The notes under the pieces were generated by a model. It saw only the letters and a list, made by a program, of their open reading frames with translations. It was not told where the DNA came from and did no database searches. A DNA stretch of 64,000 bases from Candidatus Nanoarchaeia archaeon (GTDB lineage Archaea > Nanobdellota > Nanobdellia > SCGC-AAA011-G17 > JAGVZF01), in contig DATDYQ010000104.1 in assembly GCA_035288965.1 (NCBI GenBank), forward strand, positions 10,089-74,088, read 5' to 3'. The position numbers and the translations under genes are program-made. This document shows positions 1-64,000 of the stretch, one piece after another (the stretch's first letter is position 1; each line of letters opens with the position of its first letter).

Positions 1-13
1 CATTTTTGGCTTA

Positions 14-262
14 ATGACCACATTTATTTCATTAAGTTATTTAATAGCATATTACAACATCTCAATCAATAAGATAAGATTTTTAATAATCCTGTTTGTT
101 TTTGACATATTAGAAATACTCCTAATATGGTTCTTCCATAATAGCTTAGCTACAGTTATATACATATTATTATTCATGATGATTACATTATTTATTATCT
201 TATTTACATTATTTTATATATCAAAAGAGCGATATCACAAAACTACTATAAAAAATTATTAA
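14..262 (+). CDS. Hydrophobic small ORF. It is probably the 3' part of a membrane-protein gene that runs off the left edge, because the reading frame is open back to nt 2.
   Basis: All-hydrophobic translation with no stop upstream in frame. No recognisable family. Confidence 0.25.
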   Translation: MTTFISLSYLIAYYNISINKIRFLIILFVFDILEILLIWFFHNSLATVIYILLFMMITLFIILFTLFYISKERYHKTTIKNY

Positions 263-263
263 A

Positions 264-1004
264 TTATTTATATCCACCATTTCTTACAGCCTTTAAATGC
301 CAAGCCGTACTCATTCTCGGTCTTGTTGCCTGACTTCCTATACACACTGCCCAAGCTCCATATTTCATAGCCAAATAACATTGTTCAGGTTCTCTTATTC
401 TACCCTCTGCAATTATTGGAGTGTTATTAAATCTCCCGGTAAGTTTTTTTAAAAGATCAAAATCAGGTTCATATTCATACCATCTATGTACTTTAAGTTT
501 TTTTTCTGTATTTTGAGTGTATCCGGAAAGAGTTGTGCCAACAATATCAACATGCCCAATATTTATTGCTCGGTTAGCTTCTTCAAAAGTAGCTATGTCT
601 GCCATAAATATTTTATCTTGAAACAATTTTTTTGCAGTAAAATATAATTCTAAACTTAACATTCCATTTGGTCTTAATCTATCAGTCATATCTAATGACA
701 CAATATCTGCTCCTGCTTGAAAAATTCTTGAAATGTCGTCTATGCTCTCTGTAATCAATACCCTGTTATCAGCGTACTGTGATTTGGTAATACCAATAAT
801 TATACTTTCAGGATTTAGATATCTTGTTTGTGCAATGTTTTCAATGCCACAAATACGAACAGCACAAGCTCCTGCCTTTAAAACTTCTTTAGCCATTCTT
901 GATATATCTCTTGGTTCATAAAGTTGACTTCCCTTCTCTGGTTCTGCTTGACAAGATACGATTAATCCATCTTTAAGTTGCATTATCTTTTCTTCTTTGT
1001 TCAT
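264..1004 (-). CDS. nanE: N-acetylmannosamine-6-phosphate 2-epimerase (NanE family)
   Basis: Motifs GLIVSCQ, IIGI, GADIV, DxTxRxRP, GTTLSGYT, IAEGR and GAWAV..GS.ATRP align with E. coli NanE along the full length. Confidence 0.85.
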   Translation of the reverse strand: MNKEEKIMQLKDGLIVSCQAEPEKGSQLYEPRDISRMAKEVLKAGACAVRICGIENIAQTRYLNPESIIIGITKSQYADNRVLITESIDDISRIFQAGADIVSLDMTDRLRPNGMLSLELYFTAKKLFQDKIFMADIATFEEANRAINIGHVDIVGTTLSGYTQNTEKKLKVHRWYEYEPDFDLLKKLTGRFNNTPIIAEGRIREPEQCYLAMKYGAWAVCIGSQATRPRMSTAWHLKAVRNGGYK

Positions 1005-2332
1005 CTTTTGTCTATTTCTAATTTATGTTTATCATATTGTGCAACTATTTTTCCATAAGAAAATAAATCCACTTTAGGATTGTTTCTTGGTAATAAAATA
1101 CTTCTTGTTTCAGTATAATCTGTTATAAGAGCTATAGAAATTGGGGCATTTGTCCATCCAGTATACATACTACTAATTCCTCCTTCTACTCTATCTTCTC
1201 CACCCCAAGTTTTTCTTTTAGCATCATAAGATCCAAGCCAAGCGCCATCTGTCTTTGCGAAATCAGATTTATTTTGTATTGAAGTTAAGAACTCTAATGA
1301 TTTTTTTACAGATTCTCTTGCTTTTTTATCATCTGTAAATTGTGTATATGATTGTAAACCTAAAGTAGCCCAATTCTGTCCATAAACTAAATCAGCTATA
1401 TGTTCACCACTACTTCCTTCCCACCATTCACCAGGCCAATGTCCATCTTCACTTTGTCTTGAAATTAAATATTTAGCTACAATATCTAGACCCCTTATTA
1501 CCTTATCATCTTTAGTTACATCGGCAACAGTAGATGCTTCCATCACAAAATATCCACAATTTGAAAGATCATAAGGTTGTTCTCTTTTTCCTTTATCAAA
1601 ATCATCTATAGCTTCCAAATCTTTCTGAAGAGAATTTAATGATTCATCTTTAAACCTTTCATCTTCAGTTAAGCCGTAAACATATGCCAATGCCATAGCT
1701 CTCATTCCCCCCCAATGCGGCATCCCATCCATTTTATTTCTTGCATATTTATCTAATATCTCTCTTTTATCAAGCAAAGATTGAGCTGCAAGAAGTGAAT
1801 AATCTCTTAATTCATCTGAATATCCATTTGCCCATAATGCTAAAGGTAAGATTACAGCCCAGCTATTATCATCAGGCCATTTTTTATCCCAAAAATATTT
1901 ATTATCTTTATAATGTCTTACTGTGGGATTTTTTTCTACGATCATCTTAACTGGAAAAGCATAATCAAAAGTTAATCCATGAGCAAAAAGTCCAAATTCT
2001 GAATGATCTAATCTGTTTTCTTGAAAAGGAGTTTCTTTTATAAATTTTAACAAGTTATCTGATACATATTTATATCCCCTAGAAGGAAATAAATTATCTG
2101 CTAATGCAAATAATGTTGCTGTTTGCAATACACAATCTACCCTTACATATTTAAATAATCCATCTTGTTGAAGTCTATTTCCATTTACAATAGGATGTTC
2201 TCTATCCAGTAGTCTCGCTCTTTCACAAACACCCTCTAAACCATCTTTAAGTAAAACGCCAGAGTTTCTAAACCATCTTAAATTTCTATCTATCACTGCT
2301 AAGTTATCCATATAATTAATTATATCTCCCAA
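1001..2332 (-). CDS. (alpha/alpha)-toroid repeat protein with prenyltransferase/squalene-cyclase-like 'Q..DG.W' repeats. It could be N-acylglucosamine-2-epimerase-like. Function unknown.
   Basis: Repeated SRQSEDGHWPGEWWEGSSGE and KTDGAWLGSY type motifs. The 4-nt overlap with nanE suggests an operon. Confidence 0.4.
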   Translation of the reverse strand: MGDIINYMDNLAVIDRNLRWFRNSGVLLKDGLEGVCERARLLDREHPIVNGNRLQQDGLFKYVRVDCVLQTATLFALADNLFPSRGYKYVSDNLLKFIKETPFQENRLDHSEFGLFAHGLTFDYAFPVKMIVEKNPTVRHYKDNKYFWDKKWPDDNSWAVILPLALWANGYSDELRDYSLLAAQSLLDKREILDKYARNKMDGMPHWGGMRAMALAYVYGLTEDERFKDESLNSLQKDLEAIDDFDKGKREQPYDLSNCGYFVMEASTVADVTKDDKVIRGLDIVAKYLISRQSEDGHWPGEWWEGSSGEHIADLVYGQNWATLGLQSYTQFTDDKKARESVKKSLEFLTSIQNKSDFAKTDGAWLGSYDAKRKTWGGEDRVEGGISSMYTGWTNAPISIALITDYTETRSILLPRNNPKVDLFSYGKIVAQYDKHKLEIDKR

Positions 2333-2382
2333 AAATATATAAGCTTTCCCATACCATTATTAATAATGAGTAAAACTTAAAT

Positions 2383-3726
2383 ATGTCCTCAACTAAACAA
2401 TTGTTAAGAAAAATGAAGGTAAGTCTTGTTTTCCCTAGAATGAAATACCAAACTGGAGATCCTCCCCTAGGTATGGCTTTATTAGCAGGTAATTTAAGAA
2501 AAAATGGATTTGGAGTAGAAATAATAGATACAACTTTTCATCAATCTCTAGATTATGTTAAAGAAAGATTAACCTCGTTTAATCCAGACTGGGTTGCTAT
2601 TTATTCAGACACAATGATGTATAATGATTGTATTAAAATTTCTGAAATGGCAAAAGAAATGGGTAAAAAAGTTATTCTAGGTGGTCCACATCCTACTTTA
2701 AAACCAGAAACTCTAATTGATCATGGAGATTATCTAGTACAGGGAGAGGCAGAAGTTACAATAATAGATGTAATCAATGGAAAATTTAATGGTACAAAGA
2801 TAGTAAAGGGAGTTCCTGCAGATATAGAAACTTTGCCAATGGCAACATATGATTTACTAGAAATGAAGGAATATATTAAGAGATGGCATTTGCTAGATAG
2901 CATTAATCCTGATCTTCATGGCACTAGTATGTTTTCGGCTCGTGGTTGTTCTTTTAGATGCACATTTTGTCAACCAGTTTTAGATAAACTCTTTGGTAGA
3001 TTATTCAGAACAAGAAGTGTTGATAGTATAATTCAAGAACTAAAATATCTAAAAGAAAATGTTGGTATCAAAGCATTTTTCTTCCAAGATGATACATTTA
3101 CATTAAAAAAGATATGGATACGTGAATTTTGTAAAAGAATGATAGATGAAAAACTCGACTTATTGTGGGGTTGTAATTCCCGTATTGATTTAATTGATAA
3201 GGAAATAATGCAAACAATGTACAATGCTGGTCTAAGAGTCATGCACATGGGTCTTGAATCTGGAAGTCAAAGAGTTTTAGATGAAATATATCATAAAGAT
3301 ATCAAATTAGAAGGAATTCCTGAAAAAATAGCTTTGGCAGAAAAAATTGGCATTCATTGTTTATGCTTCTTTATGCTAGGTGCTCCAGGTGAAACAAGAG
3401 AAGAAATCGAAAAAACAATAAAATTTGCTGCCTCTCTTGATGCTACAGAAATAACCGCCACAATTGCAACTCCATTGCCTGGAACTTATCTATATGATGC
3501 AATAAAAGACAAATATAAAATTACTACAGATTTCGATAATTTTGATTATTATAAAAACAGCGCTTTCGAAAATCCTGATGTAAATTTCAAAGAGCTTAAA
3601 TGGTTACAGAAAAAATTATTATTTAAATTTTATACAAATCCAAAAAGGTGGGGTTATATTGGTAAGCATCTCACCCATCCAAGTGGATATGGAAAAATGG
3701 TAAAGAAAATTGCTAGATTCCTATAA
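2383..3726 (+). CDS. B12-binding (class B) radical SAM enzyme
   Basis: N-terminal cobalamin-binding-like domain, then CSFRCTFC (CxxxCxxC) and 'LGLESGS'. Confidence 0.8.
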   Translation: MSSTKQLLRKMKVSLVFPRMKYQTGDPPLGMALLAGNLRKNGFGVEIIDTTFHQSLDYVKERLTSFNPDWVAIYSDTMMYNDCIKISEMAKEMGKKVILGGPHPTLKPETLIDHGDYLVQGEAEVTIIDVINGKFNGTKIVKGVPADIETLPMATYDLLEMKEYIKRWHLLDSINPDLHGTSMFSARGCSFRCTFCQPVLDKLFGRLFRTRSVDSIIQELKYLKENVGIKAFFFQDDTFTLKKIWIREFCKRMIDEKLDLLWGCNSRIDLIDKEIMQTMYNAGLRVMHMGLESGSQRVLDEIYHKDIKLEGIPEKIALAEKIGIHCLCFFMLGAPGETREEIEKTIKFAASLDATEITATIATPLPGTYLYDAIKDKYKITTDFDNFDYYKNSAFENPDVNFKELKWLQKKLLFKFYTNPKRWGYIGKHLTHPSGYGKMVKKIARFL

Positions 3727-5181
3727 TTATCTAATAAACAACCAACTATTGCTTAGCACCCAAGGTACTGTAAATATTATATTTGATATTATCATTATCA
3801 AAAATACTTGCCTCGCTACATCTTTATTTACATAATTTAATAATACATAAGCACTTAAAATTCCATAGATAAATGCAGCCGGAGAAAATAAATCCCAGCC
3901 TAATTTTTCTTGATATTCTATATTCAATGTTATTGTAAATAAGAAAAAGAAGCTTAACATTATCAATAAAAACATAACCACATTATCTTTAAAATTGATT
4001 TTTTTCCTATGTGTTAGAAACAATAAAACAAACAGCAATAAACCCACCCCTGCAGCTAATATATTCTCATTAAAGGAATAAGTAAAATGTTCAAAAGATA
4101 TCATCATATACTTTTCCCATGGAGATTTATATTCAAATAAAGGTAAAAACATAATTCCATCTCCCCCACCAAATGTATTTCCCACTTTTACCTTTTCTAT
4201 ATCAGTAACATGAATCCCGAAACTTGTATATAGATTAAATTCTATATAAACAAAAAATAATATTGTTAAAATAACAAAAGGAGCTATAAATCTGATAAAT
4301 TTTATGTTAAATACTCCTTTAAAAAAATTATTAATATTTAATTTCTTAATTCCAGAATCTACGAAATAAAGGTATAACAACGATGGTAATATCCAAAATG
4401 CAGCCAAATGACTCCAGAAAGATAGCCACATTGCTATTGTAGGATATATTAATTTAGTATTTTTCTTAAGATAATAGATAGAAACTAAGATGTATAAAAA
4501 CATTGTAAATGCTAATCTAGAAGTTCCCTCCCACCATCCAAAGAAAAACTCTATTGTTCCCATACTTCCTATAAACATAAACACAAAAAATCTTTCTATT
4601 TTGTCTTTCCCTAAAAGATTAGATAATAAGAATAATAGAATAATAAAGAAAAACCCTATAATATTCACAAAGAAACTAGTTGATTTAACAGGTTCCCACC
4701 CAGCTATAGGACTTGTTACTTTGTAAAATAAATAATCGCTATAAGAACTTATTGGTGAACTCATAAAAAACCTAGATGCTGGAATCGTAAATGCCTCTTT
4801 AGGTAAAATGCCGGCATCCCCCAAACCATAATTAACGATTTGAAATAAAAAAAATATTATAAAAAACGTAAAAGCAACTAAAATGTATCCCTTAATGTTT
4901 CTTTTTGCAAATAAACTATCTATAATTCTACTGTTTTCCAATCCATTTAATATCTTCTTCTGAATCTTTGGGATTGCAATAATGATTAATATAATCAATC
5001 CAATTAATGTCCATAAAAATTCAATCCAAGCCGGAATTGTTAAATTCAAAAAACCCCAAATTAAATAATTAAATTTACTAACCCCAAATATATTTAATAA
5101 AGTTCCAATTAACTTAATCAAAACAATTATAATTGCTACGGTTAGTACACTATTTTTTAATTTACTCATGTTCCTTTCCAC
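3727..5181 (-). CDS. Polytopic integral membrane protein. It may be a glycan polymerase or a GT-C-like enzyme.
   Basis: At least 12 hydrophobic segments. No WWDYG (AglB) motif. Confidence 0.5.
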   Translation of the reverse strand: MERNMSKLKNSVLTVAIIIVLIKLIGTLLNIFGVSKFNYLIWGFLNLTIPAWIEFLWTLIGLIILIIIAIPKIQKKILNGLENSRIIDSLFAKRNIKGYILVAFTFFIIFFLFQIVNYGLGDAGILPKEAFTIPASRFFMSSPISSYSDYLFYKVTSPIAGWEPVKSTSFFVNIIGFFFIILLFLLSNLLGKDKIERFFVFMFIGSMGTIEFFFGWWEGTSRLAFTMFLYILVSIYYLKKNTKLIYPTIAMWLSFWSHLAAFWILPSLLYLYFVDSGIKKLNINNFFKGVFNIKFIRFIAPFVILTILFFVYIEFNLYTSFGIHVTDIEKVKVGNTFGGGDGIMFLPLFEYKSPWEKYMMISFEHFTYSFNENILAAGVGLLLFVLLFLTHRKKINFKDNVVMFLLIMLSFFFLFTITLNIEYQEKLGWDLFSPAAFIYGILSAYVLLNYVNKDVARQVFLIMIISNIIFTVPWVLSNSWLFIR

Positions 5182-5279
5182 TTAAAAAGAAAATATAAAA
5201 TAATATCAAGCATATTACTAATACAAACAATCCACTCTCATAATTCAAATTCCAATATTTTATTATATAGTTTGTTAGA

Positions 5280-6539
5280 CTACTCATCTTTTATCTTAGT
5301 TGTTTTTATTATTATATCAACAAGCCAGTGTATTTTTACACTTTCTATCTTAAATCCGTGTCTCTCTATATCTTCTAAAAATTTTTTCTTTGAGAATTTC
5401 TCATCATGTGTATCTTTCCACATATCACCTACACTTCTGGTCCATAACCACCAAAACATATTAAATAAGGTATTTTCATTTGGGACAGATATAACCAATG
5501 TTCCATCTTTTCTTAATACCCTATTGATATTGTTTAAAGCTAAATCTCTATCTTCTACATGCTCTAAAACTTCCATTGCTGTTATTGCATCAAAGCTATT
5601 TGGTTTAAATGGTATATCTGTTATACTTCCTCGTTTAAAATTAAATCCTTTGCAATCCTTAACATCCATTCCAATTCCATGACCTAAAAATCTAATAAAA
5701 CTCCCATCTTTCATTGAATTACAAGGCTTTCCGCATCCTATATCCAATAAATCCTTTTTATCAGGTAATAATCTTCTAACTTTTCTATATCTTGCATAAT
5801 GATAGCTTTCTCTTAATCTATTAAACATCGGATTAAATAATTTTTTTCTTATTTTATATAAATACAGATCTCCAAGTTGCGTTACATATTCCATATTTTG
5901 CTTCATTCCAAGTTTACTTTTTCCATCAGTCCTATTCTTAAACATATAGGGAATTTCGATTGCTTTGTTATAATTTCCTTTGGCCAATATTTCCAAGCCA
6001 ATCTTATAGCCTCTAGGAACCAATCTTGTTTCTTCTATAACCTCTCTTTTAAAGAAAAAAAATCCAGACATAGGATCTTTAATGTTTGTAACAGGTTTAG
6101 CTAAAATTGTGGCAATCCTTGATGTTAATCTTCTTTGTTCAGGCCAATTAGTTACTCCTCCTCCTTCTATTAGTCTACTTCCTATTGTAATCTCCGCCTC
6201 ATCATTTAATATCGGTTTAACCATATCAAAAATCTTTTCAGCAGGATGACTTAGATCAGCATCCATAAAACCTATAATCTCTCCCTTAGAAATATCAATC
6301 CCATCCAAAACAGCAGATGCTAATCCTTTCTTATCTTTTCTGCATATTGCATTAATGTTATATTTCTTATCTTTCTTTATTTTATTTACAATATCAAATG
6401 TTCCATCTCTGCTATTATCATCAATTATAACAACCTCAAGTTTAAGCTTGTTTTTTTTAGAAACTAAAAATATATCATCTAATAATCTTCCAATATTATC
6501 ACTCTCATTTAAGGTAGGTATAATCAAAGATATATTCAT
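5280..6539 (-). CDS. Fusion protein with an N-terminal GT2 (dolichyl-phosphate sugar synthase-like) domain and a C-terminal class I SAM methyltransferase domain.
   Basis: N-terminus IIPTLNESDNIGRLL...VIIDDNSRDGT...DADLSHP (DPM1-like). C-terminus LLDIGCGKP...VLEHVED...LRKDGTLVISVPN (MTase motifs I-III). Confidence 0.75.
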   Translation of the reverse strand: MNISLIIPTLNESDNIGRLLDDIFLVSKKNKLKLEVVIIDDNSRDGTFDIVNKIKKDKKYNINAICRKDKKGLASAVLDGIDISKGEIIGFMDADLSHPAEKIFDMVKPILNDEAEITIGSRLIEGGGVTNWPEQRRLTSRIATILAKPVTNIKDPMSGFFFFKREVIEETRLVPRGYKIGLEILAKGNYNKAIEIPYMFKNRTDGKSKLGMKQNMEYVTQLGDLYLYKIRKKLFNPMFNRLRESYHYARYRKVRRLLPDKKDLLDIGCGKPCNSMKDGSFIRFLGHGIGMDVKDCKGFNFKRGSITDIPFKPNSFDAITAMEVLEHVEDRDLALNNINRVLRKDGTLVISVPNENTLFNMFWWLWTRSVGDMWKDTHDEKFSKKKFLEDIERHGFKIESVKIHWLVDIIIKTTKIKDE

Positions 6540-6634
6540 TTTATCCCCTTACTTTAATTAAATTTAAAAAGCTTTCTGTAATATTATAATATAACTGTTG
6601 CATATTATATATCTATAAAAACAAGAATTGGGTT

Positions 6635-7177
6635 ATGCATAAAATGCGTTTAAAATGCTTAAATTTGGGTAGTGGGAAGAGTTATAAGAAAAGTAACGAA
6701 AAAGAAGAATGGGTAAACATTGATATTAATCCTGATTGGCATCCAGATATTTTACATGATTTAAGCAAATTTCCCTATCCATTTAAAGATAACACTTTTA
6801 ATTTGGTATTCGCAGATAATATCTTAGAACATTTTGACGGCTTACAACTAAAAAAAGTGCTTATTGAAATAGGAAGAATATTAAAAGAAGACGGAAAATT
6901 AAAAGCTATTGTCCCGCATTTTTCTAATGCTTCAGCTTACCAAATAAATCATAAAATGTTTTTCCAATCAAATTTTTTTCATGAAAGGAATATTTCAAAT
7001 GTTAAAGTATTAAGTGTTAGGTTAATGCTAACTCAAAATAAATTTCTTAGTTTTCTAAATTATATCGCAAATGTTAACCCATTTGTCTGGGAAAGATTTT
7101 TCTGCTATTATTATCCAATCCAAATGATTCATTTTGAATTAAAGATTATTAAAGATAAAGATAACAAGATAAGATAA
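6635..7177 (+). CDS. SAM-dependent methyltransferase (type 11-like)
   Basis: LNLGSGKSY, VFADNILEHF and EDGKLKAIVP motifs. Confidence 0.55.
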   Translation: MHKMRLKCLNLGSGKSYKKSNEKEEWVNIDINPDWHPDILHDLSKFPYPFKDNTFNLVFADNILEHFDGLQLKKVLIEIGRILKEDGKLKAIVPHFSNASAYQINHKMFFQSNFFHERNISNVKVLSVRLMLTQNKFLSFLNYIANVNPFVWERFFCYYYPIQMIHFELKIIKDKDNKIR

Positions 7178-7252
7178 CGCTAAAATATATATTTCACAAT
7201 AATAAATTTCTCATCAAATGATTTATAATACTTTTTATCATCTATTTTATCA

Positions 7253-8017
7253 ATGGAAACCTTATCTCTAATCATTCCTGCATATAATGAAGAACATAGA
7301 ATAGGAAAAACACTAGATTATTATTCATCTTATCTTTCTTCAAGGTTAAAAGATTTTGAAATTATCATAGTTTTAAATGGTTGCAAAGATAATACCTTAA
7401 GTGTTGTTTTAAATTATCAAAAAAAATATCCTAAAATAATTAAATATCTTAATTTTACTGATCCTATAGGAAAAGGCCCTGCAGTTATTGAAGGTTTTAA
7501 AGCAGCGAATAAGGAATTTATTGGTTTTGTTGATGCGGATATGTCAACACCGCCAGAAGCCTTCTATGATCTTGTTTTAAAGATGAATGGTTATGATGGT
7601 ATATTGGCCTCAAGATGGGTTAAAGGAGCTACAATCCCAATAAAGCAAAAAATTTCGCGTAGAATAGCTTCAAGGTCTTTTAACATTTTGGTAAGAATAT
7701 TATTTAACTTAAATGTAAATGATACTCAATGTGGTTGTAAGTTATTCAAAAAAGATGCAATCAAATCTATTGTTAATAATATCGGCAAAACAAAATGGGC
7801 TTTTGATATAGATGTTTTATATAAATTAAATAAAAAAGGTTATAAAGTGACCGAAATTCCAACATATTGGAGTGATGCAAAAGACTCTCATTTAAATGTC
7901 GCAAAAACAAGTATAGAGATGTTTTTGTCAATAATAAGACTAAGGTTAATTTACTCAAATCTTGAAGTAATAGTTAAATCATACAATAAAATCCATGATT
8001 TAATTTTAAAAAAATGA
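7253..8017 (+). CDS. GT2 glycosyltransferase (dolichyl-phosphate hexose synthase-like)
   Basis: LSLIIPAYNEEHRIGKTLD, VLNGCKDNT and VDADMSTPPE. Confidence 0.75.
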   Translation: METLSLIIPAYNEEHRIGKTLDYYSSYLSSRLKDFEIIIVLNGCKDNTLSVVLNYQKKYPKIIKYLNFTDPIGKGPAVIEGFKAANKEFIGFVDADMSTPPEAFYDLVLKMNGYDGILASRWVKGATIPIKQKISRRIASRSFNILVRILFNLNVNDTQCGCKLFKKDAIKSIVNNIGKTKWAFDIDVLYKLNKKGYKVTEIPTYWSDAKDSHLNVAKTSIEMFLSIIRLRLIYSNLEVIVKSYNKIHDLILKK

Positions 8018-9060
8018 AAATATTAACAATATTATTGCCTGGAATAGGAAATACCTTATTATTTACCCCAACATTAAGATCATTAAAGAAACATTTTCCC
8101 AATTCGGAAATCACAGCTTTGGTAATGTATAAAGGCTCACAAGAGATATTGGAAGGAAATCCATATGTTGATAAAATAATATTTTATCCATTCATGAAAA
8201 GGGGGCACATTAAATCACTATTTTTTGTGCTAAAACAAAGATTTCAAAACTATGATATATCCATTTTAGCTTATCCTGCCAATAGATTTCAATATTCTCT
8301 TATTGGATTTTTAATAGGGGCAAAAACTAAGATAACTCATTTATATGATCATAATAAATTATTCTCTGCAAGTTTCTTTTATTCTAAAAAACTTCCCTTG
8401 GATAAAAATTTACATGAAGTAGAAGAAAATTTAAACTTGTTAAAACTATTAAATATAAATGCTCTAGAAGAAGATAAGTCAATTTTTCTAAAGTTAGATA
8501 AAGAACATGAAAATTTTACATCAGATTTTATAAAAACGAATAAACTAAAGGGGAAAAAATTAGTTGGTATTCATGCTGGCTCTTCTGTTTTATCTGGAAT
8601 GATAAACAAAAGATGGCCAAAGGAAAGATTTATTTCGTTAATAGACAAACTATCAAATAAAAATACCATCTGCTTATTATTTGGTGGAAATGACGAAGCT
8701 GATTTAAAAGAATGGATATATAAAAACACAAAAAATAAACCTATATTGGTTAATACTCCTTCAGTAAAACATTCTGCATCTTTAATTAAGAAATGTAACC
8801 TGTTTATTTCAAATGATACTGCATTAATGCACATAGCAGGAGCATTAAATACCCCAACAATAATTCTTGTTGGCCCTGTTGCGAGGAAGACATTACCTCA
8901 GGGAGATATTCACACCGCAATATTTAAAAATCTACCCTGTCAGCCTTGTTACAGAATCGGGGACACAATGAAATGTGTCTTAAATATAAATTATAAATGT
9001 CTTAAAGATATAACAGTAGATGAGGTTTACAATATAGCATGGAAGAAATTAAGGGTATAA
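8014..9060 (+). CDS. GT9 family glycosyltransferase (heptosyltransferase-like)
   Basis: MKILTILLPGIGNTLLFTPTLRSLKKHFPNSEITALV at the N-terminus and SNDTALMHIAGALNTPTIILVGP at the C-terminus, the canonical GT9 signatures. Confidence 0.8.
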   Translation: MKILTILLPGIGNTLLFTPTLRSLKKHFPNSEITALVMYKGSQEILEGNPYVDKIIFYPFMKRGHIKSLFFVLKQRFQNYDISILAYPANRFQYSLIGFLIGAKTKITHLYDHNKLFSASFFYSKKLPLDKNLHEVEENLNLLKLLNINALEEDKSIFLKLDKEHENFTSDFIKTNKLKGKKLVGIHAGSSVLSGMINKRWPKERFISLIDKLSNKNTICLLFGGNDEADLKEWIYKNTKNKPILVNTPSVKHSASLIKKCNLFISNDTALMHIAGALNTPTIILVGPVARKTLPQGDIHTAIFKNLPCQPCYRIGDTMKCVLNINYKCLKDITVDEVYNIAWKKLRV

Positions 9061-9590
9061 CAACAATAGAAAAAGATTCTTTTTGTGTTCAACAGCAAAA
9101 TAGAATTATTAGGGACACAATAGAATTAATTAATAAAAAAGAGCTTAACATATTACAATTAGGTTGCAATTTTATTGAAAATTCATTATTACTAACAAAA
9201 AACGAAAAATATAAGATAATCTTAATCGATGATAAAAATGAAACAATTAATTCCGATAAATTAAACATTTCAAAATCATCATTAACAAAAACGAACTTTG
9301 AGGATAACACTTTTGATCTAACATTTAACATAGATATAATAAATAAAACCCAAGATCCATTAAATATAATTAAAGAAATGGTAAGGATAACAAGAAAATA
9401 TGGTATGATCTTATTAATATTTCCAGGTGATTTTGATATAAAAAAGGTAATAAAAGATATAAACATTAATTTAATAGATGTAAAAATTCCAAATTTAGAT
9501 GCAAAGCTAGCTGAATATGGGAACTTCAAAACTTCAAAAAATCCCTTAAGTAAAAGTGGGAAAAATTATTTAATAATGTTCAAGGTTTAG
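9039..9590 (+). CDS. Hypothetical protein with a degenerate Rossmann/methyltransferase-like fold
   Basis: ILQLGCN, FDLTF and RKYGMILLIFPGD. Weak. Confidence 0.35.
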   Translation: MEEIKGITTIEKDSFCVQQQNRIIRDTIELINKKELNILQLGCNFIENSLLLTKNEKYKIILIDDKNETINSDKLNISKSSLTKTNFEDNTFDLTFNIDIINKTQDPLNIIKEMVRITRKYGMILLIFPGDFDIKKVIKDININLIDVKIPNLDAKLAEYGNFKTSKNPLSKSGKNYLIMFKV

Positions 9591-11094
9591 GGAATTCATA
9601 AATTACTGCTAATGCTTGTTTTTGTTCCTGATCTGCGAAATATGCCTGCACAGGTTTTAATCCATGTTTCTCAGGATATTCAAAATAAGCCTGTCCGGAA
9701 TTCTCAAATATAGAAACAACAAAATATCTTGGTTTATATTTATTAATTTCATTTTCTTCATAAGCATATCTTGTCTCTCTTTCAGAATAATAAGTATTTT
9801 GCGGTATAGAATTGCTTATGACAATCTCTCCCTTATTTGAATTTTCTTTTATCCATATTCCAACCAATTTTATTGGTTCGTATGAGCTAACTTTATTTTT
9901 TATTAATGCATCACTATATCTTAATTGTTGGAAACCAACTATCAATATTATTAACACAACAAAACCAATTGCAATTCTCTTGTCAAATTTTTTAGTATAA
10001 TCAGATATCCACATTAATGCTTTCGCAGCTATAATAAACACTGCAGGAAAGACAACTATAAGATACCTATCTTCTCCTCGCCCGCTTGTATTTATAGCAA
10101 CATATGTTAATAATATTAAAGGTATTAATATCCATAATAACAAAAATAAATCCTTTTTCAATTCAATGTTTTTATCTTTTATCATTAAATCAAAGCCCAA
10201 AATAAGATTAATCAATAAATATAATAATCCTAATAAAAATGTGATAAGTAAAACTATTTGAAGATAAGTTGGAAACATTTTTAGATAAACATTCCAAGCA
10301 GAATAAACAGCTTTTGTTTCAGGATTTGCAATGCTTGCTTGTACCGCTGCCAATCTAGGTATCGGGGCTCCTAACGTAGCCATAGAATAAAAGATATAAG
10401 GCAACAATAATATTAATATTATTATCGCTGCTATCCATACTTTTCTATTCTTCAAGAATTTAAATTTATCTGTTATCAATAGATATATCAACATCACTAA
10501 TCCAATAAATCCAACAGCATAATAACTCAAAAATCCTATTAAAATAGATAATCCGGAAAATAAAAGGTATTTAAGATTTATTTCTTTCACATAACCCTTC
10601 CAAAAACAATAAACGGCAACTGTAACAAAAGCTAATGTTGGTGCTTCTGACATGAATCTTAAAGAATAAAATAAATGTAGATAAAAAACAGATAAAAATG
10701 CTGTTGCAATAATCCCGATTTTTTTATCAAAAATTTCTTTTCCTAAAAGATATGTAAAAATAACTGCCACTATTGAAAATAATGTTTCAATAAGTCTAAT
10801 AAAAAATTCAGAAGCTCCTATCTTAAATAATAATCCCCAAAATAAGGGTAATAAAGGTTCTCTATATGGAAACCATCCTGTATTTGGTGTATTAAAAGCA
10901 TAATGTTTTGCCTGCAACATCATCTCAGCTTCATCCCACCATAATGGTTGATGGGAAGCAACAAATAAATAATAAAGTCTTATTATAATCCCAATGCTAA
11001 TAACAACCAATGCTATTATGTTTAATTTATCACTAAAAAATCCTTTTTTCTGTTCTTTAGTTTCAATTTTAATCTCTGTAGGTTTAACTTCCAT
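9580..11094 (-). CDS. Membrane GT-C glycosyltransferase (ArnT/PMT-like, PF13231-type)
   Basis: Multi-TM protein with a WWDEAE loop, then 'REPLLPLFWGLLFKIG...' typical of the GT39/GT83 family. Confidence 0.55.
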   Translation of the reverse strand: MEVKPTEIKIETKEQKKGFFSDKLNIIALVVISIGIIIRLYYLFVASHQPLWWDEAEMMLQAKHYAFNTPNTGWFPYREPLLPLFWGLLFKIGASEFFIRLIETLFSIVAVIFTYLLGKEIFDKKIGIIATAFLSVFYLHLFYSLRFMSEAPTLAFVTVAVYCFWKGYVKEINLKYLLFSGLSILIGFLSYYAVGFIGLVMLIYLLITDKFKFLKNRKVWIAAIIILILLLPYIFYSMATLGAPIPRLAAVQASIANPETKAVYSAWNVYLKMFPTYLQIVLLITFLLGLLYLLINLILGFDLMIKDKNIELKKDLFLLLWILIPLILLTYVAINTSGRGEDRYLIVVFPAVFIIAAKALMWISDYTKKFDKRIAIGFVVLIILIVGFQQLRYSDALIKNKVSSYEPIKLVGIWIKENSNKGEIVISNSIPQNTYYSERETRYAYEENEINKYKPRYFVVSIFENSGQAYFEYPEKHGLKPVQAYFADQEQKQALAVIYEFPKP

Positions 11095-11163
11095 TTTTAT
11101 TTCTTTAATATTCTAACTTAAATATGTTTTTATTAATCTTAAATATAGAGAATTAAGAATATA

Positions 11164-12174
11164 TTATTTTTTATCTAAACTTGCTAACAATTCATCTAAA
11201 GTTAATGTTGCTGTTCCAACTTTGCCAATAACTACTGCTGCAGCATGGTTTGCAACAGACATAGAATCTTTAACTCCTAATTCAGAAGCTAATCCCAAGG
11301 AAAATATAGCTAATGCAGTATCTCCCGCTCCAGAAAGATCATATACTGGAACACTTTTTCCTTTAGAATGATGATAAAGCCCTTCTTGCCCAAAAAATTT
11401 CATTCCTTCTTTACCACAAGTAATAACGACCCCACCAGTCCAATATTTAGATATAAGCTTTCTACCAACATGATTTATATGCTTATTTTTGTCTAGTCCT
11501 GTTATCTCTCTTGCCTCTTTAGAATTTAACATTAAAAAATCCATATCATAATAAATACTAGCATTTATTGGTTTAGGTTCAACAATAAATAATTTCTTTC
11601 TTCTTTTAGCTTCCATTCTCAAAAATTTTACCAATGTTTTAGTAATAATCCCTTTACCATAATCTGATATTAAATATACATCTGCATCTAAATCAGATTC
11701 CCTAAAATGATTTATTAAAATATTAGTTTGATCTCTATTCAATCTTGTGTCCATTTCTTCATCGAATCTAGCAATTAAATCTTCATCATCTGCTATAAGC
11801 CTATTTTTTGTTGTGGTTATTCTATCCCTTAATGAAATGATTCTAGATTTAATTCCATTATAAGAAACTAAATCATAAACCACTTTCCCTGACTTATCAT
11901 TTCCCATAACACCATACAAATAAGCTGTAGCCCCAAGACTTGCAATATTACTTGCCGTATTCCCCGCACCCCCCAAAACATCAGAATGTCCTGTAACTTT
12001 TACTAGATTGGTTGCGCGTCTCTCTGGGTTTAATCTCTCTATCTCTCCTAAAATATAATGATCTAGCATTACATCTCCAACAATTAAAATTTTCCTTTCA
12101 GGGAATGTTCTGACAACTTCTTTTACTCTTTCTATGTTCATATTAATCACTTTGTACTTTCTACTCTTTCCCAA
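11164..12174 (-). CDS. hldA: D-glycero-beta-D-manno-heptose-7-phosphate kinase (HldE domain I / RfaE-I-like, PfkB family)
   Basis: VGDVMLDHY, GGAGNTASNIASLGA, DLSGAGDT and GKVGT match the HldE kinase domain motif-for-motif. There is no adenylyltransferase domain. Confidence 0.8.
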   Translation of the reverse strand: MGKSRKYKVINMNIERVKEVVRTFPERKILIVGDVMLDHYILGEIERLNPERRATNLVKVTGHSDVLGGAGNTASNIASLGATAYLYGVMGNDKSGKVVYDLVSYNGIKSRIISLRDRITTTKNRLIADDEDLIARFDEEMDTRLNRDQTNILINHFRESDLDADVYLISDYGKGIITKTLVKFLRMEAKRRKKLFIVEPKPINASIYYDMDFLMLNSKEAREITGLDKNKHINHVGRKLISKYWTGGVVITCGKEGMKFFGQEGLYHHSKGKSVPVYDLSGAGDTALAIFSLGLASELGVKDSMSVANHAAAVVIGKVGTATLTLDELLASLDKK

Positions 12175-14036
12175 GCATCATTATAATGTTTTCTTATTAA
12201 CCTAGTATCGTAATAAACACTAATCCACATATATAATCTAGCAAAGAATAGCCTTAGTGTCCACCAAAATTCTCTCAAATCTTGAGGGTAAGATAAGGCC
12301 CAAAATGTTCCAATAAATACTTCATTAAAAAAAGATTTAACTCTTGGAAAATCAGGAGCGTGTTTTGTTAATGTTTCATGTGCCTTCGCAGTTCTTTTTC
12401 TTTGTTTAAACCATTCATTAAAATTATCAGGGTTCTTAACAAACACTTTAGCCTCTTTTACATATTTAATTTTATATCCTCTTTTCCAAAAATAATAAGG
12501 GATTATACTATCTTCAGCTACATCTAATGGAATCTTGTTGATTATATTGTTTCTGAAAGCAAATAAATACCCAGAACATTCTAAAAATTTTCCTTGCTCA
12601 GATAATTTTTTCCTGATTTTATGAGCTCCTGCATCAGCCAATAAATGGCTCCAATATCCAAATATATCCTCTTTACTATTCGATGAAACAATTCTTCCCG
12701 TTACACATCCTGTTTTAAGGTCAAAAAAAGATCTAGCAATTTCATTAATTGAGTTTTCTCCCAGAACAACATCACCATCTGTAAAAATCAAGATATCTCC
12801 TTTTAATTCTTTAAATAATAAATTTATTGCATAACTTTTTCCTGTTCCAGGATCTTTAAAGTATTTTATATTCTGTTTTTTATTTAGTTTATTAAATAAT
12901 GTTTTAGCTTCTTCATCTGGACTTGCTATAATAATTTCATAGTCGTAATCTATTTGTTGTTTTATTATAGAATCAATAGCCTTTGGCAAATTAGGTTCTT
13001 TAAAAGAAGTAACAATAATTGATAATTTATTTTTTATTAACCTATTCGCAGCATTAACAATATTATCTACATTCATCTTATTCATACTTTGGCAGTCTGG
13101 TTTATAACAACATAAACAATTAGAATTTGGCGTTAATCTTATACCTTGTCCATACAAATCTAATTCGGCAGCAGAAGTTGGACCAACTAAAACGACAACT
13201 TTTCTTTTCAGAGCTACAGCTAAATGTAATCCTAAGCTGTCGCTGGTTACAAAAACATTACAAATAGCTATTAATGCTGGAAATTCAAAAAGATCATTGC
13301 CACATCCCGTATTTATTATAGGGACTTTGCTTAAAGAAATAATATTGTCATTTCTTTCTATCTCATCCTGCCCGCCAAACAGCAATATTTTATATTTATA
13401 ATTTTTATACAACATTTCAGCAAGTTTTGCTGTCTTTTCTATGCTTAATTTCTTTGATGGCCAAACTCCCCCCGATCCTGTATTAACCCCTATAACAATA
13501 TCATCCTCTCTTATATTATATCTTCTCTTAAAATCATTTAAAAATTTTCCTTGTTCCCTATTTAATTTTAAATTCATAAAAGTCTTATCGTAATCCACTC
13601 CAACCATATCGCTAATAATTTGTTGGTACGTTTTCTTATTTTTCTTTTTGAGAATATCATTTTGAGGTTTCTTGCCTAATTTGCTCATATCATACCATTC
13701 TTTTGCGCTCTCAGATGGGACAACTTTAAGATTTTTATCTAAATAGTTTCCAATGATTTTTCCAGTTTTAATCTTAGTAGCCAATGCACAAGCTTCAAAA
13801 TCTTCATCCAGATTAATAACAATATCAAAGTACATTCCTTCTAAATATCTTAAATTAATCTTGCTGTAATAAACTGCCTCATCAACAAATTTATTGTCTT
13901 TTATTAATGAATAAGCATTCTTCTTGGTAAGCCAATAAATCTCTGTGTATCTATATTTTTCTTTTAATGCTGGAAGTATTGTGGTTGTCCTTACAACATC
14001 TCCCATAGCTCCTAATTTAATTATAAGAATTTTCAT
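12147..14036 (-). CDS. Fusion of an N-terminal GT9 heptosyltransferase-like domain and a C-terminal GT2 domain
   Basis: MKILIIKLGAMGDVVRTTTILPALKEKY plus SDSLGLHLAVALKRKVVVLVGP (GT9). Then IIVTSFKEPN...DYEIIIASPDEE...FTDGDV (GT2). Confidence 0.7.
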   Translation of the reverse strand: MKILIIKLGAMGDVVRTTTILPALKEKYRYTEIYWLTKKNAYSLIKDNKFVDEAVYYSKINLRYLEGMYFDIVINLDEDFEACALATKIKTGKIIGNYLDKNLKVVPSESAKEWYDMSKLGKKPQNDILKKKNKKTYQQIISDMVGVDYDKTFMNLKLNREQGKFLNDFKRRYNIREDDIVIGVNTGSGGVWPSKKLSIEKTAKLAEMLYKNYKYKILLFGGQDEIERNDNIISLSKVPIINTGCGNDLFEFPALIAICNVFVTSDSLGLHLAVALKRKVVVLVGPTSAAELDLYGQGIRLTPNSNCLCCYKPDCQSMNKMNVDNIVNAANRLIKNKLSIIVTSFKEPNLPKAIDSIIKQQIDYDYEIIIASPDEEAKTLFNKLNKKQNIKYFKDPGTGKSYAINLLFKELKGDILIFTDGDVVLGENSINEIARSFFDLKTGCVTGRIVSSNSKEDIFGYWSHLLADAGAHKIRKKLSEQGKFLECSGYLFAFRNNIINKIPLDVAEDSIIPYYFWKRGYKIKYVKEAKVFVKNPDNFNEWFKQRKRTAKAHETLTKHAPDFPRVKSFFNEVFIGTFWALSYPQDLREFWWTLRLFFARLYMWISVYYDTRLIRKHYNDAWERVESTK

Positions 14037-14067
14037 GATAATGAGATATAGGAAAATTTAATAAACC

Positions 14068-15192
14068 TTACTCTAAATATATATTCATAACCCTTTTAGC
14101 TATTTTATCCCAATCATATTGCTTAGATTTATTAACATTATTCTTGCCTATTTTCTCTCTCAATTTCTTGTTATCAACTAACTTTATCACATTACCTTTT
14201 AAACAACTTATATCTCCATAATCACAAAAAAATCCATTTTCCTTATCTTTCATCTCATAAGGAATACCATTCACAGGACTTGCAACTACCGATAATCCAC
14301 AAGCAAAAGCTTCAAATAAAGTTAAAGGCAATCCCTCTCTAAAGCTAGGCATAACATAAACTTCACTTGCTTGATACATTTTAACAACTTCTTTTCTATC
14401 TCTTATCGCTCCCAAAATCTTTATCCTTTTGTCAGCTAATTTTTTAACTTCTTCTAACATTCCTTCATCAGGTCCAACAATAACAAAATCTAGATCTTTT
14501 CTTTCATTTAATAAGTCATTAGCCATTAAAACAAACTTATCTACACCTTTTGTTTTATTCAATCTTCCAAAAAATAATATCAATTTTCCTTTAATTCCAT
14601 ATTTCTTCTTGAAATCATTATTTTTTATTTTCTTAAAAAATTCCTTGCCCATTCCATTTGGTATAACTTCAATCTTTCCTTTTCCGCCGTATTTTTCAAT
14701 GAATTGTATTTCCCAAGGTGTTATCGCAATTATCTTATCAGTCCATCTAAAACTTAATCTCATAAAGGTATTATAAACAATTCCCAGTAATATTTTAGCA
14801 AAAAAACTTCTGTTTTCCGTAGTCCATGGGCAATGCGTAGTATGAATTAACTTTATTCCTCTAAATTTCGCGTTTAAAGCTCCGAAAAATTGATGAGCAT
14901 GTCCTGCAACATGTGTATGGATAATATCAAACTTTTCTTTATTGAGTTTAAATAAAACGCTTGGCCAAAAAGTAGAGAAATTAGCAACTTTAAACCAAGA
15001 ATAACATCTATGAAGATGAATTCCATCAATTATCTCTTCTTTAACCTTTAATCTTTCTTTCTTATCGGAATCAACAGTATAAACATGAACTTCATGTCCT
15101 TGCTTAATATATCTTTGAGCTAATTCATAAATTACTTGTGCTGGTCCATCCACAGCAGGAAAAAAATATGAGCATAAATAAGCTATTTTCAT
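14068..15192 (-). CDS. GT4 (group 1) glycosyltransferase
   Basis: GT-B architecture with 'GRLNKTKGVDKFV' and an E-x7-E-like region 'PSFREGLPLTLFEAFACGL'. Confidence 0.75.
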   Translation of the reverse strand: MKIAYLCSYFFPAVDGPAQVIYELAQRYIKQGHEVHVYTVDSDKKERLKVKEEIIDGIHLHRCYSWFKVANFSTFWPSVLFKLNKEKFDIIHTHVAGHAHQFFGALNAKFRGIKLIHTTHCPWTTENRSFFAKILLGIVYNTFMRLSFRWTDKIIAITPWEIQFIEKYGGKGKIEVIPNGMGKEFFKKIKNNDFKKKYGIKGKLILFFGRLNKTKGVDKFVLMANDLLNERKDLDFVIVGPDEGMLEEVKKLADKRIKILGAIRDRKEVVKMYQASEVYVMPSFREGLPLTLFEAFACGLSVVASPVNGIPYEMKDKENGFFCDYGDISCLKGNVIKLVDNKKLREKIGKNNVNKSKQYDWDKIAKRVMNIYLE

Positions 15193-15193
15193 T

Positions 15194-16066
15194 TCAATAC
15201 TTCCTGAAAGCTTCTTTCACTCCATCCCGACTTCCTTTGTAAACTGATTTTATTAAATTGAATTGTCTTCTAAAAATAAATAATATAGCTTGAACTTGAA
15301 TTATCACAATAAAATGTATTAATAAAAATAATAAAAACCTGAATAATTTCAAATGTTTCTTTAATAATATTATCCTATTTCGATATAAATAATAAACAAC
15401 AAATTTATTCTTCTTTCCACCCGAGCTTCCGTAAACTTTATGATAAACTTTGGCATTCGGATTGATATAAGCCTTAAATCCCCTTTCATACGCCTTAAAA
15501 ATTAAATCTTCTGTCTCACAATACATAAAGAAATTCTCGTCATACATTCCAACTTCCTTTATGATTTTATTACTTATTAACAAAGCACATGCGTCCAAAT
15601 ATTCATTCTTCTTTAGTTCAGCTGGAGCATAATAATCTTTTATCGGTTTAGCAATCCCTGTTATAAAATCTAATTTTCCACCTAATGAATCTAAATCCTT
15701 TGAATAATAATTAAATATCGCACTTCCCACAAACCCGATTCTTTCATCTTTAATTGCAACATTAACTAACTCTTTTAATAAAAATCTATCGACAACTGCA
15801 TCGCTGTTTAATAATAAGTAATAATCATAGTTTTTATTCTCTCTTATCGCTAAATTAACAGCTCCTGTAATTCCTGAATTTACTTTATTTTTCATTAATT
15901 TAACATTTTTAATCTTCTTTAGTTTTTCTATGCTTTTACTAGCATTATCTACAATTAATATTTCATAATTTTTATATTCTAATCTTCTTATGCTCTCAAT
16001 TAATTCAATCGTATCATCTTCTGTATTATAATTTACAATTATTATCAAAACTTCAGGTTCTTTCAT
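15194..16066 (-). CDS. GT2 glycosyltransferase
   Basis: LIIIVNYNTEDDTIE, ILIVDNASK and LLLNSDAV. Confidence 0.7.
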   Translation of the reverse strand: MKEPEVLIIIVNYNTEDDTIELIESIRRLEYKNYEILIVDNASKSIEKLKKIKNVKLMKNKVNSGITGAVNLAIRENKNYDYYLLLNSDAVVDRFLLKELVNVAIKDERIGFVGSAIFNYYSKDLDSLGGKLDFITGIAKPIKDYYAPAELKKNEYLDACALLISNKIIKEVGMYDENFFMYCETEDLIFKAYERGFKAYINPNAKVYHKVYGSSGGKKNKFVVYYLYRNRIILLKKHLKLFRFLLFLLIHFIVIIQVQAILFIFRRQFNLIKSVYKGSRDGVKEAFRKY

Positions 16067-16100
16067 AAAAATATTAAGAACAATAAGCTTTTAAAACTAA

Positions 16101-16970
16101 TTATCCGATTGCAATTAATACTGTTCCAAAAATCATAATTAAAGCAGCTACAACATTCTTTATTATTCCTTTTTCTTTAAAGAAAATATATCCATAAATT
16201 ATGCTAAAAACAATGCTTAATCTTTTTACAGATATCATATAAGCATTTAATGTTAAACTCTGCGCTTTGAAAGAAGCTAAGCTCATTAAAGCACTCAAGG
16301 TTCCTATTATTAATAATATCCATATGTTAGTTTTACTAGCTGTCCTTATTGGATTTTCTTTAAATCTTATCATTATATATAATGTAGATACAATGCAGAT
16401 TGAAATTATAGCCAATCCAGAAACAGCTAATGGGTTTTTTGTTTGATTTATTAAAATTTTATATAATGGGGTTACAACAGCATATAAAAAAGCAGCTATC
16501 AACATGTAAATTGATCCCTTATCTCTAAATAAACTTCTAATCGGTTGAAATGAAATAAATCCCCCTTCTGTTTTTATTATATAAGATCCAAGAAATATTA
16601 AAAAAATTCCGCTAGCTCCCAGTAAGGATGGTATTTCATTCAAAAAAATCCATGATATTATTGTTAAAAAAACAGGTGTAAAACTCAAAAAAGGAACGGT
16701 TATAGCTAATCCGGATATCTTAATCGCCTTTACATATAATATTATAGCTATCATCTCTAAAATTCCTGTAATAAAAAGCAAGAAAATTGATAATAAGTTT
16801 AAATTAGGAATCTTTACAATAAACAAGGTAATTATAATGATCGGTAAAGAAAAAAACCATACTGCCCATGAAACGATATAATCATTATATTTATTTAAAG
16901 CTAGTTTCTGAACTAGATTATTCGTAGCGGTACTTAGTGCTGCAAATAAGGATAGTATTAGCCATAGCAT
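16101..16970 (-). CDS. EamA/DMT-superfamily transporter
   Basis: About 10 TM segments in two EamA-like halves. Confidence 0.6.
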   Translation of the reverse strand: MLWLILSLFAALSTATNNLVQKLALNKYNDYIVSWAVWFFSLPIIIITLFIVKIPNLNLLSIFLLFITGILEMIAIILYVKAIKISGLAITVPFLSFTPVFLTIISWIFLNEIPSLLGASGIFLIFLGSYIIKTEGGFISFQPIRSLFRDKGSIYMLIAAFLYAVVTPLYKILINQTKNPLAVSGLAIISICIVSTLYIMIRFKENPIRTASKTNIWILLIIGTLSALMSLASFKAQSLTLNAYMISVKRLSIVFSIIYGYIFFKEKGIIKNVVAALIMIFGTVLIAIG

Positions 16971-17054
16971 AAAGTTTTATTTTATATAATATTTATATAC
17001 TTTATCTTTTTATTACCAAAAATATAATAACAAATCCATTAAAAAATTGATAAT

Positions 17055-17726
17055 CTAAATGATTAAACCAAATTTTCCCAAAACATCTTCTAGCGTATTT
17101 CTTCTATAATCAAATTGTACAGAATTTATTCCTAATTTTCTGGCCCCTTTTACATATTCTTTATTATCATCAATAAAAAGAGTTTCTTCTGGTTTGCTTC
17201 CCAATCTTTGTAATGCATTTTTATATATTATAGGATCTGGTTTTGCACATCTATCTTCAGAAGAAAATGTCAAATAATCTGAATTAAATCCATTAAAGAA
17301 TTCAACATCTTTATAATAATTAAGAATAGATTCTGTTATGTTCGATAATATTCCTACTTTTATCCCACCTTTAGCTATTTTTTTTGCTATTTCTACATTG
17401 TTTCCTATAACTAATCTTTCTCTACCTTGAATATAAAATGGCTTACTAAATAAATCCACACTATCACCTCTTAATAATATATTATCAGAAACTCCATTTC
17501 TCCTTCTTTGTTCGCCAAATGCTCTTTCTAGCCTGCTAACAGCTTCTTCATAAGTAATTCGACCCCTATTTAGATCTACAAGAACTGTATCTTTCAAAAC
17601 TTTAGCCATTTCTTGTTGTGGAACATTATACAAAGAGCTAAGATGATTTAGTATTAAATCATATCCTTCAATAACTAACACATTAGCCATATCAAAGAGC
17701 ACTGTTGTTATTTTTGTTTTAAACAT
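17055..17726 (-). CDS. HAD-superfamily hydrolase (phosphatase-like)
   Basis: N-terminal 'VLFDMANVLV' and C-terminal 'LFIDDNKEYVKGARKLG' HAD motifs. Confidence 0.5.
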   Translation of the reverse strand: MFKTKITTVLFDMANVLVIEGYDLILNHLSSLYNVPQQEMAKVLKDTVLVDLNRGRITYEEAVSRLERAFGEQRRRNGVSDNILLRGDSVDLFSKPFYIQGRERLVIGNNVEIAKKIAKGGIKVGILSNITESILNYYKDVEFFNGFNSDYLTFSSEDRCAKPDPIIYKNALQRLGSKPEETLFIDDNKEYVKGARKLGINSVQFDYRRNTLEDVLGKFGLII

Positions 17727-17805
17727 ATTATTTTTTAATAAGAAAGATTTATAAAAGTTGTTAAATCGAAGGAAGGTTTAAATATTTTTCTCTATTTTCA
17801 GTAAA

Positions 17806-18870
17806 GTGGTACATGCAAAATTTGATGAAACAGAAAAAGAACAAGAATATATAAACACAGTAAAAAGGCTACTTAATCCGCATCGCCCTTATTTAAAAAT
17901 AGGTAAAGTAAAACTTGGAGCTGGAAGAACAAATGATAATCTTCTTGTTTATGATACTGATAGTAAACCAGTTTGTGTTGTAAGAAAATCAAGACTAGAT
18001 AGAACTAATATGGCTCATTTTTATTTTCTTCAAATACAATCATTAGAAAGAGAAAAATTTCTTCTTGAATATATTGGCAAACATGCTCCAAAGGTTCCTA
18101 TCCCAAGACTTATTGCAGCAGATCAAGATCCAGAAGATGGACTAGATTATCTTGTAGTATCCCATATTAGTGGAATAAATTTTGCTGATATTGCAGGATC
18201 TTTAACTCCAAATCAATATAATAATTATATGAGAAATTTAGGAGAAACCATCGCTCCTGTAAGTAATTTAACATTCGGATCATTCGGTATTATCGGACCT
18301 GATGGAATTATAATTAATCCATTCCAAAGATGGAGTGATAGAATTGCCTTCTCAATATATGGAAAATTAAAAGATCCTGCTTCAACCGAATATTTTACAC
18401 ATGAATTATTATTTGAAAAAATTCCTGAATTTATTGAAAAACATAGAGAAGCTCTAGATAAAAATAGAAGACCTACAGCTGTTTTATATGATCTGCATTC
18501 AAAAAATTTTAATGTAGATCCAACAACAGAAAAAATCACTGGTTTCTTTGATATCGGTTTAGGACTTATTGCTAATAGAACATTGGAATTCGTTCCCATT
18601 GAACTTAATACAGTAAACTTTGGAAAAACAGAACGTCCGGCTGCATTAGAAGCATTTTTTGAGGGGTATGGACTATCTCTAAAAGATAGAGCAGATTATG
18701 AAGCTGCAAAACCAGTCTATGCACTAAATCATTCACTGGGGGCGGTTTTAGCCTATCATAATAATCCTGTAGATGATCTAAGAAGAGATCTTTGGAGTAG
18801 AGAAGTCTTCAAACCAAGAGTTGAAGAAATAGTAGAAAAAGGAATAGTAAATATGGTAAGATGGTTCTGA
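17806..18870 (+). CDS. APH-fold phosphotransferase (aminoglycoside/choline-kinase-like). It may be a sugar kinase.
   Basis: 'LYDLHSKNFNVD' (HxDxxxxN-like) and 'FFDIGLG'. Confidence 0.5.
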   Translation: MVHAKFDETEKEQEYINTVKRLLNPHRPYLKIGKVKLGAGRTNDNLLVYDTDSKPVCVVRKSRLDRTNMAHFYFLQIQSLEREKFLLEYIGKHAPKVPIPRLIAADQDPEDGLDYLVVSHISGINFADIAGSLTPNQYNNYMRNLGETIAPVSNLTFGSFGIIGPDGIIINPFQRWSDRIAFSIYGKLKDPASTEYFTHELLFEKIPEFIEKHREALDKNRRPTAVLYDLHSKNFNVDPTTEKITGFFDIGLGLIANRTLEFVPIELNTVNFGKTERPAALEAFFEGYGLSLKDRADYEAAKPVYALNHSLGAVLAYHNNPVDDLRRDLWSREVFKPRVEEIVEKGIVNMVRWF

Positions 18871-19748
18871 ACAAATTACACGGCATTATAGTACCCTTAT
18901 CGACACCAATTAAAGAGGATCAATCAATAGATTTTCCTGCAACTAAAAATCTAGTGGATAAATTAATTGAAAATGGTGTTGATGGACTTTTTCCCTTAAG
19001 TGGTACTGGAGAGTTTCCGATGCTTTCTTTAAGAGAATCTAAACAGTTTATAAATTTTGTAATGAGATCTTCTAGTGGAAGAGTTCCAGTTTACCCTGGA
19101 GCTTTTAGAGACAATTTAGGTGACACTTTAGAATTGGCTTTTGCTGCAGAAATATCTGGTGCTGAAGGAATTGTTTTAATGCCACCTTATTTTTATGGTC
19201 GTATTAAGAGTGAAGATATCGTAGACCAAGTTAGAAGAATAAAATGTAATATAAATTTACCTGTTATTTTTTATAATACAAATTCAAAATTAAGATTAGA
19301 TGAAGCTAGTATGCTTAGATTACATCAAGAAGGTTTAGTTATTGGAGCAAAAGAGGGAAGTAAAGATTTAGACTATCTAAAAAGATTAGCAGAATCTGGC
19401 ATGTCTGTTCTTCCAGGTAGCGATAAACTTCTTTATGCTGCATCTCAATTTGGTTGTGTGGGTGGTTTTCCTGGAAGTGCTAATGTATTAACGAAAGGGT
19501 TTGTAACCTTGTGGAAATTTATTCAAGAAGAAAAATTACAAGAAGCTGAGGCATTGCAATCTAGAATTAGTAGTGTTGTTGAAGTTATGTATAAAACAAA
19601 CCCCTATAGCGCCCAAACAGGTGTTAAGATTGGTTTAGAATATCTAGGTATCTGCCTTTCAAGAATGAAATATCCAATGCCTCAAGCAACTACAGAAGAA
19701 AAAAGAATTATTTTCGAAACATTAGATAAAAACAAGGATTTACTTTAA
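18861..19748 (+). CDS. DapA/NanA-family class I aldolase (N-acetylneuraminate-lyase / DHDPS-like)
   Basis: 'GIIVPLSTP...VDGLFPLSGTGEFPMLSLRE' at the N-terminus matches the family pattern. Confidence 0.65.
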   Translation: MVLNKLHGIIVPLSTPIKEDQSIDFPATKNLVDKLIENGVDGLFPLSGTGEFPMLSLRESKQFINFVMRSSSGRVPVYPGAFRDNLGDTLELAFAAEISGAEGIVLMPPYFYGRIKSEDIVDQVRRIKCNINLPVIFYNTNSKLRLDEASMLRLHQEGLVIGAKEGSKDLDYLKRLAESGMSVLPGSDKLLYAASQFGCVGGFPGSANVLTKGFVTLWKFIQEEKLQEAEALQSRISSVVEVMYKTNPYSAQTGVKIGLEYLGICLSRMKYPMPQATTEEKRIIFETLDKNKDLL

Positions 19749-19784
19749 CAAAACATTTATAACTTTTTCCACCATTTCATATTT

Positions 19785-21548
19785 ATGAAAGATGTAAAGA
19801 TCGGTGACAAGATAATTGGTAAAGGCCACCCTGTCTTTGTTATAGCAGAAACAGCCTCCAGCCATGTAGGAAATAAAGAAAAACTTAAACAGCTAATTAA
19901 AGCTGCTATAGATTCAAATGCAGACGCTATCAACTTACAAAAATTCTATGCAAATGAGCTTGCTGTTCCTCAAAATCCGCAACATAAGGATTTGGCAATC
20001 ATCGAACTTAAAGATCCAGATTGGAAAGAAGTTCTAGATTATGCTAAAACTTTAAACACAATTATTATTGGAAATCCTTTTGATGAATCTAGTGTAGACT
20101 TCTTTGATCCTTATGTGGATGCTTTCAAGATTCATTCTACTGATATTAATAATCCTGAAATGTTAATGAAAGTAGCAAAAAAGAATAAGCCAATGTTTCT
20201 TGGTATTGGCGGAGCAAAACCTTTTGAAATAAAAAGGGCAATTAAAATTCTTCAATCAACTGGTAATGATCAAATTGTTTTAATGCATGGTTTTCAGGCT
20301 TTCCCAACAAGATTAGAGGATAGTAATCTAAAGTTAATTCCAACAGTAGAAAAAGAATATAATCTTCCAACTGGATTTCTTGATCATATCGATGCTGAAA
20401 CAAAAATGGCAATGATTCTTCCATTACTCTCAGTAGTCCAAGGAGCTGTTTTGATTGAAAAACATATAACATTAGATAGAAAATTAAAAGAATATGATTA
20501 TTTTTCAGCTTTACATCCATCTGAATTCAAAGAAATGATGTTCTTGATTAGAGAAACAGAAAAAGCAATTGGTCATGGACAATTTATTCAATCAGAAGGT
20601 GAAATTGGATATAACACTATGATGAAAAAGAATTTAGTTGCTAAAGTTCCCATAAAAAAAGATACAATTTTAACAAAAGATATGATAACTTTCAAAAGAG
20701 CTCGAGTAAATCCTGGTCCTTCTCCAATTGATGTTGAAAAATTTATTGGAAAATCAGTTAATAAAGATTTAAATGAAAATGATCCAATCACATTAGATGA
20801 CTTAAATCTTAAATCAATTATTACATTAGCTGTAAGAATGAAATCATCTAGATTGCCAAGAAAAGCGTTAGCTGTTGTTGAAGATCAAACAGTTATAGAA
20901 CATTTAATAGATAGAATGCAATTATGTAAGGTTCCATCTGATTTAATCTTATGTACATCCACTCATCCAGATGACGCTGTTTTAATAGACATAGCAAAGA
21001 AAAAAGGTATAAAATATTTCGCAGGTTCAGAAGATGATGTTATGGATCGTTTCATCAAAGCAGCATTGCCTGAAAAAGCAGATATCATTGTAAGAGTTAC
21101 AGGGGATAATATATTTACAGATCCTGAATTCCTAGATGAAACAATAAAATTTCATATAAAAAATAATCTGGATTATTCATTACAAGAAGGATTACCAATT
21201 GGATGTATTTCAGAAGTTATTACCTTACATAATTTAATAAAAGCTCATGAAGCAACTCTTGATCCTGAAAACACAGAATATATGACATATTATTTGAGAA
21301 ATGAAGATTACTTTAAAGGTAACTCCTTGAAGGTCTCAAGTGAATTTAACTTCCCTAACTACAGATTGACAATAGATAATCCTGAAGATTTACAACTTAT
21401 CCAAGAAATATTTAAAGAACTTTATGTTCCTGGAAAAGTAATTCCATTAAGAGATATTTTAAATTTATTAAATAAAAAGCCTGAACTATTAAATATAAAT
21501 AAGAATGTTCAAGGAATACAATTTACAGTTAAAGGTTTGAAAAGTTAG
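19785..21548 (+). CDS. Fusion of a NeuB-type nonulosonic-acid synthase (with SAF domain) and a C-terminal CMP-sugar cytidylyltransferase (NeuA/SpsF-like)
   Basis: 'GKGHPVFVIAETASSHVGNKEKLKQLIKAAIDSNADAINLQKF' (NeuB). 'ITLAVRMKSSRLPRKAL...VRVTGDNIFTDPEFLD' (CTP_transf_3-like). Confidence 0.75.
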   Translation: MKDVKIGDKIIGKGHPVFVIAETASSHVGNKEKLKQLIKAAIDSNADAINLQKFYANELAVPQNPQHKDLAIIELKDPDWKEVLDYAKTLNTIIIGNPFDESSVDFFDPYVDAFKIHSTDINNPEMLMKVAKKNKPMFLGIGGAKPFEIKRAIKILQSTGNDQIVLMHGFQAFPTRLEDSNLKLIPTVEKEYNLPTGFLDHIDAETKMAMILPLLSVVQGAVLIEKHITLDRKLKEYDYFSALHPSEFKEMMFLIRETEKAIGHGQFIQSEGEIGYNTMMKKNLVAKVPIKKDTILTKDMITFKRARVNPGPSPIDVEKFIGKSVNKDLNENDPITLDDLNLKSIITLAVRMKSSRLPRKALAVVEDQTVIEHLIDRMQLCKVPSDLILCTSTHPDDAVLIDIAKKKGIKYFAGSEDDVMDRFIKAALPEKADIIVRVTGDNIFTDPEFLDETIKFHIKNNLDYSLQEGLPIGCISEVITLHNLIKAHEATLDPENTEYMTYYLRNEDYFKGNSLKVSSEFNFPNYRLTIDNPEDLQLIQEIFKELYVPGKVIPLRDILNLLNKKPELLNINKNVQGIQFTVKGLKS

Positions 21549-21585
21549 TTTTATAAGGTTTTCTATATTCTATAAAATATATATT

Positions 21586-21849
21586 ATGGGGGTTAACAAA
21601 ATGGTAGAAAAGCAAGCTAAAACATTAGATGAAAGATTACAATTTGAAGAAGGAGATTTACACTTAGAAGGTAATTTTGCGATTAGCCTTGGTTTAGGGA
21701 AGTCTCTTGCAGATGATGAAATAAAGAAAATTGTAATTGGTAAGTATAATGGCGTATTAAAATATGTCGATAAAAAAGGACAATTAAAAATCGTAGGCAA
21801 TGGGTTATACAGCATAATAGGTTTAGGAAAATATGCCGGCGCAATTTAA
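21586..21849 (+). CDS. Hypothetical small protein
   Basis: 87-aa ORF with no recognised motif. Confidence 0.35.
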   Translation: MGVNKMVEKQAKTLDERLQFEEGDLHLEGNFAISLGLGKSLADDEIKKIVIGKYNGVLKYVDKKGQLKIVGNGLYSIIGLGKYAGAI

Positions 21850-21910
21850 TTTATTAATCTCAAGATCTATAAATAATATAATAAATAGAAAAAAGTAGAT
21901 AAACAATAAA

Positions 21911-22393
21911 ATGCCAATTGATGATGCATTAAATGATTTGCCAAGATCAAAAGAAGCGTCAAAACAAATAGTTGCACCTCCAGAACCAGAGCAAGCAAAT
22001 AAAGTAATTTTCACTGATGCCGTACAACAATTTAGAAATAGTTTACAATATTATCTTCCTTATCAATTGGCAACAATTATAAAAAGTAAAGGACTAAATG
22101 TAACCTGGGATAACGGCAATATAGTTTCTTTTTTAGATAATGAAATTTTTTTAAAATTTACGTCTATTGGAATTGCAGCCCATAAAAGATTTTGGTTCGG
22201 TCATGATTGGATAGGTTATTTATATTTTAATGATCCTAATAAATGGAAATTGGAAGTTTATGGAAGAAAAAATATAGATAGATTAAAAAATCTTGCTGAC
22301 GAAATATCAAAACAATATTCAAAAGATATAGAGCTTATATTAGAATTAGAATATCCAAAATCAAAGTCAGTAGAATATGCTGGTTTTATCTAA
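21911..22393 (+). CDS. Hypothetical protein whose N-terminal 'MPIDDALNDLPRS' motif is shared with the ORF at 55209
   Basis: ORF. The N-terminal paralogy is seen directly. Confidence 0.45.
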   Translation: MPIDDALNDLPRSKEASKQIVAPPEPEQANKVIFTDAVQQFRNSLQYYLPYQLATIIKSKGLNVTWDNGNIVSFLDNEIFLKFTSIGIAAHKRFWFGHDWIGYLYFNDPNKWKLEVYGRKNIDRLKNLADEISKQYSKDIELILELEYPKSKSVEYAGFI

Positions 22394-23535
22394 ATCTTTA
22401 ATTCTTCATAGATTAACTTAACAACCCTTTCAGTTGCTTTCCCGTCATTACCTTCAACAAAGCTTTCCCTTCTTTGCTTTAATTCTTCTCTAAATTCTCC
22501 ATTATATAAAATTTTCATTAAATTAGGAACCAACTCTCTTGTATTATAAACACCAAGAGAATAACCATTTTTGTTGGTAATCAAAGGATCCTCTGTTTTT
22601 AATCCAACTTGTAAACTTAAAACATCAGTATCTAATAAACAAGCTTCCATTAATGAAGTTGACATCATTCCAACTACCAAATTAGAAGCTTTCATTGTCT
22701 CTCTTGTATTATAATTATTATTATACTCTCTTTTTGTTGCGTCTTCCTTCCCACTCATGACTAAATTCATATCTTTTAATAATAATGTTCTTTCTACAAT
22801 ATCCTCAAATGTCTCTCTAGGATGAAATTTAATAACAAATGTCCCATGATATCCCATGTCATTCAATCCATTAGATAATATTTTAAAAATTGTTTCTTCA
22901 TTATAACCCCAATCAGTAGTTTTATTCGCTTTAAGATCTCCTTTAATTGGTTGTGAAATAAAGGTTATCAAACTTCCTTCTGGATGTACCCCAAAATATT
23001 CTCTTATCTCTTTTCTTTTATCAATTGTAAATTTAGCATTTAATTCTCCTATATCATCAAAGTAAGGGTTTCCTGTAATCTTTAATCTTTCTCTAGGTAA
23101 ACCTTCTTTAACCATTTTTTCCAAACTTTCTGCATCTAATGCCGTATGAATATCAGGCATGCATCCTAAGTTATCTCCTGTTTTGTCATTTCTAACCCTT
23201 ACAATATAATTGACTGGTAAATCTATAACAGAAATGCTTCTTACCCCTCTTTTCCTAGCTTCCAATATTAATTTTTTTTCAACACACCATCCACCGCTAC
23301 TTCCCGTGACTAGAAGGTTTGGTTTTTCTTCGTCTTCAAATTCAACTTCGGCAGATGTATAATCATTCAATATAGAATGAGATAAACCAGCTTGTGTAAA
23401 TGAACTAATAGCAGGTCCGTTAGCTATTAATGTCAAATCCACTTTATCATCTTCTTGCAATCTTCTTGCAACAGGAATAACAGAATTCGCACTTCCAGTA
23501 TACTGCGCTGCCACCATTACTTTAGATTTTGTCAC
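22390..23535 (-). CDS. TagB/TagF-like GT-B protein (CDP-glycerol glycerophosphotransferase-family fold, PF04464-like)
   Basis: 'IKFHPRE' and a C-terminal 'MMSTSLMEACLLDTDVLSL' GT-B donor-site-like region. Confidence 0.45.
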   Translation of the reverse strand: MTKSKVMVAAQYTGSANSVIPVARRLQEDDKVDLTLIANGPAISSFTQAGLSHSILNDYTSAEVEFEDEEKPNLLVTGSSGGWCVEKKLILEARKRGVRSISVIDLPVNYIVRVRNDKTGDNLGCMPDIHTALDAESLEKMVKEGLPRERLKITGNPYFDDIGELNAKFTIDKRKEIREYFGVHPEGSLITFISQPIKGDLKANKTTDWGYNEETIFKILSNGLNDMGYHGTFVIKFHPRETFEDIVERTLLLKDMNLVMSGKEDATKREYNNNYNTRETMKASNLVVGMMSTSLMEACLLDTDVLSLQVGLKTEDPLITNKNGYSLGVYNTRELVPNLMKILYNGEFREELKQRRESFVEGNDGKATERVVKLIYEELKI

Positions 23536-23574
23536 TTTTTATCACAAAATAAAGGTGTAGAAAAATATATAAAT

Positions 23575-25359
23575 CTATTTCTGATATATTTCATCAATAA
23601 GATTTATAACTCTTTCGGTGCTTTTTCCATCAATTTTATAAGCATAATCCTTAATAAATTTCTCCATGTTTTTTTCTAATTTTTCTTTAATCTTTTTATT
23701 ATTAAAAACATCATTTATTGCATTTTTTAATTCTTTTTCTTCTTTGACATCAATTACACATCCATAATCATTGTAATCAATCATCTCATTGCTTCCTTTG
23801 ATATTAGCTAAATTTAAAGTAATAACAGGAACATTAAATAACATAGATTCAATAACAACAGTAGACGAGGCTCTGCTTATAGTTAAATCTGCAATATTCA
23901 AAAAGTTATAAATATCATAATCTTTAACAACAACAACTTTATTTTTAATATTATTTAATCTGCTATTATAAAAATCAACATCATCTTTTGGGTGTAATTT
24001 TATTATTAGTTGTTCATCTTGCAAGGAATTAATAACTGCCTTGAACATTTCCTCCTTCTCTGGAACAGTCTGTGTTCCGAATAATATTATCTTCTTATCT
24101 TTATCCAAATTAAATTGTTTATATACTTCTTCTTTATCATACTCTTTATTTTTAATAATATCAAACTTACTGGCTCCAGTTATAACTATTTTCTCTTCAT
24201 TAACATTATTTTGCAATAAAAATTTCTTCGTAGATTCTCCCCAAACAGCTATTTTTGTGCTTGTTACAGGAACAAATCCCAATCTTCCAGCAACTCCATG
24301 TTGTAAAACTAAAGATTTTATTTCTAATTTATTCCCGACAAATGCAATTGTTTTTCCAAATCTATGAACGTCACTACCCATAACAATAATATTTATCTCT
24401 TCTTTTTTGATAACAATTTTAATTCCTTCTATCAATCTAACAACTTCATAAAAATGTTTAAACACAGTATAATGCAATTCATCTTCTAAAATTTCCCATA
24501 AATTAATATTATCATACATAAATCTCCTATCTTGGTATAAAATCTCCCATATTTGATCAAGCTCTTTTTTCTTTTTATCAAGAACTTTGTTTATTTCACT
24601 TAAATCATAATCTGCAAATGTATTAAATTTTATTCCTTTTTTCGCAAATGCCTCCTGAACATCTAAAGCCAAAGCGAATATTAAATAATTTTTATTCTGT
24701 TTTTTCATCTCTTCTATAATAGGAAGCATTATCTGCGGATCTAAATTTAAATAACTAAAAAACATCACTTTCTTATCGCCATAATTTTTATTTTTATAAT
24801 TAAAACTTTTTAGTTTCACATAATTATCCAAAACAACTGGTTTTATGTATCTTCCAGCAATAAATTTTGTTTTTTCTCTAAATATATTAATAAGATTAAC
24901 ATTCCTATCGCTAACAATCTCATATTTAGCATTCAGTTCTTTCAAACTAGTAATTATTGTTTTGCTTAGAAAATCTTTTCCATCAATTACCAAAAACATA
25001 TCTGGCTTCTCTTTCTCAATAACCTTCTTTATTAATTCTATATTTGCAATCAAGCTTCTTAAAACAAGTTCAAAATGTAAGCTTGTACATTCATATAATG
25101 GAATTCCATCATGCTTTGCTAATTTTTTTGCTTCAGGAAAACTAATCATATTCCAATTAATGCTTATATTCCTTATTTTGTCAGCAAGTTCATTAATTAA
25201 TTTGGTTTCATTGATATAATCACTCTTAGTTTTAACATTAGCAAAATTAACTTTTTTGTTAGAAAGATTTAGTATTATTCCATCCCCTAAATCTTTTAAT
25301 CTTTTATTGATCTTATCTAGTTCTTTCTCGTCTTTTACTATTCCTATAATCCTTGTCAT
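23575..25359 (-). CDS. TagF-like GT-B protein (CDP-alcohol phosphotransferase or a possible CMP-sugar transferase)
   Basis: 'IKLHPKDD', 'ISRASSTVVIESMLFNVPVI' and an 'IIVMGSDVHRFGKTIAFVGNK' region. Confidence 0.5.
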   Translation of the reverse strand: MTRIIGIVKDEKELDKINKRLKDLGDGIILNLSNKKVNFANVKTKSDYINETKLINELADKIRNISINWNMISFPEAKKLAKHDGIPLYECTSLHFELVLRSLIANIELIKKVIEKEKPDMFLVIDGKDFLSKTIITSLKELNAKYEIVSDRNVNLINIFREKTKFIAGRYIKPVVLDNYVKLKSFNYKNKNYGDKKVMFFSYLNLDPQIMLPIIEEMKKQNKNYLIFALALDVQEAFAKKGIKFNTFADYDLSEINKVLDKKKKELDQIWEILYQDRRFMYDNINLWEILEDELHYTVFKHFYEVVRLIEGIKIVIKKEEINIIVMGSDVHRFGKTIAFVGNKLEIKSLVLQHGVAGRLGFVPVTSTKIAVWGESTKKFLLQNNVNEEKIVITGASKFDIIKNKEYDKEEVYKQFNLDKDKKIILFGTQTVPEKEEMFKAVINSLQDEQLIIKLHPKDDVDFYNSRLNNIKNKVVVVKDYDIYNFLNIADLTISRASSTVVIESMLFNVPVITLNLANIKGSNEMIDYNDYGCVIDVKEEKELKNAINDVFNNKKIKEKLEKNMEKFIKDYAYKIDGKSTERVINLIDEIYQK

Positions 25360-25371
25360 ACTCTATCATAA

Positions 25372-26442
25372 CTATTTCTTTAATTCTCCCACGTGTTCCC
25401 AATCCAATATATCATCCTCTTTCATATCTTTTAATACCCTTCTTCCTATAATCTCGCTAAAGAATCTTGGATTAATTCCTGTTCCAGGTCTTTTTGATGT
25501 TATATTTTTAACATCAAATATTTCCCCTGCCCTAATATCCCTATTTGCTACAATGCTCCTTCTTGCTAATCTTTGAGCAGGCTCTTCAACTTTAATTGGT
25601 CGTCTTGCTAATGTACTTCCTAATGCACTTTCTATCTGTTTTATATTTGTGACCATCTCTTTCAGTTCTTTAGGATCAACAGATAACCAATGATCGGCAC
25701 TTCCCTTCAATGTTTTATCTATAGTATAATGCTTCTCTATCATCTTTGCTCCCAGACTAACAGCTCCGATCGGCACCAAAGTTCCCAAACTATGGTCACT
25801 TAATCCGATTAAATAATCCGGAAATATTTTCTTTAAAGTTGGAATCATATTCAAATTCATATCTTTCGTAGGTGTCGGATAAGATAAAATGCAATGCAAT
25901 AATATTATCTGATTATTTCCTTGCTCTTCAATAACGCTTACAGCTTCTTCTATCTCTCCAATTGTAGCTGCTCCTGTAGATAATGCCATCGGCAATCCTT
26001 TTTTTGCTATATGTTTTAAAAGATTTAAGTGAGTTATATCTGCACTTGCAATTTTATACATTGGCACTCCAATCTTTTCCAAGAAATCAGCGCTTTCTTC
26101 ATCAAATGGTGTTGAAAAAAATATTATTCCTAATTCTTCAGCATATTTCTGCATTTTAATAAAATCTTCTTCACTAAGATAATCGAAGTTCTTGTATTCA
26201 TCATATTGTGTTTCATCACTTTCTGTCCAATATTTAGGAGAATTTTTTATTGCTATTTTTTCAGCTTTATATGTTTGGAATTTTATTGCATCTGCCCCGT
26301 TTTCTTTTGCTTTTTTTATTAATTCATAACCTCTTTCCAACATACAATCATGATTTACTCCAGCTTCAGCTACAACAAAACAAGGCTCATCATCCCCTAC
26401 ATATCTATTTCCTATCTTTATTCTTGTCACCATTTCAACCAC
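25372..26442 (-). CDS. neuB: NeuB-family nonulosonic-acid synthase (second copy, with SAF domain)
   Basis: 'CFVVAEAGVNHDCMLERGYELIKKAKENGADAIKFQTYKAEKI' and a C-terminal SAF-like domain. Confidence 0.8.
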   Translation of the reverse strand: MVEMVTRIKIGNRYVGDDEPCFVVAEAGVNHDCMLERGYELIKKAKENGADAIKFQTYKAEKIAIKNSPKYWTESDETQYDEYKNFDYLSEEDFIKMQKYAEELGIIFFSTPFDEESADFLEKIGVPMYKIASADITHLNLLKHIAKKGLPMALSTGAATIGEIEEAVSVIEEQGNNQIILLHCILSYPTPTKDMNLNMIPTLKKIFPDYLIGLSDHSLGTLVPIGAVSLGAKMIEKHYTIDKTLKGSADHWLSVDPKELKEMVTNIKQIESALGSTLARRPIKVEEPAQRLARRSIVANRDIRAGEIFDVKNITSKRPGTGINPRFFSEIIGRRVLKDMKEDDILDWEHVGELKK

Positions 26443-27826
26443 CCTTATAATTTTTTATTATCTGTTCAGCAAGCCATAAATCATATTCATTATATATCCT
26501 TACAGCTTCGTTCGGCATCATCTCAACATAAGCTACACTATTCCCGATAATCCCATTATTGTTTAAATTCTCTAAAGTTGTAATATAAAATGCTCCATTT
26601 TCTTCTAGTATAGTATCTTTTTCATCTCTCAATAATCTTTTATTAAATAATGGCTCGATTCCATATCTTCCTGGTTTCCAATGAAAATTAAGATTTGCAC
26701 AAACAGAGACTATGCTATCTGTTTTAAATATTAATTGAGTAAAAATTCCTTCTTTTATATGCTCACTTGTTTTAAAAGGGCTTATCAAATGTAAAACAGC
26801 AATTAAATCAGGAACATAATCATCATTCTTCTTCAAATAATCAACAACATGTCTTACAACATCATCAACATGAACTGTTTTTTTTGCTAAATCAATTGGT
26901 CTTTTGATAACATAAGCTCCTAATTTTTCAGCAGCACTTGCAATATCGTAATCTTCAGTAGAAACAACAATTTTATTAAACAATTCAGTTTTTTTCGCTT
27001 CATCTATTGTATAAGATAATAAAGGTTTTCCATTTAAATTTGCAATTGGAATTTTAATCCCATTAATCATGTCGCCTCTAGCAGGAATAACAGCTAATAT
27101 TTTCAAATTTTTTAACTTTCCATCATAATGTCTTTTAACAAATTCTTCCTTTACAATTCTTTTAGAATGTAAAATCCCTTTCATATTCTTAGTCATATTT
27201 GCACCATGTCTTCTATAATAAAACAAAGGCAGATTAATATTTCTAACTTTAAATTTAGTAATAAACTTCATCCAAAAATCATAATCTTCTCCAATCTTTA
27301 AATTTTCATTATATCCCCCAATTTCATCATAGCATATTCTCTTGTACATCGCTCCAGCAGCTAAAGGACTTCTTTGCAGTAAATCAACTTCTTCATTAAC
27401 TTTCATCAATCTATTATGCTCCAATATCTTTCCATCTTCGTCTATAGTATAATAATCTGAATAAACCAAATCAACATCTTTATTTTCATACAAAAATCTT
27501 TCTTCTACTAATAGCAAATTATCATCAAAATAATCATCAGCATCTAATCTTATTATAAAATCCCCTTGAGACATACTAATTCCTTTATTACAGGCTGCGC
27601 TTAATCCAACATTATCTACCCTTATTACTTTCAAATTATTTGGAAATTTTGATTTATAACTTTGAATTACATCTTGAGTATTATCTGTACTTCCATCATC
27701 AACTAAGACAATTTCAAAATCTTTATAAGTTTGCTTGGTCAAGCTATCTAAACATTTATCTAAAAATCTCCCATAATTGTGCGCGGTTATTATAACGCTT
27801 ACTTTTGGTTTATTAATAGCTTCCAT
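26435..27826 (-). CDS. Fusion of an N-terminal GT2 domain and a C-terminal CMP-sugar cytidylyltransferase (NeuA-like)
   Basis: 'VSVIITAHNYGRFLDKCLDSLTKQTYKDFEIVLVDDGSTDNT' (GT2). 'ILAVIPARGDMINGIKIPIANLNGKPLLSYTIDEAKK' (NeuA/KdsB-like). Confidence 0.7.
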   Translation of the reverse strand: MEAINKPKVSVIITAHNYGRFLDKCLDSLTKQTYKDFEIVLVDDGSTDNTQDVIQSYKSKFPNNLKVIRVDNVGLSAACNKGISMSQGDFIIRLDADDYFDDNLLLVEERFLYENKDVDLVYSDYYTIDEDGKILEHNRLMKVNEEVDLLQRSPLAAGAMYKRICYDEIGGYNENLKIGEDYDFWMKFITKFKVRNINLPLFYYRRHGANMTKNMKGILHSKRIVKEEFVKRHYDGKLKNLKILAVIPARGDMINGIKIPIANLNGKPLLSYTIDEAKKTELFNKIVVSTEDYDIASAAEKLGAYVIKRPIDLAKKTVHVDDVVRHVVDYLKKNDDYVPDLIAVLHLISPFKTSEHIKEGIFTQLIFKTDSIVSVCANLNFHWKPGRYGIEPLFNKRLLRDEKDTILEENGAFYITTLENLNNNGIIGNSVAYVEMMPNEAVRIYNEYDLWLAEQIIKNYKGG

Positions 27827-27856
27827 TTAGTCACCTTTTCTTTAATCCGTAGTTGT

Positions 27857-28933
27857 CTATGCAGTAGCCTTTACTTCAGAAGGTTTAGCATATCTATATC
27901 CTTCATGTAAATTACAAGTTCTGCAAGCAGGCATAACATCTAATTTATTTTGTTTATGCAACTCTCTTAATTGACTTAATATCGCTCCGTTCCATATTTC
28001 TTTTAATGTTTGCTTAGTAACATCCCCAACTACATTCTTCCTAAACCAATCTCCACAGCACATCATAACTTTTCCATCCCACGCTACCATCAATCTTTGG
28101 AATGGTTGTGGACAGGTTTTTCTTCCTAAAGTAATTTGATCATAATTAATTGATCTATCATTTTCTTCTCCTTCTCCTCTATTACTGTAATCATTTGTTG
28201 CGACATGGTCTACTATCCCTTCCCACATTTTAATAAATTGGTCAACTTCATGAACATTATCTTTCATCCTAACCATCTGTATTCTGATAAATGGTTTTTT
28301 CTTTCCCATTTCATTTCTTATTCTTACAAAATCTTTAATATTTTTCATTAAAATATCATATTTTGCTCTCACTCTTATTTTTTCATAAGTTTCTTTAGTA
28401 GCCCCATCCATAGAAAATATTATTCCATCTAATCCTGCTTCTATCAATCCCCTAATTTTATTTTCATTTAATAAAGTTCCATTAGAATTTGTTTGTAATT
28501 CTTTAATCCCTTTATCTTTTGCATATTTCACCATTTCAATAAACTTGGGATGAATTAACGGTTCACCTCTCCAATTAAGTTTCATAGAATATAATCCTTC
28601 TTTTGCGCATTCGTCTACAATTTTATGAAATAAATCCATTGTAATAAATCCATCTTGAATTCCACTTCTATCAAAACTTTGTGGGCACATAACGCATCTC
28701 AAATTACATGCATCGCTCGGTTCAATGTCCACATGTGTTGGAAATTTAGGAATTAATCCAAATCTTGCTGTTCTAGGGCTCCAGTTCCATTTAGCTCTAT
28801 ACCATAAATATTTTGGATCTTTCTTATTCATGAACTTTTTAAATTTAGCTTTAAATCCACCTTGTATATGATGTCCACTCCCACCATAGAAGTGTTGTTT
28901 CTCGTTTGTTTCATTACTTTGTTCAGTTGACAT
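27857..28933 (-). CDS. Radical SAM enzyme with a C-terminal Cys-rich SPASM/twitch-like domain
   Basis: 'SDACNLRCVMCP' (CxxxCxxC), then 'CPQPF...CCGDW...CRTCN'. Confidence 0.7.
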   Translation of the reverse strand: MSTEQSNETNEKQHFYGGSGHHIQGGFKAKFKKFMNKKDPKYLWYRAKWNWSPRTARFGLIPKFPTHVDIEPSDACNLRCVMCPQSFDRSGIQDGFITMDLFHKIVDECAKEGLYSMKLNWRGEPLIHPKFIEMVKYAKDKGIKELQTNSNGTLLNENKIRGLIEAGLDGIIFSMDGATKETYEKIRVRAKYDILMKNIKDFVRIRNEMGKKKPFIRIQMVRMKDNVHEVDQFIKMWEGIVDHVATNDYSNRGEGEENDRSINYDQITLGRKTCPQPFQRLMVAWDGKVMMCCGDWFRKNVVGDVTKQTLKEIWNGAILSQLRELHKQNKLDVMPACRTCNLHEGYRYAKPSEVKATA

Positions 28934-28940
28934 ATTGATC

Positions 28941-30395
28941 TTAAACCGTAGCTTCTCCGCTTTTTCCTGTTATTAAATTTAAAGCACCTAAAGCTCCTCT
29001 CGCATAATATTTTACTTGTTCAAATGATTTAATTCCAACAAACATTTTCCATAAATAGCTTGGTCTCATATAAAATTCTTTGTAAGCTTTCTTTCTTAAC
29101 TCTTGTAGTTGATCTGTTGTTAACTCTCTAGATCTTATTAATGGATCTTCAGCTATTTGCACCCAATTATCCCAATTTGGATCTGAAATTAAGTTTTCTT
29201 TTACAGTAATATCATACAATCCGGTTCCAACAATCGGGATTGCTAAAAAGAAATAAGCTAACTGAGGGTTAATTTCTTTAGCTAATTTTATTGTTTCTTC
29301 AAATGTTTCTTTTGTTTCACCTGGATATCCTAAAATAAAAGATGCTGATGCCGGAATTCCAACTTCGTGTATTAACTTGAAAGCTGCTTTTATTTGTGCA
29401 GGAGTTTGATCTTTTTCCATTGCATCCAATATTTTTTGACTTCCTGATTCAACCCCAAATCTAACAAAATAACATCCTGATCTTTTCATCTTTTCTAAGC
29501 TTTCCCTATCACAATGATTAACTCTAGTTAAACAGTTCCAATGCAAATCATAATCTCTTTTTATTAATCCATCTAAAATTGGGTTCATTCTACTTTTATT
29601 AATAACAAAAATTTCGTCATTAAATTCTAAGCAATGAATATTAAATTTATCAACTAAATAATCTATTTCTTCCAATGTTCTTTCAACACTCCAATATCTA
29701 ACTTTTCTTGTCCACATAACTTTAGAAGCGCAAAAGTTACATCTATAAGGACAACCTCTCAAAGAAAAGAATATGGAAAACGGTTGTAATTTAACTCCGC
29801 TAACTTGGAAAGAGCTATGATGCGCAGGTGGTCTATATAATTCCATTGGTAATAAATCATAAGCTGGCATTGGCAACATATCTAAGTTTTCAATTAAAGG
29901 ACGAGGAGCAGTCATTCTTATCTGTCCATTATCTCTATAAATCATTCCATTAACTTTAGATAAATCTTTTTTTCCTCTTTTCTCTAATTTATCCAATAAT
30001 TCAACTGTTGTTAACTCTCCCTCGCTAATAACTCCATAATCAACAATTGGAAATTCCTTCATTGTCTCAAATGGCAATGCAGTCATGTGATCTCCGCCTA
30101 AGAAAGTCTTGACATTAGGATTAACATTTCTAGCTATTTGTAAAACATCACAAGCTTTTTTTACTGTAGGCGTAACAGCTCCAACCCCAACAACATCAAC
30201 ATCTTTAGGTATATGTTTATGTAATTCCTTCATCGGAATTTGCAACGCTACTGCATCTAAAATGCTTACTTTATGTCCCTTTTCTCTCATGTAAGCAGCA
30301 AGATAAGCTAGCCCCATTGGTTGATTAATTCCTGCAACTGTTGGAACCTTTTTATATACTTCTTGATAACTTGGATTTATTAGCTGAACTTTCAT
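28941..30395 (-). CDS. B12-binding radical SAM enzyme
   Basis: N-terminal B12-binding-like domain, 'CPYRCNFC', 'FGVESGS'. Confidence 0.8.
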   Translation of the reverse strand: MKVQLINPSYQEVYKKVPTVAGINQPMGLAYLAAYMREKGHKVSILDAVALQIPMKELHKHIPKDVDVVGVGAVTPTVKKACDVLQIARNVNPNVKTFLGGDHMTALPFETMKEFPIVDYGVISEGELTTVELLDKLEKRGKKDLSKVNGMIYRDNGQIRMTAPRPLIENLDMLPMPAYDLLPMELYRPPAHHSSFQVSGVKLQPFSIFFSLRGCPYRCNFCASKVMWTRKVRYWSVERTLEEIDYLVDKFNIHCLEFNDEIFVINKSRMNPILDGLIKRDYDLHWNCLTRVNHCDRESLEKMKRSGCYFVRFGVESGSQKILDAMEKDQTPAQIKAAFKLIHEVGIPASASFILGYPGETKETFEETIKLAKEINPQLAYFFLAIPIVGTGLYDITVKENLISDPNWDNWVQIAEDPLIRSRELTTDQLQELRKKAYKEFYMRPSYLWKMFVGIKSFEQVKYYARGALGALNLITGKSGEATV

Positions 30396-30544
30396 TTTAA
30401 TCCCTCAGAATCGTGCCTCTTTTTGTATATATATCTTTCTTAGAATTTTGATTTTTAAGCATTATTGTGATATAATATATAGTTAACAATAGTTAATTAA
30501 ACCCAAACTAAAGCTTTTTAAATAATTCAATCAGAATAATAAAA

Positions 30545-32047
30545 ATGAATAAAAAACATTTGAATATTATAGCAGGTGGAGCTTTAATCACTCTAATTGG
30601 AATTCTAATCTCTAAATTATTCAGTTATTTTTATAGATTAATTGTTTCAAGATTGGGAAGTGAAAATTATGGATTAATATCATTAGCTTTCGCTGTTGTT
30701 GGAATACTTTCAATATTCACTTCCATTGGTTTAGATTTTGGTATTACTAGATATATCTCTTATTATAAAAACAAAAATGATCTTCCAAGATTAAAAGGAA
30801 CTTTTTTTTCAGCTTTTAAGATTAGTTTTGTTTTAAGTATAATATTTAGTATGATTTTATTCTTTTCTTCTAATTTCATTTCTATAAATCTGTTTCATAA
30901 TCAAAATCTTTCCATTTTATTAAAAGTATTTTCTCTTGTTTTAATATTCCAATCAGTAAGAAAGATAATAACAGAAACTATAAGGGCATTCCAAAAGATA
31001 AATTATTATGTAATCTCATTAAATATAGTTGAGCCTGTTGTAAATCTTTTATTAACTTTAATTTTTATCTATCTTGGTTATAGCCTTACAGGCATTAGTA
31101 TTGCTTATGTATCTGCTGTATTTATCAGTCTTGCAATTTCTATTTATTTTTTAGAAAAAAAAGTATTTCCGATATTTACTAGTAAAATTGCTTCTATTTA
31201 TGAAAATAAGGAATTAATATCATATTCATGGCCGTTAATGTTTAGTACAGCTTTAGCAAGATTTATTGTCTGGACAGATATATTATTCCTAGGATTTTAT
31301 AAAACCGCTTCTGACGTTGGAATCTATAATACTGCAATACCTACTGCACAATTGCTTTTAATAGCACCAACAGCTATTCTAAACCTATTTGTTCCGATAA
31401 TAACTGAATTAATAGCAAAAAATAATCCAGATGAAATTAAAGGTATTTATCAAACAACAACAAAATGGATTTTCTTCATTAACTTTCCAATATTTCTGAT
31501 ATTTATAATGAATTCTAATCCAATATTAAAAGTATTATTTGGTTCAGAATATTCTATTGGTTTTATGGCTTTAATCGTTTTGTCTGTTGGTTATTTTATT
31601 AATTCAATATTATTTGCGTCAAGATACATGCTTGATTCTCTAAAGAAAACAAAATTTATTTTACTAAATACAATCATAGTCACATTGTTAAATATCATTC
31701 TCAACTTAATCTTAATTCCAAAATATGGAATTTTAGGAGCAGCGATAGCAACCGCATTAACAATTTCATTATTTGGAATAATAAACTGGATTAAAGTTTA
31801 TAATATAAATAAAATAAATGTTTTCAAATTAAGTTATGTAAAATCTATATTTGCTAGCATAATCGCAGTAGTGCCAGTATATTTATTCTTAAAAATTACT
31901 AACCTTACAACCTTCTTCCTTTCATTTATCCTATCTGGAGCAATTTACGGTTTCTTAATGTGGAAAACAAAAGCCTTATCTAAAGAAGACGGTGAAGTGC
32001 TTGATAGTTTAATAAAATTTAAAAAAGTAAAAGATATAGGATCATAA
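30545..32047 (+). CDS. Wzx-like oligosaccharide flippase (polysaccharide biosynthesis protein, MOP superfamily)
   Basis: About 12-14 TM segments in the typical Wzx arrangement. Confidence 0.65.
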   Translation: MNKKHLNIIAGGALITLIGILISKLFSYFYRLIVSRLGSENYGLISLAFAVVGILSIFTSIGLDFGITRYISYYKNKNDLPRLKGTFFSAFKISFVLSIIFSMILFFSSNFISINLFHNQNLSILLKVFSLVLIFQSVRKIITETIRAFQKINYYVISLNIVEPVVNLLLTLIFIYLGYSLTGISIAYVSAVFISLAISIYFLEKKVFPIFTSKIASIYENKELISYSWPLMFSTALARFIVWTDILFLGFYKTASDVGIYNTAIPTAQLLLIAPTAILNLFVPIITELIAKNNPDEIKGIYQTTTKWIFFINFPIFLIFIMNSNPILKVLFGSEYSIGFMALIVLSVGYFINSILFASRYMLDSLKKTKFILLNTIIVTLLNIILNLILIPKYGILGAAIATALTISLFGIINWIKVYNINKINVFKLSYVKSIFASIIAVVPVYLFLKITNLTTFFLSFILSGAIYGFLMWKTKALSKEDGEVLDSLIKFKKVKDIGS

Positions 32048-33592
32048 AGCATATAATTTAAATTTCTTGTTTTCATATAATAATCTAAAATTCATTTCTT
32101 TTTCAACGACAATATAATCTACCCCATATTTTCTCTTTAAAACTAAAAAATCGTCTTCATTTAATTTATTATATCCTTCATCACATTTTTCAATAAATAT
32201 TACCGCATCAACTTTAAAATCCTTTGTCTTACAAACATCTTTAATTCTTTCAATAGCTGTTTTAACTAGTGAAGGATTATACAAAAAATTTCCTGCCGTC
32301 TTCCAGTCAATTAAATTACTCCTTTTAGAAAAAGCATTAAATCCAGTATACAATGGGGGGGTTATAAATAAAGAATCTTTATCTGTGTTTTTTTCAGCCC
32401 AATAAGATATATCTTGGAATTCATCTGATTGTTTATCTCCAGGATATTCAATATTGTAAATAAATCCTTTTTCTACTCCAACAAAAGCAGGAACTAAAAT
32501 TATGATTAACAAAAATATGATTGTAAAATAAAATATAAATGATTGTAAACTTATTATCTTTCTAAAATCTTTCCTATAAAAATTGATCAAATAATTCGCA
32601 ATATAAATTAAAACAAATATCTTAAAAAATATGAAACTCCTAAACAATATTGCAGTCATAAGAATAGGGACTGGAAAAACTTCGCTAAAAATTAACCCAA
32701 ATATCCCCATTATTCCAATTGCAACTAAAAATAAAATAATTTTTCTATTCAATCTTTCTTCTGGTTTATATCTTAAAGAAACTCCAAATAAGTATAATAA
32801 AACTCCAAATAAAACAAATTGATAAATAGGCCACAAACTTGGAAATATATGATGACTTAATCTCAATTTAAGAAAATCCAGCCATAATCCTTTATCAACA
32901 CTTAATTTTTGTATTCCTAAACTTCCAATAATAATTGGTAAACTTAAAACAAAAAAGAAAATATAAGATAATATAACTTCTTTCATTTTTCTTTTCTCAA
33001 GTATCTTGCTTTTCTGAATATAACTAACTAAAAGATAAAAAGAATACATCGCAATTACATATAAAGAAACTAATAAATTAAGGTAATTAATAATTACCAA
33101 TAATAAAAAAGCTATAATATAATTTTTCTTTAAAAAGAAAAAAATTGAAAATAAAGCTATCGGTAAAGAAAAAAACCATGGACTTATCGTACTATCGATT
33201 AGTTTTATATTACCCAATGTTAACAAAGTTCCTTTTACCCCTATTAATAAAATAACGCTCAAAATTCCAACTAATTTATCTTTAAATAAATAATAAGCCA
33301 ATAAAAATATAGAAAAAACTAATAATAATCTTGAAAATAAAAATCCTAAAAAGAAAAACCATTCAACATTAATATCTTTAAAAAACTCTCCAAAAGTTAG
33401 TTCTATCGGTGCATATATTATCCTTAAATTATCAACTAATATATCTTTATCATATAAGCTATTATCTTTATAGTAATTTATCAAAGGAACATAAACAACA
33501 CTATCATTAGAATTAAAATTATATCCTGTATAAAATATTGAAGCTATAGCTAATAATATTAATATTATTACTGTAAATGTCCATCTTTTCAT
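32042..33592 (-). CDS. Integral membrane protein with a C-terminal soluble domain. It may be a GT-C or polymerase type.
   Basis: Hydrophobicity pattern only. Confidence 0.45.
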   Translation of the reverse strand: MKRWTFTVIILILLAIASIFYTGYNFNSNDSVVYVPLINYYKDNSLYDKDILVDNLRIIYAPIELTFGEFFKDINVEWFFFLGFLFSRLLLVFSIFLLAYYLFKDKLVGILSVILLIGVKGTLLTLGNIKLIDSTISPWFFSLPIALFSIFFFLKKNYIIAFLLLVIINYLNLLVSLYVIAMYSFYLLVSYIQKSKILEKRKMKEVILSYIFFFVLSLPIIIGSLGIQKLSVDKGLWLDFLKLRLSHHIFPSLWPIYQFVLFGVLLYLFGVSLRYKPEERLNRKIILFLVAIGIMGIFGLIFSEVFPVPILMTAILFRSFIFFKIFVLIYIANYLINFYRKDFRKIISLQSFIFYFTIIFLLIIILVPAFVGVEKGFIYNIEYPGDKQSDEFQDISYWAEKNTDKDSLFITPPLYTGFNAFSKRSNLIDWKTAGNFLYNPSLVKTAIERIKDVCKTKDFKVDAVIFIEKCDEGYNKLNEDDFLVLKRKYGVDYIVVEKEMNFRLLYENKKFKLYAL

Positions 33593-33651
33593 GAAATAAA
33601 TATAGATAAAAAGATTTTTAAATTGTATTATCTTATCATTTTATTATAAAA

Positions 33652-34617
33652 ATGAGTCTTGAAAAATTAGTTAAGGGTTTAGGAATTACTTTAGGTGTAG
33701 GTTTTGGAATTTTAGGATTTAACAGAAGTTTAGAAGCCAGAACTTTAAGAGTTCCTTCAGTTGAATATTTAACAATACAATCTGGTGTAGATGCTGCTAC
33801 AGATGATGATACTGTCTTAGTTGCTTCTGGAATTTATAATGAACAATTAGGAATAATAGATAAATCAATTACTCTTAAAAGCGAATCTGGATATGATTTA
33901 ACTACAATAGATGGCGGTTCTACAGGATGGACTATAAATATTCCACCCAGTCTTTCTAATCTCATGGATGTTATTGAAGGCTTTACAATTAAAGGAGAAA
34001 ATGGAATTGCTGCTTCTCCATATCAATCTACTATAAGAATAGAAAATAATAAATTTAAAACAATAAGTGGGGCAATAGGAGTTGGTAGAGGTATCGTAGT
34101 TATATTAAGAAATTTTATAGATAATAGTGGAGGTCCTGCTATCGGAGTAACTAACGGAACAGCAAATATATTTTATAATGTTATAATAGATAACACTAAT
34201 CAAGTTAGTACTGGGGGGATAGAATTAGAACCTGGAGTAGTATATCTTAGTAGAAATACACTCATAGGACGTTCTAAAATAGAAATTATTGGATCCGGTT
34301 CTCTAACATATTCTAATAATGTATTTTATACCCTTGGAAATAAACCTTCACAAATTAACAGTAACACGATGTATAATGAAGGCTGTAATGATTTCTTTAT
34401 AAACGGTTATCTACCGAATGTAGTTCACCCTACAGATATTTCTACAAATCCTATGTTTTGTGACGAAGTGAATAATGATTTTTATCTTGATTCTGATTCA
34501 CCATGCTTACCTCAAAACAGTAATGGTTGTGGTTTAATTGGAGCTTTAGGAATGGGTTGTGGAGCAGTTCCAACAATTTCAAAAACATGGGGAAGAATAA
34601 AAGCAATGTATAAATAA
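33652..34617 (+). CDS. Secreted right-handed parallel beta-helix repeat protein
   Basis: N-terminal signal or anchor, then repeated 'N..I.DN' beta-helix rungs (NNKFKTISGAIGVG, NFIDNSGGPAIGVTNG, NVIIDNTN). Confidence 0.55.
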   Translation: MSLEKLVKGLGITLGVGFGILGFNRSLEARTLRVPSVEYLTIQSGVDAATDDDTVLVASGIYNEQLGIIDKSITLKSESGYDLTTIDGGSTGWTINIPPSLSNLMDVIEGFTIKGENGIAASPYQSTIRIENNKFKTISGAIGVGRGIVVILRNFIDNSGGPAIGVTNGTANIFYNVIIDNTNQVSTGGIELEPGVVYLSRNTLIGRSKIEIIGSGSLTYSNNVFYTLGNKPSQINSNTMYNEGCNDFFINGYLPNVVHPTDISTNPMFCDEVNNDFYLDSDSPCLPQNSNGCGLIGALGMGCGAVPTISKTWGRIKAMYK

Positions 34618-34868
34618 TGGGCATAAAGAACTTTTTTGTTGAGGAAATAGAAGAAGGTAAAAAGAGAAAAAGAGACTGGCCATTAATAATATTTGTTTCT
34701 ATATTCTTGCTATTAATACTTTCTGGAATTTTTAATGATAATCTTGGATTTGCTGGACAATTGGGCGGATATTTTCTATGGATCTGGATAATCTTTTGGT
34801 TAATATTCTGGTTGACAAAATGTGTGGTAAAAAAGACTAAAAAAGAAAAGAATGTAAAACAAAAATGA
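34617..34868 (+). CDS. Small two-TM membrane protein
   Basis: ORF with hydrophobic segments. Confidence 0.35.
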   Translation: MGIKNFFVEEIEEGKKRKRDWPLIIFVSIFLLLILSGIFNDNLGFAGQLGGYFLWIWIIFWLIFWLTKCVVKKTKKEKNVKQK

Positions 34869-35578
34869 CTGAAAAAAATAATAAAGAATTGTTCAAATCA
34901 TTTTTTATATTAGGACTTGTTTCTATATCTATTTTATTTATATTTGTTTATTGTGATTATTTTTATAATTACACCAATAAAGATGGTGCACTCCAATTTT
35001 CTTATATAGCTCTATTCATATCGATATTAACTTTATTTGCATTAGGCACATTTGAGTTTTATACTAAATATTATGAAACTAACAAGTCTTTAAAAATTAA
35101 TAGATACAAATTGGAAATGTTAATGCAAGAAATTGCTACTAACCAAGATATTTTAAATAATGTATTTTTAAAAAATAAAGAAGTGACATTAAAAAATAAA
35201 ATTAAAGAGAAAAAGAGTGTGTATAGTATTTTAGCTTCTGGATTTCTAACTACCTCTTTAAAAGACATACTTGAAAATATTTATCTAGAAAATCAATTTT
35301 TAAGAGCGAAAATTACCTTTTATCACTTCAGAATCGATTCTATAAATTCAATGATAAATATACAAGCTTATAGAAATTTTGATGTAGAAAGTCAGTTATT
35401 AAACTATAAAAATATTTACATGCTTATGGAAAAAAAGGTCGTTATGACTTTCTTTGAGAAATCTGACAAGGATATTGATAAAAATTTAAAATATATATAT
35501 GCAGAACCCATTGACTTAAATGAACTTTTTGATAAATTAATAAATGATGTTAAAGATTATATTAAGAATTATTGTTAA
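34865..35578 (+). CDS. Hypothetical membrane-anchored protein
   Basis: ORF with two N-terminal TM segments. Confidence 0.4.
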   Translation: MTEKNNKELFKSFFILGLVSISILFIFVYCDYFYNYTNKDGALQFSYIALFISILTLFALGTFEFYTKYYETNKSLKINRYKLEMLMQEIATNQDILNNVFLKNKEVTLKNKIKEKKSVYSILASGFLTTSLKDILENIYLENQFLRAKITFYHFRIDSINSMINIQAYRNFDVESQLLNYKNIYMLMEKKVVMTFFEKSDKDIDKNLKYIYAEPIDLNELFDKLINDVKDYIKNYC

Positions 35579-35642
35579 ATGAAAAAGAAAAAAGTTTATA
35601 TACTAATTTCTCTATATGAAATGTACAAAAAGAGGTTTTGAC

Positions 35643-35659
35643 CTCAAGATTTTCTTGAG
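35643..35659. other. Tight inverted repeat (7-bp stem CTCAAGA/TCTTGAG, 3-nt loop)
   Basis: Read directly from the sequence. It lies between the 34865 gene's 3' end and the small ORF at 35701. Confidence 0.4.
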
Positions 35660-35700
35660 ACCCTATATCAAATAAAAATTAATAATGGGGGTGATTTAAA

Positions 35701-35823
35701 ATGGGAAATGCTTTAGCCTGGTTTGTTTTGGCAATATTATTAGCAATAATAATATTAACAATAGCACCAAGTCTTAAGGTAACGGCCTTAGATGTAATCA
35801 GGGCTGCACGTGGAGGAACGTAA
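35701..35823 (+). CDS. Candidate small hydrophobic peptide (about 40 aa). It is not in the supplied ORF track.
   Basis: ATG at 35701 is preceded by GGGGGTGA (SD-like) at an appropriate spacing. The translation MGNALAWFVLAILLAIIILTIAPSLKVTALDVIRAARGGT is a single TM helix. Confidence 0.3.
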   Translation: MGNALAWFVLAILLAIIILTIAPSLKVTALDVIRAARGGT

Positions 35824-35841
35824 ATCCTTTACTATCCATAA

Positions 35842-37455
35842 TTGTATTCTTTACTGATTTCCATAAATAAAAGACTAAGAAAAGGTTTAAATATCTTTAA
35901 ATTTTTCATTATTATGCTGAAAAGAGGTGTAGGAGTATCTATGAATAAAAGTGTTAGGATTAGAAAGAAAAAGATCATTTTAATCTATCCTAATCTAGGT
36001 ATTTATGGAAAGATTATTCAAGATTTACCATTAGCTTTACTACAAACAGCAAGAATTGTTTATGACAAAGGCTATGACATATTAATTCTCGATCAAAGAT
36101 TAGATGATAATTGGAAAGATACATTAAAAAAAGAGATTAACAAAGACACTTTATTTGTAGCCTTATCTGCAATGATAGGAGAACCAATAAACTATGCTTT
36201 AGAAATTGCAAAGTTCATGAAAGATAACTATCCTGAAATGCCTGTTCTCTGGGGCGGTATTCATCCAACATTATTGCCTTTACAAACTTTAGAACATCCA
36301 TTAGTCGATATTGTAATTAAAGGAGATGGAGAAGAAACAATCTATGATGTTGCTCAAGCATTGGAAAAAGGTAAATCATTAAAAGGAATTCCAGGTGTTT
36401 TTTATAAAGAAAAAGATGGAACTATAGTTTCAAATCCAGTAAGAGCTCCATCTAATCTAGATGTTTTGCCTCCAATTCCATATAACCTAGTTAATATAGA
36501 AGCTTATGAAAGGCAAGGATTCAAAGAAAAAACATTTACAATATTTACCTCAGCTTCCTGCCCTCATCGATGTGCATTCTGCCATGTTCCAGGTGAAAAA
36601 AGCACTTGGCGTCCAGAAAGTGTAGATAGAACAATGAAACATCTAAGATTTATCTATGATACTTATCATCCCCAATATATTTACTTTGGTGATAATGATT
36701 TCTTTGTAAGAATGGATAGAGCTAAAGAAATTTTCGCAAGAATAAAAGAAGAAAAATTTGAAGGAGTAACTTTCGGTTTCAGAGGAACAAGAATAGATGA
36801 ACTAGATAGAATGGATGATACAATGTTATCTCTAATGGAAGAAATCAATCTAACATATTTACACATTGGAGCTGAATCAGGATCTCAAAGAATTTTAGAT
36901 TTTATCTGGAAAGATATCAAAGTAGAACAAACAATAAGAGTAAACCAAAAACTTGCCCATCATCCAAAACTTCATCCATCTTATAATTTCTTCTGCGGAG
37001 TTCCTACAGAAACTAAAGCTGATCTTAAAGCAACAACTGATCTAATTTTAAGATTATTAAAAGATAATCCAAATTCTCAAATTAGCAGCGCAACTCAATT
37101 CACTCCTTATCCTGGAACAAGATTATTTGACATCGCTATTCAATATGGATTTCAACCTCCAACCTCTCTAGAAGGATGGGCAAAATTTGATCCAAGTGAT
37201 TTCGCAAAAAGACTTCCATGGTTAAGTAAAGAAAGACAAAGATTATTAGATTTAATTTACATAACAGCCTGGTTTGTAGATAAGAAAGTAAACTGGAACT
37301 TTACATCAGATGAAATGTTTTGGAAAGTTTTCCGTACATTATCATCAGCTTATCGTCCAATAGCAAAGTTTAGATTAAAACATCATTTTACAGGTCTTCC
37401 ATTTGAATATCCAGCAAGAAAAATATTCTTTAACATATTAGAAAATAGAAACTAA
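35842..37455 (+). CDS. B12-binding radical SAM enzyme. The true start is probably the ATG at 35941.
   Basis: 'KIILIYPNLG' B12-domain start, 'CPHRCAFC', 'IGAESGS'. GAGGTG lies upstream of the ATG at 35941. Confidence 0.8.
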   Translation: MYSLLISINKRLRKGLNIFKFFIIMLKRGVGVSMNKSVRIRKKKIILIYPNLGIYGKIIQDLPLALLQTARIVYDKGYDILILDQRLDDNWKDTLKKEINKDTLFVALSAMIGEPINYALEIAKFMKDNYPEMPVLWGGIHPTLLPLQTLEHPLVDIVIKGDGEETIYDVAQALEKGKSLKGIPGVFYKEKDGTIVSNPVRAPSNLDVLPPIPYNLVNIEAYERQGFKEKTFTIFTSASCPHRCAFCHVPGEKSTWRPESVDRTMKHLRFIYDTYHPQYIYFGDNDFFVRMDRAKEIFARIKEEKFEGVTFGFRGTRIDELDRMDDTMLSLMEEINLTYLHIGAESGSQRILDFIWKDIKVEQTIRVNQKLAHHPKLHPSYNFFCGVPTETKADLKATTDLILRLLKDNPNSQISSATQFTPYPGTRLFDIAIQYGFQPPTSLEGWAKFDPSDFAKRLPWLSKERQRLLDLIYITAWFVDKKVNWNFTSDEMFWKVFRTLSSAYRPIAKFRLKHHFTGLPFEYPARKIFFNILENRN

Positions 37456-37457
37456 AC

Positions 37458-38087
37458 ATGAACATTGACGACTATTTTAAGTATAGGTTACCCTATGATA
37501 AAAATAGGGAAATAGTATGGAAAGAAATAGCTAAATATCTGCAAAAATTTATTCCAAAAACATCTAAAATTCTTGAGCTGGGAGCTGGTTATTGTGAATT
37601 TATCAATAATATTCAAGGACAAGAAAAACATGCTCTTGATGTTTACCAAGAGATTAAGAATTTCGCAAAACAAGATGTAATAACTCACGTTTCTTCCTGC
37701 ACTAAAATAAAACTAGATAAAGAATCTTTTGACATTGTATTTGCTAGTAATTTGCTTGAACATCTGAATAAAGAGGATATAGACAAAACATTAAATGAAA
37801 TTTACAGAATATTAAAGAAAGAAGGTAAATTAATCTTAATTCAGCCAAATTTTAAGTATGCTTACAAAGAATATTTCGATGATTACACTCATCAAACAAT
37901 TTTTACTGATCTAAGTTTAAATGACTTATTATTATCAAAAAACTTCACAATCCTAAAATTAATGCCAAAATTCCTTCCAATATCGCTTAAATCTAAACTT
38001 CCAAAAAATTCGTTACTAATAAAAACTTATCTGCATTCTCCTATTAAACCATTCGGCAAGCAAATGTTAGTAATAGCAAAGAAATAG
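37458..38087 (+). CDS. Class I SAM-dependent methyltransferase
   Basis: 'ILELGAGYCEF', 'FDIVFASNLLEHL' and 'KEGKLILIQPN'. Confidence 0.65.
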   Translation: MNIDDYFKYRLPYDKNREIVWKEIAKYLQKFIPKTSKILELGAGYCEFINNIQGQEKHALDVYQEIKNFAKQDVITHVSSCTKIKLDKESFDIVFASNLLEHLNKEDIDKTLNEIYRILKKEGKLILIQPNFKYAYKEYFDDYTHQTIFTDLSLNDLLLSKNFTILKLMPKFLPISLKSKLPKNSLLIKTYLHSPIKPFGKQMLVIAKK

Positions 38088-38806
38088 TGATAAAGATGTG
38101 GCAAAAACAAAAAGTATCTGTAATCTTTCCTACATATAATGAAAAAGATTCTATATATTCTTCAATCCAGGATTTTTTCGCATCAAAATATGTAGATGAA
38201 ATTATAGTTGTTAATAACAATGCAGCTTCTGGAACTAAAGAAGAAGTAGATAAGACAAAAGCAATCCAAGTATTTGAAACAAAACAAGGTTATGGTCATG
38301 CTATTAGGCGTGGATTTAAAGAAGTTAAAGGAGATATAATAATTATATCTGAGCCAGATGGAACATTTTCGGGAAAAGATATTCTTAAATTATTATCATA
38401 CTCAGATAATTTTGATGTTGTTTTCGGTTCTAGAACCTGGAGTATAATGATACAACAAGGAGCTAACATGGGATTTTTCTTAAAGTGGGGCAATTGGTTT
38501 TTAGCAAAACTGATGCAATTCTCATTTAACACAACAAGATTAACAGATATTGGCTGCACAATGAGATTAATAAAAAAAGATGCTCTAAATAAAATAGAAA
38601 AAGATTTTACAGTAGGATCTTCTCATTTTGGAGTTGAAATGATGCTCTTAATAATGAGCAATAAAATAAGATTCATCGAAGTTCCTGTTTCTTATCATCC
38701 AAGAGTTGGTCAATCTTCAGTTACAGGAAGTAAAATAAAAGCATTTTTTCTCGGTTTAGATATGTTAAGCTTGGTAATAAAACATAGAATTAAAAGTTTA
38801 TTTTAG
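38087..38806 (+). CDS. GT2 glycosyltransferase (DPM1-like)
   Basis: 'VSVIFPTYNEKDSI' and 'IIIISEPDGT'. Confidence 0.7.
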   Translation: MIKMWQKQKVSVIFPTYNEKDSIYSSIQDFFASKYVDEIIVVNNNAASGTKEEVDKTKAIQVFETKQGYGHAIRRGFKEVKGDIIIISEPDGTFSGKDILKLLSYSDNFDVVFGSRTWSIMIQQGANMGFFLKWGNWFLAKLMQFSFNTTRLTDIGCTMRLIKKDALNKIEKDFTVGSSHFGVEMMLLIMSNKIRFIEVPVSYHPRVGQSSVTGSKIKAFFLGLDMLSLVIKHRIKSLF

Positions 38807-40474
38807 TTTCTTTTTTTCTAATAAAAAGTTTCCAACAGCCAAATAATCTAGTCCCGTACTATAAAATGTTTTTATTGCTTCTTTTGGTCCAAGAACAATA
38901 GGATCTCCTGCATCATTAAATGATGTATTTAATACAGCGGGTATTCCGGTTTCATCTTCAAAAGCTTCTATCATTTTATAATATCTCGGATTAATTCTTT
39001 TAACAACAGTCTGTATTCTTGCTGTTCCATCAATATGTATTGCAGCAGCTAATTCTTTCTGTTTTTTCTTTTTTGTATCAAAAGTTAACAACATAAATGG
39101 ACTATTATAATAATTTTCAAAATATTCATCACATGCTCTATCTAAAACACTTGGCGCAAATGGTCTCCAATTCTCTCTATGCTTTACTTCTTTATTCACT
39201 TTATCTTTCATCTCTGCTATACTTGGATTTGCTAATATGCTTCTATTCCCCAATGCTCTCGGCCCAAGCTCTAATTTTCCTTGACACCATCCGACAATAA
39301 ATCCTTTAGCTAACTTTTCAGCAACCACTCCTTCAATATCTTTTTGATAACTATAAATTGCTTTAGATTCTTTTAACACTTTTTCAATCTCTTCATCACT
39401 AAATTCTGGTCCATAATAAGCATGCTCCATTACAAAATTTGTTTTATATCCAAGTTGACTGTAAAGTTCAAATGCAGCCCCTAAAGCAGTTCCAGCATCA
39501 TGTGAAGCAGGTTGAATAAATATGTCTTTAGTAAATGGCATTCCAAGTATCTTAGCATTCATATCACAATTTAGCGCAACCCCACCAGCCAAACAGAAAT
39601 TCGGAATTCCTGTTTTATCATACATCACTTCAGCCAATTTTTTTCCAACCTGTTCTAATTTATATTGTACAGAAGCAGCCAAATTTTTATGGTGTTCATT
39701 AATTTCCTCTTCAGGTTTTCTTTGCCTTCCAACTATATTTGCTACAGTGCTAAACCAATTCTTATCAAATTTGTACCCCTTCCTTGTTATCTGTACAACA
39801 TCATCTAAATCAAATACGGGCTTCCCATAAGTAGCCAATCCCATTATTTTTCCTTCATCTCTATGACTTCCAAATCCAAGCAAATGTGTAAATGAAGAAT
39901 ATAAATTTCCTAAAGAATTATGCACATCATATGTTTCCATTTGATTTATCCTTCCATTTTCTCCAACACCTAAGAATGTGGATTCGCTCTCTCCCCTTCC
40001 ATCCAAGGTTATTATATTTGCTTTATTCATTCCAGAAACGAAAAATGTGCTTGCTGCATGTGCTCTATGATGTGGAATAAATTTAATCTCCTTTTTTCTT
40101 CCTTTCATCATCTCATTTAATTTTCTCATCTCCTTAAGATAGGTAAAATATGCATCAATTCCTGCAAATGGATCCGAAACATAATTATTCTGTTTAATAA
40201 AAGGCCTAAATCTAAATTTTAATAAATAACTTGCATAACTTGCATATAAAAATTTATTCGGAGTTCCAAAACCAACAGCAATATAATCTATATTATCAAA
40301 TGTAATATTAGCTTCTTTTAAACAGAATTTAATTGCATTTCTAGGAAACATTCTTGGAGAATATTTAATTCCATTAAATCTTTCTTCTTCAGCAGTTGCA
40401 ATCAATCTTCCATCTTTTATTATAGCTGCTGCATTATTCCAAGATATTGGTCCAGTTATCCCTAAAATGTACAT
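38798..40474 (-). CDS. NodU/CmcH-family O-carbamoyltransferase
   Basis: N-terminal 'ILGITGPISWNNAAAIIKDGRLIATAEEERF' (Kae1/YgjD-like). Protein length and C-terminal domain fit the family. Confidence 0.8.
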   Translation of the reverse strand: MYILGITGPISWNNAAAIIKDGRLIATAEEERFNGIKYSPRMFPRNAIKFCLKEANITFDNIDYIAVGFGTPNKFLYASYASYLLKFRFRPFIKQNNYVSDPFAGIDAYFTYLKEMRKLNEMMKGRKKEIKFIPHHRAHAASTFFVSGMNKANIITLDGRGESESTFLGVGENGRINQMETYDVHNSLGNLYSSFTHLLGFGSHRDEGKIMGLATYGKPVFDLDDVVQITRKGYKFDKNWFSTVANIVGRQRKPEEEINEHHKNLAASVQYKLEQVGKKLAEVMYDKTGIPNFCLAGGVALNCDMNAKILGMPFTKDIFIQPASHDAGTALGAAFELYSQLGYKTNFVMEHAYYGPEFSDEEIEKVLKESKAIYSYQKDIEGVVAEKLAKGFIVGWCQGKLELGPRALGNRSILANPSIAEMKDKVNKEVKHRENWRPFAPSVLDRACDEYFENYYNSPFMLLTFDTKKKKQKELAAAIHIDGTARIQTVVKRINPRYYKMIEAFEDETGIPAVLNTSFNDAGDPIVLGPKEAIKTFYSTGLDYLAVGNFLLEKKKLK

Positions 40475-40534
40475 TTTAGTTAAATCATTGCGAAAAACTT
40501 ATATAACTTTCTTTTTTATTATCTATATCCTCTA

Positions 40535-42205
40535 TTATCCACTATCATAAACATATATAGTTTGCTCTCTATTTTCACTTTTTAATATTATAGGATAATC
40601 TAATTCATAAGTAGAAATAATATAATCTGGTTTTACTTTTGTTTCATTTAAGTATTCTGAAACAGTATTTTTGTTCATCCAATATCCCATAACTAAAACT
40701 GATCTGTCTTTCTTTCCAAAAACATCTGTTCCTCTTCTAAAATCTTCATCTTCATTTCTTCTATCAAACATAATTAATGAATCTTCCTTGACATTTTTAT
40801 CCATCCATTTTCCCATCCAAGTTTGATCTTGCAAATACCAGTTTTCATAGGAATTATAAATTGCAATAGAACTTCCAAATAAGGTTATCAAAAAGAAAAA
40901 TACCATATAAATCTTTAATATTCTCTCTAATCTATAATTATAAATTTTCATAATCAAAAAAGGAATAAAAAACATGATTATCGCCAAGATTAAGACATTA
41001 TGTTTTGTAATCAATCCTAAAAATATTGTAAAAACTCCGATATAACTTAAAGATGAACTATTTATTGGTAATAAGCTTCTAAATGTTATCGTTGTTGTTA
41101 TCACAACCAAAATGCTCATTAACAATATCAAGATTTTTTTATTTGTTTTCTGTAGAATATTTTTCTCTATACTCACTGCACCTAAAATAATAATTAAAGG
41201 CAAAACTCCTTCTAAATATCTTCCTAAAACTCTTCCATTAAATATATTTTCTTTAGTTAACGGGAAACTACTGCTATGTGTAGCTGCTATAAAAATTAAA
41301 AATAATGAAGATAATATTGTTATTGCATTTAATAAATTTATTTTTTTATCTTGCTGTTTTTTTATATTTATTAAAAATCCTATAAAGAATAATATTCCGC
41401 TAGCTAATAAGATATATCCTACATCAATAATAATCCAATAAAAGAATTGTAACGGTGTAAAATTATTTTGTACAGCTGTTATATTTTCTCCATATCCAAA
41501 TAAACCACTTATAGAAAATCCAAATATGCTTAAATTTCTTATCAGCCAAGGTAAAACAACGATAAATGCAATCAAAAATAGTATAATCTTCTTCTTTATT
41601 TGACTATAATCCTTATCTCTAAAGAGTTTTATAAACAATATTATTACAATTGTTGGAATTAAAGATAAAGCTAATATTCTGGTTAAGTAGCTTAATCCTA
41701 AGAATATCCCTGCTAATACATCCCACCTTATTTTATTATCATTAAAAGATTTGTAAATAAAATAAATAGTAAATAAGAATAAAGGAAAAAATAAATTTTC
41801 ACTTAATATATAAGAAGAAAAAACAAAAAATGGCGGCATTATTCCGATTAAACTAGCAATCAAAAAAGATTTCTTCTTGTCAAAAAATTCCTTAGCAATC
41901 AACCAAGCTGGAAATATTATTAAACTAGATAATATCGCATTAATTATCTTAAAAATAAAATAGATTATTTCCATATTTTTAAAAATATAAGATATTGAAA
42001 TTACAATCGGATACAAGGGAGGATAAAGATAACTTGCTCTTCCATCAACAGTAAAACTTCCATCATGAAAAAAACTTCTAGCCATCTTCATATAATGGTA
42101 ATCATCAGCAAACGTGCTCGGAGATAAAACAAAAAAAGCAATAGCTATCTTTAACAAAACTAAAACAATAAATACAATCATTAACTTTTTAAAAAACCTA
42201 TCCAT
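40535..42205 (-). CDS. Membrane GT-C glycosyltransferase (ArnT/PMT-like)
   Basis: Multi-TM protein with the PF13231-like pattern 'YLYPPLYPIVISI...'. Confidence 0.5.
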   Translation of the reverse strand: MDRFFKKLMIVFIVLVLLKIAIAFFVLSPSTFADDYHYMKMARSFFHDGSFTVDGRASYLYPPLYPIVISISYIFKNMEIIYFIFKIINAILSSLIIFPAWLIAKEFFDKKKSFLIASLIGIMPPFFVFSSYILSENLFFPLFLFTIYFIYKSFNDNKIRWDVLAGIFLGLSYLTRILALSLIPTIVIILFIKLFRDKDYSQIKKKIILFLIAFIVVLPWLIRNLSIFGFSISGLFGYGENITAVQNNFTPLQFFYWIIIDVGYILLASGILFFIGFLINIKKQQDKKINLLNAITILSSLFLIFIAATHSSSFPLTKENIFNGRVLGRYLEGVLPLIIILGAVSIEKNILQKTNKKILILLMSILVVITTTITFRSLLPINSSSLSYIGVFTIFLGLITKHNVLILAIIMFFIPFLIMKIYNYRLERILKIYMVFFFLITLFGSSIAIYNSYENWYLQDQTWMGKWMDKNVKEDSLIMFDRRNEDEDFRRGTDVFGKKDRSVLVMGYWMNKNTVSEYLNETKVKPDYIISTYELDYPIILKSENREQTIYVYDSG

Positions 42206-42235
42206 AAAACTAAAGAATTATAAAAATTTATAAAG

Positions 42236-42874
42236 CTATTTGTAAGCTTTCTCGCCAGTTTTATACTGTAAATCATCAACTTTTTTAATTATTTTTGCAG
42301 GATTCCCGACAACTACTGTATTTTCAGGAACATCTTTTGTTACCACGCTCCCCGCCCCAACTAAAGCATTTTTTCCTATATTTAATCCAGGAAGTAAAGT
42401 AGAATTTGCTCCTATCTTTGCATCTTCTCCGATAATAGATCCAGCCAATTTATCTTTTGCTAATTCTGATAATGGAAATGGTGCATTTGTTAAAACAACA
42501 TTTGGACCAATCCAACTTCCTTTTTTTAGTTCACAATATTCAGGAACAAAAGCTTGAGTATGTATTCTTACATTATCTTCAATCTTAACATGATGCTCAA
42601 CCACACTTAAAGTTCCTATAGCAACATTATTCCCAATTTCATTTTCTTCCCTTATATTTACTTTGTTTCCTGTTTGAAAATTATCTCCTATTTTATTTCC
42701 AGAATAGATTACTGTATGACTCCTTATATAGCAATTATTTCCAAGAATAGTTTTTAATTCACCTTCTTTCTTTCCTCTAGGTGCTGCTCCAATAATAACA
42801 TAATCTTCTATAACACAATTGTCCCCCATAGTAACATTTTCATGTATTCTTGCTGTAGGTGCTATTTTATTCAT
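42236..42874 (-). CDS. Hexapeptide-repeat (left-handed beta-helix) sugar N-acetyltransferase (WbpD/PglD/NeuD-like)
   Basis: Repeated [LIV]G-x4 hexapeptides throughout. Confidence 0.75.
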
Positions 42875-42927
42875 AATAAGTAATAAATTCCAAAAGCTTA
42901 TATAACTTTCTCCTTATGTTTTTATAG

Positions 42928-44037
42928 GTGATAGTAATGATAGAAAAAGAGATACCACAAGTTGATTTGAAAAGGCAATATCATTCTATTAAAAAAGAAA
43001 TAGATGAAGCTATATTTAACATAATTGAAAACACTTCTTTTATTAATGGAAAAGCAGTACAAGAATTTGAAGAGGATTTTGCCAAATTTTGTAATGCTAA
43101 ATATTGTATTGGTGTTAGTTCAGGAACAAGTGCAGTAGAAGTTGCATTACAAGCATCTGGAATTAAAGCAGGAGATGAAGTTATCACAGTTCCTAATACA
43201 TTTATTGCTACAACAGAAGCAATAACAAGATTGGGAGCTAAATTTAAATTTGTTGATATTGATGAAAAAACTTATACTATAGATATTAATCAAATTGAAA
43301 AGGCAATAACATCAAAAACAAAAGCGATCTTACCTGTTCAATTATATGGACAATCAAGTGAAATGGATAAAATAAAAGAGATAGCTGAAATTTTTAATTT
43401 AAAAGTTATAGAAGATTGCGCACAGGCTCATGGAGCTGAATATAATAATAAAAGATTGCCTTATTCTTTAGTTGGAACCTTTAGTTTTTTCCCAGCTAAA
43501 AATCTTGGAAGTTTTGGTGATGCAGGAGCTGTTGTTACAAATGATGAAGAGATAGCAAATAAAGCTAGATTATTAAAAGATCATGGTAGAACAGGAAAGT
43601 ATGTTCATGAAATTGAAGGTTATAATCATAGATTAGATACATTACAAGCAGCAATATTAAAAGTTAAGTTAAAGAAATTGGATGAATGGATTGAGAAAAG
43701 AAGAGAAAATGTTGCATTATATAATGAATTATTAAGTGATAATATAATAAAACCGATAGAAAGAGAAAACTCTAAGCATGTTTATTATGTTTATACGATA
43801 AGGGTAAAAAATAGAGATGGATTACAAAAATATTTGAAAGAAAATAAGATATCTTCTCAGATTTATTATCCTATACCATTACATTTACAACCAGCTTATT
43901 CTCATCTTGGTTATAAAAAAGGAGATTTTCCAGTAACAGAAAAAGTTTGTGATGAAATCTTATCATTACCTTTATTTCCCGAGTTAACTAAAGAAGAGAT
44001 TGAATATATTAGTGAGAAAGTTAATTCATTTATTTAA
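42928..44037 (+). CDS. DegT/DnrJ/EryC1-family PLP-dependent sugar aminotransferase
   Basis: 'DLKRQYHSIKKEIDEAI', 'GVSSGTSAVEVAL' and 'EDCAQAHGA'. Confidence 0.85.
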   Translation: MIVMIEKEIPQVDLKRQYHSIKKEIDEAIFNIIENTSFINGKAVQEFEEDFAKFCNAKYCIGVSSGTSAVEVALQASGIKAGDEVITVPNTFIATTEAITRLGAKFKFVDIDEKTYTIDINQIEKAITSKTKAILPVQLYGQSSEMDKIKEIAEIFNLKVIEDCAQAHGAEYNNKRLPYSLVGTFSFFPAKNLGSFGDAGAVVTNDEEIANKARLLKDHGRTGKYVHEIEGYNHRLDTLQAAILKVKLKKLDEWIEKRRENVALYNELLSDNIIKPIERENSKHVYYVYTIRVKNRDGLQKYLKENKISSQIYYPIPLHLQPAYSHLGYKKGDFPVTEKVCDEILSLPLFPELTKEEIEYISEKVNSFI

Positions 44038-44476
44038 TCATATCTATAAATTTTTTTCTATATATCTTAATATCTTCGTTATTTATTTTTGAAATAAAAT
44101 TAATTAATTTACTATTAAAAATTTCAGCTTTTCTTATGGTATCTTTTACATCTTCTTTAGTTACCACAAAATCAACATAATATTGTTTGTCTATTCTTTC
44201 TTTTTTAGCATCAAAAATTATAGAAGCAGAATGATTTTCAGATTTAATCCCAATTTTAAATAATAACGCAGTTAATAGATGATACATGCTATAATAGGCA
44301 AGTCCGACAGATTCTTCAAATTTATCATTATTCAGAAGAATTTTTGCAGAGATAAGATTGCTTTCAGATTTTATAATATAAGATTGTTTTAATTCTTCAC
44401 TTGATTCAACTAATTCTAATTTTCCTTGCTTACGAAGTTTCTTCAAAAAATTTATTTTTTTCATAATATGCTTCAA
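44030..44476 (-). CDS. HEPN-domain protein (toxin-like partner of the adjacent nucleotidyltransferase)
   Basis: Helical HEPN-like N-terminal region. It overlaps the upstream MNT gene by about 47 nt. Confidence 0.5.
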   Translation of the reverse strand: MKHIMKKINFLKKLRKQGKLELVESSEELKQSYIIKSESNLISAKILLNNDKFEESVGLAYYSMYHLLTALLFKIGIKSENHSASIIFDAKKERIDKQYYVDFVVTKEDVKDTIRKAEIFNSKLINFISKINNEDIKIYRKKFIDMIK

Positions 44477-44987
44477 TGCCTTTTATTACTACATGATTTT
44501 TTTCTATTTCTTTTATTAACAAATTAGATTTATCATATTTTCCTATTTTCACACTTAATTTTGAATCTATTGAATTAATATCTTCCCTTATTTTTTTGCT
44601 ATCTGTTTCAATATAAACATCAATATCGCTATTTACTTTAGCAATTTCCTTTGCATATGAACCAAATAAGATAGCAAGTTTTATATCTTTATTGGTTTGA
44701 ATTTTTTCTATTATTCTCCTTAAGCTTGGATATTTTTTTAATAATTTATTTAACTTATAATTTTCAGCAGAAAAAGCAAAACTTTTAGCTTCTATTGTTT
44801 TCTTTAAAAAATATTTATTGTTTTTTCCTTCTCTTTTGTAGTCTACAATATTTTCTTTATATAATTCTTTTATCTTTCTTACTATTATCATATGATTAGT
44901 ATTTAATCTTCTAGCAAGCTCCCTTATATGATATTCTGCATTAAGTAATTCATTTACGATTTCTAATTTGTAACTCTTTTGTTCCAT
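44430..44987 (-). CDS. Minimal nucleotidyltransferase (MNT) with an N-terminal wHTH
   Basis: 'LAILFGSYAKEIAKVNSDIDVYIETD' (GS-x9-DxD). Confidence 0.65.
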   Translation of the reverse strand: MEQKSYKLEIVNELLNAEYHIRELARRLNTNHMIIVRKIKELYKENIVDYKREGKNNKYFLKKTIEAKSFAFSAENYKLNKLLKKYPSLRRIIEKIQTNKDIKLAILFGSYAKEIAKVNSDIDVYIETDSKKIREDINSIDSKLSVKIGKYDKSNLLIKEIEKNHVVIKGIEAYYEKNKFFEETS

Positions 44988-45052
44988 ATGTAATATTTAT
45001 GTTACAATAGTATTTAAAGCTTTCGATTAACTATTTTGTTGAGAAGGTTAAT

Positions 45053-46012
45053 TTATTTTTGTAACTTCGCATTAGCTTGCATATCAAACAACATTGCAAA
45101 CAAGAAAAATTGCAATCCCGTTATTATAAACAAAGCAGATAATATTGTCTCATTTGTTGGTGCAGTTGATATAATTGCAAAATATAATGCCCTTATTCCT
45201 AAAATAATTCCTATTGGGATAAATAGTATTCCGAAGAAATAAAAAAATACCAAGGGATGGAATTCTTGAAATAAATATTTATTTTTTAAACGCCAAAAAA
45301 ATCTTTTAATCAATAAAGGGGCCATCCTCCTTATATATTTTCCAATTTTGATCTGTGATTGTCTTTCTCCAGGCAAATAAATTGCTCTTCTAGGAACATC
45401 TTTTACTCTTAAATTATATCTATTAAAAACAACTAAAAAATCAGAAACATATCCATAGCCCCCCCAAACTTCTTTCCAGTCTATTAAATCAATTGCTTTT
45501 TTTGATATAGCAGTATATCCATCTTGGGTATCAAATATTCCCCAATAACCAGAAGCAAATTTTGTCATGAAAGATAACATGGAATTTCCGAAAAATCTTT
45601 TTCCAGGCATTACATTAAAAGCACTGGCATTAACTCCAAGAAATCTATTCCCTTTAACATAATCTGCTTCATCTTTAACAAAAGGTTCAAGAAAATTAGG
45701 TAAATCAGCTAAATCCATTTGATTATCTCCACCTATAACAACGACTGCATCATATCCATATCTTGAAGCTTTTTGATATCCTGCTATAATTCCATGTCCC
45801 GGACCTCTAGGATTTTTTTTATCATGAAACTTTACTAACTCCACCCTCTTATCTTTCCAGTTTTTTACAATTTCGGCTGTTTTATCTGTAGAAGCATCAT
45901 CCATAACATAAACTTTATCTATTGTTTTAGGAACATTTTCTAAAGTTGGAACTATTAATCTTTCTTCATTATGTGCTGGAATTACTAATGCTACTTTTAG
46001 TTTTTTGTACAT
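45053..46012 (-). CDS. GT2 dolichyl-phosphate sugar synthase-like glycosyltransferase with C-terminal TM helices
   Basis: 'VALVIPAHNEERLIVPTLENV...VMDDASTDKT' plus two C-terminal TM segments. Confidence 0.75.
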   Translation of the reverse strand: MYKKLKVALVIPAHNEERLIVPTLENVPKTIDKVYVMDDASTDKTAEIVKNWKDKRVELVKFHDKKNPRGPGHGIIAGYQKASRYGYDAVVVIGGDNQMDLADLPNFLEPFVKDEADYVKGNRFLGVNASAFNVMPGKRFFGNSMLSFMTKFASGYWGIFDTQDGYTAISKKAIDLIDWKEVWGGYGYVSDFLVVFNRYNLRVKDVPRRAIYLPGERQSQIKIGKYIRRMAPLLIKRFFWRLKNKYLFQEFHPLVFFYFFGILFIPIGIILGIRALYFAIISTAPTNETILSALFIITGLQFFLFAMLFDMQANAKLQK

Positions 46013-46074
46013 TAATAATAAAATATGAGAAAAATTTATAAATGTAACTAATTAAACTATTAATTAAAAATAAA

Positions 46075-46527
46075 TTAGATTTTATGTTCTTTAAAAGTTC
46101 CATGCGGAGCTTCACGAATAAAATTCAAGATTGCTGTTTGTAAAGAGCTTCCATTTATTATTTTTAAATTATTATAAAGATTTGTTCTAAGTTCCCTACC
46201 AATTTCCCTTAAAAATCCAGGTCTAATATCTTCATAACCTGGCCAATAAACAAAAAATCCATTTCCATCTAATTTTAACGTAGCATATGGATCAAGAGAA
46301 TGAAAAGGTATGCCAATCATTCTGTCACCTTGTGAGTATTTACTTTCGCATGCCAATCTAGCTAAAGCTAAAATCTCTTTGTCATTATTAACTAATTCTA
46401 CTAATCCTGTAACTTCTTCAATACCATGAAGCCCTTTTTCTCTATGTAAATCAACTCTTTCATATCTATCATAAACATTTTTTAACATAGGTAAAACTTC
46501 TCTTTCAGTTGTAACTTCAGTTGTCAT
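46075..46527 (-). CDS. Hypothetical protein
   Basis: ORF only. Confidence 0.4.
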   Translation of the reverse strand: MTTEVTTEREVLPMLKNVYDRYERVDLHREKGLHGIEEVTGLVELVNNDKEILALARLACESKYSQGDRMIGIPFHSLDPYATLKLDGNGFFVYWPGYEDIRPGFLREIGRELRTNLYNNLKIINGSSLQTAILNFIREAPHGTFKEHKI

Positions 46528-46615
46528 TTTATACCTCCAAAATATATAATAAATAATATAATAAAAAAGCTTAAAAAGCTATCTAAATAAAAAAATAAAA
46601 GTTAAATCAAATAAA

Positions 46616-47536
46616 TTATTGTTTTTTTGCTAACTTTTCATATGCAACAGTATAGCTAGAAACATTTACTCCATGTTTAGCAAAATGGTCTAACAATTTT
46701 TTATGGAAATCTAAGTTTGGGTCATAAACATCTATAGCTTGTGGATGTAAACAAAGTCCCAAGAAAACTTCTTTTCCAGTATCTTCTGCTAGTTCTTTTC
46801 CTTGAATCATTAAACTATTAAAATATTCAAATATTCCTGCCGCAGTCGTAGGATAACCAGCTGTTCCAATAGTTTTTGATTTACCTGTGAATGCTGTATC
46901 TTGCCACCCGTGACTCGGAATTTCTAGTAAATTTCCTAGTTCTGTAGAATAAAATCTTGGTTGTCTTGGTTTTCCATCTTCAACCAATGGCGGTTCAATT
47001 CCCCAATCTTTACTTCTTAAATCAGAACTAATATATTTTACTCCTGCATTTAATAAAGCATTAACAACTTCTTCATTATCTAAACCACCTGCATAACCCA
47101 ATGGAGCTCTTACACCGATAACAGCCCTACCAAATATTCTATAAATTAAACTGGAAGCTTTTCTTACATCTTGTTCTATTTGAGACGGTAGCATTGGATC
47201 TTTATCTGGACGAGTTGCAATTCTTCTAAATGGCACATGGGAATAAGAATGTTGTTGTATGTCTACCAATGGATCATCAGAAGAAAATATTGTTCTTAGT
47301 TCAGTATTCCCCATAAAATGTTCTGAAGTGCTCTCTAAGAAACTTCCCAAAATAAAAAATGTTCTACCAAATCCTGAGTACTCTTCAAATAAAGAATTTA
47401 ATTTATCTACAGTCCTTAAAGTTACTTCTCTCTCTCTAGCCCCTTCTTCTGTAGAAGCTTTATCTCCGTAAGGTGATTCTGTATCATATCCGAATAATAA
47501 ATTTACATTTGTCATTTTTATTCCCCTATTGTCCAT
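46616..47536 (-). CDS. Polysaccharide deacetylase (CE4 / NodB-homology domain-like)
   Basis: 'FGYDTESPYG' and the 'QQHSYSH' His motif. Confidence 0.55.
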   Translation of the reverse strand: MDNRGIKMTNVNLLFGYDTESPYGDKASTEEGAREREVTLRTVDKLNSLFEEYSGFGRTFFILGSFLESTSEHFMGNTELRTIFSSDDPLVDIQQHSYSHVPFRRIATRPDKDPMLPSQIEQDVRKASSLIYRIFGRAVIGVRAPLGYAGGLDNEEVVNALLNAGVKYISSDLRSKDWGIEPPLVEDGKPRQPRFYSTELGNLLEIPSHGWQDTAFTGKSKTIGTAGYPTTAAGIFEYFNSLMIQGKELAEDTGKEVFLGLCLHPQAIDVYDPNLDFHKKLLDHFAKHGVNVSSYTVAYEKLAKKQ

Positions 47537-48542
47537 TCAAAACAATTTCTTTCCCACTAACAGCACTTTTATTAGCAGCTTCAATTATTCTCACACTTTC
47601 TTTTGCATCTTCTCCGATAACATCAGCTCTTCTTCTTTTCTTTAAAACATCAATAACATTATTTACAACCATTTCATGATTGCTTGGATTATGTGCTTCA
47701 GGAATTTCAGGAACAATTTGCCCTTCAACATCAAACAATTCCATTTTATTCAGATAAGTTCCTCCAATCTTAATATGTCCCTTTGTTCCAAAAACAGATA
47801 TTGATCCTTCAAGATTTTTATTGTAAATATTTGTTGTGTAATTCATAGTTCCCAGAATTCCTTTCTTAAATTTCATTATCATTGTTCCAGTATCTTCTGT
47901 TTCAATTTCATGATTAAAATTTTCCATTTTTGCATAAACACTTTTCACAGGACCAAACAACCAATACATCAAATCAATAAAATGAGAAGCTAAAGTAAAT
48001 AAAGCTCCGCCATCTAATCCTTTAGTTCCACGCCAAGGTTCACTTGTATAATATTCAACATTTCTGTTCCATAAAACTTTAGCATCAACTAAATATATTT
48101 TTCCTAATTTTTTCTTATCTAATAATTCTTTTAATTTCATTACCGGAGGATTATATCTATTTTGCTTGACAACAAATAAATTAACTCCACTTCTTCTGCA
48201 ACTTTCCATCATCCTATCACAATCTTTTATTGAAAGTGCCATTGGTTTTTCACATAATACATGTTTAAAATTATTTGCTGCTTCCATAGTATGTTTAGCA
48301 TGCAATCCTGATGGAGTGCATATTGTTATAACATCAATATTTCCTTGTTTTAACATTTCATCATAATTAGAAAAAGCTTTACAATTAAACTTATCAGCCA
48401 AAGATCTTGCTCTCTCTTTATTTACATCACTAACTCCAATTAGTTCAGCTTCCGGATTATTAAAAAGAATGTTAGCGTGTTTTTCACCAACTTTCCCGCA
48501 TCCAACAATTCCAAATGTCACCTTTTCCATAATTGTCACCAT
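47526..48542 (-). CDS. Gfo/Idh/MocA-family NAD-dependent sugar oxidoreductase (WbpB-like)
   Basis: 'FGIVGCGKVGEKHA' Rossmann start and 'EKPMAL'. Confidence 0.85.
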   Translation of the reverse strand: MVTIMEKVTFGIVGCGKVGEKHANILFNNPEAELIGVSDVNKERARSLADKFNCKAFSNYDEMLKQGNIDVITICTPSGLHAKHTMEAANNFKHVLCEKPMALSIKDCDRMMESCRRSGVNLFVVKQNRYNPPVMKLKELLDKKKLGKIYLVDAKVLWNRNVEYYTSEPWRGTKGLDGGALFTLASHFIDLMYWLFGPVKSVYAKMENFNHEIETEDTGTMIMKFKKGILGTMNYTTNIYNKNLEGSISVFGTKGHIKIGGTYLNKMELFDVEGQIVPEIPEAHNPSNHEMVVNNVIDVLKKRRRADVIGEDAKESVRIIEAANKSAVSGKEIVLNGQ

Positions 48543-48692
48543 TAATATTATTAAAATTAAAATGTTAGTAAAGTTTTAAAATACTTTCTAATATATAAAT
48601 AATGCTCTAAATAATAGAAAAGTTTAAATACCAGTTGGAATTATACTGCTCTAATACTATTAATCATAAAAAACAGAAAAAGGGGTAGATTA

Positions 48693-50594
48693 ATGAATCA
48701 AAACAAAAAAAGAAGGATTTTTTTCTCACTAACAATATTTATTGTTTTTTTAGCAGCTTTATTCTTAGTACAAAAATTTAGTTTAGCAACAGTTACAATG
48801 GGAGCATTCCCAACATACAGTAATATTTCAACAAATAATACTAATTACAGAGGTACTGGTGGGGTAATGTACAACTTATCAAAAAACGGTGAACAACCAC
48901 TATTTAACATAACTATAATGAATAATGGTCCTGATCCAGTATATCAAATTTATATTAGGGTTCCTACAGACTATCTTATCACTCCCGGTACAAACATTAC
49001 TTTTTATAATACCAACCTGGCTATAGCTGGTGCAAGACTAAATGATAGTAATGTATCCATATCAAGTAATGCAACCGATATTAATATTTCATTTGTTAAA
49101 AGTCTACCAAATGCAATGAACTTAACTTCTGGAAGTAATCTTACATTTAACACAGTTATCAATGTAACTCAAATAACAGCAACAGAAAATGCATATATTT
49201 GGCAGGTAATTTTAATAGATAATGCATCTACCACTACTGATAGAACTATGAGAACTTTAATTGATGGATTAGCACCAAGAGTTTCAAATGTTAATGCAAC
49301 TGATGGTACTTATACAAAAAATTCAGGAGATTTGAATAATCGATCTCATCTTAAAGGACATGGTGGTTATGCTAATATTTCTATAACTGCCACAATAGCA
49401 GATATGAACTTAAATCCAATAAGAAACTCCAGTGTTAGACTTGTAATGGCAATCAATCATTCAGGAGCTGGGTCACTTCCAATAATAAGTAACGGAAATG
49501 GTTATCAAGGAACATTCTTTAAAGTATATAATATGAGTACTGTTTCAACACACTCACCTTATATCTATAATGTTACTATACCAACTGGACTATTAAACGG
49601 AACAAATCACACAAGCTTCTTTATAGTTGTGAATGACAGCTTAGGATATCAAACAAATGAAACAAATGGTGGAATTTACTATAATTTCACTATTGATGAC
49701 GATAATCCAAACACCCCAACAGTAACGCCAACACCTTCATCAACAACTACAAATAATGCAGTTTCAGTTGCATGCAGTGGTGGTGGAGATCCAACATCTA
49801 ATACAGTTACATATTCAATATCAGTAACTAAACCTAGTGGAGGAGTTTTAATATCAGCAATAAACCCATATCAATTCACAGATACTTCAGCAACAGGAAC
49901 ATATACAATTACATGTACAGCAGCAGACTCAACAGGACACTCAACAACCTCAAGCTCAGGTTCATTCACCGTTACTTATGATGGTGGTGGAGGCGGCGGT
50001 GGAGGGGGCGGAGGTTCTGGAGGAAGTTCAGGTTCAAGAGGAACAGTTCCATCACTAGCAGAATCAAGCACTGCTCAATTAACATTAAACACAGGTGAAG
50101 CTAAGATACTTGAACTAGGAAATAGTTTAGTACAAAGTGTAACATTAGCAGCAGGACAAAAAATAGCTACCTCAATTAAAGTAGAAGGTATACCTGCACC
50201 ATCTGTAGCTGGTTACAAGATAATTCAGGCATTCAAACTAGAAACATCAATAACAAGGTCGATGTTAAGTAGCAACCCTACAATTACATTTACCTGTCCA
50301 GAAAATGGTAAAAAGATATCTCTCTTAAGAGAAGAAAGTACAGGAAAGTGGAATAGTTATCCTGCTACAAGACTTGGATCTGGTAAATGTCAAGCTACAG
50401 TTCCAGGATTCTCAAACTTTGCAGTAGCAGAAGAAGCAACACCAGTAACTCAACCTACTAAAGCTCCAACAACACAACCTGCACCTGTACAAAAAGCGCC
50501 AGCAGCAACAACAGCAATAATTATAGTGATTATTATAATAGTCATTATAATCTTATTAATTGTAGCAATGACAAAGAAAAAAGGAAAGAAATAA
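48693..50594 (+). CDS. Surface glycoprotein candidate with a signal/anchor, dense N-x-S/T sequons, a poly-Gly linker and a C-terminal TM with a KKKGKK tail
   Basis: N-terminal hydrophobic segment, many NxS/T sequons, GGGGGGGGGGGSGGSSGS, and a C-terminal 'IIIVIIIIVIIILLIVAMTKKKGKK'. Confidence 0.6.
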   Translation: MNQNKKRRIFFSLTIFIVFLAALFLVQKFSLATVTMGAFPTYSNISTNNTNYRGTGGVMYNLSKNGEQPLFNITIMNNGPDPVYQIYIRVPTDYLITPGTNITFYNTNLAIAGARLNDSNVSISSNATDINISFVKSLPNAMNLTSGSNLTFNTVINVTQITATENAYIWQVILIDNASTTTDRTMRTLIDGLAPRVSNVNATDGTYTKNSGDLNNRSHLKGHGGYANISITATIADMNLNPIRNSSVRLVMAINHSGAGSLPIISNGNGYQGTFFKVYNMSTVSTHSPYIYNVTIPTGLLNGTNHTSFFIVVNDSLGYQTNETNGGIYYNFTIDDDNPNTPTVTPTPSSTTTNNAVSVACSGGGDPTSNTVTYSISVTKPSGGVLISAINPYQFTDTSATGTYTITCTAADSTGHSTTSSSGSFTVTYDGGGGGGGGGGGSGGSSGSRGTVPSLAESSTAQLTLNTGEAKILELGNSLVQSVTLAAGQKIATSIKVEGIPAPSVAGYKIIQAFKLETSITRSMLSSNPTITFTCPENGKKISLLREESTGKWNSYPATRLGSGKCQATVPGFSNFAVAEEATPVTQPTKAPTTQPAPVQKAPAATTAIIIVIIIIVIIILLIVAMTKKKGKK

Positions 50595-50621
50595 ATACTT
50601 TTTCTTTATCTCTTTTTTTAT

Positions 50622-51170
50622 ATGAAAACAATAATCACAATATTAATCTTATTATTAATATCTATAAACATCGTTTCTGCAAATAAAGTTATCGAACTTA
50701 ATGATATCTCTAATGGAACATTAAATAATCTTTATGTTAAACAAAGTGATGCTATCTTATTTACTCTTTTTGATCATGAACATGCAATTGTAATAAAGAA
50801 AATACAATACAAAGGTGTAGATATAGCAATTTTTCCATATAGAAATAATACGGTTTACACAACATTAAAAGAAAATGCTCGAACTTATATAGATCTAAAC
50901 AAGGATGAAGTAGATGATATATCTATTAGACTAATAAATTACAAAAATGGAACTGATGGTAATGCAATGATAAGATTTGCTGTTCTTAAGAATACAGAAA
51001 AAGAAAATACTGAAGATAACTCTTCATCAAGTGTTACTGGAAATGTTGTGAATAATGATATCAAAAAACCTAATAACAATCTTTTATTTATCTTTATACC
51101 AATGGTTATAATATTACTAGCATCATTAATATTCTTATTAAGAAAGAAAAATTTAAATACTAAGGAATAA
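50622..51170 (+). CDS. Small secreted, membrane-anchored protein
   Basis: N-terminal signal-like segment and a C-terminal TM with a basic tail. Confidence 0.45.
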   Translation: MKTIITILILLLISINIVSANKVIELNDISNGTLNNLYVKQSDAILFTLFDHEHAIVIKKIQYKGVDIAIFPYRNNTVYTTLKENARTYIDLNKDEVDDISIRLINYKNGTDGNAMIRFAVLKNTEKENTEDNSSSSVTGNVVNNDIKKPNNNLLFIFIPMVIILLASLIFLLRKKNLNTKE

Positions 51171-51186
51171 TTCAATTCTTAGGTGA

Positions 51187-53751
51187 ATGATGAATAAAAA
51201 GAGGATATTACTAAATATAGTGTTGTTGTCTATTTTATTTCTAGCAATTAAAGAAGTATCTGCGGTACAACTCAATATAACTTTTATTAATGGAACAACA
51301 TATCCAAGTTTTCAAATAGGAAATTTCTCAAGAAATTACACAATAACAATAAATGTTTCCAATGTAGGAATAAGTAACGCTACTCAACCATTAAATGTAA
51401 CTTTATTCATGCCTCGTGGTATTCAAAACAGTACGGCTGCTGATTGCGGTTTAGACTTCAGGATTATAAATGATACCACTTCTTCATGTACCCTTAATAT
51501 AACAAGAATGGGAGCAGGAGTTATGGACGTTGTTCCATCAAACGCAACAATAATTGCTATAAATGTTACAACCTCTGTTTCAGCATTTACAAATTATACA
51601 TCAATGATATTCACAGCTAAAGCTTATTGTGGAAATTGTACTGGAACAGCTAATGTAACACAAACAGTAAGCTTATCTGGGAATCCTTATTATAAAAATC
51701 CTCGTCCATATGTACGTGATTATTCTTCATTCGAAAACGCAACGTTCATCTTTGATTCATGGAGTCAAATTCGTCCTTACTATGAAGTTTGGGCTCCAAT
51801 GATGACATTTAACACAACATCAAATAAGACTCAACTTGCAAACTTATCATTTGCTGATATAATCTATGCAGATCTTCCATTTATACAGGGTCCAAACTAC
51901 ATGGAAATGTGGGGTTATAGATTAAATTTCACAATTAATTTTAATAACACTGGTGGTTTAGGAAATACAACATTTAGAGTTTATACTCCTATTGTTGATC
52001 CAACCTATCAAATACTTTTCCCATTGCTGTCAATGAATGTTTCAGCTCCAGGATTACAGGCAACCCGTTCATTTATAATGGCAGTTCCAAGCGCTTCTTC
52101 ATTTTCAGTTTGGTATAATGGAACAGAATATACATCTCAATCATTAAATGCAAATTTCTCTATTAATGTTGCTTACAATACAGGATATGGACAAGGTGCT
52201 GACTCAAACCCAGAAAAATATTTATTATTAAATGTATCCTCCCCATCAACTCGTGGAAATGTAAGTCTTTCAGTTATGTTCACATTATTCTCTAATGAAA
52301 CAGCTGCAAGAACAGTCTCTCCATTATATGTTCAAAGTCAGGTAGGTTCAGGATTTATGGGTGGCGATGCCCCTCCTGTAATTGGTGGAAATGTAAGTCT
52401 TAATTATTCATTATACGCAGTAAACCTACTTCCAAATTATACTTTAGATGATCTAAGGTTAAAATTCTTATCTCCCACTTCAGTTACAATAGTTAATACA
52501 AGTGCTACCTATAATCTAACAGATAACTTAAACGTTTCATGGCGCAACAGTAAAATAACTACCCGTTCATCTTGGGAGAGCATAATGAATATAATTACTA
52601 GTAATATATCATTTAGTCTTGTAGATAATCTTGCTGGCTCTCCGAATATTGGAAGAAATATAACTCTAAATTTCACATATTTCGAAATTAATCTAACAAA
52701 CAATACATTTAATAATTGGCTTCCAAATTCATCTTTATCAAATATAACTGTAAACATGTCTGGAATACTTAGATTCCCAACTTTAAATAAAACAGTATCA
52801 ATCCCATGTACTTCAGGTGCCCACAATCTATATAATCTTTCAGTTTCTATAAGTCAACAAGGTGCATTAAATTTAACAGATGATATAGGATCTTGCTTTA
52901 ATGCAACAGTTACAGATGTTATACTTAGAATAGATAATACAGTAATGACAAATGCAAGTAATTTTACTGTAGGCAGTTTGGTTGTGAATAGTATCGGTCA
53001 AGGAACTCATACTGTTTCGGTTTCATGGAAATCTCCAGCAGCAGCATCCTCTTCAACATCATCTACTTCATCAGCAACATCATCAGGCGGAACAACATCC
53101 TCTGCAGCTGCTCCAACCGAAAAAGAACATACAATTGTAATTACTGAATTTAAACCAAATGTTCCAGTAACAATAGCACAAGATTATCCTGAACTTCCAT
53201 TAAAAGAATTAGTAATAACAACAAATGATAAGGCATCAAGTGTTAAAATAACAACTAAAAATCTTGAAGCTCTTCCAAAAGATACATCTGCTCCAGAAGG
53301 AGTCTTTATTAATTCATATTTCAGTGTAGAAAAATCCAATTTAGATAATGCAAAAATTAAGTCCGTTGATCTTAAATTCCAAGTTACAAAAGCTTGGTTA
53401 ACAGAAAATATCGTCGATAAAAACGATATTATATTACAACACTTTACTGAAGGTTCATGGAAGAAATTATCTACAAAACTTATTAGCGAAACAGCAGATT
53501 ATGGGTTGTATGAAGCTACAACAGATGGTCTATCAACATTTGCTATAACTAGTAATAAAGCAGCTCCATCAGTTCCAGAAACAACTGGAGAAGTAACTAA
53601 AGATACAGAAAAAACGCAACCTCCAGCAACAATTAAAAAATCTCCAAGTTCTTCTACAATTATAATAATAACTCTTCTAGCAATAATTGCAATAATGTTA
53701 ATTGTTTATTTTATCCGAGTAGGTAAAAAACAACATAAAAATTATTTATAA
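51187..53751 (+). CDS. Large surface glycoprotein candidate (sequon-saturated, Ser/Thr-rich, C-terminal TM anchor)
   Basis: Signal-like N-terminus. About 15 N-x-S/T sequons in the first ~160 residues. A poly-Ser/Thr stretch. C-terminal 'IIIITLLAIIAIMLIVYFIRVGKKQHKNYL'. Confidence 0.6.
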   Translation: MMNKKRILLNIVLLSILFLAIKEVSAVQLNITFINGTTYPSFQIGNFSRNYTITINVSNVGISNATQPLNVTLFMPRGIQNSTAADCGLDFRIINDTTSSCTLNITRMGAGVMDVVPSNATIIAINVTTSVSAFTNYTSMIFTAKAYCGNCTGTANVTQTVSLSGNPYYKNPRPYVRDYSSFENATFIFDSWSQIRPYYEVWAPMMTFNTTSNKTQLANLSFADIIYADLPFIQGPNYMEMWGYRLNFTINFNNTGGLGNTTFRVYTPIVDPTYQILFPLLSMNVSAPGLQATRSFIMAVPSASSFSVWYNGTEYTSQSLNANFSINVAYNTGYGQGADSNPEKYLLLNVSSPSTRGNVSLSVMFTLFSNETAARTVSPLYVQSQVGSGFMGGDAPPVIGGNVSLNYSLYAVNLLPNYTLDDLRLKFLSPTSVTIVNTSATYNLTDNLNVSWRNSKITTRSSWESIMNIITSNISFSLVDNLAGSPNIGRNITLNFTYFEINLTNNTFNNWLPNSSLSNITVNMSGILRFPTLNKTVSIPCTSGAHNLYNLSVSISQQGALNLTDDIGSCFNATVTDVILRIDNTVMTNASNFTVGSLVVNSIGQGTHTVSVSWKSPAAASSSTSSTSSATSSGGTTSSAAAPTEKEHTIVITEFKPNVPVTIAQDYPELPLKELVITTNDKASSVKITTKNLEALPKDTSAPEGVFINSYFSVEKSNLDNAKIKSVDLKFQVTKAWLTENIVDKNDIILQHFTEGSWKKLSTKLISETADYGLYEATTDGLSTFAITSNKAAPSVPETTGEVTKDTEKTQPPATIKKSPSSSTIIIITLLAIIAIMLIVYFIRVGKKQHKNYL

Positions 53752-53756
53752 AAAAA
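53751..53756 (-). terminator. Oligo-T (T6 on the minus strand) immediately 3' of the tRNA
   Basis: A6 on the plus strand, directly after the tRNA discriminator base and abutting the TAA stop of the convergent gene. Confidence 0.35.
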
Positions 53757-53853
53757 CGCCGCAGCCAGGATTTGAACCTGGACATCCTTTCGGAAACCAG
53801 CTATCTTTCTCAAGACTCAAGGCTGGCGCCATACCAGATTAGGCGACTGCGGC
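53757..53853 (-). tRNA. tRNA-Ser (anticodon UGA) with a ~13-nt intron in the anticodon loop. No encoded CCA.
   Basis: The reverse complement folds as a 7-bp acceptor stem GCCGCAG/CTGCGGC plus discriminator G. D-arm is GCC-TAATCTGGTAT-GGC. Anticodon stem is CCAGC/GCTGG, with 20 nt between the halves (loop CTTGAG|A plus intron). There is a long variable arm (TCC-GAAA-GGA hairpin). T-arm is CCAGG-TTCAAAT-CCTGG. Confidence 0.75.
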
Positions 53854-53861
53854 ACAAAAAA

Positions 53862-53886
53862 TTAACGAATTTAACCTTTTTTAAAT
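53862..53886 (-). promoter_or_regulatory. Candidate BRE/TATA-like element about 15-30 nt upstream of the tRNA 5' end
   Basis: The minus-strand sequence reads ...AAAAAGGTTAAATTCGTTAATTTTTTGT|GCC. AT-rich background makes this weak. Confidence 0.25.
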
Positions 53887-53890
53887 CTTT

Positions 53891-54529
53891 TTAAAACACA
53901 GTCAACAAGTGCATTACTAATTTATCTGTAACTCTAAATAAATCTTTCCCGTCTTTTCCCTCTACAATAACACAATTTCCGTCAACTGTTATCTTGCTTT
54001 CATCTCCTAAAGTTAAAAGAATCACAGATTCTTCATTATTTGCATCTTTACATGTTTTCACAGGCAGCTCAAGTTCCTTTCCCCTATCTGTTTCCCTTGT
54101 TAATGCACTTATAGTATCAATTTTAAATACCCCATAATACGCCATTCCCGTTACTCTATTAGTTTCAACTATTGCCAAGACGCTCTCACTATCAGTTAAC
54201 TTTGGTAAATCAGGATCCTGAGTGATATAGATTTTTTCCTTTGCTTTATTTTCATTATATAAAATTACCTCTCTTGCTTTTTCATCCAATTTAATATCCT
54301 CTAGTTCTTTCGGGCTATGTCTGAATGGTATTAAGAATTTATTATTTCCAGAATAAGCTTCTAAAACATAATTTAATTCATTATCTGTTTTAACAACGTT
54401 AAATCTAAATTTTTCTCCTTGATCATTCTCCCAAGTAATCACACTCTTCTTATAATTAAAATAAAATATACTAGAAAAAAAAACTATACTAAAAATTAAC
54501 AACAATATCAAAAATGTTTTCGTTTTCAT
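53891..54529 (-). CDS. Hypothetical N-terminally anchored protein, paralogous to the next gene
   Basis: N-terminal TM. The C-terminal 'DGNCVIVEGKDGK' resembles 'EGNCFKIEGSIF' in the neighbour. Confidence 0.45.
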   Translation of the reverse strand: MKTKTFLILLLIFSIVFFSSIFYFNYKKSVITWENDQGEKFRFNVVKTDNELNYVLEAYSGNNKFLIPFRHSPKELEDIKLDEKAREVILYNENKAKEKIYITQDPDLPKLTDSESVLAIVETNRVTGMAYYGVFKIDTISALTRETDRGKELELPVKTCKDANNEESVILLTLGDESKITVDGNCVIVEGKDGKDLFRVTDKLVMHLLTVF

Positions 54530-55086
54530 ATTACACCTAATATTTTATAATTTATATAATCTATGTTGTTAGATATCTGAAATATGCTTCCTTCAATTTT
54601 AAAACAATTTCCTTCTTTACTAATAATATTCTTTTCATCATTAATTTTAAAATAAAATCCATTAACTTTGCTACAATCAACTATGGGCAATTCATTATCG
54701 CATTCTTTTTCATTCAAACAGGCTCTTAATCCTCCCTTTCCGGTCAATCTTAAAACTAATTCAAGTTTAGCTAGGCTATCTTCTATATCATTTTTACTAA
54801 AATCATATATAATGTAATTATTTCCAGTTAAACTTAAATCATTAACCTCATAACCTTTCAATTGATCTGGTAAATTATCGAAAACAAATTGTTGCCCGTT
54901 TATGCTCGTTACCCATCTTCCATTTACTAAATCAAATTTATATCCATTAATCTTTTTTGTTGTAGCCAAATTACTATTACTGTTTCCCTGTAAGGCAATA
55001 AATCCAAGTACGCTAGTTATCATAATTATCACTAAGAATAAAGTGATTAAAATCTTTGCAGTTTTTTTGTTATCTCTCATAATCAA
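54526..55086 (-). CDS. Hypothetical N-terminally anchored protein (paralogue)
   Basis: As above. The two genes overlap by 4 nt. Confidence 0.45.
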   Translation of the reverse strand: MIMRDNKKTAKILITLFLVIIMITSVLGFIALQGNSNSNLATTKKINGYKFDLVNGRWVTSINGQQFVFDNLPDQLKGYEVNDLSLTGNNYIIYDFSKNDIEDSLAKLELVLRLTGKGGLRACLNEKECDNELPIVDCSKVNGFYFKINDEKNIISKEGNCFKIEGSIFQISNNIDYINYKILGVI

Positions 55087-55208
55087 TAGGAAAAATTAAA
55101 CGATTATATAACTTTCTATTCATTAAAAATTTATAAAATGGAACATATATTATATAATAGTATTAATCAAAAGATAGCTTTATAAATTTTGTTATTTTTA
55201 ATAAGATA

Positions 55209-55772
55209 ATGGGAACATTAGATGATGCATTGTCAAGTCTACCTGATAGTAATATAACTTCTGGACAGGTTGTATATCCTGAATTTAATGAAGATATTGA
55301 AGCAATATATGATGATATTAAAAGGGAGTATGAATATGATGCTGCTGTATTCCCAAAGGTTTCAAAACGTTTCCTATTCTGGAATATAAAACGTGTTACA
55401 AGGGACAAAAAAGCTCTTGTTGCTTCAACTACGATGCAAAGAGTTAAAGTTACTGACAATGTTATTAATCTTTTAGAAAAAACTTTAGAAAGGAAAATTG
55501 ATTTTGGCACGATAAAAAGACCTGATTTAGAAAAATTTCTTGCATTTGAAGATTTAGATTTAACATATGATAATCTTGATTTAGAATTGATAGACGAAAA
55601 ATTAAAAAAAATTGGTTCGATCTTTTATATCTTCCCACATATTCAACCTGGATATGGTGGAGGTTATTTGGTTAATGGTGGCATTCATCTTAAAATATTG
55701 GGTTCTGCAATAAAAAACGGAGCTCAATATAATTATCTTAAATCAGAATTATCCAAAACATTAAAAATTTAA
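55209..55772 (+). CDS. Hypothetical protein whose N-terminal 'MGTLDDALSSLPDS' motif is shared with the ORF at 21911
   Basis: ORF. The shared N-terminal motif is seen directly. Confidence 0.45.
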   Translation: MGTLDDALSSLPDSNITSGQVVYPEFNEDIEAIYDDIKREYEYDAAVFPKVSKRFLFWNIKRVTRDKKALVASTTMQRVKVTDNVINLLEKTLERKIDFGTIKRPDLEKFLAFEDLDLTYDNLDLELIDEKLKKIGSIFYIFPHIQPGYGGGYLVNGGIHLKILGSAIKNGAQYNYLKSELSKTLKI

Positions 55773-55773
55773 T

Positions 55774-56463
55774 ATGGAAGATTTTTTAAAAAATTGCATA
55801 GATAATCTGCTAAAGGATTATTCTTCCATTGAAGCACTATATCTCTATGGTTCTTATATTAATGGTTATTATAAAAAAGACTCTGATATTGATTTAGTCG
55901 CTTTAACAAAGATTCATGCAAAAAATGATCCAATAAACTTTCCACCAAATATCAGTGTGCATATGGTAAATCCATCAGTAGTAGAATTTTTTGAATCTGG
56001 GATACCATACACTCATTTGAGAATGATTCCTGTTTACAACAAAGAGAAATGTGAAGAAATATCTGAAAGATTAAAATCAGAGTTAGTTAGACGAGAATTA
56101 ATAAGATTTAAAAGAAAGGGAATTTCTGATTTTTCAACATTAGACCCCATATATAACTACCTTCTTGGTTATGCCATTAAAAGACCTTGGCGCATAAAAC
56201 CTATAAAGAGAATATTCAAATCAGAAGAAACTAAACAAATTTTACATGCGGAATATAAAAATATTATGAATAAACTAGAAAAAAGGGGAATGATAAAACA
56301 TTCTGGAGATATTTATACCATAAACAAGAATTTTGTTTTTGATGGGGAATCAGCTACAGAATTAAAAGATTCTTTCCAATATAAGGTAAAGAACTCAGAT
56401 TATGGTATTTATTATTTACTTTGTTTACCTTCTATGTTAGAATTTTCGCTAAAACGAATTTGA
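55774..56463 (+). CDS. Pol-beta-superfamily nucleotidyltransferase-domain protein
   Basis: 'LYLYGSYINGYYKKDSDIDLV' (GS-x9-DxD). Confidence 0.55.
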   Translation: MEDFLKNCIDNLLKDYSSIEALYLYGSYINGYYKKDSDIDLVALTKIHAKNDPINFPPNISVHMVNPSVVEFFESGIPYTHLRMIPVYNKEKCEEISERLKSELVRRELIRFKRKGISDFSTLDPIYNYLLGYAIKRPWRIKPIKRIFKSEETKQILHAEYKNIMNKLEKRGMIKHSGDIYTINKNFVFDGESATELKDSFQYKVKNSDYGIYYLLCLPSMLEFSLKRI

Positions 56464-56466
56464 TTA

Positions 56467-56655
56467 TTGATAGATAGTTTTATAAATCTTTTAATAATTA
56501 AAAATAACATGGCATTGAAATTCAAAACAGATCCCAAACCAGGAAAATGCTGGATAGAGAGTTGCGAAGAAGAAACTTATGCCGTACTAGCAGGTAGAAG
56601 ACTTTGTTCTAAACATACAAAAGAATTTCAAGCAGAAGTTTTCGCAATAAAATAG
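56467..56655 (+). CDS. Small Cys/His-containing protein (possible zinc ribbon)
   Basis: CWIESC...C..H spacing. Only 62 aa. Confidence 0.3.
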   Translation: MIDSFINLLIIKNNMALKFKTDPKPGKCWIESCEEETYAVLAGRRLCSKHTKEFQAEVFAIK

Positions 56656-56704
56656 ATTTCTAATAAAAATTTAAAATTAAATATAAAAAAGAAAAAATAG
56701 TTGC

Positions 56705-59047
56705 TTAAGCAACTGTTATTCCGCTAAGGTCTAATGAAGTTCCTGTTACGGTAACTGATGTCTTTCCAGACAATAAGGCTTTTATGTTTGCATCATCGTA
56801 GTTAGCTAACACTACACCAGCTCTTCTAGTGTCTGCTGCTTCCCAGCCTGCTGCAACCAATGCCCAGTTTGCTCCATTAGCTTTCAACTGGATAACTGCT
56901 GTGTCCTGTGCTATTCCAGATGCTGCTCCACATGATCCAGCTGCAACTCCAAGTAAACTTGCTGTTACACTGTTAACACATGGTCCACCAACTGAGATTA
57001 CATTCCAAGAAGCTATGTTTGTTACTTGACTTGCTTTCTTTGGTGTTGGTGCTGTTGTTGTTACACTTGGTGTTTCATCTCCAGAAACTTCTGTTCTAGT
57101 TCCACCGACCTTTGCGATTCCCTGTACTAAATCGCTTGGTATCATTAAGTGTACTCTATCACTTGAACCTTGGCTATCTGGGTTTTCGATGATAACTCCA
57201 AATTTTGTTCTATGGTTTTCATCCTTTGCACCAAGAAGAGTACAAGTAACTCCTGTTGGGCACCAAGATACATCTATTCCCTCAGCTGTACTTCCGCCAG
57301 CAGTTGCTCCAAGTGTTCTAAATTTACCCCCACTTAAAGCCCAAGTTGTGGTTATATTTTCTGTTTCAGCAAAGTCTGTTGTTTCTAACAATCTTAATGT
57401 AATATTGTAGTGCCCTGTTGTTGTTTGGTTTACTGCATTTAAATGCAATTGTGCGTTATTGTTCTTTGTATCTCCAAAGTTTACGTGTGCAAACTTAGTA
57501 GACATATTTCCTTGAACTCCTTCACCACCTTCTGGATCACTTATATTACCTGCATACACTATATCTTTTACATCGTTATCATAGTAAAACAACATAGTTG
57601 CGTTGTGTCTTGCATCAAGTACATCTGTGTAGAAATAAATATCTTTAGTCTTCTTTTCTGTAGTTACATTATTGTCTGCCCAGTTTCTAGAAGTTCCATC
57701 GCTATCTGCATCTACCACTAAACCTTCTGATTGGTCTGTGTAAATGTGTACAGCTTGTGCACTAGAAGGTACTCCTGCGATACCTGCAACAGATAAATCT
57801 GCACTAGATAGATATTCAAACCACAAATCCATGTAATCATCATCTGCTACATTTAATTTATCATAACAGACGCTTACATAATTTTCTGGGTATGAAATAC
57901 ATTCTCCAGCTGCAACAGCTCCTCTAGCTTTAGTATCTCTTAAGAAGTTATTTCTAACTCCAAATTTAATACCTCCAACATAGATTCCTGAGTTGTTGTT
58001 TACAATGCTTGTAGCCGAATTACTCGTTAATGCACCGATGTCCCATTTCCAATCTGGACTTTGTTCTGGTTCTCCAATATAAGAGTCTCCATTTTTATAG
58101 GTCTTTGTAGCTTCTTTTCCAACAATAAGTGTAGCTGATCTTTCAGCTGTTGTATCAGAATAGAATGTTTCATCTACTTTGACGTCAAGTCCGTTTACGG
58201 TTTCTGTACTTCCACCGCTTACAGATTCTTGAACACCATCGACACTTAAGATTACAGATTGTGGGCTTGTTCCAGATGCTACATTGTTTAATGTAACTGT
58301 CTTTCCATCAACTACAATACTTTCTCCAACTTTTAAGAAGTATTCAGCTCCTACATTTGCTGTAAATTGTGTTGCAGATATGGTTGTTATCTTTAATTTT
58401 CTTCCCAAGAAATTTAATTCTAATGGGTAGTTTGTATTTACTGGATTTGCTGAGTCGCTTAAGTTAATGGCTTCATCAAATGCATAGTAGTAATACAATC
58501 CATTTCTTGGTATTTCTAAGAAAATTCCATCTTTATAATCGTCTTCGCCACTTGTCAAGCTTGTCTGGAATGCTGTTCCATTACTTAGGGCATTTATCAC
58601 AACATGTTCGCTAATATCATATTGTGAACTTCTCCAGTTCATTTCTGTGTCAAGTAAGCTTTTTATATCTCCATCGTCTAAGTCTGCATCTATCTGGTTT
58701 GTAGTTGTTAAAGCAACTCCAAGAGGAATATCTTCTTCAACACCACCTGTTATTGTGGTTTTTGTTACAGTTCCTCCGCCTCCACCGCTTCCAGAAGTTA
58801 CAGATCCAGCAATTTTATTAGAAATAGCTGTTAAAGCTACATTATCTTCTGATGCTGCTGTATCACCAAAGACATAAGCTAAATTTTGGTATTTCCCATC
58901 CATAACAAATGGTTTTGGGTAATCACCTAATGTGTAACTTGCTGCTAAAGCTCCGCTCATCGTAGCTCCGAGCATTGCTACACCTGCTCCGACAGCTGCT
59001 ATTTTTCTAATTGCTGTCTTCGCTTTTATCGCAAAGTTTTCTTGCAT
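56705..59047 (-). CDS. S-layer-like major surface protein. The likely start is the ATG at 59047, whereas the ORF track begins at a GTG at 59059.
   Basis: Signal peptide MQENFAIKAKTAIRKIAAVGAGVAMLGATMSGALAA. 'VMDGKYQNLAYVFGDTAASEDNVALTAISNKIAGS' resembles the Methanococcales S_layer_N pattern. C-terminal Cys-containing domain. Markedly GC-richer codon usage. SD GGAGGTG sits 9 nt upstream. Confidence 0.7.
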   Translation of the reverse strand: MQENFAIKAKTAIRKIAAVGAGVAMLGATMSGALAASYTLGDYPKPFVMDGKYQNLAYVFGDTAASEDNVALTAISNKIAGSVTSGSGGGGGTVTKTTITGGVEEDIPLGVALTTTNQIDADLDDGDIKSLLDTEMNWRSSQYDISEHVVINALSNGTAFQTSLTSGEDDYKDGIFLEIPRNGLYYYYAFDEAINLSDSANPVNTNYPLELNFLGRKLKITTISATQFTANVGAEYFLKVGESIVVDGKTVTLNNVASGTSPQSVILSVDGVQESVSGGSTETVNGLDVKVDETFYSDTTAERSATLIVGKEATKTYKNGDSYIGEPEQSPDWKWDIGALTSNSATSIVNNNSGIYVGGIKFGVRNNFLRDTKARGAVAAGECISYPENYVSVCYDKLNVADDDYMDLWFEYLSSADLSVAGIAGVPSSAQAVHIYTDQSEGLVVDADSDGTSRNWADNNVTTEKKTKDIYFYTDVLDARHNATMLFYYDNDVKDIVYAGNISDPEGGEGVQGNMSTKFAHVNFGDTKNNNAQLHLNAVNQTTTGHYNITLRLLETTDFAETENITTTWALSGGKFRTLGATAGGSTAEGIDVSWCPTGVTCTLLGAKDENHRTKFGVIIENPDSQGSSDRVHLMIPSDLVQGIAKVGGTRTEVSGDETPSVTTTAPTPKKASQVTNIASWNVISVGGPCVNSVTASLLGVAAGSCGAASGIAQDTAVIQLKANGANWALVAAGWEAADTRRAGVVLANYDDANIKALLSGKTSVTVTGTSLDLSGITVA

Positions 59048-59059
59048 TTTATAAAACAC

Positions 59060-59066
59060 CTCCGTG
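59060..59066 (-). promoter_or_regulatory. Shine-Dalgarno GGAGGTG for the S-layer-like gene
   Basis: The minus strand reads cacGGAGGTGttttataaaATG. Confidence 0.6.
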
Positions 59067-59104
59067 TTTATATTTTTGTATTTATATCTTGGATCATTAA
59101 TTGC

Positions 59105-59292
59105 ATTTCACGAAGAAGACATCTCCATCTTTTTTTTGGCGTCCTCTCTTTTAGCAATATATCCATAAATCAAAAACTAATGTTTGTTTATAAACATTTA
59201 TCTACTCTAGAATATATTAAAATCCCAATTCATCAAAATTTGGTGTTTATAGACGCTATAACCTAAGATTATCAAAAAAATTTCACGAAGAA
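59105..59292. repeat. Two identical 13-mers, ATTTCACGAAGAA, at 59105-59117 and 59280-59292, in the S-layer/pilin intergenic region
   Basis: Exact GC-containing 13-nt direct repeat, 175 bp apart, in a 263-bp AT-rich spacer. It also contains the palindrome GTTTATAAAC (~59195). Confidence 0.5.
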
Positions 59293-59322
59293 AAGTTCTA
59301 ACTTTTGAGTAAAAATTATCTT

Positions 59323-59757
59323 TCATTTTTCGCAGATTTTTAGTTTGATTTCTAGCTCATTAACAAAGTAAGGACTAGAACTTATTCCTTGCTCACATTT
59401 CCCGAGATTAAAGCAACTTTTATCTTCATTTTTGATTTCTAGCAAATAATTGCTTGTTATTGTTTTATCAAAGATTGATTTAGCTTCTTTTTCTAAAAAA
59501 TCGCAAGCATTCTGTCCGCAAAAATCGCTATTTTCACAACAATTTTTCATAGCTTCTTTTAAATTACTATCACAACTGCTAGCTTTAACTAAAGCATTAA
59601 CTAGATTATTTGCTTTTATGCTATTCAATGTATTATCCTGATTACTTTCAACTTTAGTTATGCTAAATCTTAAAGCAACAATTCCTATTATAATTATGAG
59701 TAATAATACAACTGTTATTCCAATCATATCAATCTGCCCTTTACCCATACCATTCAA
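59323..59757 (-). CDS. Prepilin-like protein with a class III (type IV pilin-like) signal peptide
   Basis: MNGMGKGQ|IDMIGITVVLLLIIIIGIVA. Confidence 0.5.
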   Translation of the reverse strand: MNGMGKGQIDMIGITVVLLLIIIIGIVALRFSITKVESNQDNTLNSIKANNLVNALVKASSCDSNLKEAMKNCCENSDFCGQNACDFLEKEAKSIFDKTITSNYLLEIKNEDKSCFNLGKCEQGISSSPYFVNELEIKLKICEK

Positions 59758-60250
59758 CCTCTAAAACACCTATTTTATACAAATTATCATTAGGATAAAA
59801 TATAGATATTGGAGTACTTACTTTCTTAACACTATCTGCATTAATTGATCCTGCTTCATATAAATCAAATATTCCACAATCTCTTATGTTTCCTTTTTGA
59901 CATATCTCTTCATTAGTTTCAGGGTAGATAACTTTAACAGTTAATTTACTCGCTCCAAATTCTTTTTTATACTCGCTAGAAACTTGGCTAAAAGCTACTA
60001 ATTTTAAAGCATCCAAACAATCTTCTTCTTGTTTATTACTCGTACATTTAAATTCAGCCATGTTTGGCAAATTATTTGTTAGTAAACTAAATCTTTCATC
60101 ATTAAATTTAACATTTTCATTCTTTATGCTTTCTGTAGTAAATCTGTAATAGAAAATAAAAGCTATCATGAAAATAACTACAAAAACAATTAAAACTAGC
60201 ATCGTTTCCTGAATCTGCAATTGTCCTCTTTTTAGTAAATTGTTATGCAT
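59741..60250 (-). CDS. Prepilin-like protein with a class III signal peptide
   Basis: MHNNLLKRGQ|LQIQETMLVLIVFVVIFMIAFIF. Confidence 0.6.
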   Translation of the reverse strand: MHNNLLKRGQLQIQETMLVLIVFVVIFMIAFIFYYRFTTESIKNENVKFNDERFSLLTNNLPNMAEFKCTSNKQEEDCLDALKLVAFSQVSSEYKKEFGASKLTVKVIYPETNEEICQKGNIRDCGIFDLYEAGSINADSVKKVSTPISIFYPNDNLYKIGVLEVEWYG

Positions 60251-61161
60251 CCCTCTCTCCCCAATCTATTATTCTGTTCATCAAGCTCTTTTTCATATAA
60301 ACTCAACAAATCATATTTTTTTTCTTCTATATCATCATTAATTTGATAAAATATGTTACTTGGATAACTACATTTTTTGTCAATCAAATTTGTCCTTTCA
60401 AGATAAATTTTGTTAATTAATCTTATTTTATTGATAGCTTCATTAAATCCGCAATTATAATTATCATTGTTGCTAAATATTGCTGCATATAAAAATTCTT
60501 CATTAAGGTAGGCTATTTCTTCAGATTCTAGAGGATAATTTTCACTTTCTTTAGGCACTGTTGGCATTTTTTGTCCAAAAGAAATTGTTTCTTTATCTAA
60601 ATTAATCACAATATGTTCATAATTCCATAGTGATTGTCGATTTATATTAAAAAAAGCTATAATCTTTGCATCTTCACCAATATCAACTAAACTCTCTGTT
60701 TTTATTACATTAATCTGTTTAGGAATGTCATCTATCAGTTTATCAACAAAATCTTCACTTTTTTTATTATAAAGAAAAACATATTCTTTATCTAAATCAG
60801 CAAAGTAAATAAGATTAGTAATAGGATAAGGGAAATTTAATCTTTTTACCCAAACAAATGCCTTCTCATTAACAGTATCTGCAAATAATATTTTATCATC
60901 AAAGCTTTGACTAAACTCTCCCAAACTTATTTCATTGCAATTAATTTCAACATCTTTACTTCCGATATTTATTTCAGTATACAAATTATTATTATTTAAT
61001 CCATTAATGCCATTATTCAAGCTTCTCACAATATTGGCTTGCTCTCTTTTATCTTGTAATGATTTATATCTTATTCCAAATCCAGCAAAAAATATTAATA
61101 ATATAATTCCAGCAACTAAAATAAAAATCCAGTTAAACTGATAATCTTGTCCTTTTTTCAT
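60232..61161 (-). CDS. Prepilin-like protein with a class III signal peptide
   Basis: MKKGQ|DYQFNWIFILVAGIILLIFFAGF. Confidence 0.6.
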   Translation of the reverse strand: MKKGQDYQFNWIFILVAGIILLIFFAGFGIRYKSLQDKREQANIVRSLNNGINGLNNNNLYTEINIGSKDVEINCNEISLGEFSQSFDDKILFADTVNEKAFVWVKRLNFPYPITNLIYFADLDKEYVFLYNKKSEDFVDKLIDDIPKQINVIKTESLVDIGEDAKIIAFFNINRQSLWNYEHIVINLDKETISFGQKMPTVPKESENYPLESEEIAYLNEEFLYAAIFSNNDNYNCGFNEAINKIRLINKIYLERTNLIDKKCSYPSNIFYQINDDIEEKKYDLLSLYEKELDEQNNRLGREGCITIY

Positions 61162-61640
61162 CTACTAACACTTACATAATCTCCCTTATTCTCTAAAGTT
61201 ATTCTCATATCAGTTACACATAATGGATTTTCTATTGGTTTAATATGTTCAACAAAAAATCTAACTTTACTCAAGCTTTGTCCTCTCTGTGGAACAAAAA
61301 ATAAATTATTTTGGCTTCCCGAATCTAAAGAATCTCTAACAACTTGATCTATTAATTCATCATCAATTATATCATTTAATGGCATATCAACATCAACAAA
61401 ACAAATCTCTCGAACTTTGCTTGGTAATATTATATCATCTAATTTTATTGAACTTCCTTTATCTAAACTATAAACATCATTAACTTTATTTTTAATGCCA
61501 TCAATAAATAAAACAATCTGCCCTTCATCACCCAAATCTTTAAAATTTTTTATTGCTCTATATCCAAATATTACTATCAAACCAATAACAACAATCGCAA
61601 AGATATAAATAAAAATTAACTGATTCTGCCCCTTTTTCAT
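61158..61640 (-). CDS. Prepilin-like protein with a class III signal peptide
   Basis: MKKGQ|NQLIFIYIFAIVVIGLIVIFGY. Confidence 0.6.
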   Translation of the reverse strand: MKKGQNQLIFIYIFAIVVIGLIVIFGYRAIKNFKDLGDEGQIVLFIDGIKNKVNDVYSLDKGSSIKLDDIILPSKVREICFVDVDMPLNDIIDDELIDQVVRDSLDSGSQNNLFFVPQRGQSLSKVRFFVEHIKPIENPLCVTDMRITLENKGDYVSVSR

Positions 61641-61680
61641 ATTTTAAAAAGATTAAACTTTAAATATAAAACTTTCTATC

Positions 61681-62049
61681 TTACAAAGCATCTCTTATCC
61701 TATATCTACCAACCTCCAATACAACGATTTTACCGATTAAATTATTTTCTCCAATATTAACTAAGAAATTTTTTAATATTTTTAAAACTTTATCTGGGGT
61801 AAAATTATTAGGTAATCTTATTATAATCAATCCATAGTGTGTTCCTTTAGGATATAAAATGAAACTACCAAATTCTAGATCTTTAGTGATCAAGATAGAT
61901 TTTTGTTTCTTGGCATAGGTTGCTATATCTTTATCGGTTGCTCCTGTTAAACCAACATTCGCAACATGTTGGGTTTCAAATCCAATATTTCTAAGTTCTA
62001 TAGCAAATGATCTTGGAATATTTTCATCTAAAAAAATTTTCATGTTCAC
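61681..62049 (-). CDS. DUF5615-family PIN-like (Mut7-C-type) putative toxin
   Basis: 'MKIFLDENIPRSFAIELRNIGFETQHVANVGLTGATDKDI...ILITKDLEFG' matches the DUF5615 consensus pattern. Confidence 0.75.
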   Translation of the reverse strand: MNMKIFLDENIPRSFAIELRNIGFETQHVANVGLTGATDKDIATYAKKQKSILITKDLEFGSFILYPKGTHYGLIIIRLPNNFTPDKVLKILKNFLVNIGENNLIGKIVVLEVGRYRIRDAL

Positions 62050-62264
62050 GCATGTATCCGACTTATCTTCTCACCTTTAATCATAGAAGAAGCATATTTA
62101 ATAACTGTAAGTACTTGTTCTTTTGTAATCCCATATTCTTTTTTTATTTCATCATAATCCATACCACTTTCTAGCATCCCGAGTACTTCATCTACTGTTA
62201 TTCTAGTTCCTTTTATTATAGGTTTTCCATGACGTATATTTTTATCAATTGTAATTTTTGCCAT
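62046..62264 (-). CDS. DUF433-domain putative antitoxin. The likely start is the internal ATG giving MAKITID, whereas the ORF track extends to 62303.
   Basis: 'RHGKPIIKGTRITVDEVLGMLESGMDYDEIKKEYGITKEQVLTVIKYA' is the classical DUF433 motif. It overlaps the DUF5615 gene by 4 nt. Confidence 0.7.
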   Translation of the reverse strand: MAKITIDKNIRHGKPIIKGTRITVDEVLGMLESGMDYDEIKKEYGITKEQVLTVIKYASSMIKGEKISRIHA

Positions 62265-62443
62265 ATTTATTAAAAGGTAAGTTAAATATATAAGCTTTAT
62301 CATTCATAAAAATTATATGTTAGAAAAGAAGAAAACAGGTGAAGGACTAGAAAAATATTTTGGACTAATAAAAGATGATAAAGAATCTGTTAAGTTAACG
62401 GAAGAATTAAAAAAAGGTTGGAAAAGATGGACCAAAAGATATT

Positions 62444-64000
62444 CTAAGGATAAACAGTAAAGCTAGCTTCATTTTCAAATCTATCTCTGCATATTATATA
62501 ATAAGCATTATTTTCGTCTAAGGCAGCCTTATGTAACTTGCTATCATCATCTGGCATTCTATTTCCATTTCCAAAACTAAATGGTAAATTATTATATTCG
62601 CAAATTGAATCTTCATCCATCTCAACATATAATCTAGTTGAATCAGTATAAATCTTCTTAACACTTGGTGGAATTTCATCAATTTCTACGGTAAAATTAG
62701 TCCTTCCTATAGCTTCATTTCCCGCTATATCTCTACACCAAACTTTAGGATCATAATATCCTTTTTGTAATCCAACAAATTCATAACTATGTTCAGTTGA
62801 ATTTGTTGCATCAAACTTAGTACTTCCAGGGTCAAAATAATCATTAAATGTCCAATAACAATTTGCTCTTCCTTCTTCCGCCCCTCTTACTGTAGTTGTA
62901 GTTAAATTAAATCTCTTGTCAAATATTGTTCCACTAGGTTCAACATTAGTAATGTTTAATGCTCTTGAAACAAATAAATGCAATCCTCCTGCAGGATAAC
63001 TTGCATCTCTATTTACATTTCCATTAATGTCTTGACATCTGAAATAATAAACATTATCTTGTTCATTCTGTAATCCGCCTAATATTCCACCACAAGCATA
63101 TAATCTTCCATAAATTGTATCTATTCTTGAATCTCCGCAACTTAAATTGTTCAACATCTTTTGATAACTTTCATCTTTACTTGAATATTTACATCCGCCA
63201 TTCGCAATTAATTCACTTTCATCATCAACATAAGCAGCTATTGTAATATTCTTGGTATTAAATTTCAACTTGGCATTATTTATGATATTAAATCCTTTCA
63301 CAATTGGACTTCCTGTATCTGGACCTTTAGCAATTGTAAATCCAATTTTATAATCACTTCCTGTAACAATCTCCCTATTATTTTCATCTGTATTTGCACT
63401 TTTACATCTAACATATAAATCATAATCTCCTGAATCACTTATTGCAATTATATCATCTTCAGCCTCATTTATTATCGGAACTGTAAATATATGTTCTTTT
63501 TTGTATTGATTATCTCCAAAGAAATCGCTCATTCTATTATATTCAACAACAGAATCACTTCCTAAACTTCTTTCTTTGCTTACCTTACATTGACTTATTT
63601 TATCTGTTTTAATTCCAATCTGTAAATCTCTATATTCTTGTTCTCCACTTATAACATACCCATTAGCTTGTGTTTGAATATCCTCATTTGTTATAGGATC
63701 AACAGCCAATGGGTTTATTACAGGAGCAATAACATCTCCTTTGTTTACCCAAGTACAAGTTTCATTTCCACTTCCTTTATTTAATAATTGACAACTTTGT
63801 CCTAAACTAGTGCATTTATAATCATCACATTTTTCATAATCAGTATTGCATTTTTCGCAATCATTTCCGCCAGCAGGAGCAACATAAGGATCACAGCTTA
63901 TTGTGTAAGTTAATGTTTTTGTAGCTGAGAAAAAATATGTAATCAAGAAATATACAGCAAATGCAGATAATACAACTATAACAATTGGATTAGAAAGGAA
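62444..64000 (-). CDS. Partial (5' end beyond the window) large Cys-rich extracellular protein with an N-terminal hydrophobic segment
   Basis: The frame is open to the window edge (…FLSNPIVIVVLSAFAVYFLITYFF…). The 'M' in the ORF track is a TTG. Numerous Cys pairs (CDPYVAPAGGNDCEKCNTDYEKCDDYKC). Confidence 0.5.
   Translation of the reverse strand, partial: FLSNPIVIVVLSAFAVYFLITYFFSATKTLTYTISCDPYVAPAGGNDCEKCNTDYEKCDDYKCTSLGQSCQLLNKGSGNETCTWVNKGDVIAPVINPLAVDPITNEDIQTQANGYVISGEQEYRDLQIGIKTDKISQCKVSKERSLGSDSVVEYNRMSDFFGDNQYKKEHIFTVPIINEAEDDIIAISDSGDYDLYVRCKSANTDENNREIVTGSDYKIGFTIAKGPDTGSPIVKGFNIINNAKLKFNTKNITIAAYVDDESELIANGGCKYSSKDESYQKMLNNLSCGDSRIDTIYGRLYACGGILGGLQNEQDNVYYFRCQDINGNVNRDASYPAGGLHLFVSRALNITNVEPSGTIFDKRFNLTTTTVRGAEEGRANCYWTFNDYFDPGSTKFDATNSTEHSYEFVGLQKGYYDPKVWCRDIAGNEAIGRTNFTVEIDEIPPSVKKIYTDSTRLYVEMDEDSICEYNNLPFSFGNGNRMPDDDSKLHKAALDENNAYYIICRDRFENEASFTVYP

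Follow-up and report, generated by a model that had tools for sequence, protein, structure and literature searches.

Does a stretch of archaeal DNA that carries two nonulosonic-acid synthase genes and two cytidylyltransferase-like domains encode two complete pathways, or a single system in which some of the parts play other roles? The question is raised by a 64-kb window (the whole stretch analysed, 64,000 nucleotides, from an uncultured DPANN archaeon of the Nanoarchaeia), for which an earlier note had proposed a duplicated module with two unusual fusions. Pfam and NCBIfam searches identified three open reading frames with nonulosonate domains in the window, namely NeuB+SAF+SpsF-type (protein C), GT2+NeuA-like (protein D) and NeuB+SAF (protein E), accompanied by a radical SAM/SPASM enzyme (protein A) and a B12-radical SAM enzyme (protein B). 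The two NeuB-type synthases, each with a SAF domain, and the two NeuA/SpsF-like domains, C-terminal to NeuB and to GT2, were as the note had described them; a tblastn search of the 64 kb with canonical NeuA queries revealed no cytidylyltransferase-like region beyond those of C and D, so that neither domain is free-standing. We explain the region best as a single copy of a nonulosonic-sugar cassette that is widely shared and has spread horizontally, here placed within a large glycan island; taken jointly with the roles proposed below for C, D, E, A, B and the GT-B proteins, we hold this reading to be fairly probable. Its proposed function is to make, activate, modify and transfer nonulosonic, or sialic-acid-like, sugars destined for the cell surface. 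Domain architectures, their distribution, the shared gene order and the motif inventories are direct observations; all catalytic activities, the substrates and the role of the degenerate domain of D are predictions. The system is of a known kind, and this variant is uncharacterised.

Features of the cassette region in the window, with the basis of each assignment
Feature	Position	Strand	Basis
HAD-IA phosphatase-like neighbour of C	17055-17726	-	Pfam, NCBIfam
APH-family kinase, neighbour of C	17806-18870	+	Pfam, NCBIfam
DHDPS/NanA-family class I aldolase, neighbour of C	18861-19748	+	Pfam, NCBIfam
Protein C: NeuB(SpsE-like)-SAF-SpsF-type cytidylyltransferase, 587 aa	19785..21548	+	Pfam, nearest structures, family invariants
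Second, shorter GT-B-like protein, 381 aa, same family as the 594-aa protein	22390..23535	-	NCBIfam BFO_1060 46.7 bits, below cut-off
GT-B-like protein, 594 aa, candidate nonulosonic acid transferase	23575..25359	-	NCBIfam BFO_1060 105.3 bits (cut-off 200); TIGR04396 74.6 bits
Protein E: canonical NeuB+SAF nonulosonic acid synthase, 356 aa	25372..26442	-	Pfam NeuB 294.4 bits
Protein D: GT2+NeuA-like, 463 aa	26435-27826	-	Pfam
Protein D, C-terminal NeuA-fold domain without catalytic motifs	26438..27109	-	Fold match and motif alignment
Protein D, N-terminal GT2 (GT-A) glycosyltransferase domain	27122..27826	-	Pfam Glycos_transf_2
Protein A: radical SAM/SPASM enzyme, conserved cassette partner	27857..28933	-	Pfam Radical_SAM and SPASM; CxxxCxxC at residue 76
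Protein B: B12-binding radical SAM, likely methyltransferase-type modifier	28941..30395	-	Pfam B12-binding and Radical_SAM; CxxxCxxC at residue 215
Wzx/MATE-type polysaccharide flippase	30545..32047	+	Pfam Polysacc_synt and MatE

Both fusion reading frames are uninterrupted, and the exact proteins C and D were read on 14 and 18 contigs, respectively, with separate ENA and JGI assemblies among the places shown, which excludes frameshift or assembly artefacts and agrees with what the earlier note had assumed. In L168 and L170, the closest complete cassettes among those fetched, the NeuB and SpsF halves of C are separate genes with an ATGA overlap, and the window protein is collinear across this gene junction, with no linker. 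That C is split in these relatives could favour a read-through or assembly origin. Considering the identical fused proteins, the presence of each architecture in more than 100 homologue clusters and the continued conservation of both halves of each protein, the chance that the fusions are artefactual is negligible. Indeed, neither architecture is rare or unusual, both being common in public data across Archaea and Bacteria. NeuB-SAF-CTP_transf_3 is shared by nearly all of the best-listed 120 homologue clusters of C (carriers include Woesearchaeota, Thermodesulfovibrionales, Alphaproteobacteria, Omnitrophota, Elusimicrobiota, and Bacillus spizizenii), and GT2-CTP_transf_3 by nearly all of the best-listed 120 of D, at 44-72% identity (Aenigmatarchaeota, Hadesarchaea, haloarchaea, Nitrospirota, and Planctomycetota, among others). 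Nor is the latter undescribed, as had been supposed, since D-type proteins already carry the JGI label [quoted passage not shown]. The searchable literature yielded no characterised protein from either fusion family.

The gene order radical-SAM/SPASM, NeuB+SpsF (fused or as adjacent genes), GT2+NeuA-like and NeuB is conserved across distant phyla; A-C-D-E is kept in five loci (L005, L011, L012, L014, and L021), and all five components are present in L168 and L170, at 37-57% identity. Among 21 species-representative loci with a C-type NeuB, the SpsF-like part is fused or at most 400 bp away in 18, and a second, E-type NeuB occurs in 16. The C-type and E-type synthases are different subfamilies that travel together as one cassette with the radical-SAM/SPASM enzyme, which does not support a simple duplication of the module.

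Protein C (NeuB and SAF at about 19785-20804, SpsF-like part at about 20817-21545) matches Pfam NeuB at residues 37-265 (165.7 bits), SAF at 284-340 and CTP_transf_3 at 350-542 (61.3 bits, with a cut-off of 22.6 bits), and its nearest solved structures are Bacillus subtilis SpsE (1VLI, 128.7 bits) and the cytidylyltransferase 6OEW (76.9 bits). Across the C family, the NeuB half has H201, E225, H227, D238, K115, and Q52 as invariant residues, and the cytidylyltransferase half has R351, S354, R356, and K360 along with the TGD motif; neither the metal ligands nor the P-loop R..S.R...K vary. With the metal ligands and the cytidylyltransferase P-loop kept, C is plausibly bifunctional, combining synthesis and CMP-activation of a sugar acid in one polypeptide, in line with the earlier proposal. 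As a divergent SpsE-type synthase, it would most likely condense an aldose with PEP and then convert the product to its CMP form; legionaminic acid use needs SpsF genetically (PMC7439481).

The synthase activity or co-substrate of C may nevertheless differ from that of NeuB, since Asn50 replaces the otherwise conserved lysine of the KFQ motif (equivalent to Lys53, which binds the PEP carboxylate; PMC11339185), a change limited to the window lineage, and the PEP-phosphate serines (Ser154 and Ser213 equivalents) are not conserved in the C family. The family signature is HGFQxFPT in place of HCxxxYPT, altering the Asn184 and Tyr186 sugar contacts. Moreover, the placement of C behind phosphatase, kinase and aldolase genes is unique to the same lineage, an arrangement seen only on contigs with the identical C protein, and these three genes had no homologues in 83 other loci screened. 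Such features would suit a NeuB domain whose product is another 2-keto-3-deoxy acid, or which has no activity in this lineage, the DHDPS/NanA-type aldolase carrying out the condensation and only the SpsF half of C being needed. We consider this doubtful, as the Lys129, Gln55, Asp247, and Arg314 equivalents are kept along with the metal ligands and the SAF domain, the closest structure is SpsE, a legionaminic acid synthase homologue, and the domain is conserved in relatives at 95% and 80% identity, denoting no decay.

In protein D, Pfam recognised Glycos_transf_2 at residues 10-137 (114.2 bits) and CTP_transf_3 at 246-328 (36.1 bits), and the NCBIfam PseF model aligns to residues 244-442 with 73.5 bits, below its cut-off of 205.7. 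Conservation within D is highest in the GT2 half: DDGSTD, RLDADD, and EDYDFW do not vary among 15 family members, DxD and ED motifs included, and the modelled domain resembles a Leptospira glycosyltransferase (6P61, from L. borgpetersenii) with a TM score of 0.90 and 33% identity. Primarily, D would be an intact metal-dependent GT2 glycosyltransferase.

Whether D could in addition be a CMP-nonulosonate synthetase, giving two complete parallel pathways, each with a synthase and an active CMP-sugar synthetase, depends on its C-terminal domain. This domain is homologous to NeuA/PseF and similar in fold to CMP-nonulosonate synthetases (N. meningitidis and V. cholerae NeuA, A. caviae PseF, and murine CMAS; TM 0.79-0.86, 23-29% identity), keeping the STD/E, RPxELA, SP, R165-like, and NGAxY positions; the Arg12, Arg71, and Arg165 equivalents are retained in the window protein, automated JGI names read CMP-Neu5Ac synthetase, and the 64 kb hold no other NeuA-like gene to activate the product of E. 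However, in alignments with bacterial (V. cholerae, N. meningitidis) and murine synthetases, the P-loop GSK...KN, the LQPTSP glutamine, RQxLP, and the Mg-binding DxD are all missing from this domain: the P-loop reads ARGDMINGIKIPIAN where the canonical form is ARGGSK..KN, LQPTSP has become LHLISP, RQ.LP has become RDEKD, and the Mg-binding DID has become RIY. Family-wide, the equivalents of the P-loop Lys (Lys21), Gln104, Asp209, and Asp211 are absent, and the P-loop is the most variable segment, with indels. Of the 28 stand-alone NeuA genes in the fetched loci, nearly all keep the four motifs, which are missing in all 15 D-family members; likewise, in a search of 1.84 billion representatives, the P-loop was missing in 20 of 21 GT2-fused matches, whereas it was present in 68 of 90 stand-alone ones. 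Unlike the canonical enzymes, the D-type domain is always fused behind a GT2 domain. Mutation of the residues missing from D abolishes activity in the N. meningitidis enzyme, where activity of D209A was not measurable and D211A lowers kcat 15,000-fold (PMC2901514). Furthermore, an extra canonical NeuA adjoins D in four cassettes (L007, L011, L168, and L170), suggesting that D does not supply that function. Two parallel pathways with a bifunctional D are, on this evidence, unlikely.

The motif alignments separate the two domains that the earlier note had both read as CMP-sugar synthetases, the one fused to NeuB keeping its signatures and the one fused to GT2 having lost them, a loss that the note itself had named as counting against its reading. 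In the latter, the cytosine-binding and carboxylate-binding positions are kept and the triphosphate- and Mg-binding catalytic residues are lost; it is probably a ligand-binding module, not catalytic for cytidylyl transfer, that would bind a cytidine nucleotide or (CMP-)nonulosonate rather than synthesise one. With these residues gone, the window appears to hold one credible activating enzyme, protein C, not two.

Protein E would be the canonical second synthase of the cassette. It scores below the cut-offs of both NCBIfam NeuB_NnaB (360.1 against 399.65) and PseI (313 against 340.25), has SpsE (1VLI, 242 bits) as its nearest structure, and carries the KFQ, KIAS, STG, SDH, and EKH motifs; its start is more likely the ATG at 26433, 1 nt past the GT2-NeuA stop codon, than the GTG at 26442. 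As a counter-point to our best explanation, the window has no canonical NeuA to partner E, which would be explained most simply by a D domain still active through an unrecognised mechanism; the partner could also lie elsewhere in the genome, or the SpsF domain of C could serve both synthases.

A NeuA-type and a glycosyltransferase-fold domain on one polypeptide, a concept like that of D, also occur in H. pylori HP0326 (PseF/PseG region) and in engineered CMP-Neu5Ac synthetase-sialyltransferase fusions, where an active NeuA part is paired with PseG (a GT-B hydrolase) or with a sialyltransferase; in D, by contrast, a GT-A/GT2 domain takes this place and the NeuA part is without catalytic residues. 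HP0326 is split by name into parts A and B, which we take to be PseF and PseG. In Vicinamibacteria, a related, non-canonical NeuA-like domain has a PseG-like GT-B domain (Glyco_tran_28_C) as its fusion partner. Recognisable PseG or NeuC is absent from the cassettes examined, and D is immediately preceded by SDR-type nucleotide-sugar enzymes in L005 and L169. All this would be compatible with a GT2 domain acting as a nucleotide-sugar hydrolase (a PseG/LegG analogue) that frees an aldose for the adjacent NeuB, the NeuA-like part being a scaffold or product sensor. Such a role seems quite improbable: we know of no GT2 family member that is a dedicated hydrolase, the strongly conserved acceptor-side loops of D fit a defined acceptor, and no SDR or nucleotidyltransferase lies near D in the window to supply an NDP-sugar. 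Neither a dehydratase within the 64 kb nor an aminotransferase adjoining the cassette was found, and the precursor genes that fix sugar identity (4,6-dehydratase and hydrolysing 2-epimerase) are not present.

Under the cassette reading, proteins A and B would modify the sugar. In L005, L011, L021, L168, L169, and L170, the cassette is bordered by homologues of A with 43-51% identity, and the nearest structures of A are the sugar-modifying BtrN, BlsE, and DesII, all weak matches; B12-radical SAM genes belong to or adjoin the cassette in L005, L012, and L169. The two GT-B-like proteins are likely nonulosonate transferases, their best NCBIfam family being BFO_1060, whose relatives are the Tannerella forsythia Pse/Leg transferases (PMC5420450). 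Both genes follow immediately after the synthase genes, an arrangement shared with T. forsythia, and homologues of the 594-aa protein adjoin cassettes in L011, L015, L017, L020, and L170; however, the scores are far under the family cut-off, the larger protein has a long additional N-terminal region, and no solved homologue was found.

Among known systems, the B. subtilis sps operon, for legionaminic acid of the spore crust, encodes SpsA (GT2), SpsB (TagB-like), SpsE (NeuB-like), and SpsF (cytidylyltransferase) (PMC7439481). The resemblance lies in SpsE as the best solved match for both C and E, in the SpsF-type signature of C (ARxxSxRLPxK, RxTGD, and RLTxDxxED) and in a GT2 protein and a TagB/BFO_1060-like protein accompanying synthase and cytidylyltransferase. 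In sps, however, SpsE and SpsF are encoded separately, the operon includes steps missing beside the window cassette (aminotransferase, acetyltransferase, and SpsG/SpsM), and there are no radical SAM enzymes, GT2-NeuA-like fusion or second synthase. The Leptospira cluster likewise groups several synthases and cytidylyltransferases, with documented NeuB domain fusions (PMC3438082, PMC4758666), although the reported partner is a phosphatase-like domain, not a cytidylyltransferase, and NeuC, aminotransferases, and NeuD are included. The best solved matches of the D GT2 domain (6P61) and the C SpsF part (6OEW) are Leptospira or SSGCID-type deposits, yet the matched Leptospira proteins are stand-alone. 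Finally, the NCBIfam family "spiro-SPASM" joins SpsF-like and radical-SAM/SPASM domains, and C and A each align to one half of it.

At the protein level, the domain composition proposed in the earlier note agreed with Pfam and NCBIfam, with C (the 587-aa synthase-cytidylyltransferase fusion) carrying NeuB, SAF and CTP_transf_3 domains, E (the second synthase) NeuB and SAF, and D (the 463-aa glycosyltransferase fusion) Glycos_transf_2 and CTP_transf_3. Both fusions were genuine, as the exact C protein was read on 14 contigs and the exact D protein on 18, separate ENA and JGI assemblies included, with the same neighbours; a frameshift or assembly artefact is ruled out by identical proteins in independent assemblies. 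The C protein was also identical in an NCBI entry annotated as a 'Candidatus Nanoarchaeia archaeon' MAG. The architectures themselves had been considered unusual, and two homologue searches showed both to be widespread. Nearly all of the 120 best-listed homologue clusters of C measured 560-620 aa with a NeuB(-SAF)-CTP_transf_3 architecture, their named sources being Woesearchaeota, Thermodesulfovibrionales, Alphaproteobacteria, Gammaproteobacteria, Omnitrophota, Elusimicrobiota and Bacillus spizizenii (144 member sequences in one cluster). Likewise, GT2 plus CTP_transf_3 was found in nearly all of the 120 best-listed clusters of D (44-72% identity), from Aenigmatarchaeota, Hadesarchaea, Halosimplex, Halomicroarcula, Nitrospirota, Omnitrophota, Elusimicrobia and Planctomycetota. 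No paper on either fusion family, on the cassette (the gene set of the radical SAM/SPASM gene A with C, D and E) or on radical SAM enzymes in nonulosonate pathways was found in searchable open-access full text. In B. spizizenii / B. stercoris (L006, L009), the C-type fusion was an orphan, flanked by DUF5362 and DUF5392 genes. A Peptidase_M23 gene and the urease operon are in the vicinity, and no other sugar genes were nearby.

Coordinates of the features discussed, in the window or in comparison loci fetched from other genomes
Feature	Sequence	Positions	Strand
NanE-type ManNAc-6-phosphate 2-epimerase	window	264-1004	-
B12-binding radical SAM	window	2383-3726	+
GT2-methyltransferase fusion	window	5280-6539	-
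GT9 genes (two, one with GT2 fusion) beside PfkB kinase	window	8014-9060; 11164-12174; 12147-14036	+; -; -
HAD phosphatase-like	window	17055-17726	-
APH-family kinase	window	17806-18870	+
DHDPS/NanA-family aldolase	window	18861-19748	+
C, NeuB-SAF-cytidylyltransferase	window	19785-21548	+
Asn50 codon of C	window	19932-19934	+
Variable stretch downstream of C	window	21549-22390	
Variable stretch downstream of C	L001	4765-6205	
GT-B-like, second	window	22390-23535	-
GT-B-like, first (594 aa)	window	23575-25359	-
E, NeuB-SAF (likely ATG 26433)	window	25372-26442	-
D, GT2 + NeuA-like	window	26435-27826	-
A, radical SAM/SPASM	window	27857-28933	-
B, B12-binding radical SAM	window	28941-30395	-
B12-binding radical SAM	window	35842-37455	+
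NodU-like carbamoyltransferase	window	38798-40474	-
NeuD-like acetyltransferase	window	42236-42874	
Aminotransferase	window	42928-44037	
Polbeta/NTP_transf_2 protein	window	44430-44987	-
GFO-family dehydrogenase	window	47526-48542	
Polbeta/NTP_transf_2 protein	window	55774-56463	+
S_layer_C protein (784 aa)	window	56705-59059	-
Orphan C-type fusion	L006	10001-11791	
Orphan C-type fusion	L009	10001-11686	
NeuA-like + PseG-like GT-B fusion	L015	12846-14582	
NeuA-like + PseG-like GT-B fusion	L017	10942-13203	
NeuA-like + PseG-like GT-B fusion	L019	14118-16037	

In D, residues 1-235 form a GT2 domain (114.2 bits) with the GT-A fold, DDG, DxD and a downstream acidic motif; DDGSTD, RLDADD and EDYDFW were invariant in a 15-member alignment, in which the GT2 half holds most invariant columns. 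The AlphaFold model (pLDDT 81, and above 90 across most of the NeuA-like domain) placed this domain by Foldseek at TM 0.90 to the Leptospira transferase 6P61. Residues 240-463 matched CTP_transf_3 at 36.1 bits (against 22.6) over profile positions 3-85 only and the PseF equivalog at 73.5 bits, below its 205.7 cut-off, with Foldseek TM values of 0.79-0.86 to the CMP-nonulosonate synthetases 6IFD, 9T4Z, 1EYR, 1QWJ and 9FTC. Catalytic competence of NeuA/PseF/LegF enzymes was judged by P-loop Arg12/Lys21 (GSK...KN), Gln104 (LQPTSP) and Mg-binding Asp209/Asp211. Among mutants of the N. meningitidis NeuA, the activity of D209A could not be measured, D211A lost 15,000-fold in kcat and Gln104 substitutions cut kcat 800-20,000-fold, with Lys21 and Arg12 also catalytic (PMC2901514). 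When D was aligned by HMMER with the enzymes of V. cholerae, N. meningitidis and mouse, the canonical 'ARxxSK....KN' corresponded to 'ARGDMINGIKIPIAN' in D, 'LQPTSP' to 'LHLISP' and the Mg-binding 'DID' to 'RIY'.

The same loss extends to the family: no stretch of the 15-member alignment is more variable than the P-loop, which also carries indels. The motifs GGSK...KN, LQPTSP, RQxLP and DID were missing in all 15 D members and kept in nearly all of the 28 stand-alone NeuA-like ORFs that adjoin NeuB genes in the fetched loci, the exceptions including four Vicinamibacteria ORFs. Moreover, when the C-terminal 225 aa of D were compared with 1.84 billion representatives, the P-loop was missing in 20 of 21 GT2-fused matches and present in 68 of 90 stand-alone ones. 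The D family conserves the RPxELA arginine, an Arg165-like arginine (sugar carboxylate binding) and NGAxY. With the catalytic residues gone in the window protein and its relatives, the activating role proposed for the C-terminal domain of D is not supported; most likely, this domain still binds a cytidine nucleotide and/or nonulosonate, having lost CMP-sugar synthesis. An extra canonical NeuA beside D in four cassettes (L007, L011, L168 and L170) fits such a non-synthesising role. Elsewhere in the window no canonical NeuA was detected by tblastn, so that either the SpsF half of C serves both synthases or a NeuA partner lies elsewhere in the genome. Several D homologues bear the JGI label 'CMP-N-acetylneuraminic acid synthetase/GT2 family glycosyltransferase', and the automated synthetase label on the GT2-fused domain probably misnames hundreds of proteins. 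In Vicinamibacteria (L015, L017, L019), an E-type NeuB is followed immediately by a fusion of a non-canonical NeuA-like domain, with ARGGxD..PYLN and without DxD, to a PseG-like GT-B domain; therefore, a 'dead NeuA plus glycosyltransferase fold' is a recurring design.

The cytidylyltransferase half of C presented a different picture. Residues 345-587 (CTP_transf_3, 61.3 bits against a 22.6 cut-off) carry the P-loop R-x-x-S-x-R-x-P-x-K of SpsF/KdsB type (R351, S354, R356, K360), plus RVTGD and RLTIDNPED, conserved in 14 members, and the best solved match was 6OEW. SpsF is genetically required for legionaminic acid use in B. subtilis (PMC7439481), and together with these motifs this makes activation of the sugar acid by C likely. 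Regarding the synthase halves, both proteins scored above the Pfam gathering thresholds (C: NeuB 165.7, SAF 36.2 bits; E: NeuB 294.4, SAF 46.9 bits) and below the NeuB/PseI equivalog cut-offs of TIGR03569 (399.65) and TIGR03586 (340.25), with 194.9 and 178.5 for C and 360.1 and 313 for E. The residues considered were Mn-binding His215/His236 and Glu234, PEP-binding Lys53/Lys129 and Ser132/154/213, and Arg314 of the SAF domain. E holds the full motif set (IKFQ, KIAS, STG, SDH, EKH, KRPG). The NeuB half of C, whose best solved match was B. subtilis SpsE, retains the Mn ligands H201 and H227, E225 (Glu234), K115 (Lys129), Q52 (Gln55), D238 (Asp247) and the SAF arginine R305, with the subfamily signature HGFQxFPT instead of HCxxxYPT. 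The Ser154 and Ser213 equivalents vary in the C family, the PEP-phosphate serines of NeuB having been called fully conserved in one study (PMC11339185). Furthermore, Asn50 of C replaces the PEP-carboxylate lysine of the KFQ motif (Lys53 equivalent), a change shared only by the 95% and 80% relatives, the position being Lys in 13 of 13 other C-family members. The proposal that C combines synthase and activating enzyme is thus plausible from the motifs of both halves, with a divergent NeuB half that probably performs synthesis, whatever its substrate. Asn50 coincides with the move of C beside a pyruvate-type aldolase, a kinase and a phosphatase.

The origin of C could be traced in its relatives. 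NeuB and SpsF halves are separate adjoining genes in L011, L015, L017-19, L021, L022, L025 and L040, in reversed order in L039 and L043, and in the Hadesarchaea loci L168 and L170 the NeuB stop and SpsF start overlap at ATGA. Window C is collinear through this junction, without a linker ('...LDDLNLKSIITLAVRMKS' versus '...EKLV*' and 'MKTAILIAVRLKS' in L168/L170), and both halves are conserved in the family (50% mean column identity in 14 diverse members). As judged from sequence, C represents the classical case of two translationally coupled partners that have become fused, which argues that its halves act in consecutive steps; if active, this natural fusion could offer CMP-activated sugars by a compact route with a single enzyme.

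Contigs common to the C and D homologue lists were followed by gene-context look-ups to find the cassette elsewhere. An Omnitrophota contig (L005) showed the order radical SAM/SPASM, B12-radical SAM, C, D, E, and BLAST of the window domains against all locus ORFs revealed the order A-C-D-E in an archaeon (L011, 41-53% identity), Desulfovibrionaceae (L012), Pelagibacteraceae (L014) and Rhodospirillaceae (L021). Relatives of D led to further cassettes in Hadesarchaea (L168 and L170, with all five components at 37-57% identity) and Nitrospirota (L169). A motif scan for C-type NeuB, limited to a single genome for each species, gave more than 596 relatives, with 80 loci kept; a metagenome-contig scan with the D alignment, its patterns being generic GT2 motifs, gave a full-length D relative in one of 80 loci (L088). 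Among 21 loci with C-type NeuB, the SpsF-like part was fused or within 400 bp in 18, an E-type NeuB lay within 10 kb in 16, A was present in six and D in five. Therefore, the two synthases are different subfamilies that co-occur within one conserved cassette, rather than the simple duplication suggested in the earlier note.

In the window, B, A, D, E and two GT-B-like genes follow one another closely packed on the minus strand, with 1 nt from the D stop codon to the likely E ATG. C is separated from A-D-E and convergent with this operon on the plus strand, preceded by the APH-family kinase and the DHDPS/NanA-family aldolase, with the HAD phosphatase-like gene upstream and divergent. These three neighbours had no homologue in 83 other loci screened, so they are lineage-specific and outside the cassette. 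Directly downstream of C, strain-level variation was observed, with an additional 186-aa ORF in one assembly and 87-aa and 160-aa ORFs without a family match in the window.

The radical SAM partner A contains Radical_SAM (60.3 bits) and SPASM (55.5 bits) domains and CNLRCVMC (CxxxCxxC) at residue 76; it reached no NCBIfam equivalog cut-off, and its nearest solved structures were the sugar-modifying enzymes BtrN, BlsE and DesII, all weak matches. The SpsF half of C and A each align to one half of the NCBIfam 'spiro-SPASM' model, which is a second, independent fusion joining SpsF-like and radical SAM/SPASM functions. For the first and second GT-B-like proteins, the best match was BFO_1060 (NF046086; 105.3 and 46.7 bits, below the 200 cut-off), a tie of resemblance and gene position only to a family whose T. 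forsythia members are genetically shown transferases of Pse/Leg derivatives (PMC5420450). No solved homologue of the 594-aa GT-B-like protein was found.

With respect to the sugar, a legionaminic/pseudaminic pathway was unsupported, as no 4,6-dehydratase, SDR or hydrolysing epimerase was found in the window, and its sole aminotransferase and NeuD-like acetyltransferase lie 15 kb off the cassette. The GFO-family dehydrogenase is about 3.5 kb beyond this pair, and the three genes fit a 2,3-diacetamido sugar. The flanks of related cassettes contained SDRs, nucleotidyltransferases or UDP-sugar dehydrogenases, not aminotransferases. At the island edge, a NanE-type epimerase (210.6 against the NCBIfam cut-off of 189) could be a ManNAc-6-P source for a phosphorylated sialic acid route; with the kinase and the HAD phosphatase, it would, we infer, allow an animal-like or Leptospira-like phosphorylated route.

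The locus belongs to a known kind of system, of which it is an uncharacterised variant. It works in the manner of the sps cluster of B. subtilis and the nonulosonate clusters of Leptospira, which hold the closest relatives of several of its parts. Five features set it apart from them: the fused C, the joining of GT2 to a degenerate NeuA-like domain, an obligatory radical SAM/SPASM partner, two paired synthase subfamilies and the absence of amino-sugar steps. Since the usual amino-sugar steps are missing from the cassette and a radical SAM/SPASM enzyme is always part of it, the product may be an unknown sialic-acid-like sugar. Rather unlikely, taken as one claim, is that GT2 plus NeuA-like proteins form a new glycosyltransferase class reusing a catalytically dead CMP-nonulosonate synthetase domain for (CMP-)nonulosonate binding, and that the cassette makes a radical-SAM-modified nonulosonic acid not yet described. 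If so, the GT-A domain would either add a sugar to a CMP-activated nonulosonic acid, giving a CMP-linked disaccharide donor, or have the nonulosonate itself as the transferred group, and the modified sugar would be common to DPANN archaea, Hadesarchaea, haloarchaea, SAR11-type and many uncultured bacteria. By decorating S-layers, flagella, pili and capsules, nonulosonic acids influence how hosts, viruses and partners recognise a cell. A DPANN archaeon lives attached to a host cell, where surface recognition likely matters, and the cassette occurs widely among uncultured Archaea and Bacteria.

Glycan-biosynthesis genes are nearly continuous from about 5 kb to 48 kb of the window, whose GC content is about 24-35% in 2-kb windows; tRNA genes were absent around the region, where composition was uniform (about 28-31% GC), with no sign of mobile-element boundaries. 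The island encodes GT2, GT4 and GT9 transferases, PMT_2 membrane transferases, methyltransferases, a carbamoyltransferase (NodU-like), a flippase, a GT2-methyltransferase fusion and four radical SAM enzymes (three B12-binding, one SPASM), a concentration of radical chemistry that is unusually high for sugar biosynthesis. Two GT9 genes (LPS heptosyltransferase family) stand beside a PfkB kinase whose best match was the RfaE/HldE heptose-7-phosphate kinase domain (267 bits against a 345 cut-off), which suggests heptose-containing glycans in a DPANN archaeon. After the island, a putative S-layer protein with an S_layer_C domain, a Pfam family typical of Methanococcales S-layer proteins, is encoded in this MAG assigned to Nanoarchaeia and is a likely carrier of the island's glycans. 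Additionally, two Polbeta/NTP_transf_2 nucleotidyltransferase-domain proteins within the island may be toxin-antitoxin-type (MNT-like) genes.

Follow-up and report, generated by a model that had tools for sequence, protein, structure and literature searches.

The closest curated proteins to the pair analysed here are the nonulosonic-acid transferases of the BFO_1060 family (NF046086) of Tannerella forsythia, of which Tanf_01245 transfers Pse5Am7Gra and TFUB4_00887 a Leg derivative. Knock-out of a BFO_1060 orthologue removes the terminal Pse/Leg derivative and complementation restores it (PMC5420450), and T. forsythia also has PseG and LegG enzymes distinct from BFO_1060, both demonstrated biochemically (PMC5378307). 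The function of the family was established genetically rather than by enzyme assay. Its members have a GT-B fold with an HP motif and their genes lie beside CMP-nonulosonate synthesis genes. Several other groups of GT-B proteins come close. TagF, TarL and Cps3D (PF04464) have CMP as leaving group. The UDP-GlcNAc 2-epimerases (PF02350; WecB/MnaA, NeuC/LegG) include two enzymes, NeuC and LegG, that work in the same pathways, and PseG, a UDP-sugar hydrolase regarded as a 'masked' glycosyltransferase, is encoded within nonulosonate operons. The GT-B sialyltransferases (GT38 polysialyltransferase, GT52, GT80) and the Kdo transferases (KpsC/KpsS, PF05159) use a CMP-ulosonate donor and share the HP motif and have an acidic residue or a histidine as general base where an N-domain strand ends.

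The window, that is, the entire 64,000-nucleotide stretch of DNA from a small uncultured DPANN archaeon, contains between 22390 and 25359 exactly two intact ORFs, both on the minus strand:

22390..23535, minus strand: protein A, 381 aa, compact paralogue of B with GT-B fold
23575..25359, minus strand: protein B, 594 aa, GT-B with an extra N-terminal half-domain

The start codon of A is GTG, with an alternative ATG at codon 7. AlphaFold gives a confident GT-B fold for A (pLDDT 90.7) and for B (AF2 model, pLDDT 84.4), as the sequence-only reading had supposed for both. The C-terminal halves align at 24% identity (E 4e-11) and the two proteins are paralogous GT-B enzymes, belonging to an unnamed clade between TagF-like phosphotransferases, UDP-GlcNAc 2-epimerases and the BFO_1060 nonulosonic-acid transferases. 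We propose, with a probability of about 55%, that they close a nonulosonate operon in which B most likely acts as a CMP-nonulosonate transferase and A probably as a second one, moving the CMP-activated sugar to a surface glycan. The half-domains and motifs are arranged as follows:

24901..25359, minus strand: B residues 1-153, degenerate duplicate of the acceptor-side Rossmann half-domain, without QHG
24292..24774, minus strand: B residues 196-356, catalytic N-terminal GT-B half, ending in LVLQHG
24295-24306, minus strand: LQHG of B (Q353, H354, G355)
23578..24291, minus strand: B residues 357-594, nucleotide-donor half
24169-24183, minus strand: ITG of B, donor half
23986-24000, minus strand: KLHPK of B, residues 454-458
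23845-23868, minus strand: SSTVVIES of B, donor half
23608-23631, minus strand: DGKSTERV of B, donor half
23221-23229, minus strand: VID of A (D105)
23152-23160, minus strand: MPD of A
23065-23079, minus strand: ITGNP of A
22816-22830, minus strand: KFHPR of A, residues 236-240
22642-22665, minus strand: MSTSLMEA of A
22423-22446, minus strand: DGKATERV of A

B represents a large unnamed family of ~600 aa proteins (3507 clusters at E<=1e-30 in a profile search) with a duplicated N-terminal half-domain: family columns 1-160 match columns 195-375 with an hhalign probability of 99.8 (E 5.6e-29), and the secondary-structure pattern repeats accordingly in the AF2 model. Among 153 members the acceptor-side residues Q353 (88%), H354 (80%), G355 (91%) and D/E330 (91%) are conserved, as are K454 (95%), H456 (95%), P457 (92%), S499 (99%), T500 (91%), E504 (86%) and D577/G578/R583 (92-95%) in the donor half. 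In 77 relatives of A the conserved residues are D105 (96%), H238 (100%) and S292 (99%). The HP motifs of A and B are in register in their alignment and the histidine is conserved in nearly all members of both families, and therefore KFHPR and KLHPK, recognised from the sequence alone as a common K[FL]HP[KR] motif, are not chance matches. The common C-terminal donor-site pattern claimed at the same time also holds, in the form of S-T-x-x-x-E (A 292-297, B 499-504) followed by DGK(A/S)TERV. Asp105 of A sits where the first catalytic histidine of a TagF-like enzyme would be expected; GT80 and GT52 enzymes likewise have an Asp at the general-base position. [quoted passage not shown]

To call these motifs the pattern of the CDP-glycerol glycerophosphotransferase family is only loosely apt, since the motifs are there and membership in PF04464 is not: A scores 14.6 bits against a threshold of 22.1 and B has no match. 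The proposed choice between PF04464 and PF05159 falls on neither, as B reaches only a sub-cut-off 14.4 bits with the latter; A shows a similar trace of likeness to sialyltransferases (PF07388, 13.9 bits, below cut-off), and the B-family profile gives 22.4 bits with a KpsC chain in the PDB. The TagB/TagF-like family assignment made from the sequence is thus not borne out, and we reject it for both proteins on the PF04464 result, on the missing first catalytic histidine of A and on the lack of CDP-polyol synthesis genes (TagD/TarI/LicC-type) among the window ORFs scanned.

The same data bear on the second option of the sequence-only reading, that A and B are phosphotransferases of TagF type which use a CDP-linked donor to attach a polyol-phosphate or another phospho-alcohol. 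The best PDB sequence matches of the B-family profile are indeed TarL (60.4 bits) and Cps3D (58.8 bits), B has two conserved histidines as TagF and TarL do, one of them closing the acceptor-side domain, PF04464 matches are precomputed for many relatives, the TarF model is weakly matched by 29 of 45 A-family members, and one B relative adjoins a cytidylyltransferase-PEP mutase phosphonate gene. However, the matches to TarL and Cps3D are confined to the homologous donor-side domain, with S-S/T-x-x-x-E and DG-x-x-x-R common to both groups of proteins, while the N-terminal domain is unaligned. The Trp that stacks on the base histidine in TagF/TarL (PMC10901376) is replaced by Gln in B and by Asp in A. 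The partner genes encode NeuB and CMP-ulosonate synthetases, both cytidylyltransferases being of the CTP_transf_3 type. We consider this option very improbable. Against the nonulosonate-transferase reading, in turn, speaks B. subtilis, in which the TagB-domain protein SpsB, encoded beside legionaminic-acid genes, is dispensable for Leg transfer (PMC7439481).

The best curated model throughout is BFO_1060: it ranks first for A and B and likewise for 24 of 27 B-family and 43 of 45 A-family members. With it A reaches 46.7 bits (E 2e-12) over model positions 36-362 of 365, and B 105.3 bits (E 4e-30), far below the cut-off of 200 bits; B also gives 74.6 bits with TIGR04396 (cut-off 125), and neither protein reaches the cut-off of any curated family. 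Unlike BFO_1060 proteins, A and B have no clear D/E-D/E-G motif, with Q-H-G (B) and I-D-L (A) in its place, and B has 594 rather than ~445 aa due to its extra duplicated half-domain.

The closest solved folds are those of the UDP-GlcNAc 2-epimerases (Foldseek E ~1e-14, TM 0.65-0.72), which make up the top 35-50 PDB matches for both proteins, the hydrolysing NeuC (5xvs, 5zlr) among them, and the best Pfam match of both is Epimerase_2 (A below the cut-off, B 2.7 bits above). A clear best match of this kind had been named in advance as fatal to the sequence-only reading; epimerases do come out first, but the matches are weak and B lacks the catalytic acids. Epimerases and our proteins have in common the HP-position histidine (WecB H213), the E-A helix on the donor side and a C-terminal DG-K-A-x-x-R motif, while identity is 12-17% and the catalytic triad is lost, D95 being replaced by Thr/Ser in the A family. 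In B the residue aligned with E117 is Q353 and the E131 loop is absent; with a wecB score of 26.5 bits against a cut-off of 210, we reject B as a UDP-GlcNAc 2-epimerase. A has no NCBIfam match to wecB, NeuC or PseG at E<=1, yet matches BFO_1060. Scores with wecB/NeuC models are thus about tenfold under the cut-offs or absent, and neither protein matches the PseG model, whose N-terminal G-x-G-H with the catalytic histidine is G-G-x-N, without the His, in the A family.

These likenesses nevertheless raise the question of whether A or B or both, with A the likelier candidate, could be an NDP-sugar hydrolase or hydrolysing 2-epimerase, analogous to PseG/LegG/NeuC, which would free the hexosamine for condensation with PEP by NeuB, so that the operon would comprise A (hydrolase), NeuB, cytidylyltransferase and B (transferase). 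We judge this unlikely, though a serious alternative for A, on the residues just described and on the genes around A and B:

264..1004, minus strand: NanE, ManNAc-6-P 2-epimerase (PF04131, 155 bits; NCBIfam 210.6 bits, above the cut-off of 189)
17055-17726, minus strand: HAD phosphatase, accessory sugar-acid metabolism
17806-18870, plus strand: APH-family kinase, accessory sugar-acid metabolism
18861-19748, plus strand: DHDPS/NanA-family aldolase, accessory sugar-acid metabolism
19785..21548, plus strand: fusion of NeuB with CTP_transf_3, a second synthase plus activator, convergent with A
21911..22393, plus strand: 160-aa ORF, 4-nt overlap with the stop codon of A
25372..26442, minus strand: NeuB-type nonulosonate synthase (PF03102, 294 bits), upstream neighbour of B in the operon at a distance of 12 nt
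26435..27826, minus strand: fusion of GT2 and PseF-like CTP_transf_3 (PseF 73.5 bits, model positions 1-204 of 222)
27857-28933, minus strand: radical SAM/SPASM gene, near the head of the minus-strand run
28941-30395, minus strand: B12-binding radical SAM gene, head of the minus-strand run
30545..32047, plus strand: Wzx/MurJ-type flippase of the glycan cluster (Polysacc_synt, 98 bits)

A and B are the last two of six genes in a minus-strand operon that runs from the B12-radical SAM gene through radical SAM/SPASM, GT2-cytidylyltransferase and NeuB, the latter two overlapping. They do lie between two NeuB/cytidylyltransferase units, as had been read from the sequence. The operon NeuB scores just under the cut-offs of both NeuB_NnaB (360 bits) and PseI (313 bits). 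The GT2-CTP_transf_3 fusion would supply the CMP-activated sugar, and its GT2 half could itself be the real transferase. Both radical SAM genes probably modify the sugar, and genes of the same kinds adjoin homologues in five other loci. No canonical Epimerase_2 or PseG is found among the window ORFs scanned, which would leave room for a hydrolase; on the other hand NanE offers another route to the NeuB substrate, without a NeuC-type hydrolysing epimerase.

Loci of B relatives, recovered by B-family motifs only, comprise 18 bacterial and archaeal species-level loci from Ignavibacteria, Planctomycetia, Omnitrophota, Bacillota, Woese-, Pace- and Aenigmatarchaeota and others. NeuB and CTP_transf_3 are present within 10 kb in all 13 that are informative, the remaining 5 being truncated contigs with little or one-sided flank; earlier look-ups of B relatives had given 3 of 4. 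Among 42 metagenome loci of A relatives with at least 8 kb of flank each, 30 contain NeuB, 30 CTP_transf_3 and 32 either. The gene order B-A-NeuB/CTP is kept in two other lineages (B 92% and 76% identical, A 52%), and the plus-strand NeuB + CTP_transf_3 fusion adjoins the A homologue of 52% identity in L010 and is also found in L001. The gene-neighbourhood comparison suggested along with the sequence-only reading therefore yields strong linkage across phyla. Such linkage is equally expected of a biosynthetic enzyme.

Some A-like loci resemble what a hydrolase would require. In loci such as L097, L100 and L015 the A-like gene lies between aminotransferase and cytidylyltransferase, a place resembling the slot of a PseG/LegG-type hydrolase, and encodes the only Epimerase_2/GT-B-like protein seen there; a module of GFO/IDH, DegT, A-like and CTP_transf_3 genes recurs in these loci and in L104, within Pse/Leg-type operons that are complete in other respects and in which no second hydrolase candidate is seen. 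A PseG-type role could explain this position, although the 'pathway hole' is not proven, PseG itself being outside what the locus search covered. A-like::CTP_transf_3 fusion proteins occur in two lineages and resemble the PseF-PseG fusions of Helicobacter, and canonical epimerases occur less often in NeuB loci with an A-like gene (3/30) than in those with B only (5/~15). However, eight loci do have a canonical Epimerase_2 gene as well, five of them together with B-like and three with A-like genes. In one of these, L089, a NeuC-like epimerase is in the same run as A-like, ctp and neuB, so that A-like is not needed as a hydrolase there. Roughly one in four A-like loci lacks NeuB and cytidylyltransferase in its vicinity, and in some cases AglB/STT3 and other glycosyltransferases are the neighbours. 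The proven PseG and LegG kept beside BFO_1060 in T. forsythia (PMC5378307) also argue for a transferase.

Could A and B then be ordinary UDP- or GDP-sugar glycosyltransferases that build the glycan backbone, with the nine-carbon sugar added later by another enzyme, such as the GT2 half of the fusion, a natural CMP-sugar transferase candidate? B scores above the Pfam Glycos_transf_1 cut-off (29.9 against 26.4 bits) and weakly matches the MurG and diglucosyl-diacylglycerol synthase models, glycosyltransferase genes abound in the cluster, and some relatives, among them one of B and six of A, have no NeuB within 10 kb. We strongly doubt it, as the linkage to NeuB/CTP_transf_3 is far tighter than for a generic glycosyltransferase of a glycan cluster, the K-x-H-P histidine typifies CMP releasers (TagF/TarL, bacterial sialyltransferases) or epimerases and not GT4-/GT28-type enzymes (PMC10901376; PMC5420450), and the best curated family consists of nonulosonate transferases.

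Of the two substrates that the sequence-only reading had left side by side, the CMP-activated nine-carbon sugar and the phospho-alcohol, we favour the former. For CMP-nonulosonate transfer we infer the donor, the acceptor, the catalytic base and the pairing of enzymes with NeuB products as follows. The operon would make a CMP-activated nine-carbon sugar acid, which B would transfer from CMP onto a hydroxyl group of the lipid-linked surface glycan during its assembly. In an archaeal host this acceptor is probably linked to dolichol and thus unlike the O-glycan of Bacteroidota. H456, at the place of TarL H433, would protonate the alpha-phosphate so that CMP leaves, H354 of QHG, where the last acceptor-side strand ends, may act as general base on the acceptor, and S499/T500 with E504 are likely to hold phosphate and ribose. 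The motif-less duplicated half-domain may provide additional surface for binding the acceptor or the membrane. On the donor side A shares the residues of B (as H238, S292, E297), with Asp105 instead of the base histidine, and it probably catalyses the same reaction, either with the sugar made by the second NeuB/cytidylyltransferase or at another position of the acceptor.

Two further features emerge from the comparison with the sister genome L001. The HAD phosphatase, the APH-family kinase and the DHDPS/NanA-family aldolase are all absent from it. The 160-aa ORF overlapping A has no Pfam or NCBIfam match, and in L001 a 159-aa ORF is found in the same place.

Two long ORFs and no more occupy positions 22390-25359, both on the minus strand, which we call A and B. 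The sequence-only reading had placed them between NeuB (nonulosonate synthase) and cytidylyltransferase genes, and the flanking fusions and the separate NeuB gene agree with this (CTP_transf_3 is the CMP-ulosonate-type cytidylyltransferase domain):

19785-21548, plus strand, NeuB + CTP_transf_3 fusion, flanking gene
22390..23535, minus strand, A, 381 aa, starting at GTG or alternatively at an ATG six codons further on
23575..25359, minus strand, B, 594 aa
25372-26442, minus strand, NeuB, 12 nt upstream of B
26435-27826, minus strand, GT2 + CTP_transf_3 fusion, with a C-terminal half covering the PseF model

The minus-strand genes form a tightly packed run, in which a B12-radical SAM gene, a radical SAM/SPASM gene, the GT2-cytidylyltransferase fusion and NeuB are followed by B, with A last. 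Both fusions are unusual; that of NeuB with cytidylyltransferase is kept in two related loci (L001 and L010), and a similar ORF is found in a third (L019). The C-terminal halves of A and B are paralogous (24% identity, E 4e-11), with KFHPR of A (residues 236-240) and KLHPK of B (residues 454-458) in register. Sequence comparison places A and B as divergent members of a GT-B clade that includes the TagF-like proteins and the epimerases, nearest to the nonulosonate transferases of Tannerella forsythia. We propose, with a probability of roughly two in three, that B is a CMP-nonulosonate:glycan transferase. A is probably a second such transferase, at about even odds. The earlier suggestion that both proteins transfer a CMP-activated sugar thus stands in part, most clearly for B, and their identification as TagB/TagF does not.

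That identification was tested with the Pfam models, for which the cut-offs are 22.1 bits (PF04464, Glyphos_transf), 20 (PF05159, KpsC/KpsS), 23.3 (PF07388, GT38) and 30.6 (PF02350, Epimerase_2). All matches of A are below these values: Epimerase_2 20.1 bits, Glyphos_transf 14.6 (E 0.016, residues 329-376 only) and polysialyltransferase (PF07388) 13.9, with no match to PF05159. B reaches 33.3 bits with Epimerase_2, just over the cut-off, 29.9 with Glycos_transf_1 and a sub-threshold 14.4 with Capsule_synth (PF05159), and has no match to PF04464 at E<=1 and none to PF07388. The failure of PF04464 rules out the CDP-glycerol glycerophosphotransferase (TagB/TagF) family for both proteins, and the low scores likewise rule out membership of KpsC/KpsS and of the polysialyltransferases; since neither PF04464 nor PF05159 is matched above cut-off, the suggested comparison of these two models decides nothing. 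In the set of window ORFs compared with Pfam there is no CDP-polyol supply gene of the TagD/TarI type, the cytidylyltransferases being of the CTP_transf_3 type only.

In NCBIfam both proteins score best with NF046086, 'BFO_1060 family glycosyltransferase', which represents the T. forsythia transferases for pseudaminic and legionaminic acid (Pse/Leg) derivatives, at 46.7 bits for A (model positions 36-362 of 365) and 105.3 bits for B, followed by TIGR04396, 'surface carbohydrate biosynthesis protein'. The wecB model gives 26.5 bits with B (cut-off 210) and no match with A, and neither protein matches the NeuC model or, at E<=1, the PseG model (TIGR03590); in place of the N-terminal G-x-G-H of PseG the loop in A is G-S-A-N (G-G-x-N in the family), without the histidine. 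BFO_1060 is the commonest and best-scoring model also for 24 of the 27 B relatives and 43 of the 45 A relatives, with wecB, NeuC, TarF and TarB trailing at much weaker E-values. The cut-off of NF046086, 200 bits, is reached by no member of either family (best E-values 2e-36 and 4e-27). Searching PDB sequences with the single proteins returned nothing useful.

Residue conservation was counted in 153 sequences of the B family, as listed here, and in 77 of the A family.

Conserved residues of B (153 B-family sequences)
D/E330, 91%
Q353, 88%
H354, 80%
G355, 91%
G374, 97%
T394-G395, 90-99%
D400, 95%
K454, 95%
H456, 95%
P457, 92%
S499, 99%
T500, 91%
E504, 86%
D577, G578 and R583, 92-95%

Conserved in the A family are G14, G78, D105 (96%), P127, D134, H238 (100%), P239 and S292 (99%); the motif T-G-N-P-x-F-D is invariant but was itself the search pattern and so carries little weight. 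Asp105 of A is at the position of H354 of B, and one sub-branch of the A family (relatives P0015 and P0040-P0070) has histidine there. In the numbering of E. coli WecB, the catalytic acids of the epimerases are D95, E117 and E131. In the alignment with the Neisseria epimerase 6VLB, I-E-A-G falls on L-Q-H-G of B, so that the catalytic Glu117 is Gln in B (Q353; Gln in 88% of the family and Glu in 2 of 153), and the P-W-P-E-E loop with Glu131 has no counterpart in B; D/E330 is kept. In A the D95 position is Thr/Ser79, and Asp105 adjoins the E117 position. A canonical epimerase is ruled out by the missing catalytic residues, the low NCBIfam scores and the coexistence of true epimerases in related loci.

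The TagF family has two invariant catalytic histidines, one in W-H of the acceptor-side domain and one in K-x-H-P of the donor-side domain. The second is present in both A and B, and H456 of B aligns with H433 of TarL, which touches the alpha-phosphate and, by the proposed mechanism, protonates it for the departure of CMP (PMC10901376). The first may have its counterpart in Q-H-G of B (His in 80% of the family), A having Asp105 instead, and where Trp precedes the base His300 in TarL (PMC10901376), B has Gln instead. As for the sialyltransferase motifs HP and D/E-D/E-G (PMC5420450), HP is present and conserved in both proteins, and the strand end presumed to be equivalent has no D/E-D/E-G but Q-H-G in B and I-D-L in A.

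The AlphaFold models of A (pLDDT 90.7) and B (84.4) are of good confidence, and both have the GT-B fold. In Foldseek against the PDB, UDP-GlcNAc 2-epimerases come first for both (E about 1e-14, TM 0.6-0.72, 12-17% identity), with the hydrolysing NeuC among the top ones, and TagF and TarL are found at ranks 39-45 for B. When the B-family profile is run against PDB sequences, TarL (60.4 bits), the TagF-like polymerase Cps3D (58.8) and the epimerases (up to 55.8) are almost level, and the KpsC chain 6mgd scores 22.4 bits; the TagF-like matches are limited to the donor-side domain, whereas those to epimerases reach into the acceptor-side domain. Comparison by hhalign with the NeuC-like gene of the related locus L004 confirms a distant homology (probability 97 and 95), at a divergence that does not allow catalytic residues to be placed. 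The TagF-like, epimerase and A/B families make up one clade of GT-B proteins and have in common the K-x-H-P histidine, the S-(S/T)-x-x-x-E helix and the C-terminal DG-K-(A/S)-x-x-R motif. Given these shared features, and as the BFO_1060 branch is not, to our knowledge, represented among solved structures, the families cannot be told apart by fold.

B has an additional domain. Its residues 1-153 are an internal duplicate of the acceptor-side Rossmann half-domain, residues 196-356 (hhalign probability 99.8, E 5.6e-29), which in the window corresponds to:

24901-25359, minus strand, first copy of the half-domain, without QHG
24292-24774, minus strand, second copy

The duplication is common to the whole B family of ~600-aa proteins (typical members have 600-670 aa). 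A search of 1.84 billion cluster representatives with the family profile gave >150 full-length matches at E<=1e-92 and 3507 clusters (50% identity) at E<=1e-30, and among the relatives returned with source names none carries an informative one. A and B differ from the known systems in their sub-threshold scores to every curated family, the new domain architecture of B and the archaeal host.

In nonulosonate pathways the hexosamine has to be released by an enzyme of GT-B/epimerase fold (PseG, LegG or NeuC), and a gene linked to NeuB and NeuA may have either a transferase or a biosynthetic role. A biosynthetic enzyme of the hydrolase or epimerase type would explain the position of B in the operon equally well, but B lacks the epimerase acids, its closest curated family is one of transferases, a hydrolase would have little use for the duplicated acceptor-side domain, and related loci with B-like genes also contain canonical Epimerase_2 genes, WecB-like or NeuC-like (L004, L018, L020, L028 and L030). 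BFO_1060 is the orthologue in strain FDC 92A2 of Tanf_01245 and TFUB4_00887, deletion of which removes the terminal Pse or Leg derivative from the T. forsythia O-glycan, with restoration on complementation, and the two genes do not replace each other (PMC5420450). T. forsythia has separate PseG and LegG enzymes, proven biochemically (PMC5378307). The evidence for BFO_1060 function is entirely genetic.

A sister genome retains the order B, A, small ORF(s) and NeuB/CTP fusion (L001; B 92% identity), and so does a third lineage (L010; B 76%, A 52% identity). The B relatives P0033, P0030 and P0027 lie amid NeuB, CTP_transf_3, PseB-like, DegT and radical SAM genes, while P0026 is not among such NeuB/CTP_transf_3 neighbours. 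Scanning one genome per GTDB species with B-family peptide motifs only gave 18 loci, from Ignavibacteria, Planctomycetia, Omnitrophota, Bacillota, Thermoplasmata, Methanoregula and Woese-, Pace- and Aenigmatarchaeota. NeuB and cytidylyltransferase, identified by local HMMs built from genes already at hand, are within 10 kb of the B relative in 13/18, and the five negative loci lie on truncated contigs, where the flank is short or one-sided. For A relatives, a scan of metagenomes gave 80 loci; where the flank is at least 8 kb (n=42), NeuB is present in 30, CTP_transf_3 in 30 and at least one of them in 32. In random 20-kb windows NeuB is expected in a few per cent, on our estimate of 1-3 copies per 1-4 Mb genome. 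Adjacency to genes of CMP-nonulosonate synthesis is seen both in the window operon and in related loci. The ORFs downstream of the A-like genes in L014 and L015 are not NeuB. Two lineages have in-frame fusions in which an entire A-like domain (about residues 5-350) precedes an entire CTP_transf_3 domain (about 355-573), with 72-82% identity inside the main lineage and 43-46% between the two, as single ORFs in these loci:

L062:7039-8889
L063:9986-12406
L066:9962-11851
L078:9989-11836
L079:1-1854
L086:5794-7605
L098:60-1868

What could A be otherwise? The main rival, which we regard as less likely, is that A is an NDP-sugar hydrolase in the manner of PseG, LegG or NeuC. Four related loci (L015, L097, L100 and L104; e.g. 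L097:7091-11749) contain a fixed module of GFO/IDH oxidoreductase (often DUF218-fused), aminotransferase (DegT, ~427 aa), A-like gene (25-28% identity to A) and CTP_transf_3 cytidylyltransferase inside otherwise complete Pse/Leg-type operons, with no canonical PseG or LegG recognised. When the unassigned neighbours in L097 and L100 were compared with Pfam, no other hydrolase candidate came up, and so the A-like protein would fill the hole in the pathway; A would then be a non-canonical substitute for PseG, LegG or NeuC, closing a gap in many predicted pathways. However, A-like, cytidylyltransferase, NeuB and NeuC-like epimerase genes are all found in one run in L089, WecB-like genes are present in L085 and L099, and a quarter of the A-like loci have no nonulosonate genes nearby, some being beside AglB/STT3. 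Moreover, in NCBIfam A is matched by BFO_1060 and by none of the epimerase or PseG models, and NanE, a kinase and a HAD phosphatase in the window could provide the NeuB substrate with no need of a hydrolase. For both proteins a further alternative is that the activated sugar is transferred by the GT2 half of the GT2-cytidylyltransferase fusion, and domain and neighbourhood evidence can mislead.

Transferases for Pse, Leg and related acids in bacteria and archaea are poorly known, as stated in the T. forsythia study (PMC5420450), and work on B. subtilis did not find its Leg transferase (PMC7439481). Tentatively, and at somewhat less than even chance, B-type proteins may represent a very large unnamed bacterial and archaeal family of CMP-nonulosonate transferases, with a duplicated acceptor-side half-domain and a catalytic GT-B, and A-type proteins a sister family with Asp instead of His as the base, sometimes fused to CMP-sugar synthetase. 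The pair would then account for the Pse/Leg-type transferases so long missing from DPANN archaea, Patescibacteria, Omnitrophota and numerous further uncultured lineages, and the surface glycan here would be capped with two different sialic-acid-like sugars. If A- and B-type proteins are transferases, thousands of unannotated genes, as well as those mislabelled 'UDP-GlcNAc 2-epimerase' or 'CDP-glycerol glycerophosphotransferase', would gain a function and glyco-engineering would gain new enzymes. It would also mean that genome-reduced DPANN archaea spend resources on capping their surface with sialic-acid-like sugars, a point of relevance to host-cell attachment.

The glycan cluster takes up the whole first 48 kb of the window and contains many GT2, GT4 and GT9 genes, two PMT_2, a flippase, a carbamoyltransferase, DegT, an acetyltransferase, an oxidoreductase and four radical SAM genes. 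NanE (264-1004), which passes its NCBIfam cut-off, occurs together with a PfkB kinase (11164-12174), a HAD phosphatase (17055-17726), an APH-family kinase (17806-18870) and a DHDPS/NanA-family aldolase (18861-19748). These genes together hint at synthesis through phosphorylated intermediates, from ManNAc-6-P to a nonulosonate-9-P in the way of animals, and not by the NeuC route; the sister genome L001 lacks the HAD, APH and DHDPS genes. The radical SAM genes, three B12-binding and one SPASM (2383-3726, 27857-28933, 28941-30395 and 35842-37455), have counterparts of the same kinds flanking A or B homologues in L001, L004, L006, L008 and L013, which suggests a putative radical modification of the sugar, perhaps C-methylation.

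A 160-aa ORF without family match (21911-22393, plus strand) runs 4 nt into the stop-codon end of A, which is on the other strand, and in L001 its place is taken by a 159-aa ORF. Beyond the cluster, the 854-aa protein at 51187-53751 (plus strand), identical to GenBank HLC56898.1 ('PGF-pre-PGF domain-containing protein'), is likely an archaeosortase-processed surface protein and possibly the carrier of the glycan. The Rfam tRNA match at 53757-53853 (minus strand; 97 nt, 47.8 bits), not called by ARAGORN, is probably an intron-containing archaeal tRNA. It agrees with a DPANN archaeon as host, as does the identity of several window proteins to GenBank proteins of a 'Candidatus Nanoarchaeia archaeon' metagenome-assembled genome. 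Small nucleotidyltransferase genes (NTP_transf_2/Polbeta) in or beside the cluster (44430-44987 and 55774-56463) look like toxin-antitoxin modules, and L001 has a pair of HEPN and nucleotidyltransferase genes (L001:4157-4814). Finally, a B relative in another locus adjoins a cytidylyltransferase-PEP mutase fusion, a phosphonate-pathway gene (L007:859-2157), and phosphonate decoration may share this locus with the nonulosonate genes.

Follow-up and report, generated by a model that had tools for sequence, protein, structure and literature searches.

Two neighboring sequon-rich proteins of a Nanoarchaeia archaeon as probable membrane-anchored N-glycan acceptors

N-glycosylation of surface proteins of DPANN archaea has been seen by glycoproteomics in Nanobdellales (bioRxiv 10.64898/2026.06.04.730037), and Nanobdella aerobiophila has proteins of a layout like the one described here (bioRxiv 10.1101/2023.10.27.564410). 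In Sulfolobus, a glycosylation density of one site per 30–40 residues has been called 'remarkably high' for SlaA (PMC2948927). Archaeosortases have been reported only from a subset of Euryarchaeota, and permuting the PGF motif blocks processing (PMC6098224). The stretch of DNA analyzed here (64 kb, the window) belongs to a DPANN archaeon of the Nanoarchaeia, a tiny symbiont. Three adjacent ORFs, all on the plus strand and the outer two located where the sequence-only reading had placed them, encode p633 (633 aa; 48693–50594), p182 (50622–51170) and p854 (854 aa; 51187–53751), the last named "PGF-pre-PGF domain-containing protein" by NCBI. ORF analysis, sequon statistics and hydropathy mark p633 and p854 as candidate type-I membrane surface proteins. 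Both are probably N-glycosylated by AglB and retained at the cell surface by their own TM helix.

The two proteins are built on a common plan: Sec signal peptide, sequon-dense ectodomain, flexible linker, PGF-pre-PGF stalk, Pro/Thr spacer, TM helix and Lys-rich tail. Signal peptides and TM helices were predicted by sequence inspection and Kyte-Doolittle hydropathy. The signal-like N-termini noticed earlier were found in both proteins as basic, hydrophobic and small-x-small stretches in succession. The C-terminal anchors were likewise recovered, each a single hydrophobic helix (Kyte-Doolittle 3.3–4.0) followed by TKKKGKK in p633, which includes the KKKGKK ending already reported, and by RVGKKQHKNYL in p854; the two anchors bear no similarity to each other.

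In p633 the predicted signal peptide (KKRR, hydrophobic core of Kyte-Doolittle 2.6, SLA; residues 1–32, 48693–48788) is followed by the ectodomain (residues 33–335, 48789–49697), which was delimited by sequon statistics and composition, carries one sequon per 12 residues, and is rich in Asn (14%) and poor in Lys (1.7%) and Glu (1.0%). Next comes a sequon-free, Ser/Thr-rich Ig-like module with a conserved Cys pair (residues 336–430, 49698–49982), weakly matched by Big_13 (E 0.011), conserved in P0009 and P0010, and resembled by eye in P0004, P0006 and P0011. The Gly/Ser linker identified by inspection (G11-SGGSSGS, GGGGGGGGGGGSGGSSGS; residues 431–448, 49983–50036) measures 18 residues, not the 14 first counted; its 11 Gly are specified by mixed codons matching the DNA quoted before, and the run is no homopolymer artefact, as had been argued. 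Linkers occupy the same position in P0009, P0010, P0004, P0006, P0007, P0011 and P0012, and the homologs P0009, P0010 and P0011 have a layout identical to that of p633. The stalk (residues 449–585, 50037–50447, ending in VPGFSNFAV) is a divergent PGF-pre-PGF-like domain, aligned to pre-PGF by hhalign (probability 85%, E 5.7e-6, 124 columns); a search of it with the NCBIfam PGF-pre-PGF HMM itself gave no match. A Pro/Thr spacer (residues 586–607), the TM helix (608–626, from hydropathy) and the tail complete the protein (50448–50591).

In p854 the predicted signal peptide (KKR, hydrophobic core, VSA; residues 1–26, 51187–51264) precedes a sequon-saturated ectodomain (residues 27–615, 51265–53031), defined by profile search, AlphaFold and Foldseek, again with one sequon per 12 residues. 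A Ser/Thr/Ala-rich segment (residues 616–645, 53032–53121; Ser plus Thr 60%) is the counterpart to the Gly/Ser linker of p633. The PGF-pre-PGF stalk (53122–53556) matches TIGR04213 over residues 658–788 (E 1.1e-21, 77.4 bits, cut-off 28), and hydropathy places a Pro/Thr/Lys spacer (791–824), the TM helix (825–843) and the tail at 53557–53748. The intervening p182 features a predicted signal peptide (VSA), a type-2 stalk (residues ~35–124), an Asn/Ser spacer, a TM helix (154–172) and a basic tail, and is thereby a 'headless' stalk on the anchor chassis of its neighbors. Its 4 sequons represent no enrichment. In hhalign p182 aligns with the stalks of P0003, P0010, P0011 and P0012 (probability 96.6%, E 5.5e-10), and a p182 homolog immediately follows the p633 homolog in locus L005 (E 2e-9).

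N-x-S/T sequons number 48 in p854 and 25 in p633, against means of 17.8 and 12.7 in 2000 shuffles per protein that preserved its own composition (z 8.5 and 4.0); no shuffle reached the observed count in either protein. As many as 59% of the Asn residues of p854 sit within sequons. The sequence-only reading had counted about 15 sequons in the first ~160 residues of p854, and 15 lie within the first 162; it had rightly called p633 similar in sequon wealth. Its statement that the pattern continues throughout did not hold: sequons are confined to residues 30–592 in p854 and 44–331 in p633, none falls in the final 262 and 302 residues, respectively, and the enrichment ends by the linker. Depletion in these C-terminal parts is not significant given their Asn-poor composition (0 observed, 2.0 and 1.1 expected). 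Only the N-x-S/T register is enriched: neither protein shows an excess of the motif read backwards (S/T-x-N), of Asn paired with a Ser/Thr one or three positions on (+1, +3), or of D-x-S/T or Q-x-S/T.

Across the 55 remaining ORFs of 100 aa or more in the window, 18,283 aa in total, there are 92 sequons, or 0.50 per 100 aa; p633 and p854 have 8–11 times this density. Observed/expected ratios are 2.64 for p854 and 1.93 for p633, versus 0.86 for the 49 ORFs left when six exported-looking neighbors are set aside; the excess over the background of an AT-rich, Asn-rich proteome therefore persists after normalization, the point on which the earlier proposal had been made to depend. The six exported-looking neighbors have no sequons where 9.2 are expected (P about 1e-4), which implies that sequons matter in this organism. 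The middle residue of the sequons is hydrophobic in 64–71% of cases.

An exhaustive profile search retrieved about 40 clusters related to the p854 ectodomain, from several DPANN lineages; the domain founds a small family that is real, conserved and uncharacterized. A homolog 40% identical to p854 has 24 of the 48 sequons in common with it, versus about 3 expected at random, and Asn is conserved in 63% of cases within sequons and 30% elsewhere. In every aligned member (n=27, ~30% identity) the domain has 4.7–8.2 sequons per 100 aa, and at 30 alignment columns 50% or more of the members have a sequon. The +2 position is Ser or Thr in 75% of cases with the Asn and in 27% of those without it, against a background of 23% (odds ratio 8.2, P-values from this alignment being inflated through shared ancestry), and Ser and Thr replace each other in 38 of 51 columns. 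These patterns indicate purifying selection on the sequon sites, with the N-x-S/T tripeptide as the unit selected, the Asn and the +2 Ser/Thr co-varying. AlphaFold models the p854 ectodomain as an all-beta array of beta-sandwich domains (pLDDT 81.2, pTM 0.77), in line with the beta-sandwich repeats guessed from the sequence, and sequons occupy 24 of its 38 strands. Such placement, together with the hydrophobic middle residue, is consistent with Asn and Thr exposed on the strand faces of the model. Foldseek matched the model to tandem beta-sandwich ectodomains, among them integrin alpha legs, MSCRAMM FnBPA and fimbrial subunits, at a generic TM-score of about 0.15.

The genes lie, as previously described, between a glycosylation island upstream and a tRNA and an S-layer gene downstream. 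The island (9580–48542), recognized by domain matches and located mostly on the opposite strand to p633, p182 and p854, includes two PMT_2 GT-C enzymes, a GT9+GT2 fusion, a Wzx-type flippase, a DegT aminotransferase, a hexapeptide acetyltransferase, a GT2, a polysaccharide deacetylase and a GFO/IDH/MocA oxidoreductase. AglB/STT3 is not encoded, the WWDxG motif being absent in any frame of the window, as in the fetched loci. The tRNA gene (53757–53853, minus strand, 97 nt; Rfam RF00005, 47.8 bits) is convergent with p854, begins 5 nt past its stop codon, and was missed by ARAGORN. The S_layer_C protein (780 aa; 56705–59047, minus strand; PF05124, E 1.3e-9) has a signal peptide, lacks a C-terminal TM helix, and carries 10 sequons, which is no enrichment. 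Glycosyltransferase neighbors recur at three further loci from other organisms: relatives adjoin glycosyltransferase and PMT-like genes in L005 and L007, and a GT2 gene in L008. In L007, which is from Aenigmarchaeota, a p633-like protein and the p854 homolog are immediately preceded by an S_layer_C gene; no S-layer gene was found within 10 kb of P0003 (L002) or P0018 (L008). In L007 and L008 a second sequon-saturated partner adjoins the p854 homolog, and the two sequon-rich proteins have near-identical C-terminal anchors inside each genome.

Register-specific enrichment, conserved sites, topology, synteny and fold all support the earlier view of p633 and p854 as exported, membrane-anchored N-glycan acceptors; glycan attachment, donor pathway and envelope role are what we infer from them. 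The two proteins are most likely AglB substrates building a dense glycan coat. They would be exported by the Sec pathway and their beta-sandwich ectodomains N-glycosylated by AglB oligosaccharyltransferase at many of the 25 and 48 sequons, the lipid-linked glycan donor being most probably made and flipped by the products of the adjacent island. The Gly/Ser or Ser/Thr linker, the PGF-pre-PGF stalk and the Pro/Thr spacer would keep the glycan-coated head off the membrane, and the C-terminal TM helix, with its short Lys-rich cytoplasmic tail, would anchor the protein with no archaeosortase cleavage. Together with p182, the same chassis minus the head, they may form a part of the envelope that acts as a dense glycan coat and possibly as pillars holding the S-layer protein, which has no anchor of its own, at the membrane.

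This last role, that of SlaB-like pillars whose glycosylated heads belong to or dock into the S-layer lattice, refines the function rather than being a full rival, and is a tentative possibility. It accounts for an S_layer_C protein with a signal peptide but no TM helix at its C-terminus, and for the gene order in L007; P0003 and P0018 lack a nearby S-layer gene, however, and neither p633 nor p854 resembles any S-layer family by sequence or profile. Less probable is a role as adhesins in DPANN-host contact, the beta-sandwich array binding and the glycans modulating or masking it. Surface proteins of DPANN archaea that have folds like those matched by Foldseek are often put forward as factors in host interaction, but the matches are generic, a ligand-binding domain is not recognizable, the sequon-bearing strands leave little protein surface uncovered, and the family is conserved over phyla whose hosts presumably differ.

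Cleavage of the TM helix and lipid anchoring, as in PGF-CTERM substrates of ArtA, looks very unlikely. The C-termini do look tripartite (Ser/Thr/Pro-rich spacer, TM helix, basic cluster), NCBIfam named PGF-pre-PGF after its association with PGF-CTERM, and the near-identical anchors of the paired proteins in L007 and L008 are reminiscent of sorting signals. Yet CTERM-signal HMMs do not match the p633 and p854 tails even at E<=10, PGF is missing at the TM junction (p633 has the only one, within its stalk and 36 residues upstream), the anchors of the two proteins are dissimilar, and the organism falls outside the group from which archaeosortases are reported. Lacking a PGF-CTERM signal, both proteins probably keep the TM anchor. 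Least credible, and largely refuted, is an N-x-S/T excess unrelated to glycosylation, due to AT-driven Asn/Ser/Thr composition or to a beta-strand motif. The genome is ~29% GC, Asn, Ser and Thr abound in the ectodomains, and a hydrophobic middle residue is compatible with strand periodicity; but composition-keeping shuffles never attain the observed counts, the reversed motif and other offsets are flat or depleted, other Asn-rich exported neighbors have zero sequons, and +2 Ser/Thr drops to background once Asn is lost. The free Ser/Thr exchange, moreover, is not predicted by a purely structural role of beta-branched Thr.

Membrane-anchored N-glycan acceptors of this type are already known in archaea; the p854 ectodomain family is itself uncharacterized. 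A similar role, as S-layer anchor or surface-interaction protein, has been proposed for the Nanobdella/Nanobdellales proteins, to which p633 and p854 are likened by layout; none of the 10 family clusters with looked-up source names carries a Nanobdella name. Compared with these, p633 and p854 add a defined chassis of linker, stalk domain and spacer, and are denser in sequons, with about 8 per 100 ectodomain residues. Like PGF-pre-PGF proteins, they carry the domain, bona fide in p854 and divergent in p633. The haloarchaeal S-layer glycoprotein shares the N-glycosylated body, Ser/Thr-rich membrane-proximal segment, TM helix and basic residues; p633 and p854 differ in having no PGF-CTERM signal, and in belonging to a DPANN archaeon outside the Euryarchaeota, where archaeosortases are described. 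By analogy only, the glycan shield of HIV-1 gp120, to which PMC4488071 assigns about 24 N-glycans, covers the exposed domain of a type-I membrane glycoprotein; there is no homology, the glycosylation machinery differs, and a shielding function here is speculative. Sulfolobus SlaA and SlaB, with no sequence similarity to p633 and p854, are heavily N-glycosylated, beta-rich envelope proteins, as p633 and p854 would be, and the anchor of SlaB is a C-terminal TM helix that undergoes no archaeosortase processing. In Sulfolobus the densely glycosylated SlaA and the TM-anchored stalk SlaB are separate proteins, whereas p633 and p854 combine head and TM anchor on one polypeptide, with a sequon per 12 ectodomain residues compared with the SlaA spacing given above (PMC2948927).

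Sequons, the N-x-S/T tripeptides that mark potential N-glycosylation sites, are enriched in two membrane-anchored surface proteins of 633 and 854 aa (p633 and p854). p854 carries 48 sequons against 17.8 ± 3.6 in shuffles of its own composition (z 8.5), p633 carries 25 against 12.7 ± 3.1 (z 4.0), and neither count was reached in any of 2000 shuffles. The share of Asn residues lying inside sequons is 59% in p854 and 44% in p633, and densities are 5.6 and 3.95 per 100 aa (observed/expected 2.64 and 1.93), respectively. The background, taken from the remaining 55 ORFs of the window, is 0.50 sequons per 100 aa, and the observed/expected ratio is 0.86 in 49 of them, six exported neighbours being set apart. 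The excess thus persists once the Asn-rich proteome is normalised for, the point on which the sequence-only reading had made its claim depend. S/T-x-N, Asn with Ser/Thr at +1 or +3, D-x-S/T and Q-x-S/T all occur at or below expectation in both proteins, and the sequon excess is specific to the N-x-S/T register. A recount found the 15 sequons earlier attributed to the N-terminal ~160 residues of p854 (residues 1–162).

The pattern does not, as had been suggested, continue throughout. All sequons fall in residues 30–592 of p854 and 44–331 of p633, and the pattern ends at the linker. The sequon-free C-terminal parts are Asn-poor, with 0 sequons observed against 2.0 (p854) and 1.1 (p633) expected. 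Depletion of the stalk, the domain between linker and transmembrane (TM) spacer, was considered and dropped, because shuffling of the tails alone shows mere absence of enrichment: the pooled tails of ten proteins hold 11 sequons against 13.5 expected, and the stalk of one relative (P0005) has 8. Enrichment confined to the ectodomain is the right description. Charged residues are scarce in the ectodomains (48789–49697, 51265–53031; Lys 1.4–1.7%, Glu 1.0–1.4%), by contrast with the stalk domains (Lys 7–11%, Glu 7–8%), and the protein surface beneath the presumed glycans would be nearly uncharged.

The DNA (GC ~29%) derives from an uncultivated DPANN archaeon. p633 (48693–50594, +), the small ORF p182 (50622–51170, +) and p854 (51187–53751, +) are co-directional, with intergenic gaps of 27 nt and 16 nt. 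A GGTGA Shine-Dalgarno-like motif (AGGTGA) lies immediately 5' of p854; unlike it, the 27-nt p633–p182 gap (50595–50621) is T-rich (CTTTTTC..CTCTTTTTTTAT) and could be an archaeal oligo-T terminator or attenuator within the three-gene cluster. The context had been correctly placed, with a glycosylation island upstream and a tRNA and an S-layer gene downstream. The island encodes a GT9+GT2 fusion, GT2 enzymes, a Wzx-type flippase, two PMT_2 GT-C enzymes, a DegT aminotransferase, a hexapeptide acetyltransferase, a GFO/IDH/MocA oxidoreductase and a polysaccharide deacetylase. A HEPN (weak match) and nucleotidyltransferase (NTP_transf_2/Polbeta) pair inside it (44030–44987, −) looks like a toxin-antitoxin module. 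The tRNA gene (53757–53853, −), on the strand opposite p854, begins 5 nt beyond the stop codon of that gene; it probably has an intron, as it is 97 nt long and was matched by Rfam (47.8 bits) but missed by ARAGORN. The 780-aa S_layer_C protein (56705–59047, −; PF05124, E 1.3e-9) has a signal peptide, lacks a C-terminal TM helix, and is sequon-neutral (10 against 9.3 expected).

p633 and p854 are built in the same order: Sec-type signal peptide, sequon-dense ectodomain, flexible linker, stalk, Pro/Thr-rich spacer, TM helix, short Lys-rich tail. On inspection, p633, p182 and p854 all feature a basic n-region, a hydrophobic core and a small-x-small motif, in agreement with the signal-like N-termini reported for the two large proteins, and all three are predicted to be exported, as is expected of N-glycoproteins dependent on the oligosaccharyltransferase AglB (STT3). 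The reported hydrophobic C-terminal helix and basic tail were likewise found (Kyte-Doolittle 3.3–4.0 over 19 residues, followed by TKKKGKK in p633 and RVGKKQHKNYL in p854). The Gly/Ser linker of p633 is encoded by mixed-codon DNA exactly as quoted in the sequence-only reading, but measures 18 residues (431–448; G11-SGGSSGS), not 14; in p854 the linker is a stretch of 30 residues, 60% of which are Ser/Thr. Ahead of its linker, p633 has an additional Ig-like module, rich in Ser/Thr and containing a conserved Cys pair. Head, Gly/Ser linker, stalk, spacer, TM helix and Lys-tail recur in all the proteins collected as weak database matches (P0004–P0012; 3.6–7.1 sequons per 100 aa), and since the layout is the same throughout, the Gly/Ser linker is a family feature rather than an oddity of p633.

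Stalks are of two types. Residues 658–788 of p854 match the PGF-pre-PGF domain (TIGR04213; 77.4 bits against a curated cut-off of 28, E 1.1e-21). The NCBIfam HMM matches neither whole p633 nor its isolated stalk domain at E ≤ 10; the domain aligns to pre-PGF over 124 columns in hhalign (probability 85%, E 5.7e-6), is closed by the family motif PGFS-x-FA, and appears to be a divergent PGF-pre-PGF-like relative invisible to the HMM. In P0003, P0010, P0011 and P0012 a type-2 stalk of ~80 residues, with signature F-x-I-x-x-E-H-x-I-x-I ... DLNxDGxxD-I-x-I-x-L, stands in for PGF-pre-PGF. The same domain makes the whole ectodomain of p182, a headless protein made of signal peptide, 80–90-residue domain, spacer, TM helix and basic tail (profile-profile probability 96.6%, E 5.5e-10). 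An hmmsearch with a p182 query, probably p182 alone, found no match among the 59 collected proteins, and no Pfam model matches either stalk type.

The possibility of a PGF-CTERM/archaeosortase signal, left by the sequence-only reading as a point to check, found no support. The TM junctions (..APAATTA-IIIV.. in p633, ..SPSSST-IIII.. in p854) lack a PGF tripeptide, and CTERM-signal HMMs do not match either tail at E ≤ 10. One trait of PGF-CTERM substrates (TIGR04126) is present, namely a TM helix at the C-terminus with a basic cluster behind it. No exosortase/archaeosortase domain was found among the ~20 window ORFs scanned with Pfam. Descriptions of archaeosortases are limited to some Euryarchaeota, in which processing requires the PGF motif (PMC6098224). 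Because of the missing PGF and CTERM matches and of this restricted distribution, p633 and p854 are best read as proteins that are not archaeosortase substrates and would be retained by their own TM helix. The locus shows PGF-pre-PGF domains combined with what appear to be plain TM anchors, outside the lineages in which archaeosortases have been described.

The p854-type ectodomain family is visible only by exhaustive profile search, as word-indexed searches gave just 7, 3 and 5 proteins. The ectodomain profile, searched against 1.84 billion representative proteins, identified 40 clusters. Of these, 28 fall below 1e-30 and most span the whole ~580-residue domain. Named members belong to Nanoarchaeia, Aenigmarchaeota and Naiadarchaeales, and one fragment is binned as Thorarchaeota. 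Nearly all family members are sequon-saturated (z 6–13 in full-length members, 2.2–5.2 in short fragments missing the C-terminus), and a TM helix with a basic tail is found in every member in which the C-terminus is present.

Sequon positions are conserved within the family. Half of the p854 sequons (24/48) align with a sequon in a homolog of 40% identity, where ~3 would by chance, and in this pair Asn is conserved at 63% of sequon and 30% of other positions. Among 27 members (~30% identity), domain density is 4.7–8.2 sequons per 100 aa in all, 30 columns are occupied by a sequon in 50% of members or more, and positions 417, 550 and 592 of p854 in 92% or more; N95, N443 and N491 also rank among the best conserved sites. 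Over the 27 members, conservation of sequon and other Asn differs at borderline level only (0.50 vs 0.39, P 0.05), and the argument for selection therefore rests on the pairwise contrast and on a coupling test. In 51 Asn-rich columns, Ser/Thr is found at +2 in 75% of cases with Asn and 27% without, against a background of 23%; the odds ratio is 8.2, and it is this effect size that counts, the P-value being inflated by common descent. No other offset exceeds background, and both Ser and Thr are present at +2 in 38 of the 51 columns.

Opposite behaviour is seen in six neighbouring ORFs (53891–54529, 54526–55080, 59323–59748, 59741–60250, 60232–61161, 61158–61640, all −), which have zero sequons, where 10.3–10.7 are expected by composition and 9.2 when calibrated to the window (P ~1e-4). 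All six have N-terminal hydrophobic segments, and four have pilin-like N-termini, three of these with KGQ or RGQ motifs (two start with MKKGQ, one with MGKGQ) that resemble class III signal peptides. Sequons look purged from these exported-looking neighbours, and piled up in p633 and p854. Conservation of position, coupling of Asn to Ser/Thr and opposite selection in neighbours indicate that the tripeptide itself is under selection.

Linkage to glycosyltransferase genes is conserved in some other genomes. In one locus (L005), a p633 homolog (25–28% identical) directly follows a GT1, GT2 and PMT island and precedes a p182 homolog (E 2e-9), the p633-type/p182-type gene pair being thus kept. In Aenigmarchaeota (L007), an S_layer_C gene lies together with genes for a p633-like protein bearing 37 sequons (z 6.3), a p854 homolog bearing 52 (z 8.4), a GT2 and a PMT-like GT-C enzyme, and the S-layer homolog again shows no sequon enrichment. 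A 185-aa ORF following this p854 homolog was considered as a p182 homolog and rejected on comparison. Next after the p854 homolog of L008 come a 1126-aa protein bearing 60 sequons (z 12.8) and then a GT2; P0003, in L002, is isolated, without such neighbours. PMT_2 or PMT-like GT-C enzymes adjoin surface-protein genes in three lineages (window 9580–11094, −, and 40535–42205, −; L005 5678–7426; L007 15071–16450), and may, speculatively, be candidates for O-glycosylating the Ser/Thr-rich linkers. Adjacent sequon-rich proteins share near-identical anchors within a genome in L007 (7938–9851 and 10001–12559) and L008 (10001–12532 and 12640–16020), the sequences being ..AGLLLAALASYAYRH..KKKE, and GGFDSLLL..LAGGYYYFFMR.KRKGL, a similarity that recalls a common sorting signal or gene conversion. 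In the window, the p633 and p854 anchors are unlike each other.

The observation of sequon-saturated surface proteins is confirmed, and their interpretation as glycan acceptors is supported; attachment of the glycans, the island as source of the donor and the role of the proteins are what we infer from it. On the best reading, p633 and p854 would be exported by Sec and held in the membrane by their own TM helix, and AglB would glycosylate them at the outer membrane face, using as donor a lipid-linked glycan that the adjacent island makes. The STT3 motif WWD[YWFN]G is absent from the six frames of the window and, with H also allowed at the fourth position, from those of the other loci compared (L001–L008); AglB, if present at all, is therefore encoded elsewhere. 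As to role, p633 and p854 might act as SlaB-like pillars tying the S-layer protein to the membrane. The idea is attractive because the 780-aa S-layer protein, having no C-terminal TM helix, would need a partner for membrane attachment, and because its gene is syntenic in two lineages; no S-layer HMM (PF05124/TIGR01564) matches p633 or p854 at E ≤ 0.1, and the pillar role is rather doubtful.

An adhesin role is possible but less likely, the fold giving it only generic support. Full-length p854 modelled by AlphaFold on a 3-sequence alignment was unusable (pLDDT 28.5). With a 27-sequence alignment, the ectodomain is all-beta (mean pLDDT 81.2, pTM 0.77, 38 strands), a beta-sandwich array as had been guessed. 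Foldseek retrieves generic tandem beta-sandwich ectodomains only (TM-score ~0.15), which include MSCRAMM adhesins and fimbrial subunits as well as integrin alpha legs, alpha-2-macroglobulin MG domains, DUF11, Big-1 and herpesvirus gC; PDB sequence searches with ectodomain and stalk profiles gave nothing meaningful, and no solved relative. For the glycan-acceptor interpretation, the model places sequons on 24 of the 38 predicted strands, strands hold 52% of sequon Asn against 32% of other Asn, and the middle residue is hydrophobic in 64–71% of sequons, a pattern that fits predicted Asn and Thr side chains pointing outward on exposed strand faces.

DPANN are obligate symbionts that meet hosts and viruses at the cell surface, of which, to our knowledge, almost nothing is known beyond two or three cultivated strains. 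The locus provides handles on it: an unannotated conserved ectodomain, a defined chassis and ~30 conserved candidate glycosites. The divide between saturated and sequon-free exported neighbours may serve as a cheap genomic indicator of active, selective N-glycosylation in an uncultivated organism. Taken to its full extent, the reading would be that of a conserved ectodomain-chassis envelope module, spread over DPANN lineages, whose N-glycosylation array is the densest conserved one so far noted for any prokaryotic protein, co-inherited with GT/PMT genes and in some lineages with an S-layer gene, in cells that purge sequons from pilin-like and other exported proteins, sort 'fully cloaked' from 'naked' surface proteins by sequon content, and present the glycan cloak as the outer face met by hosts and viruses; that all these parts hold jointly is unlikely.

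That archaeal envelope proteins can be heavily N-glycosylated is well established. For DPANN, glycoproteomics has demonstrated it in Nanobdellales, according to a bioRxiv preprint (10.64898/2026.06.04.730037, citing Nakagawa et al. 2024), and the kind of protein is thus already known. By description, p633 and p854 fit the class of multi-sequon Ig-like surface proteins of Nanobdella aerobiophila, with which they share signal peptide, many sequons, beta-sandwich folds and C-terminal TM helix. Sulfolobus SlaA has one site per 30–40 residues, a density termed 'remarkably high' (PMC2948927); the p633 and p854 ectodomains are denser. New are this density of ~one sequon per 12 residues, the p854-type ectodomain family, for which Pfam and NCBIfam have no model, the explicit linker-stalk-anchor chassis with what appear to be two interchangeable stalk domains, and the evolutionary evidence, drawn from sequence comparison, that sequons are maintained as units.
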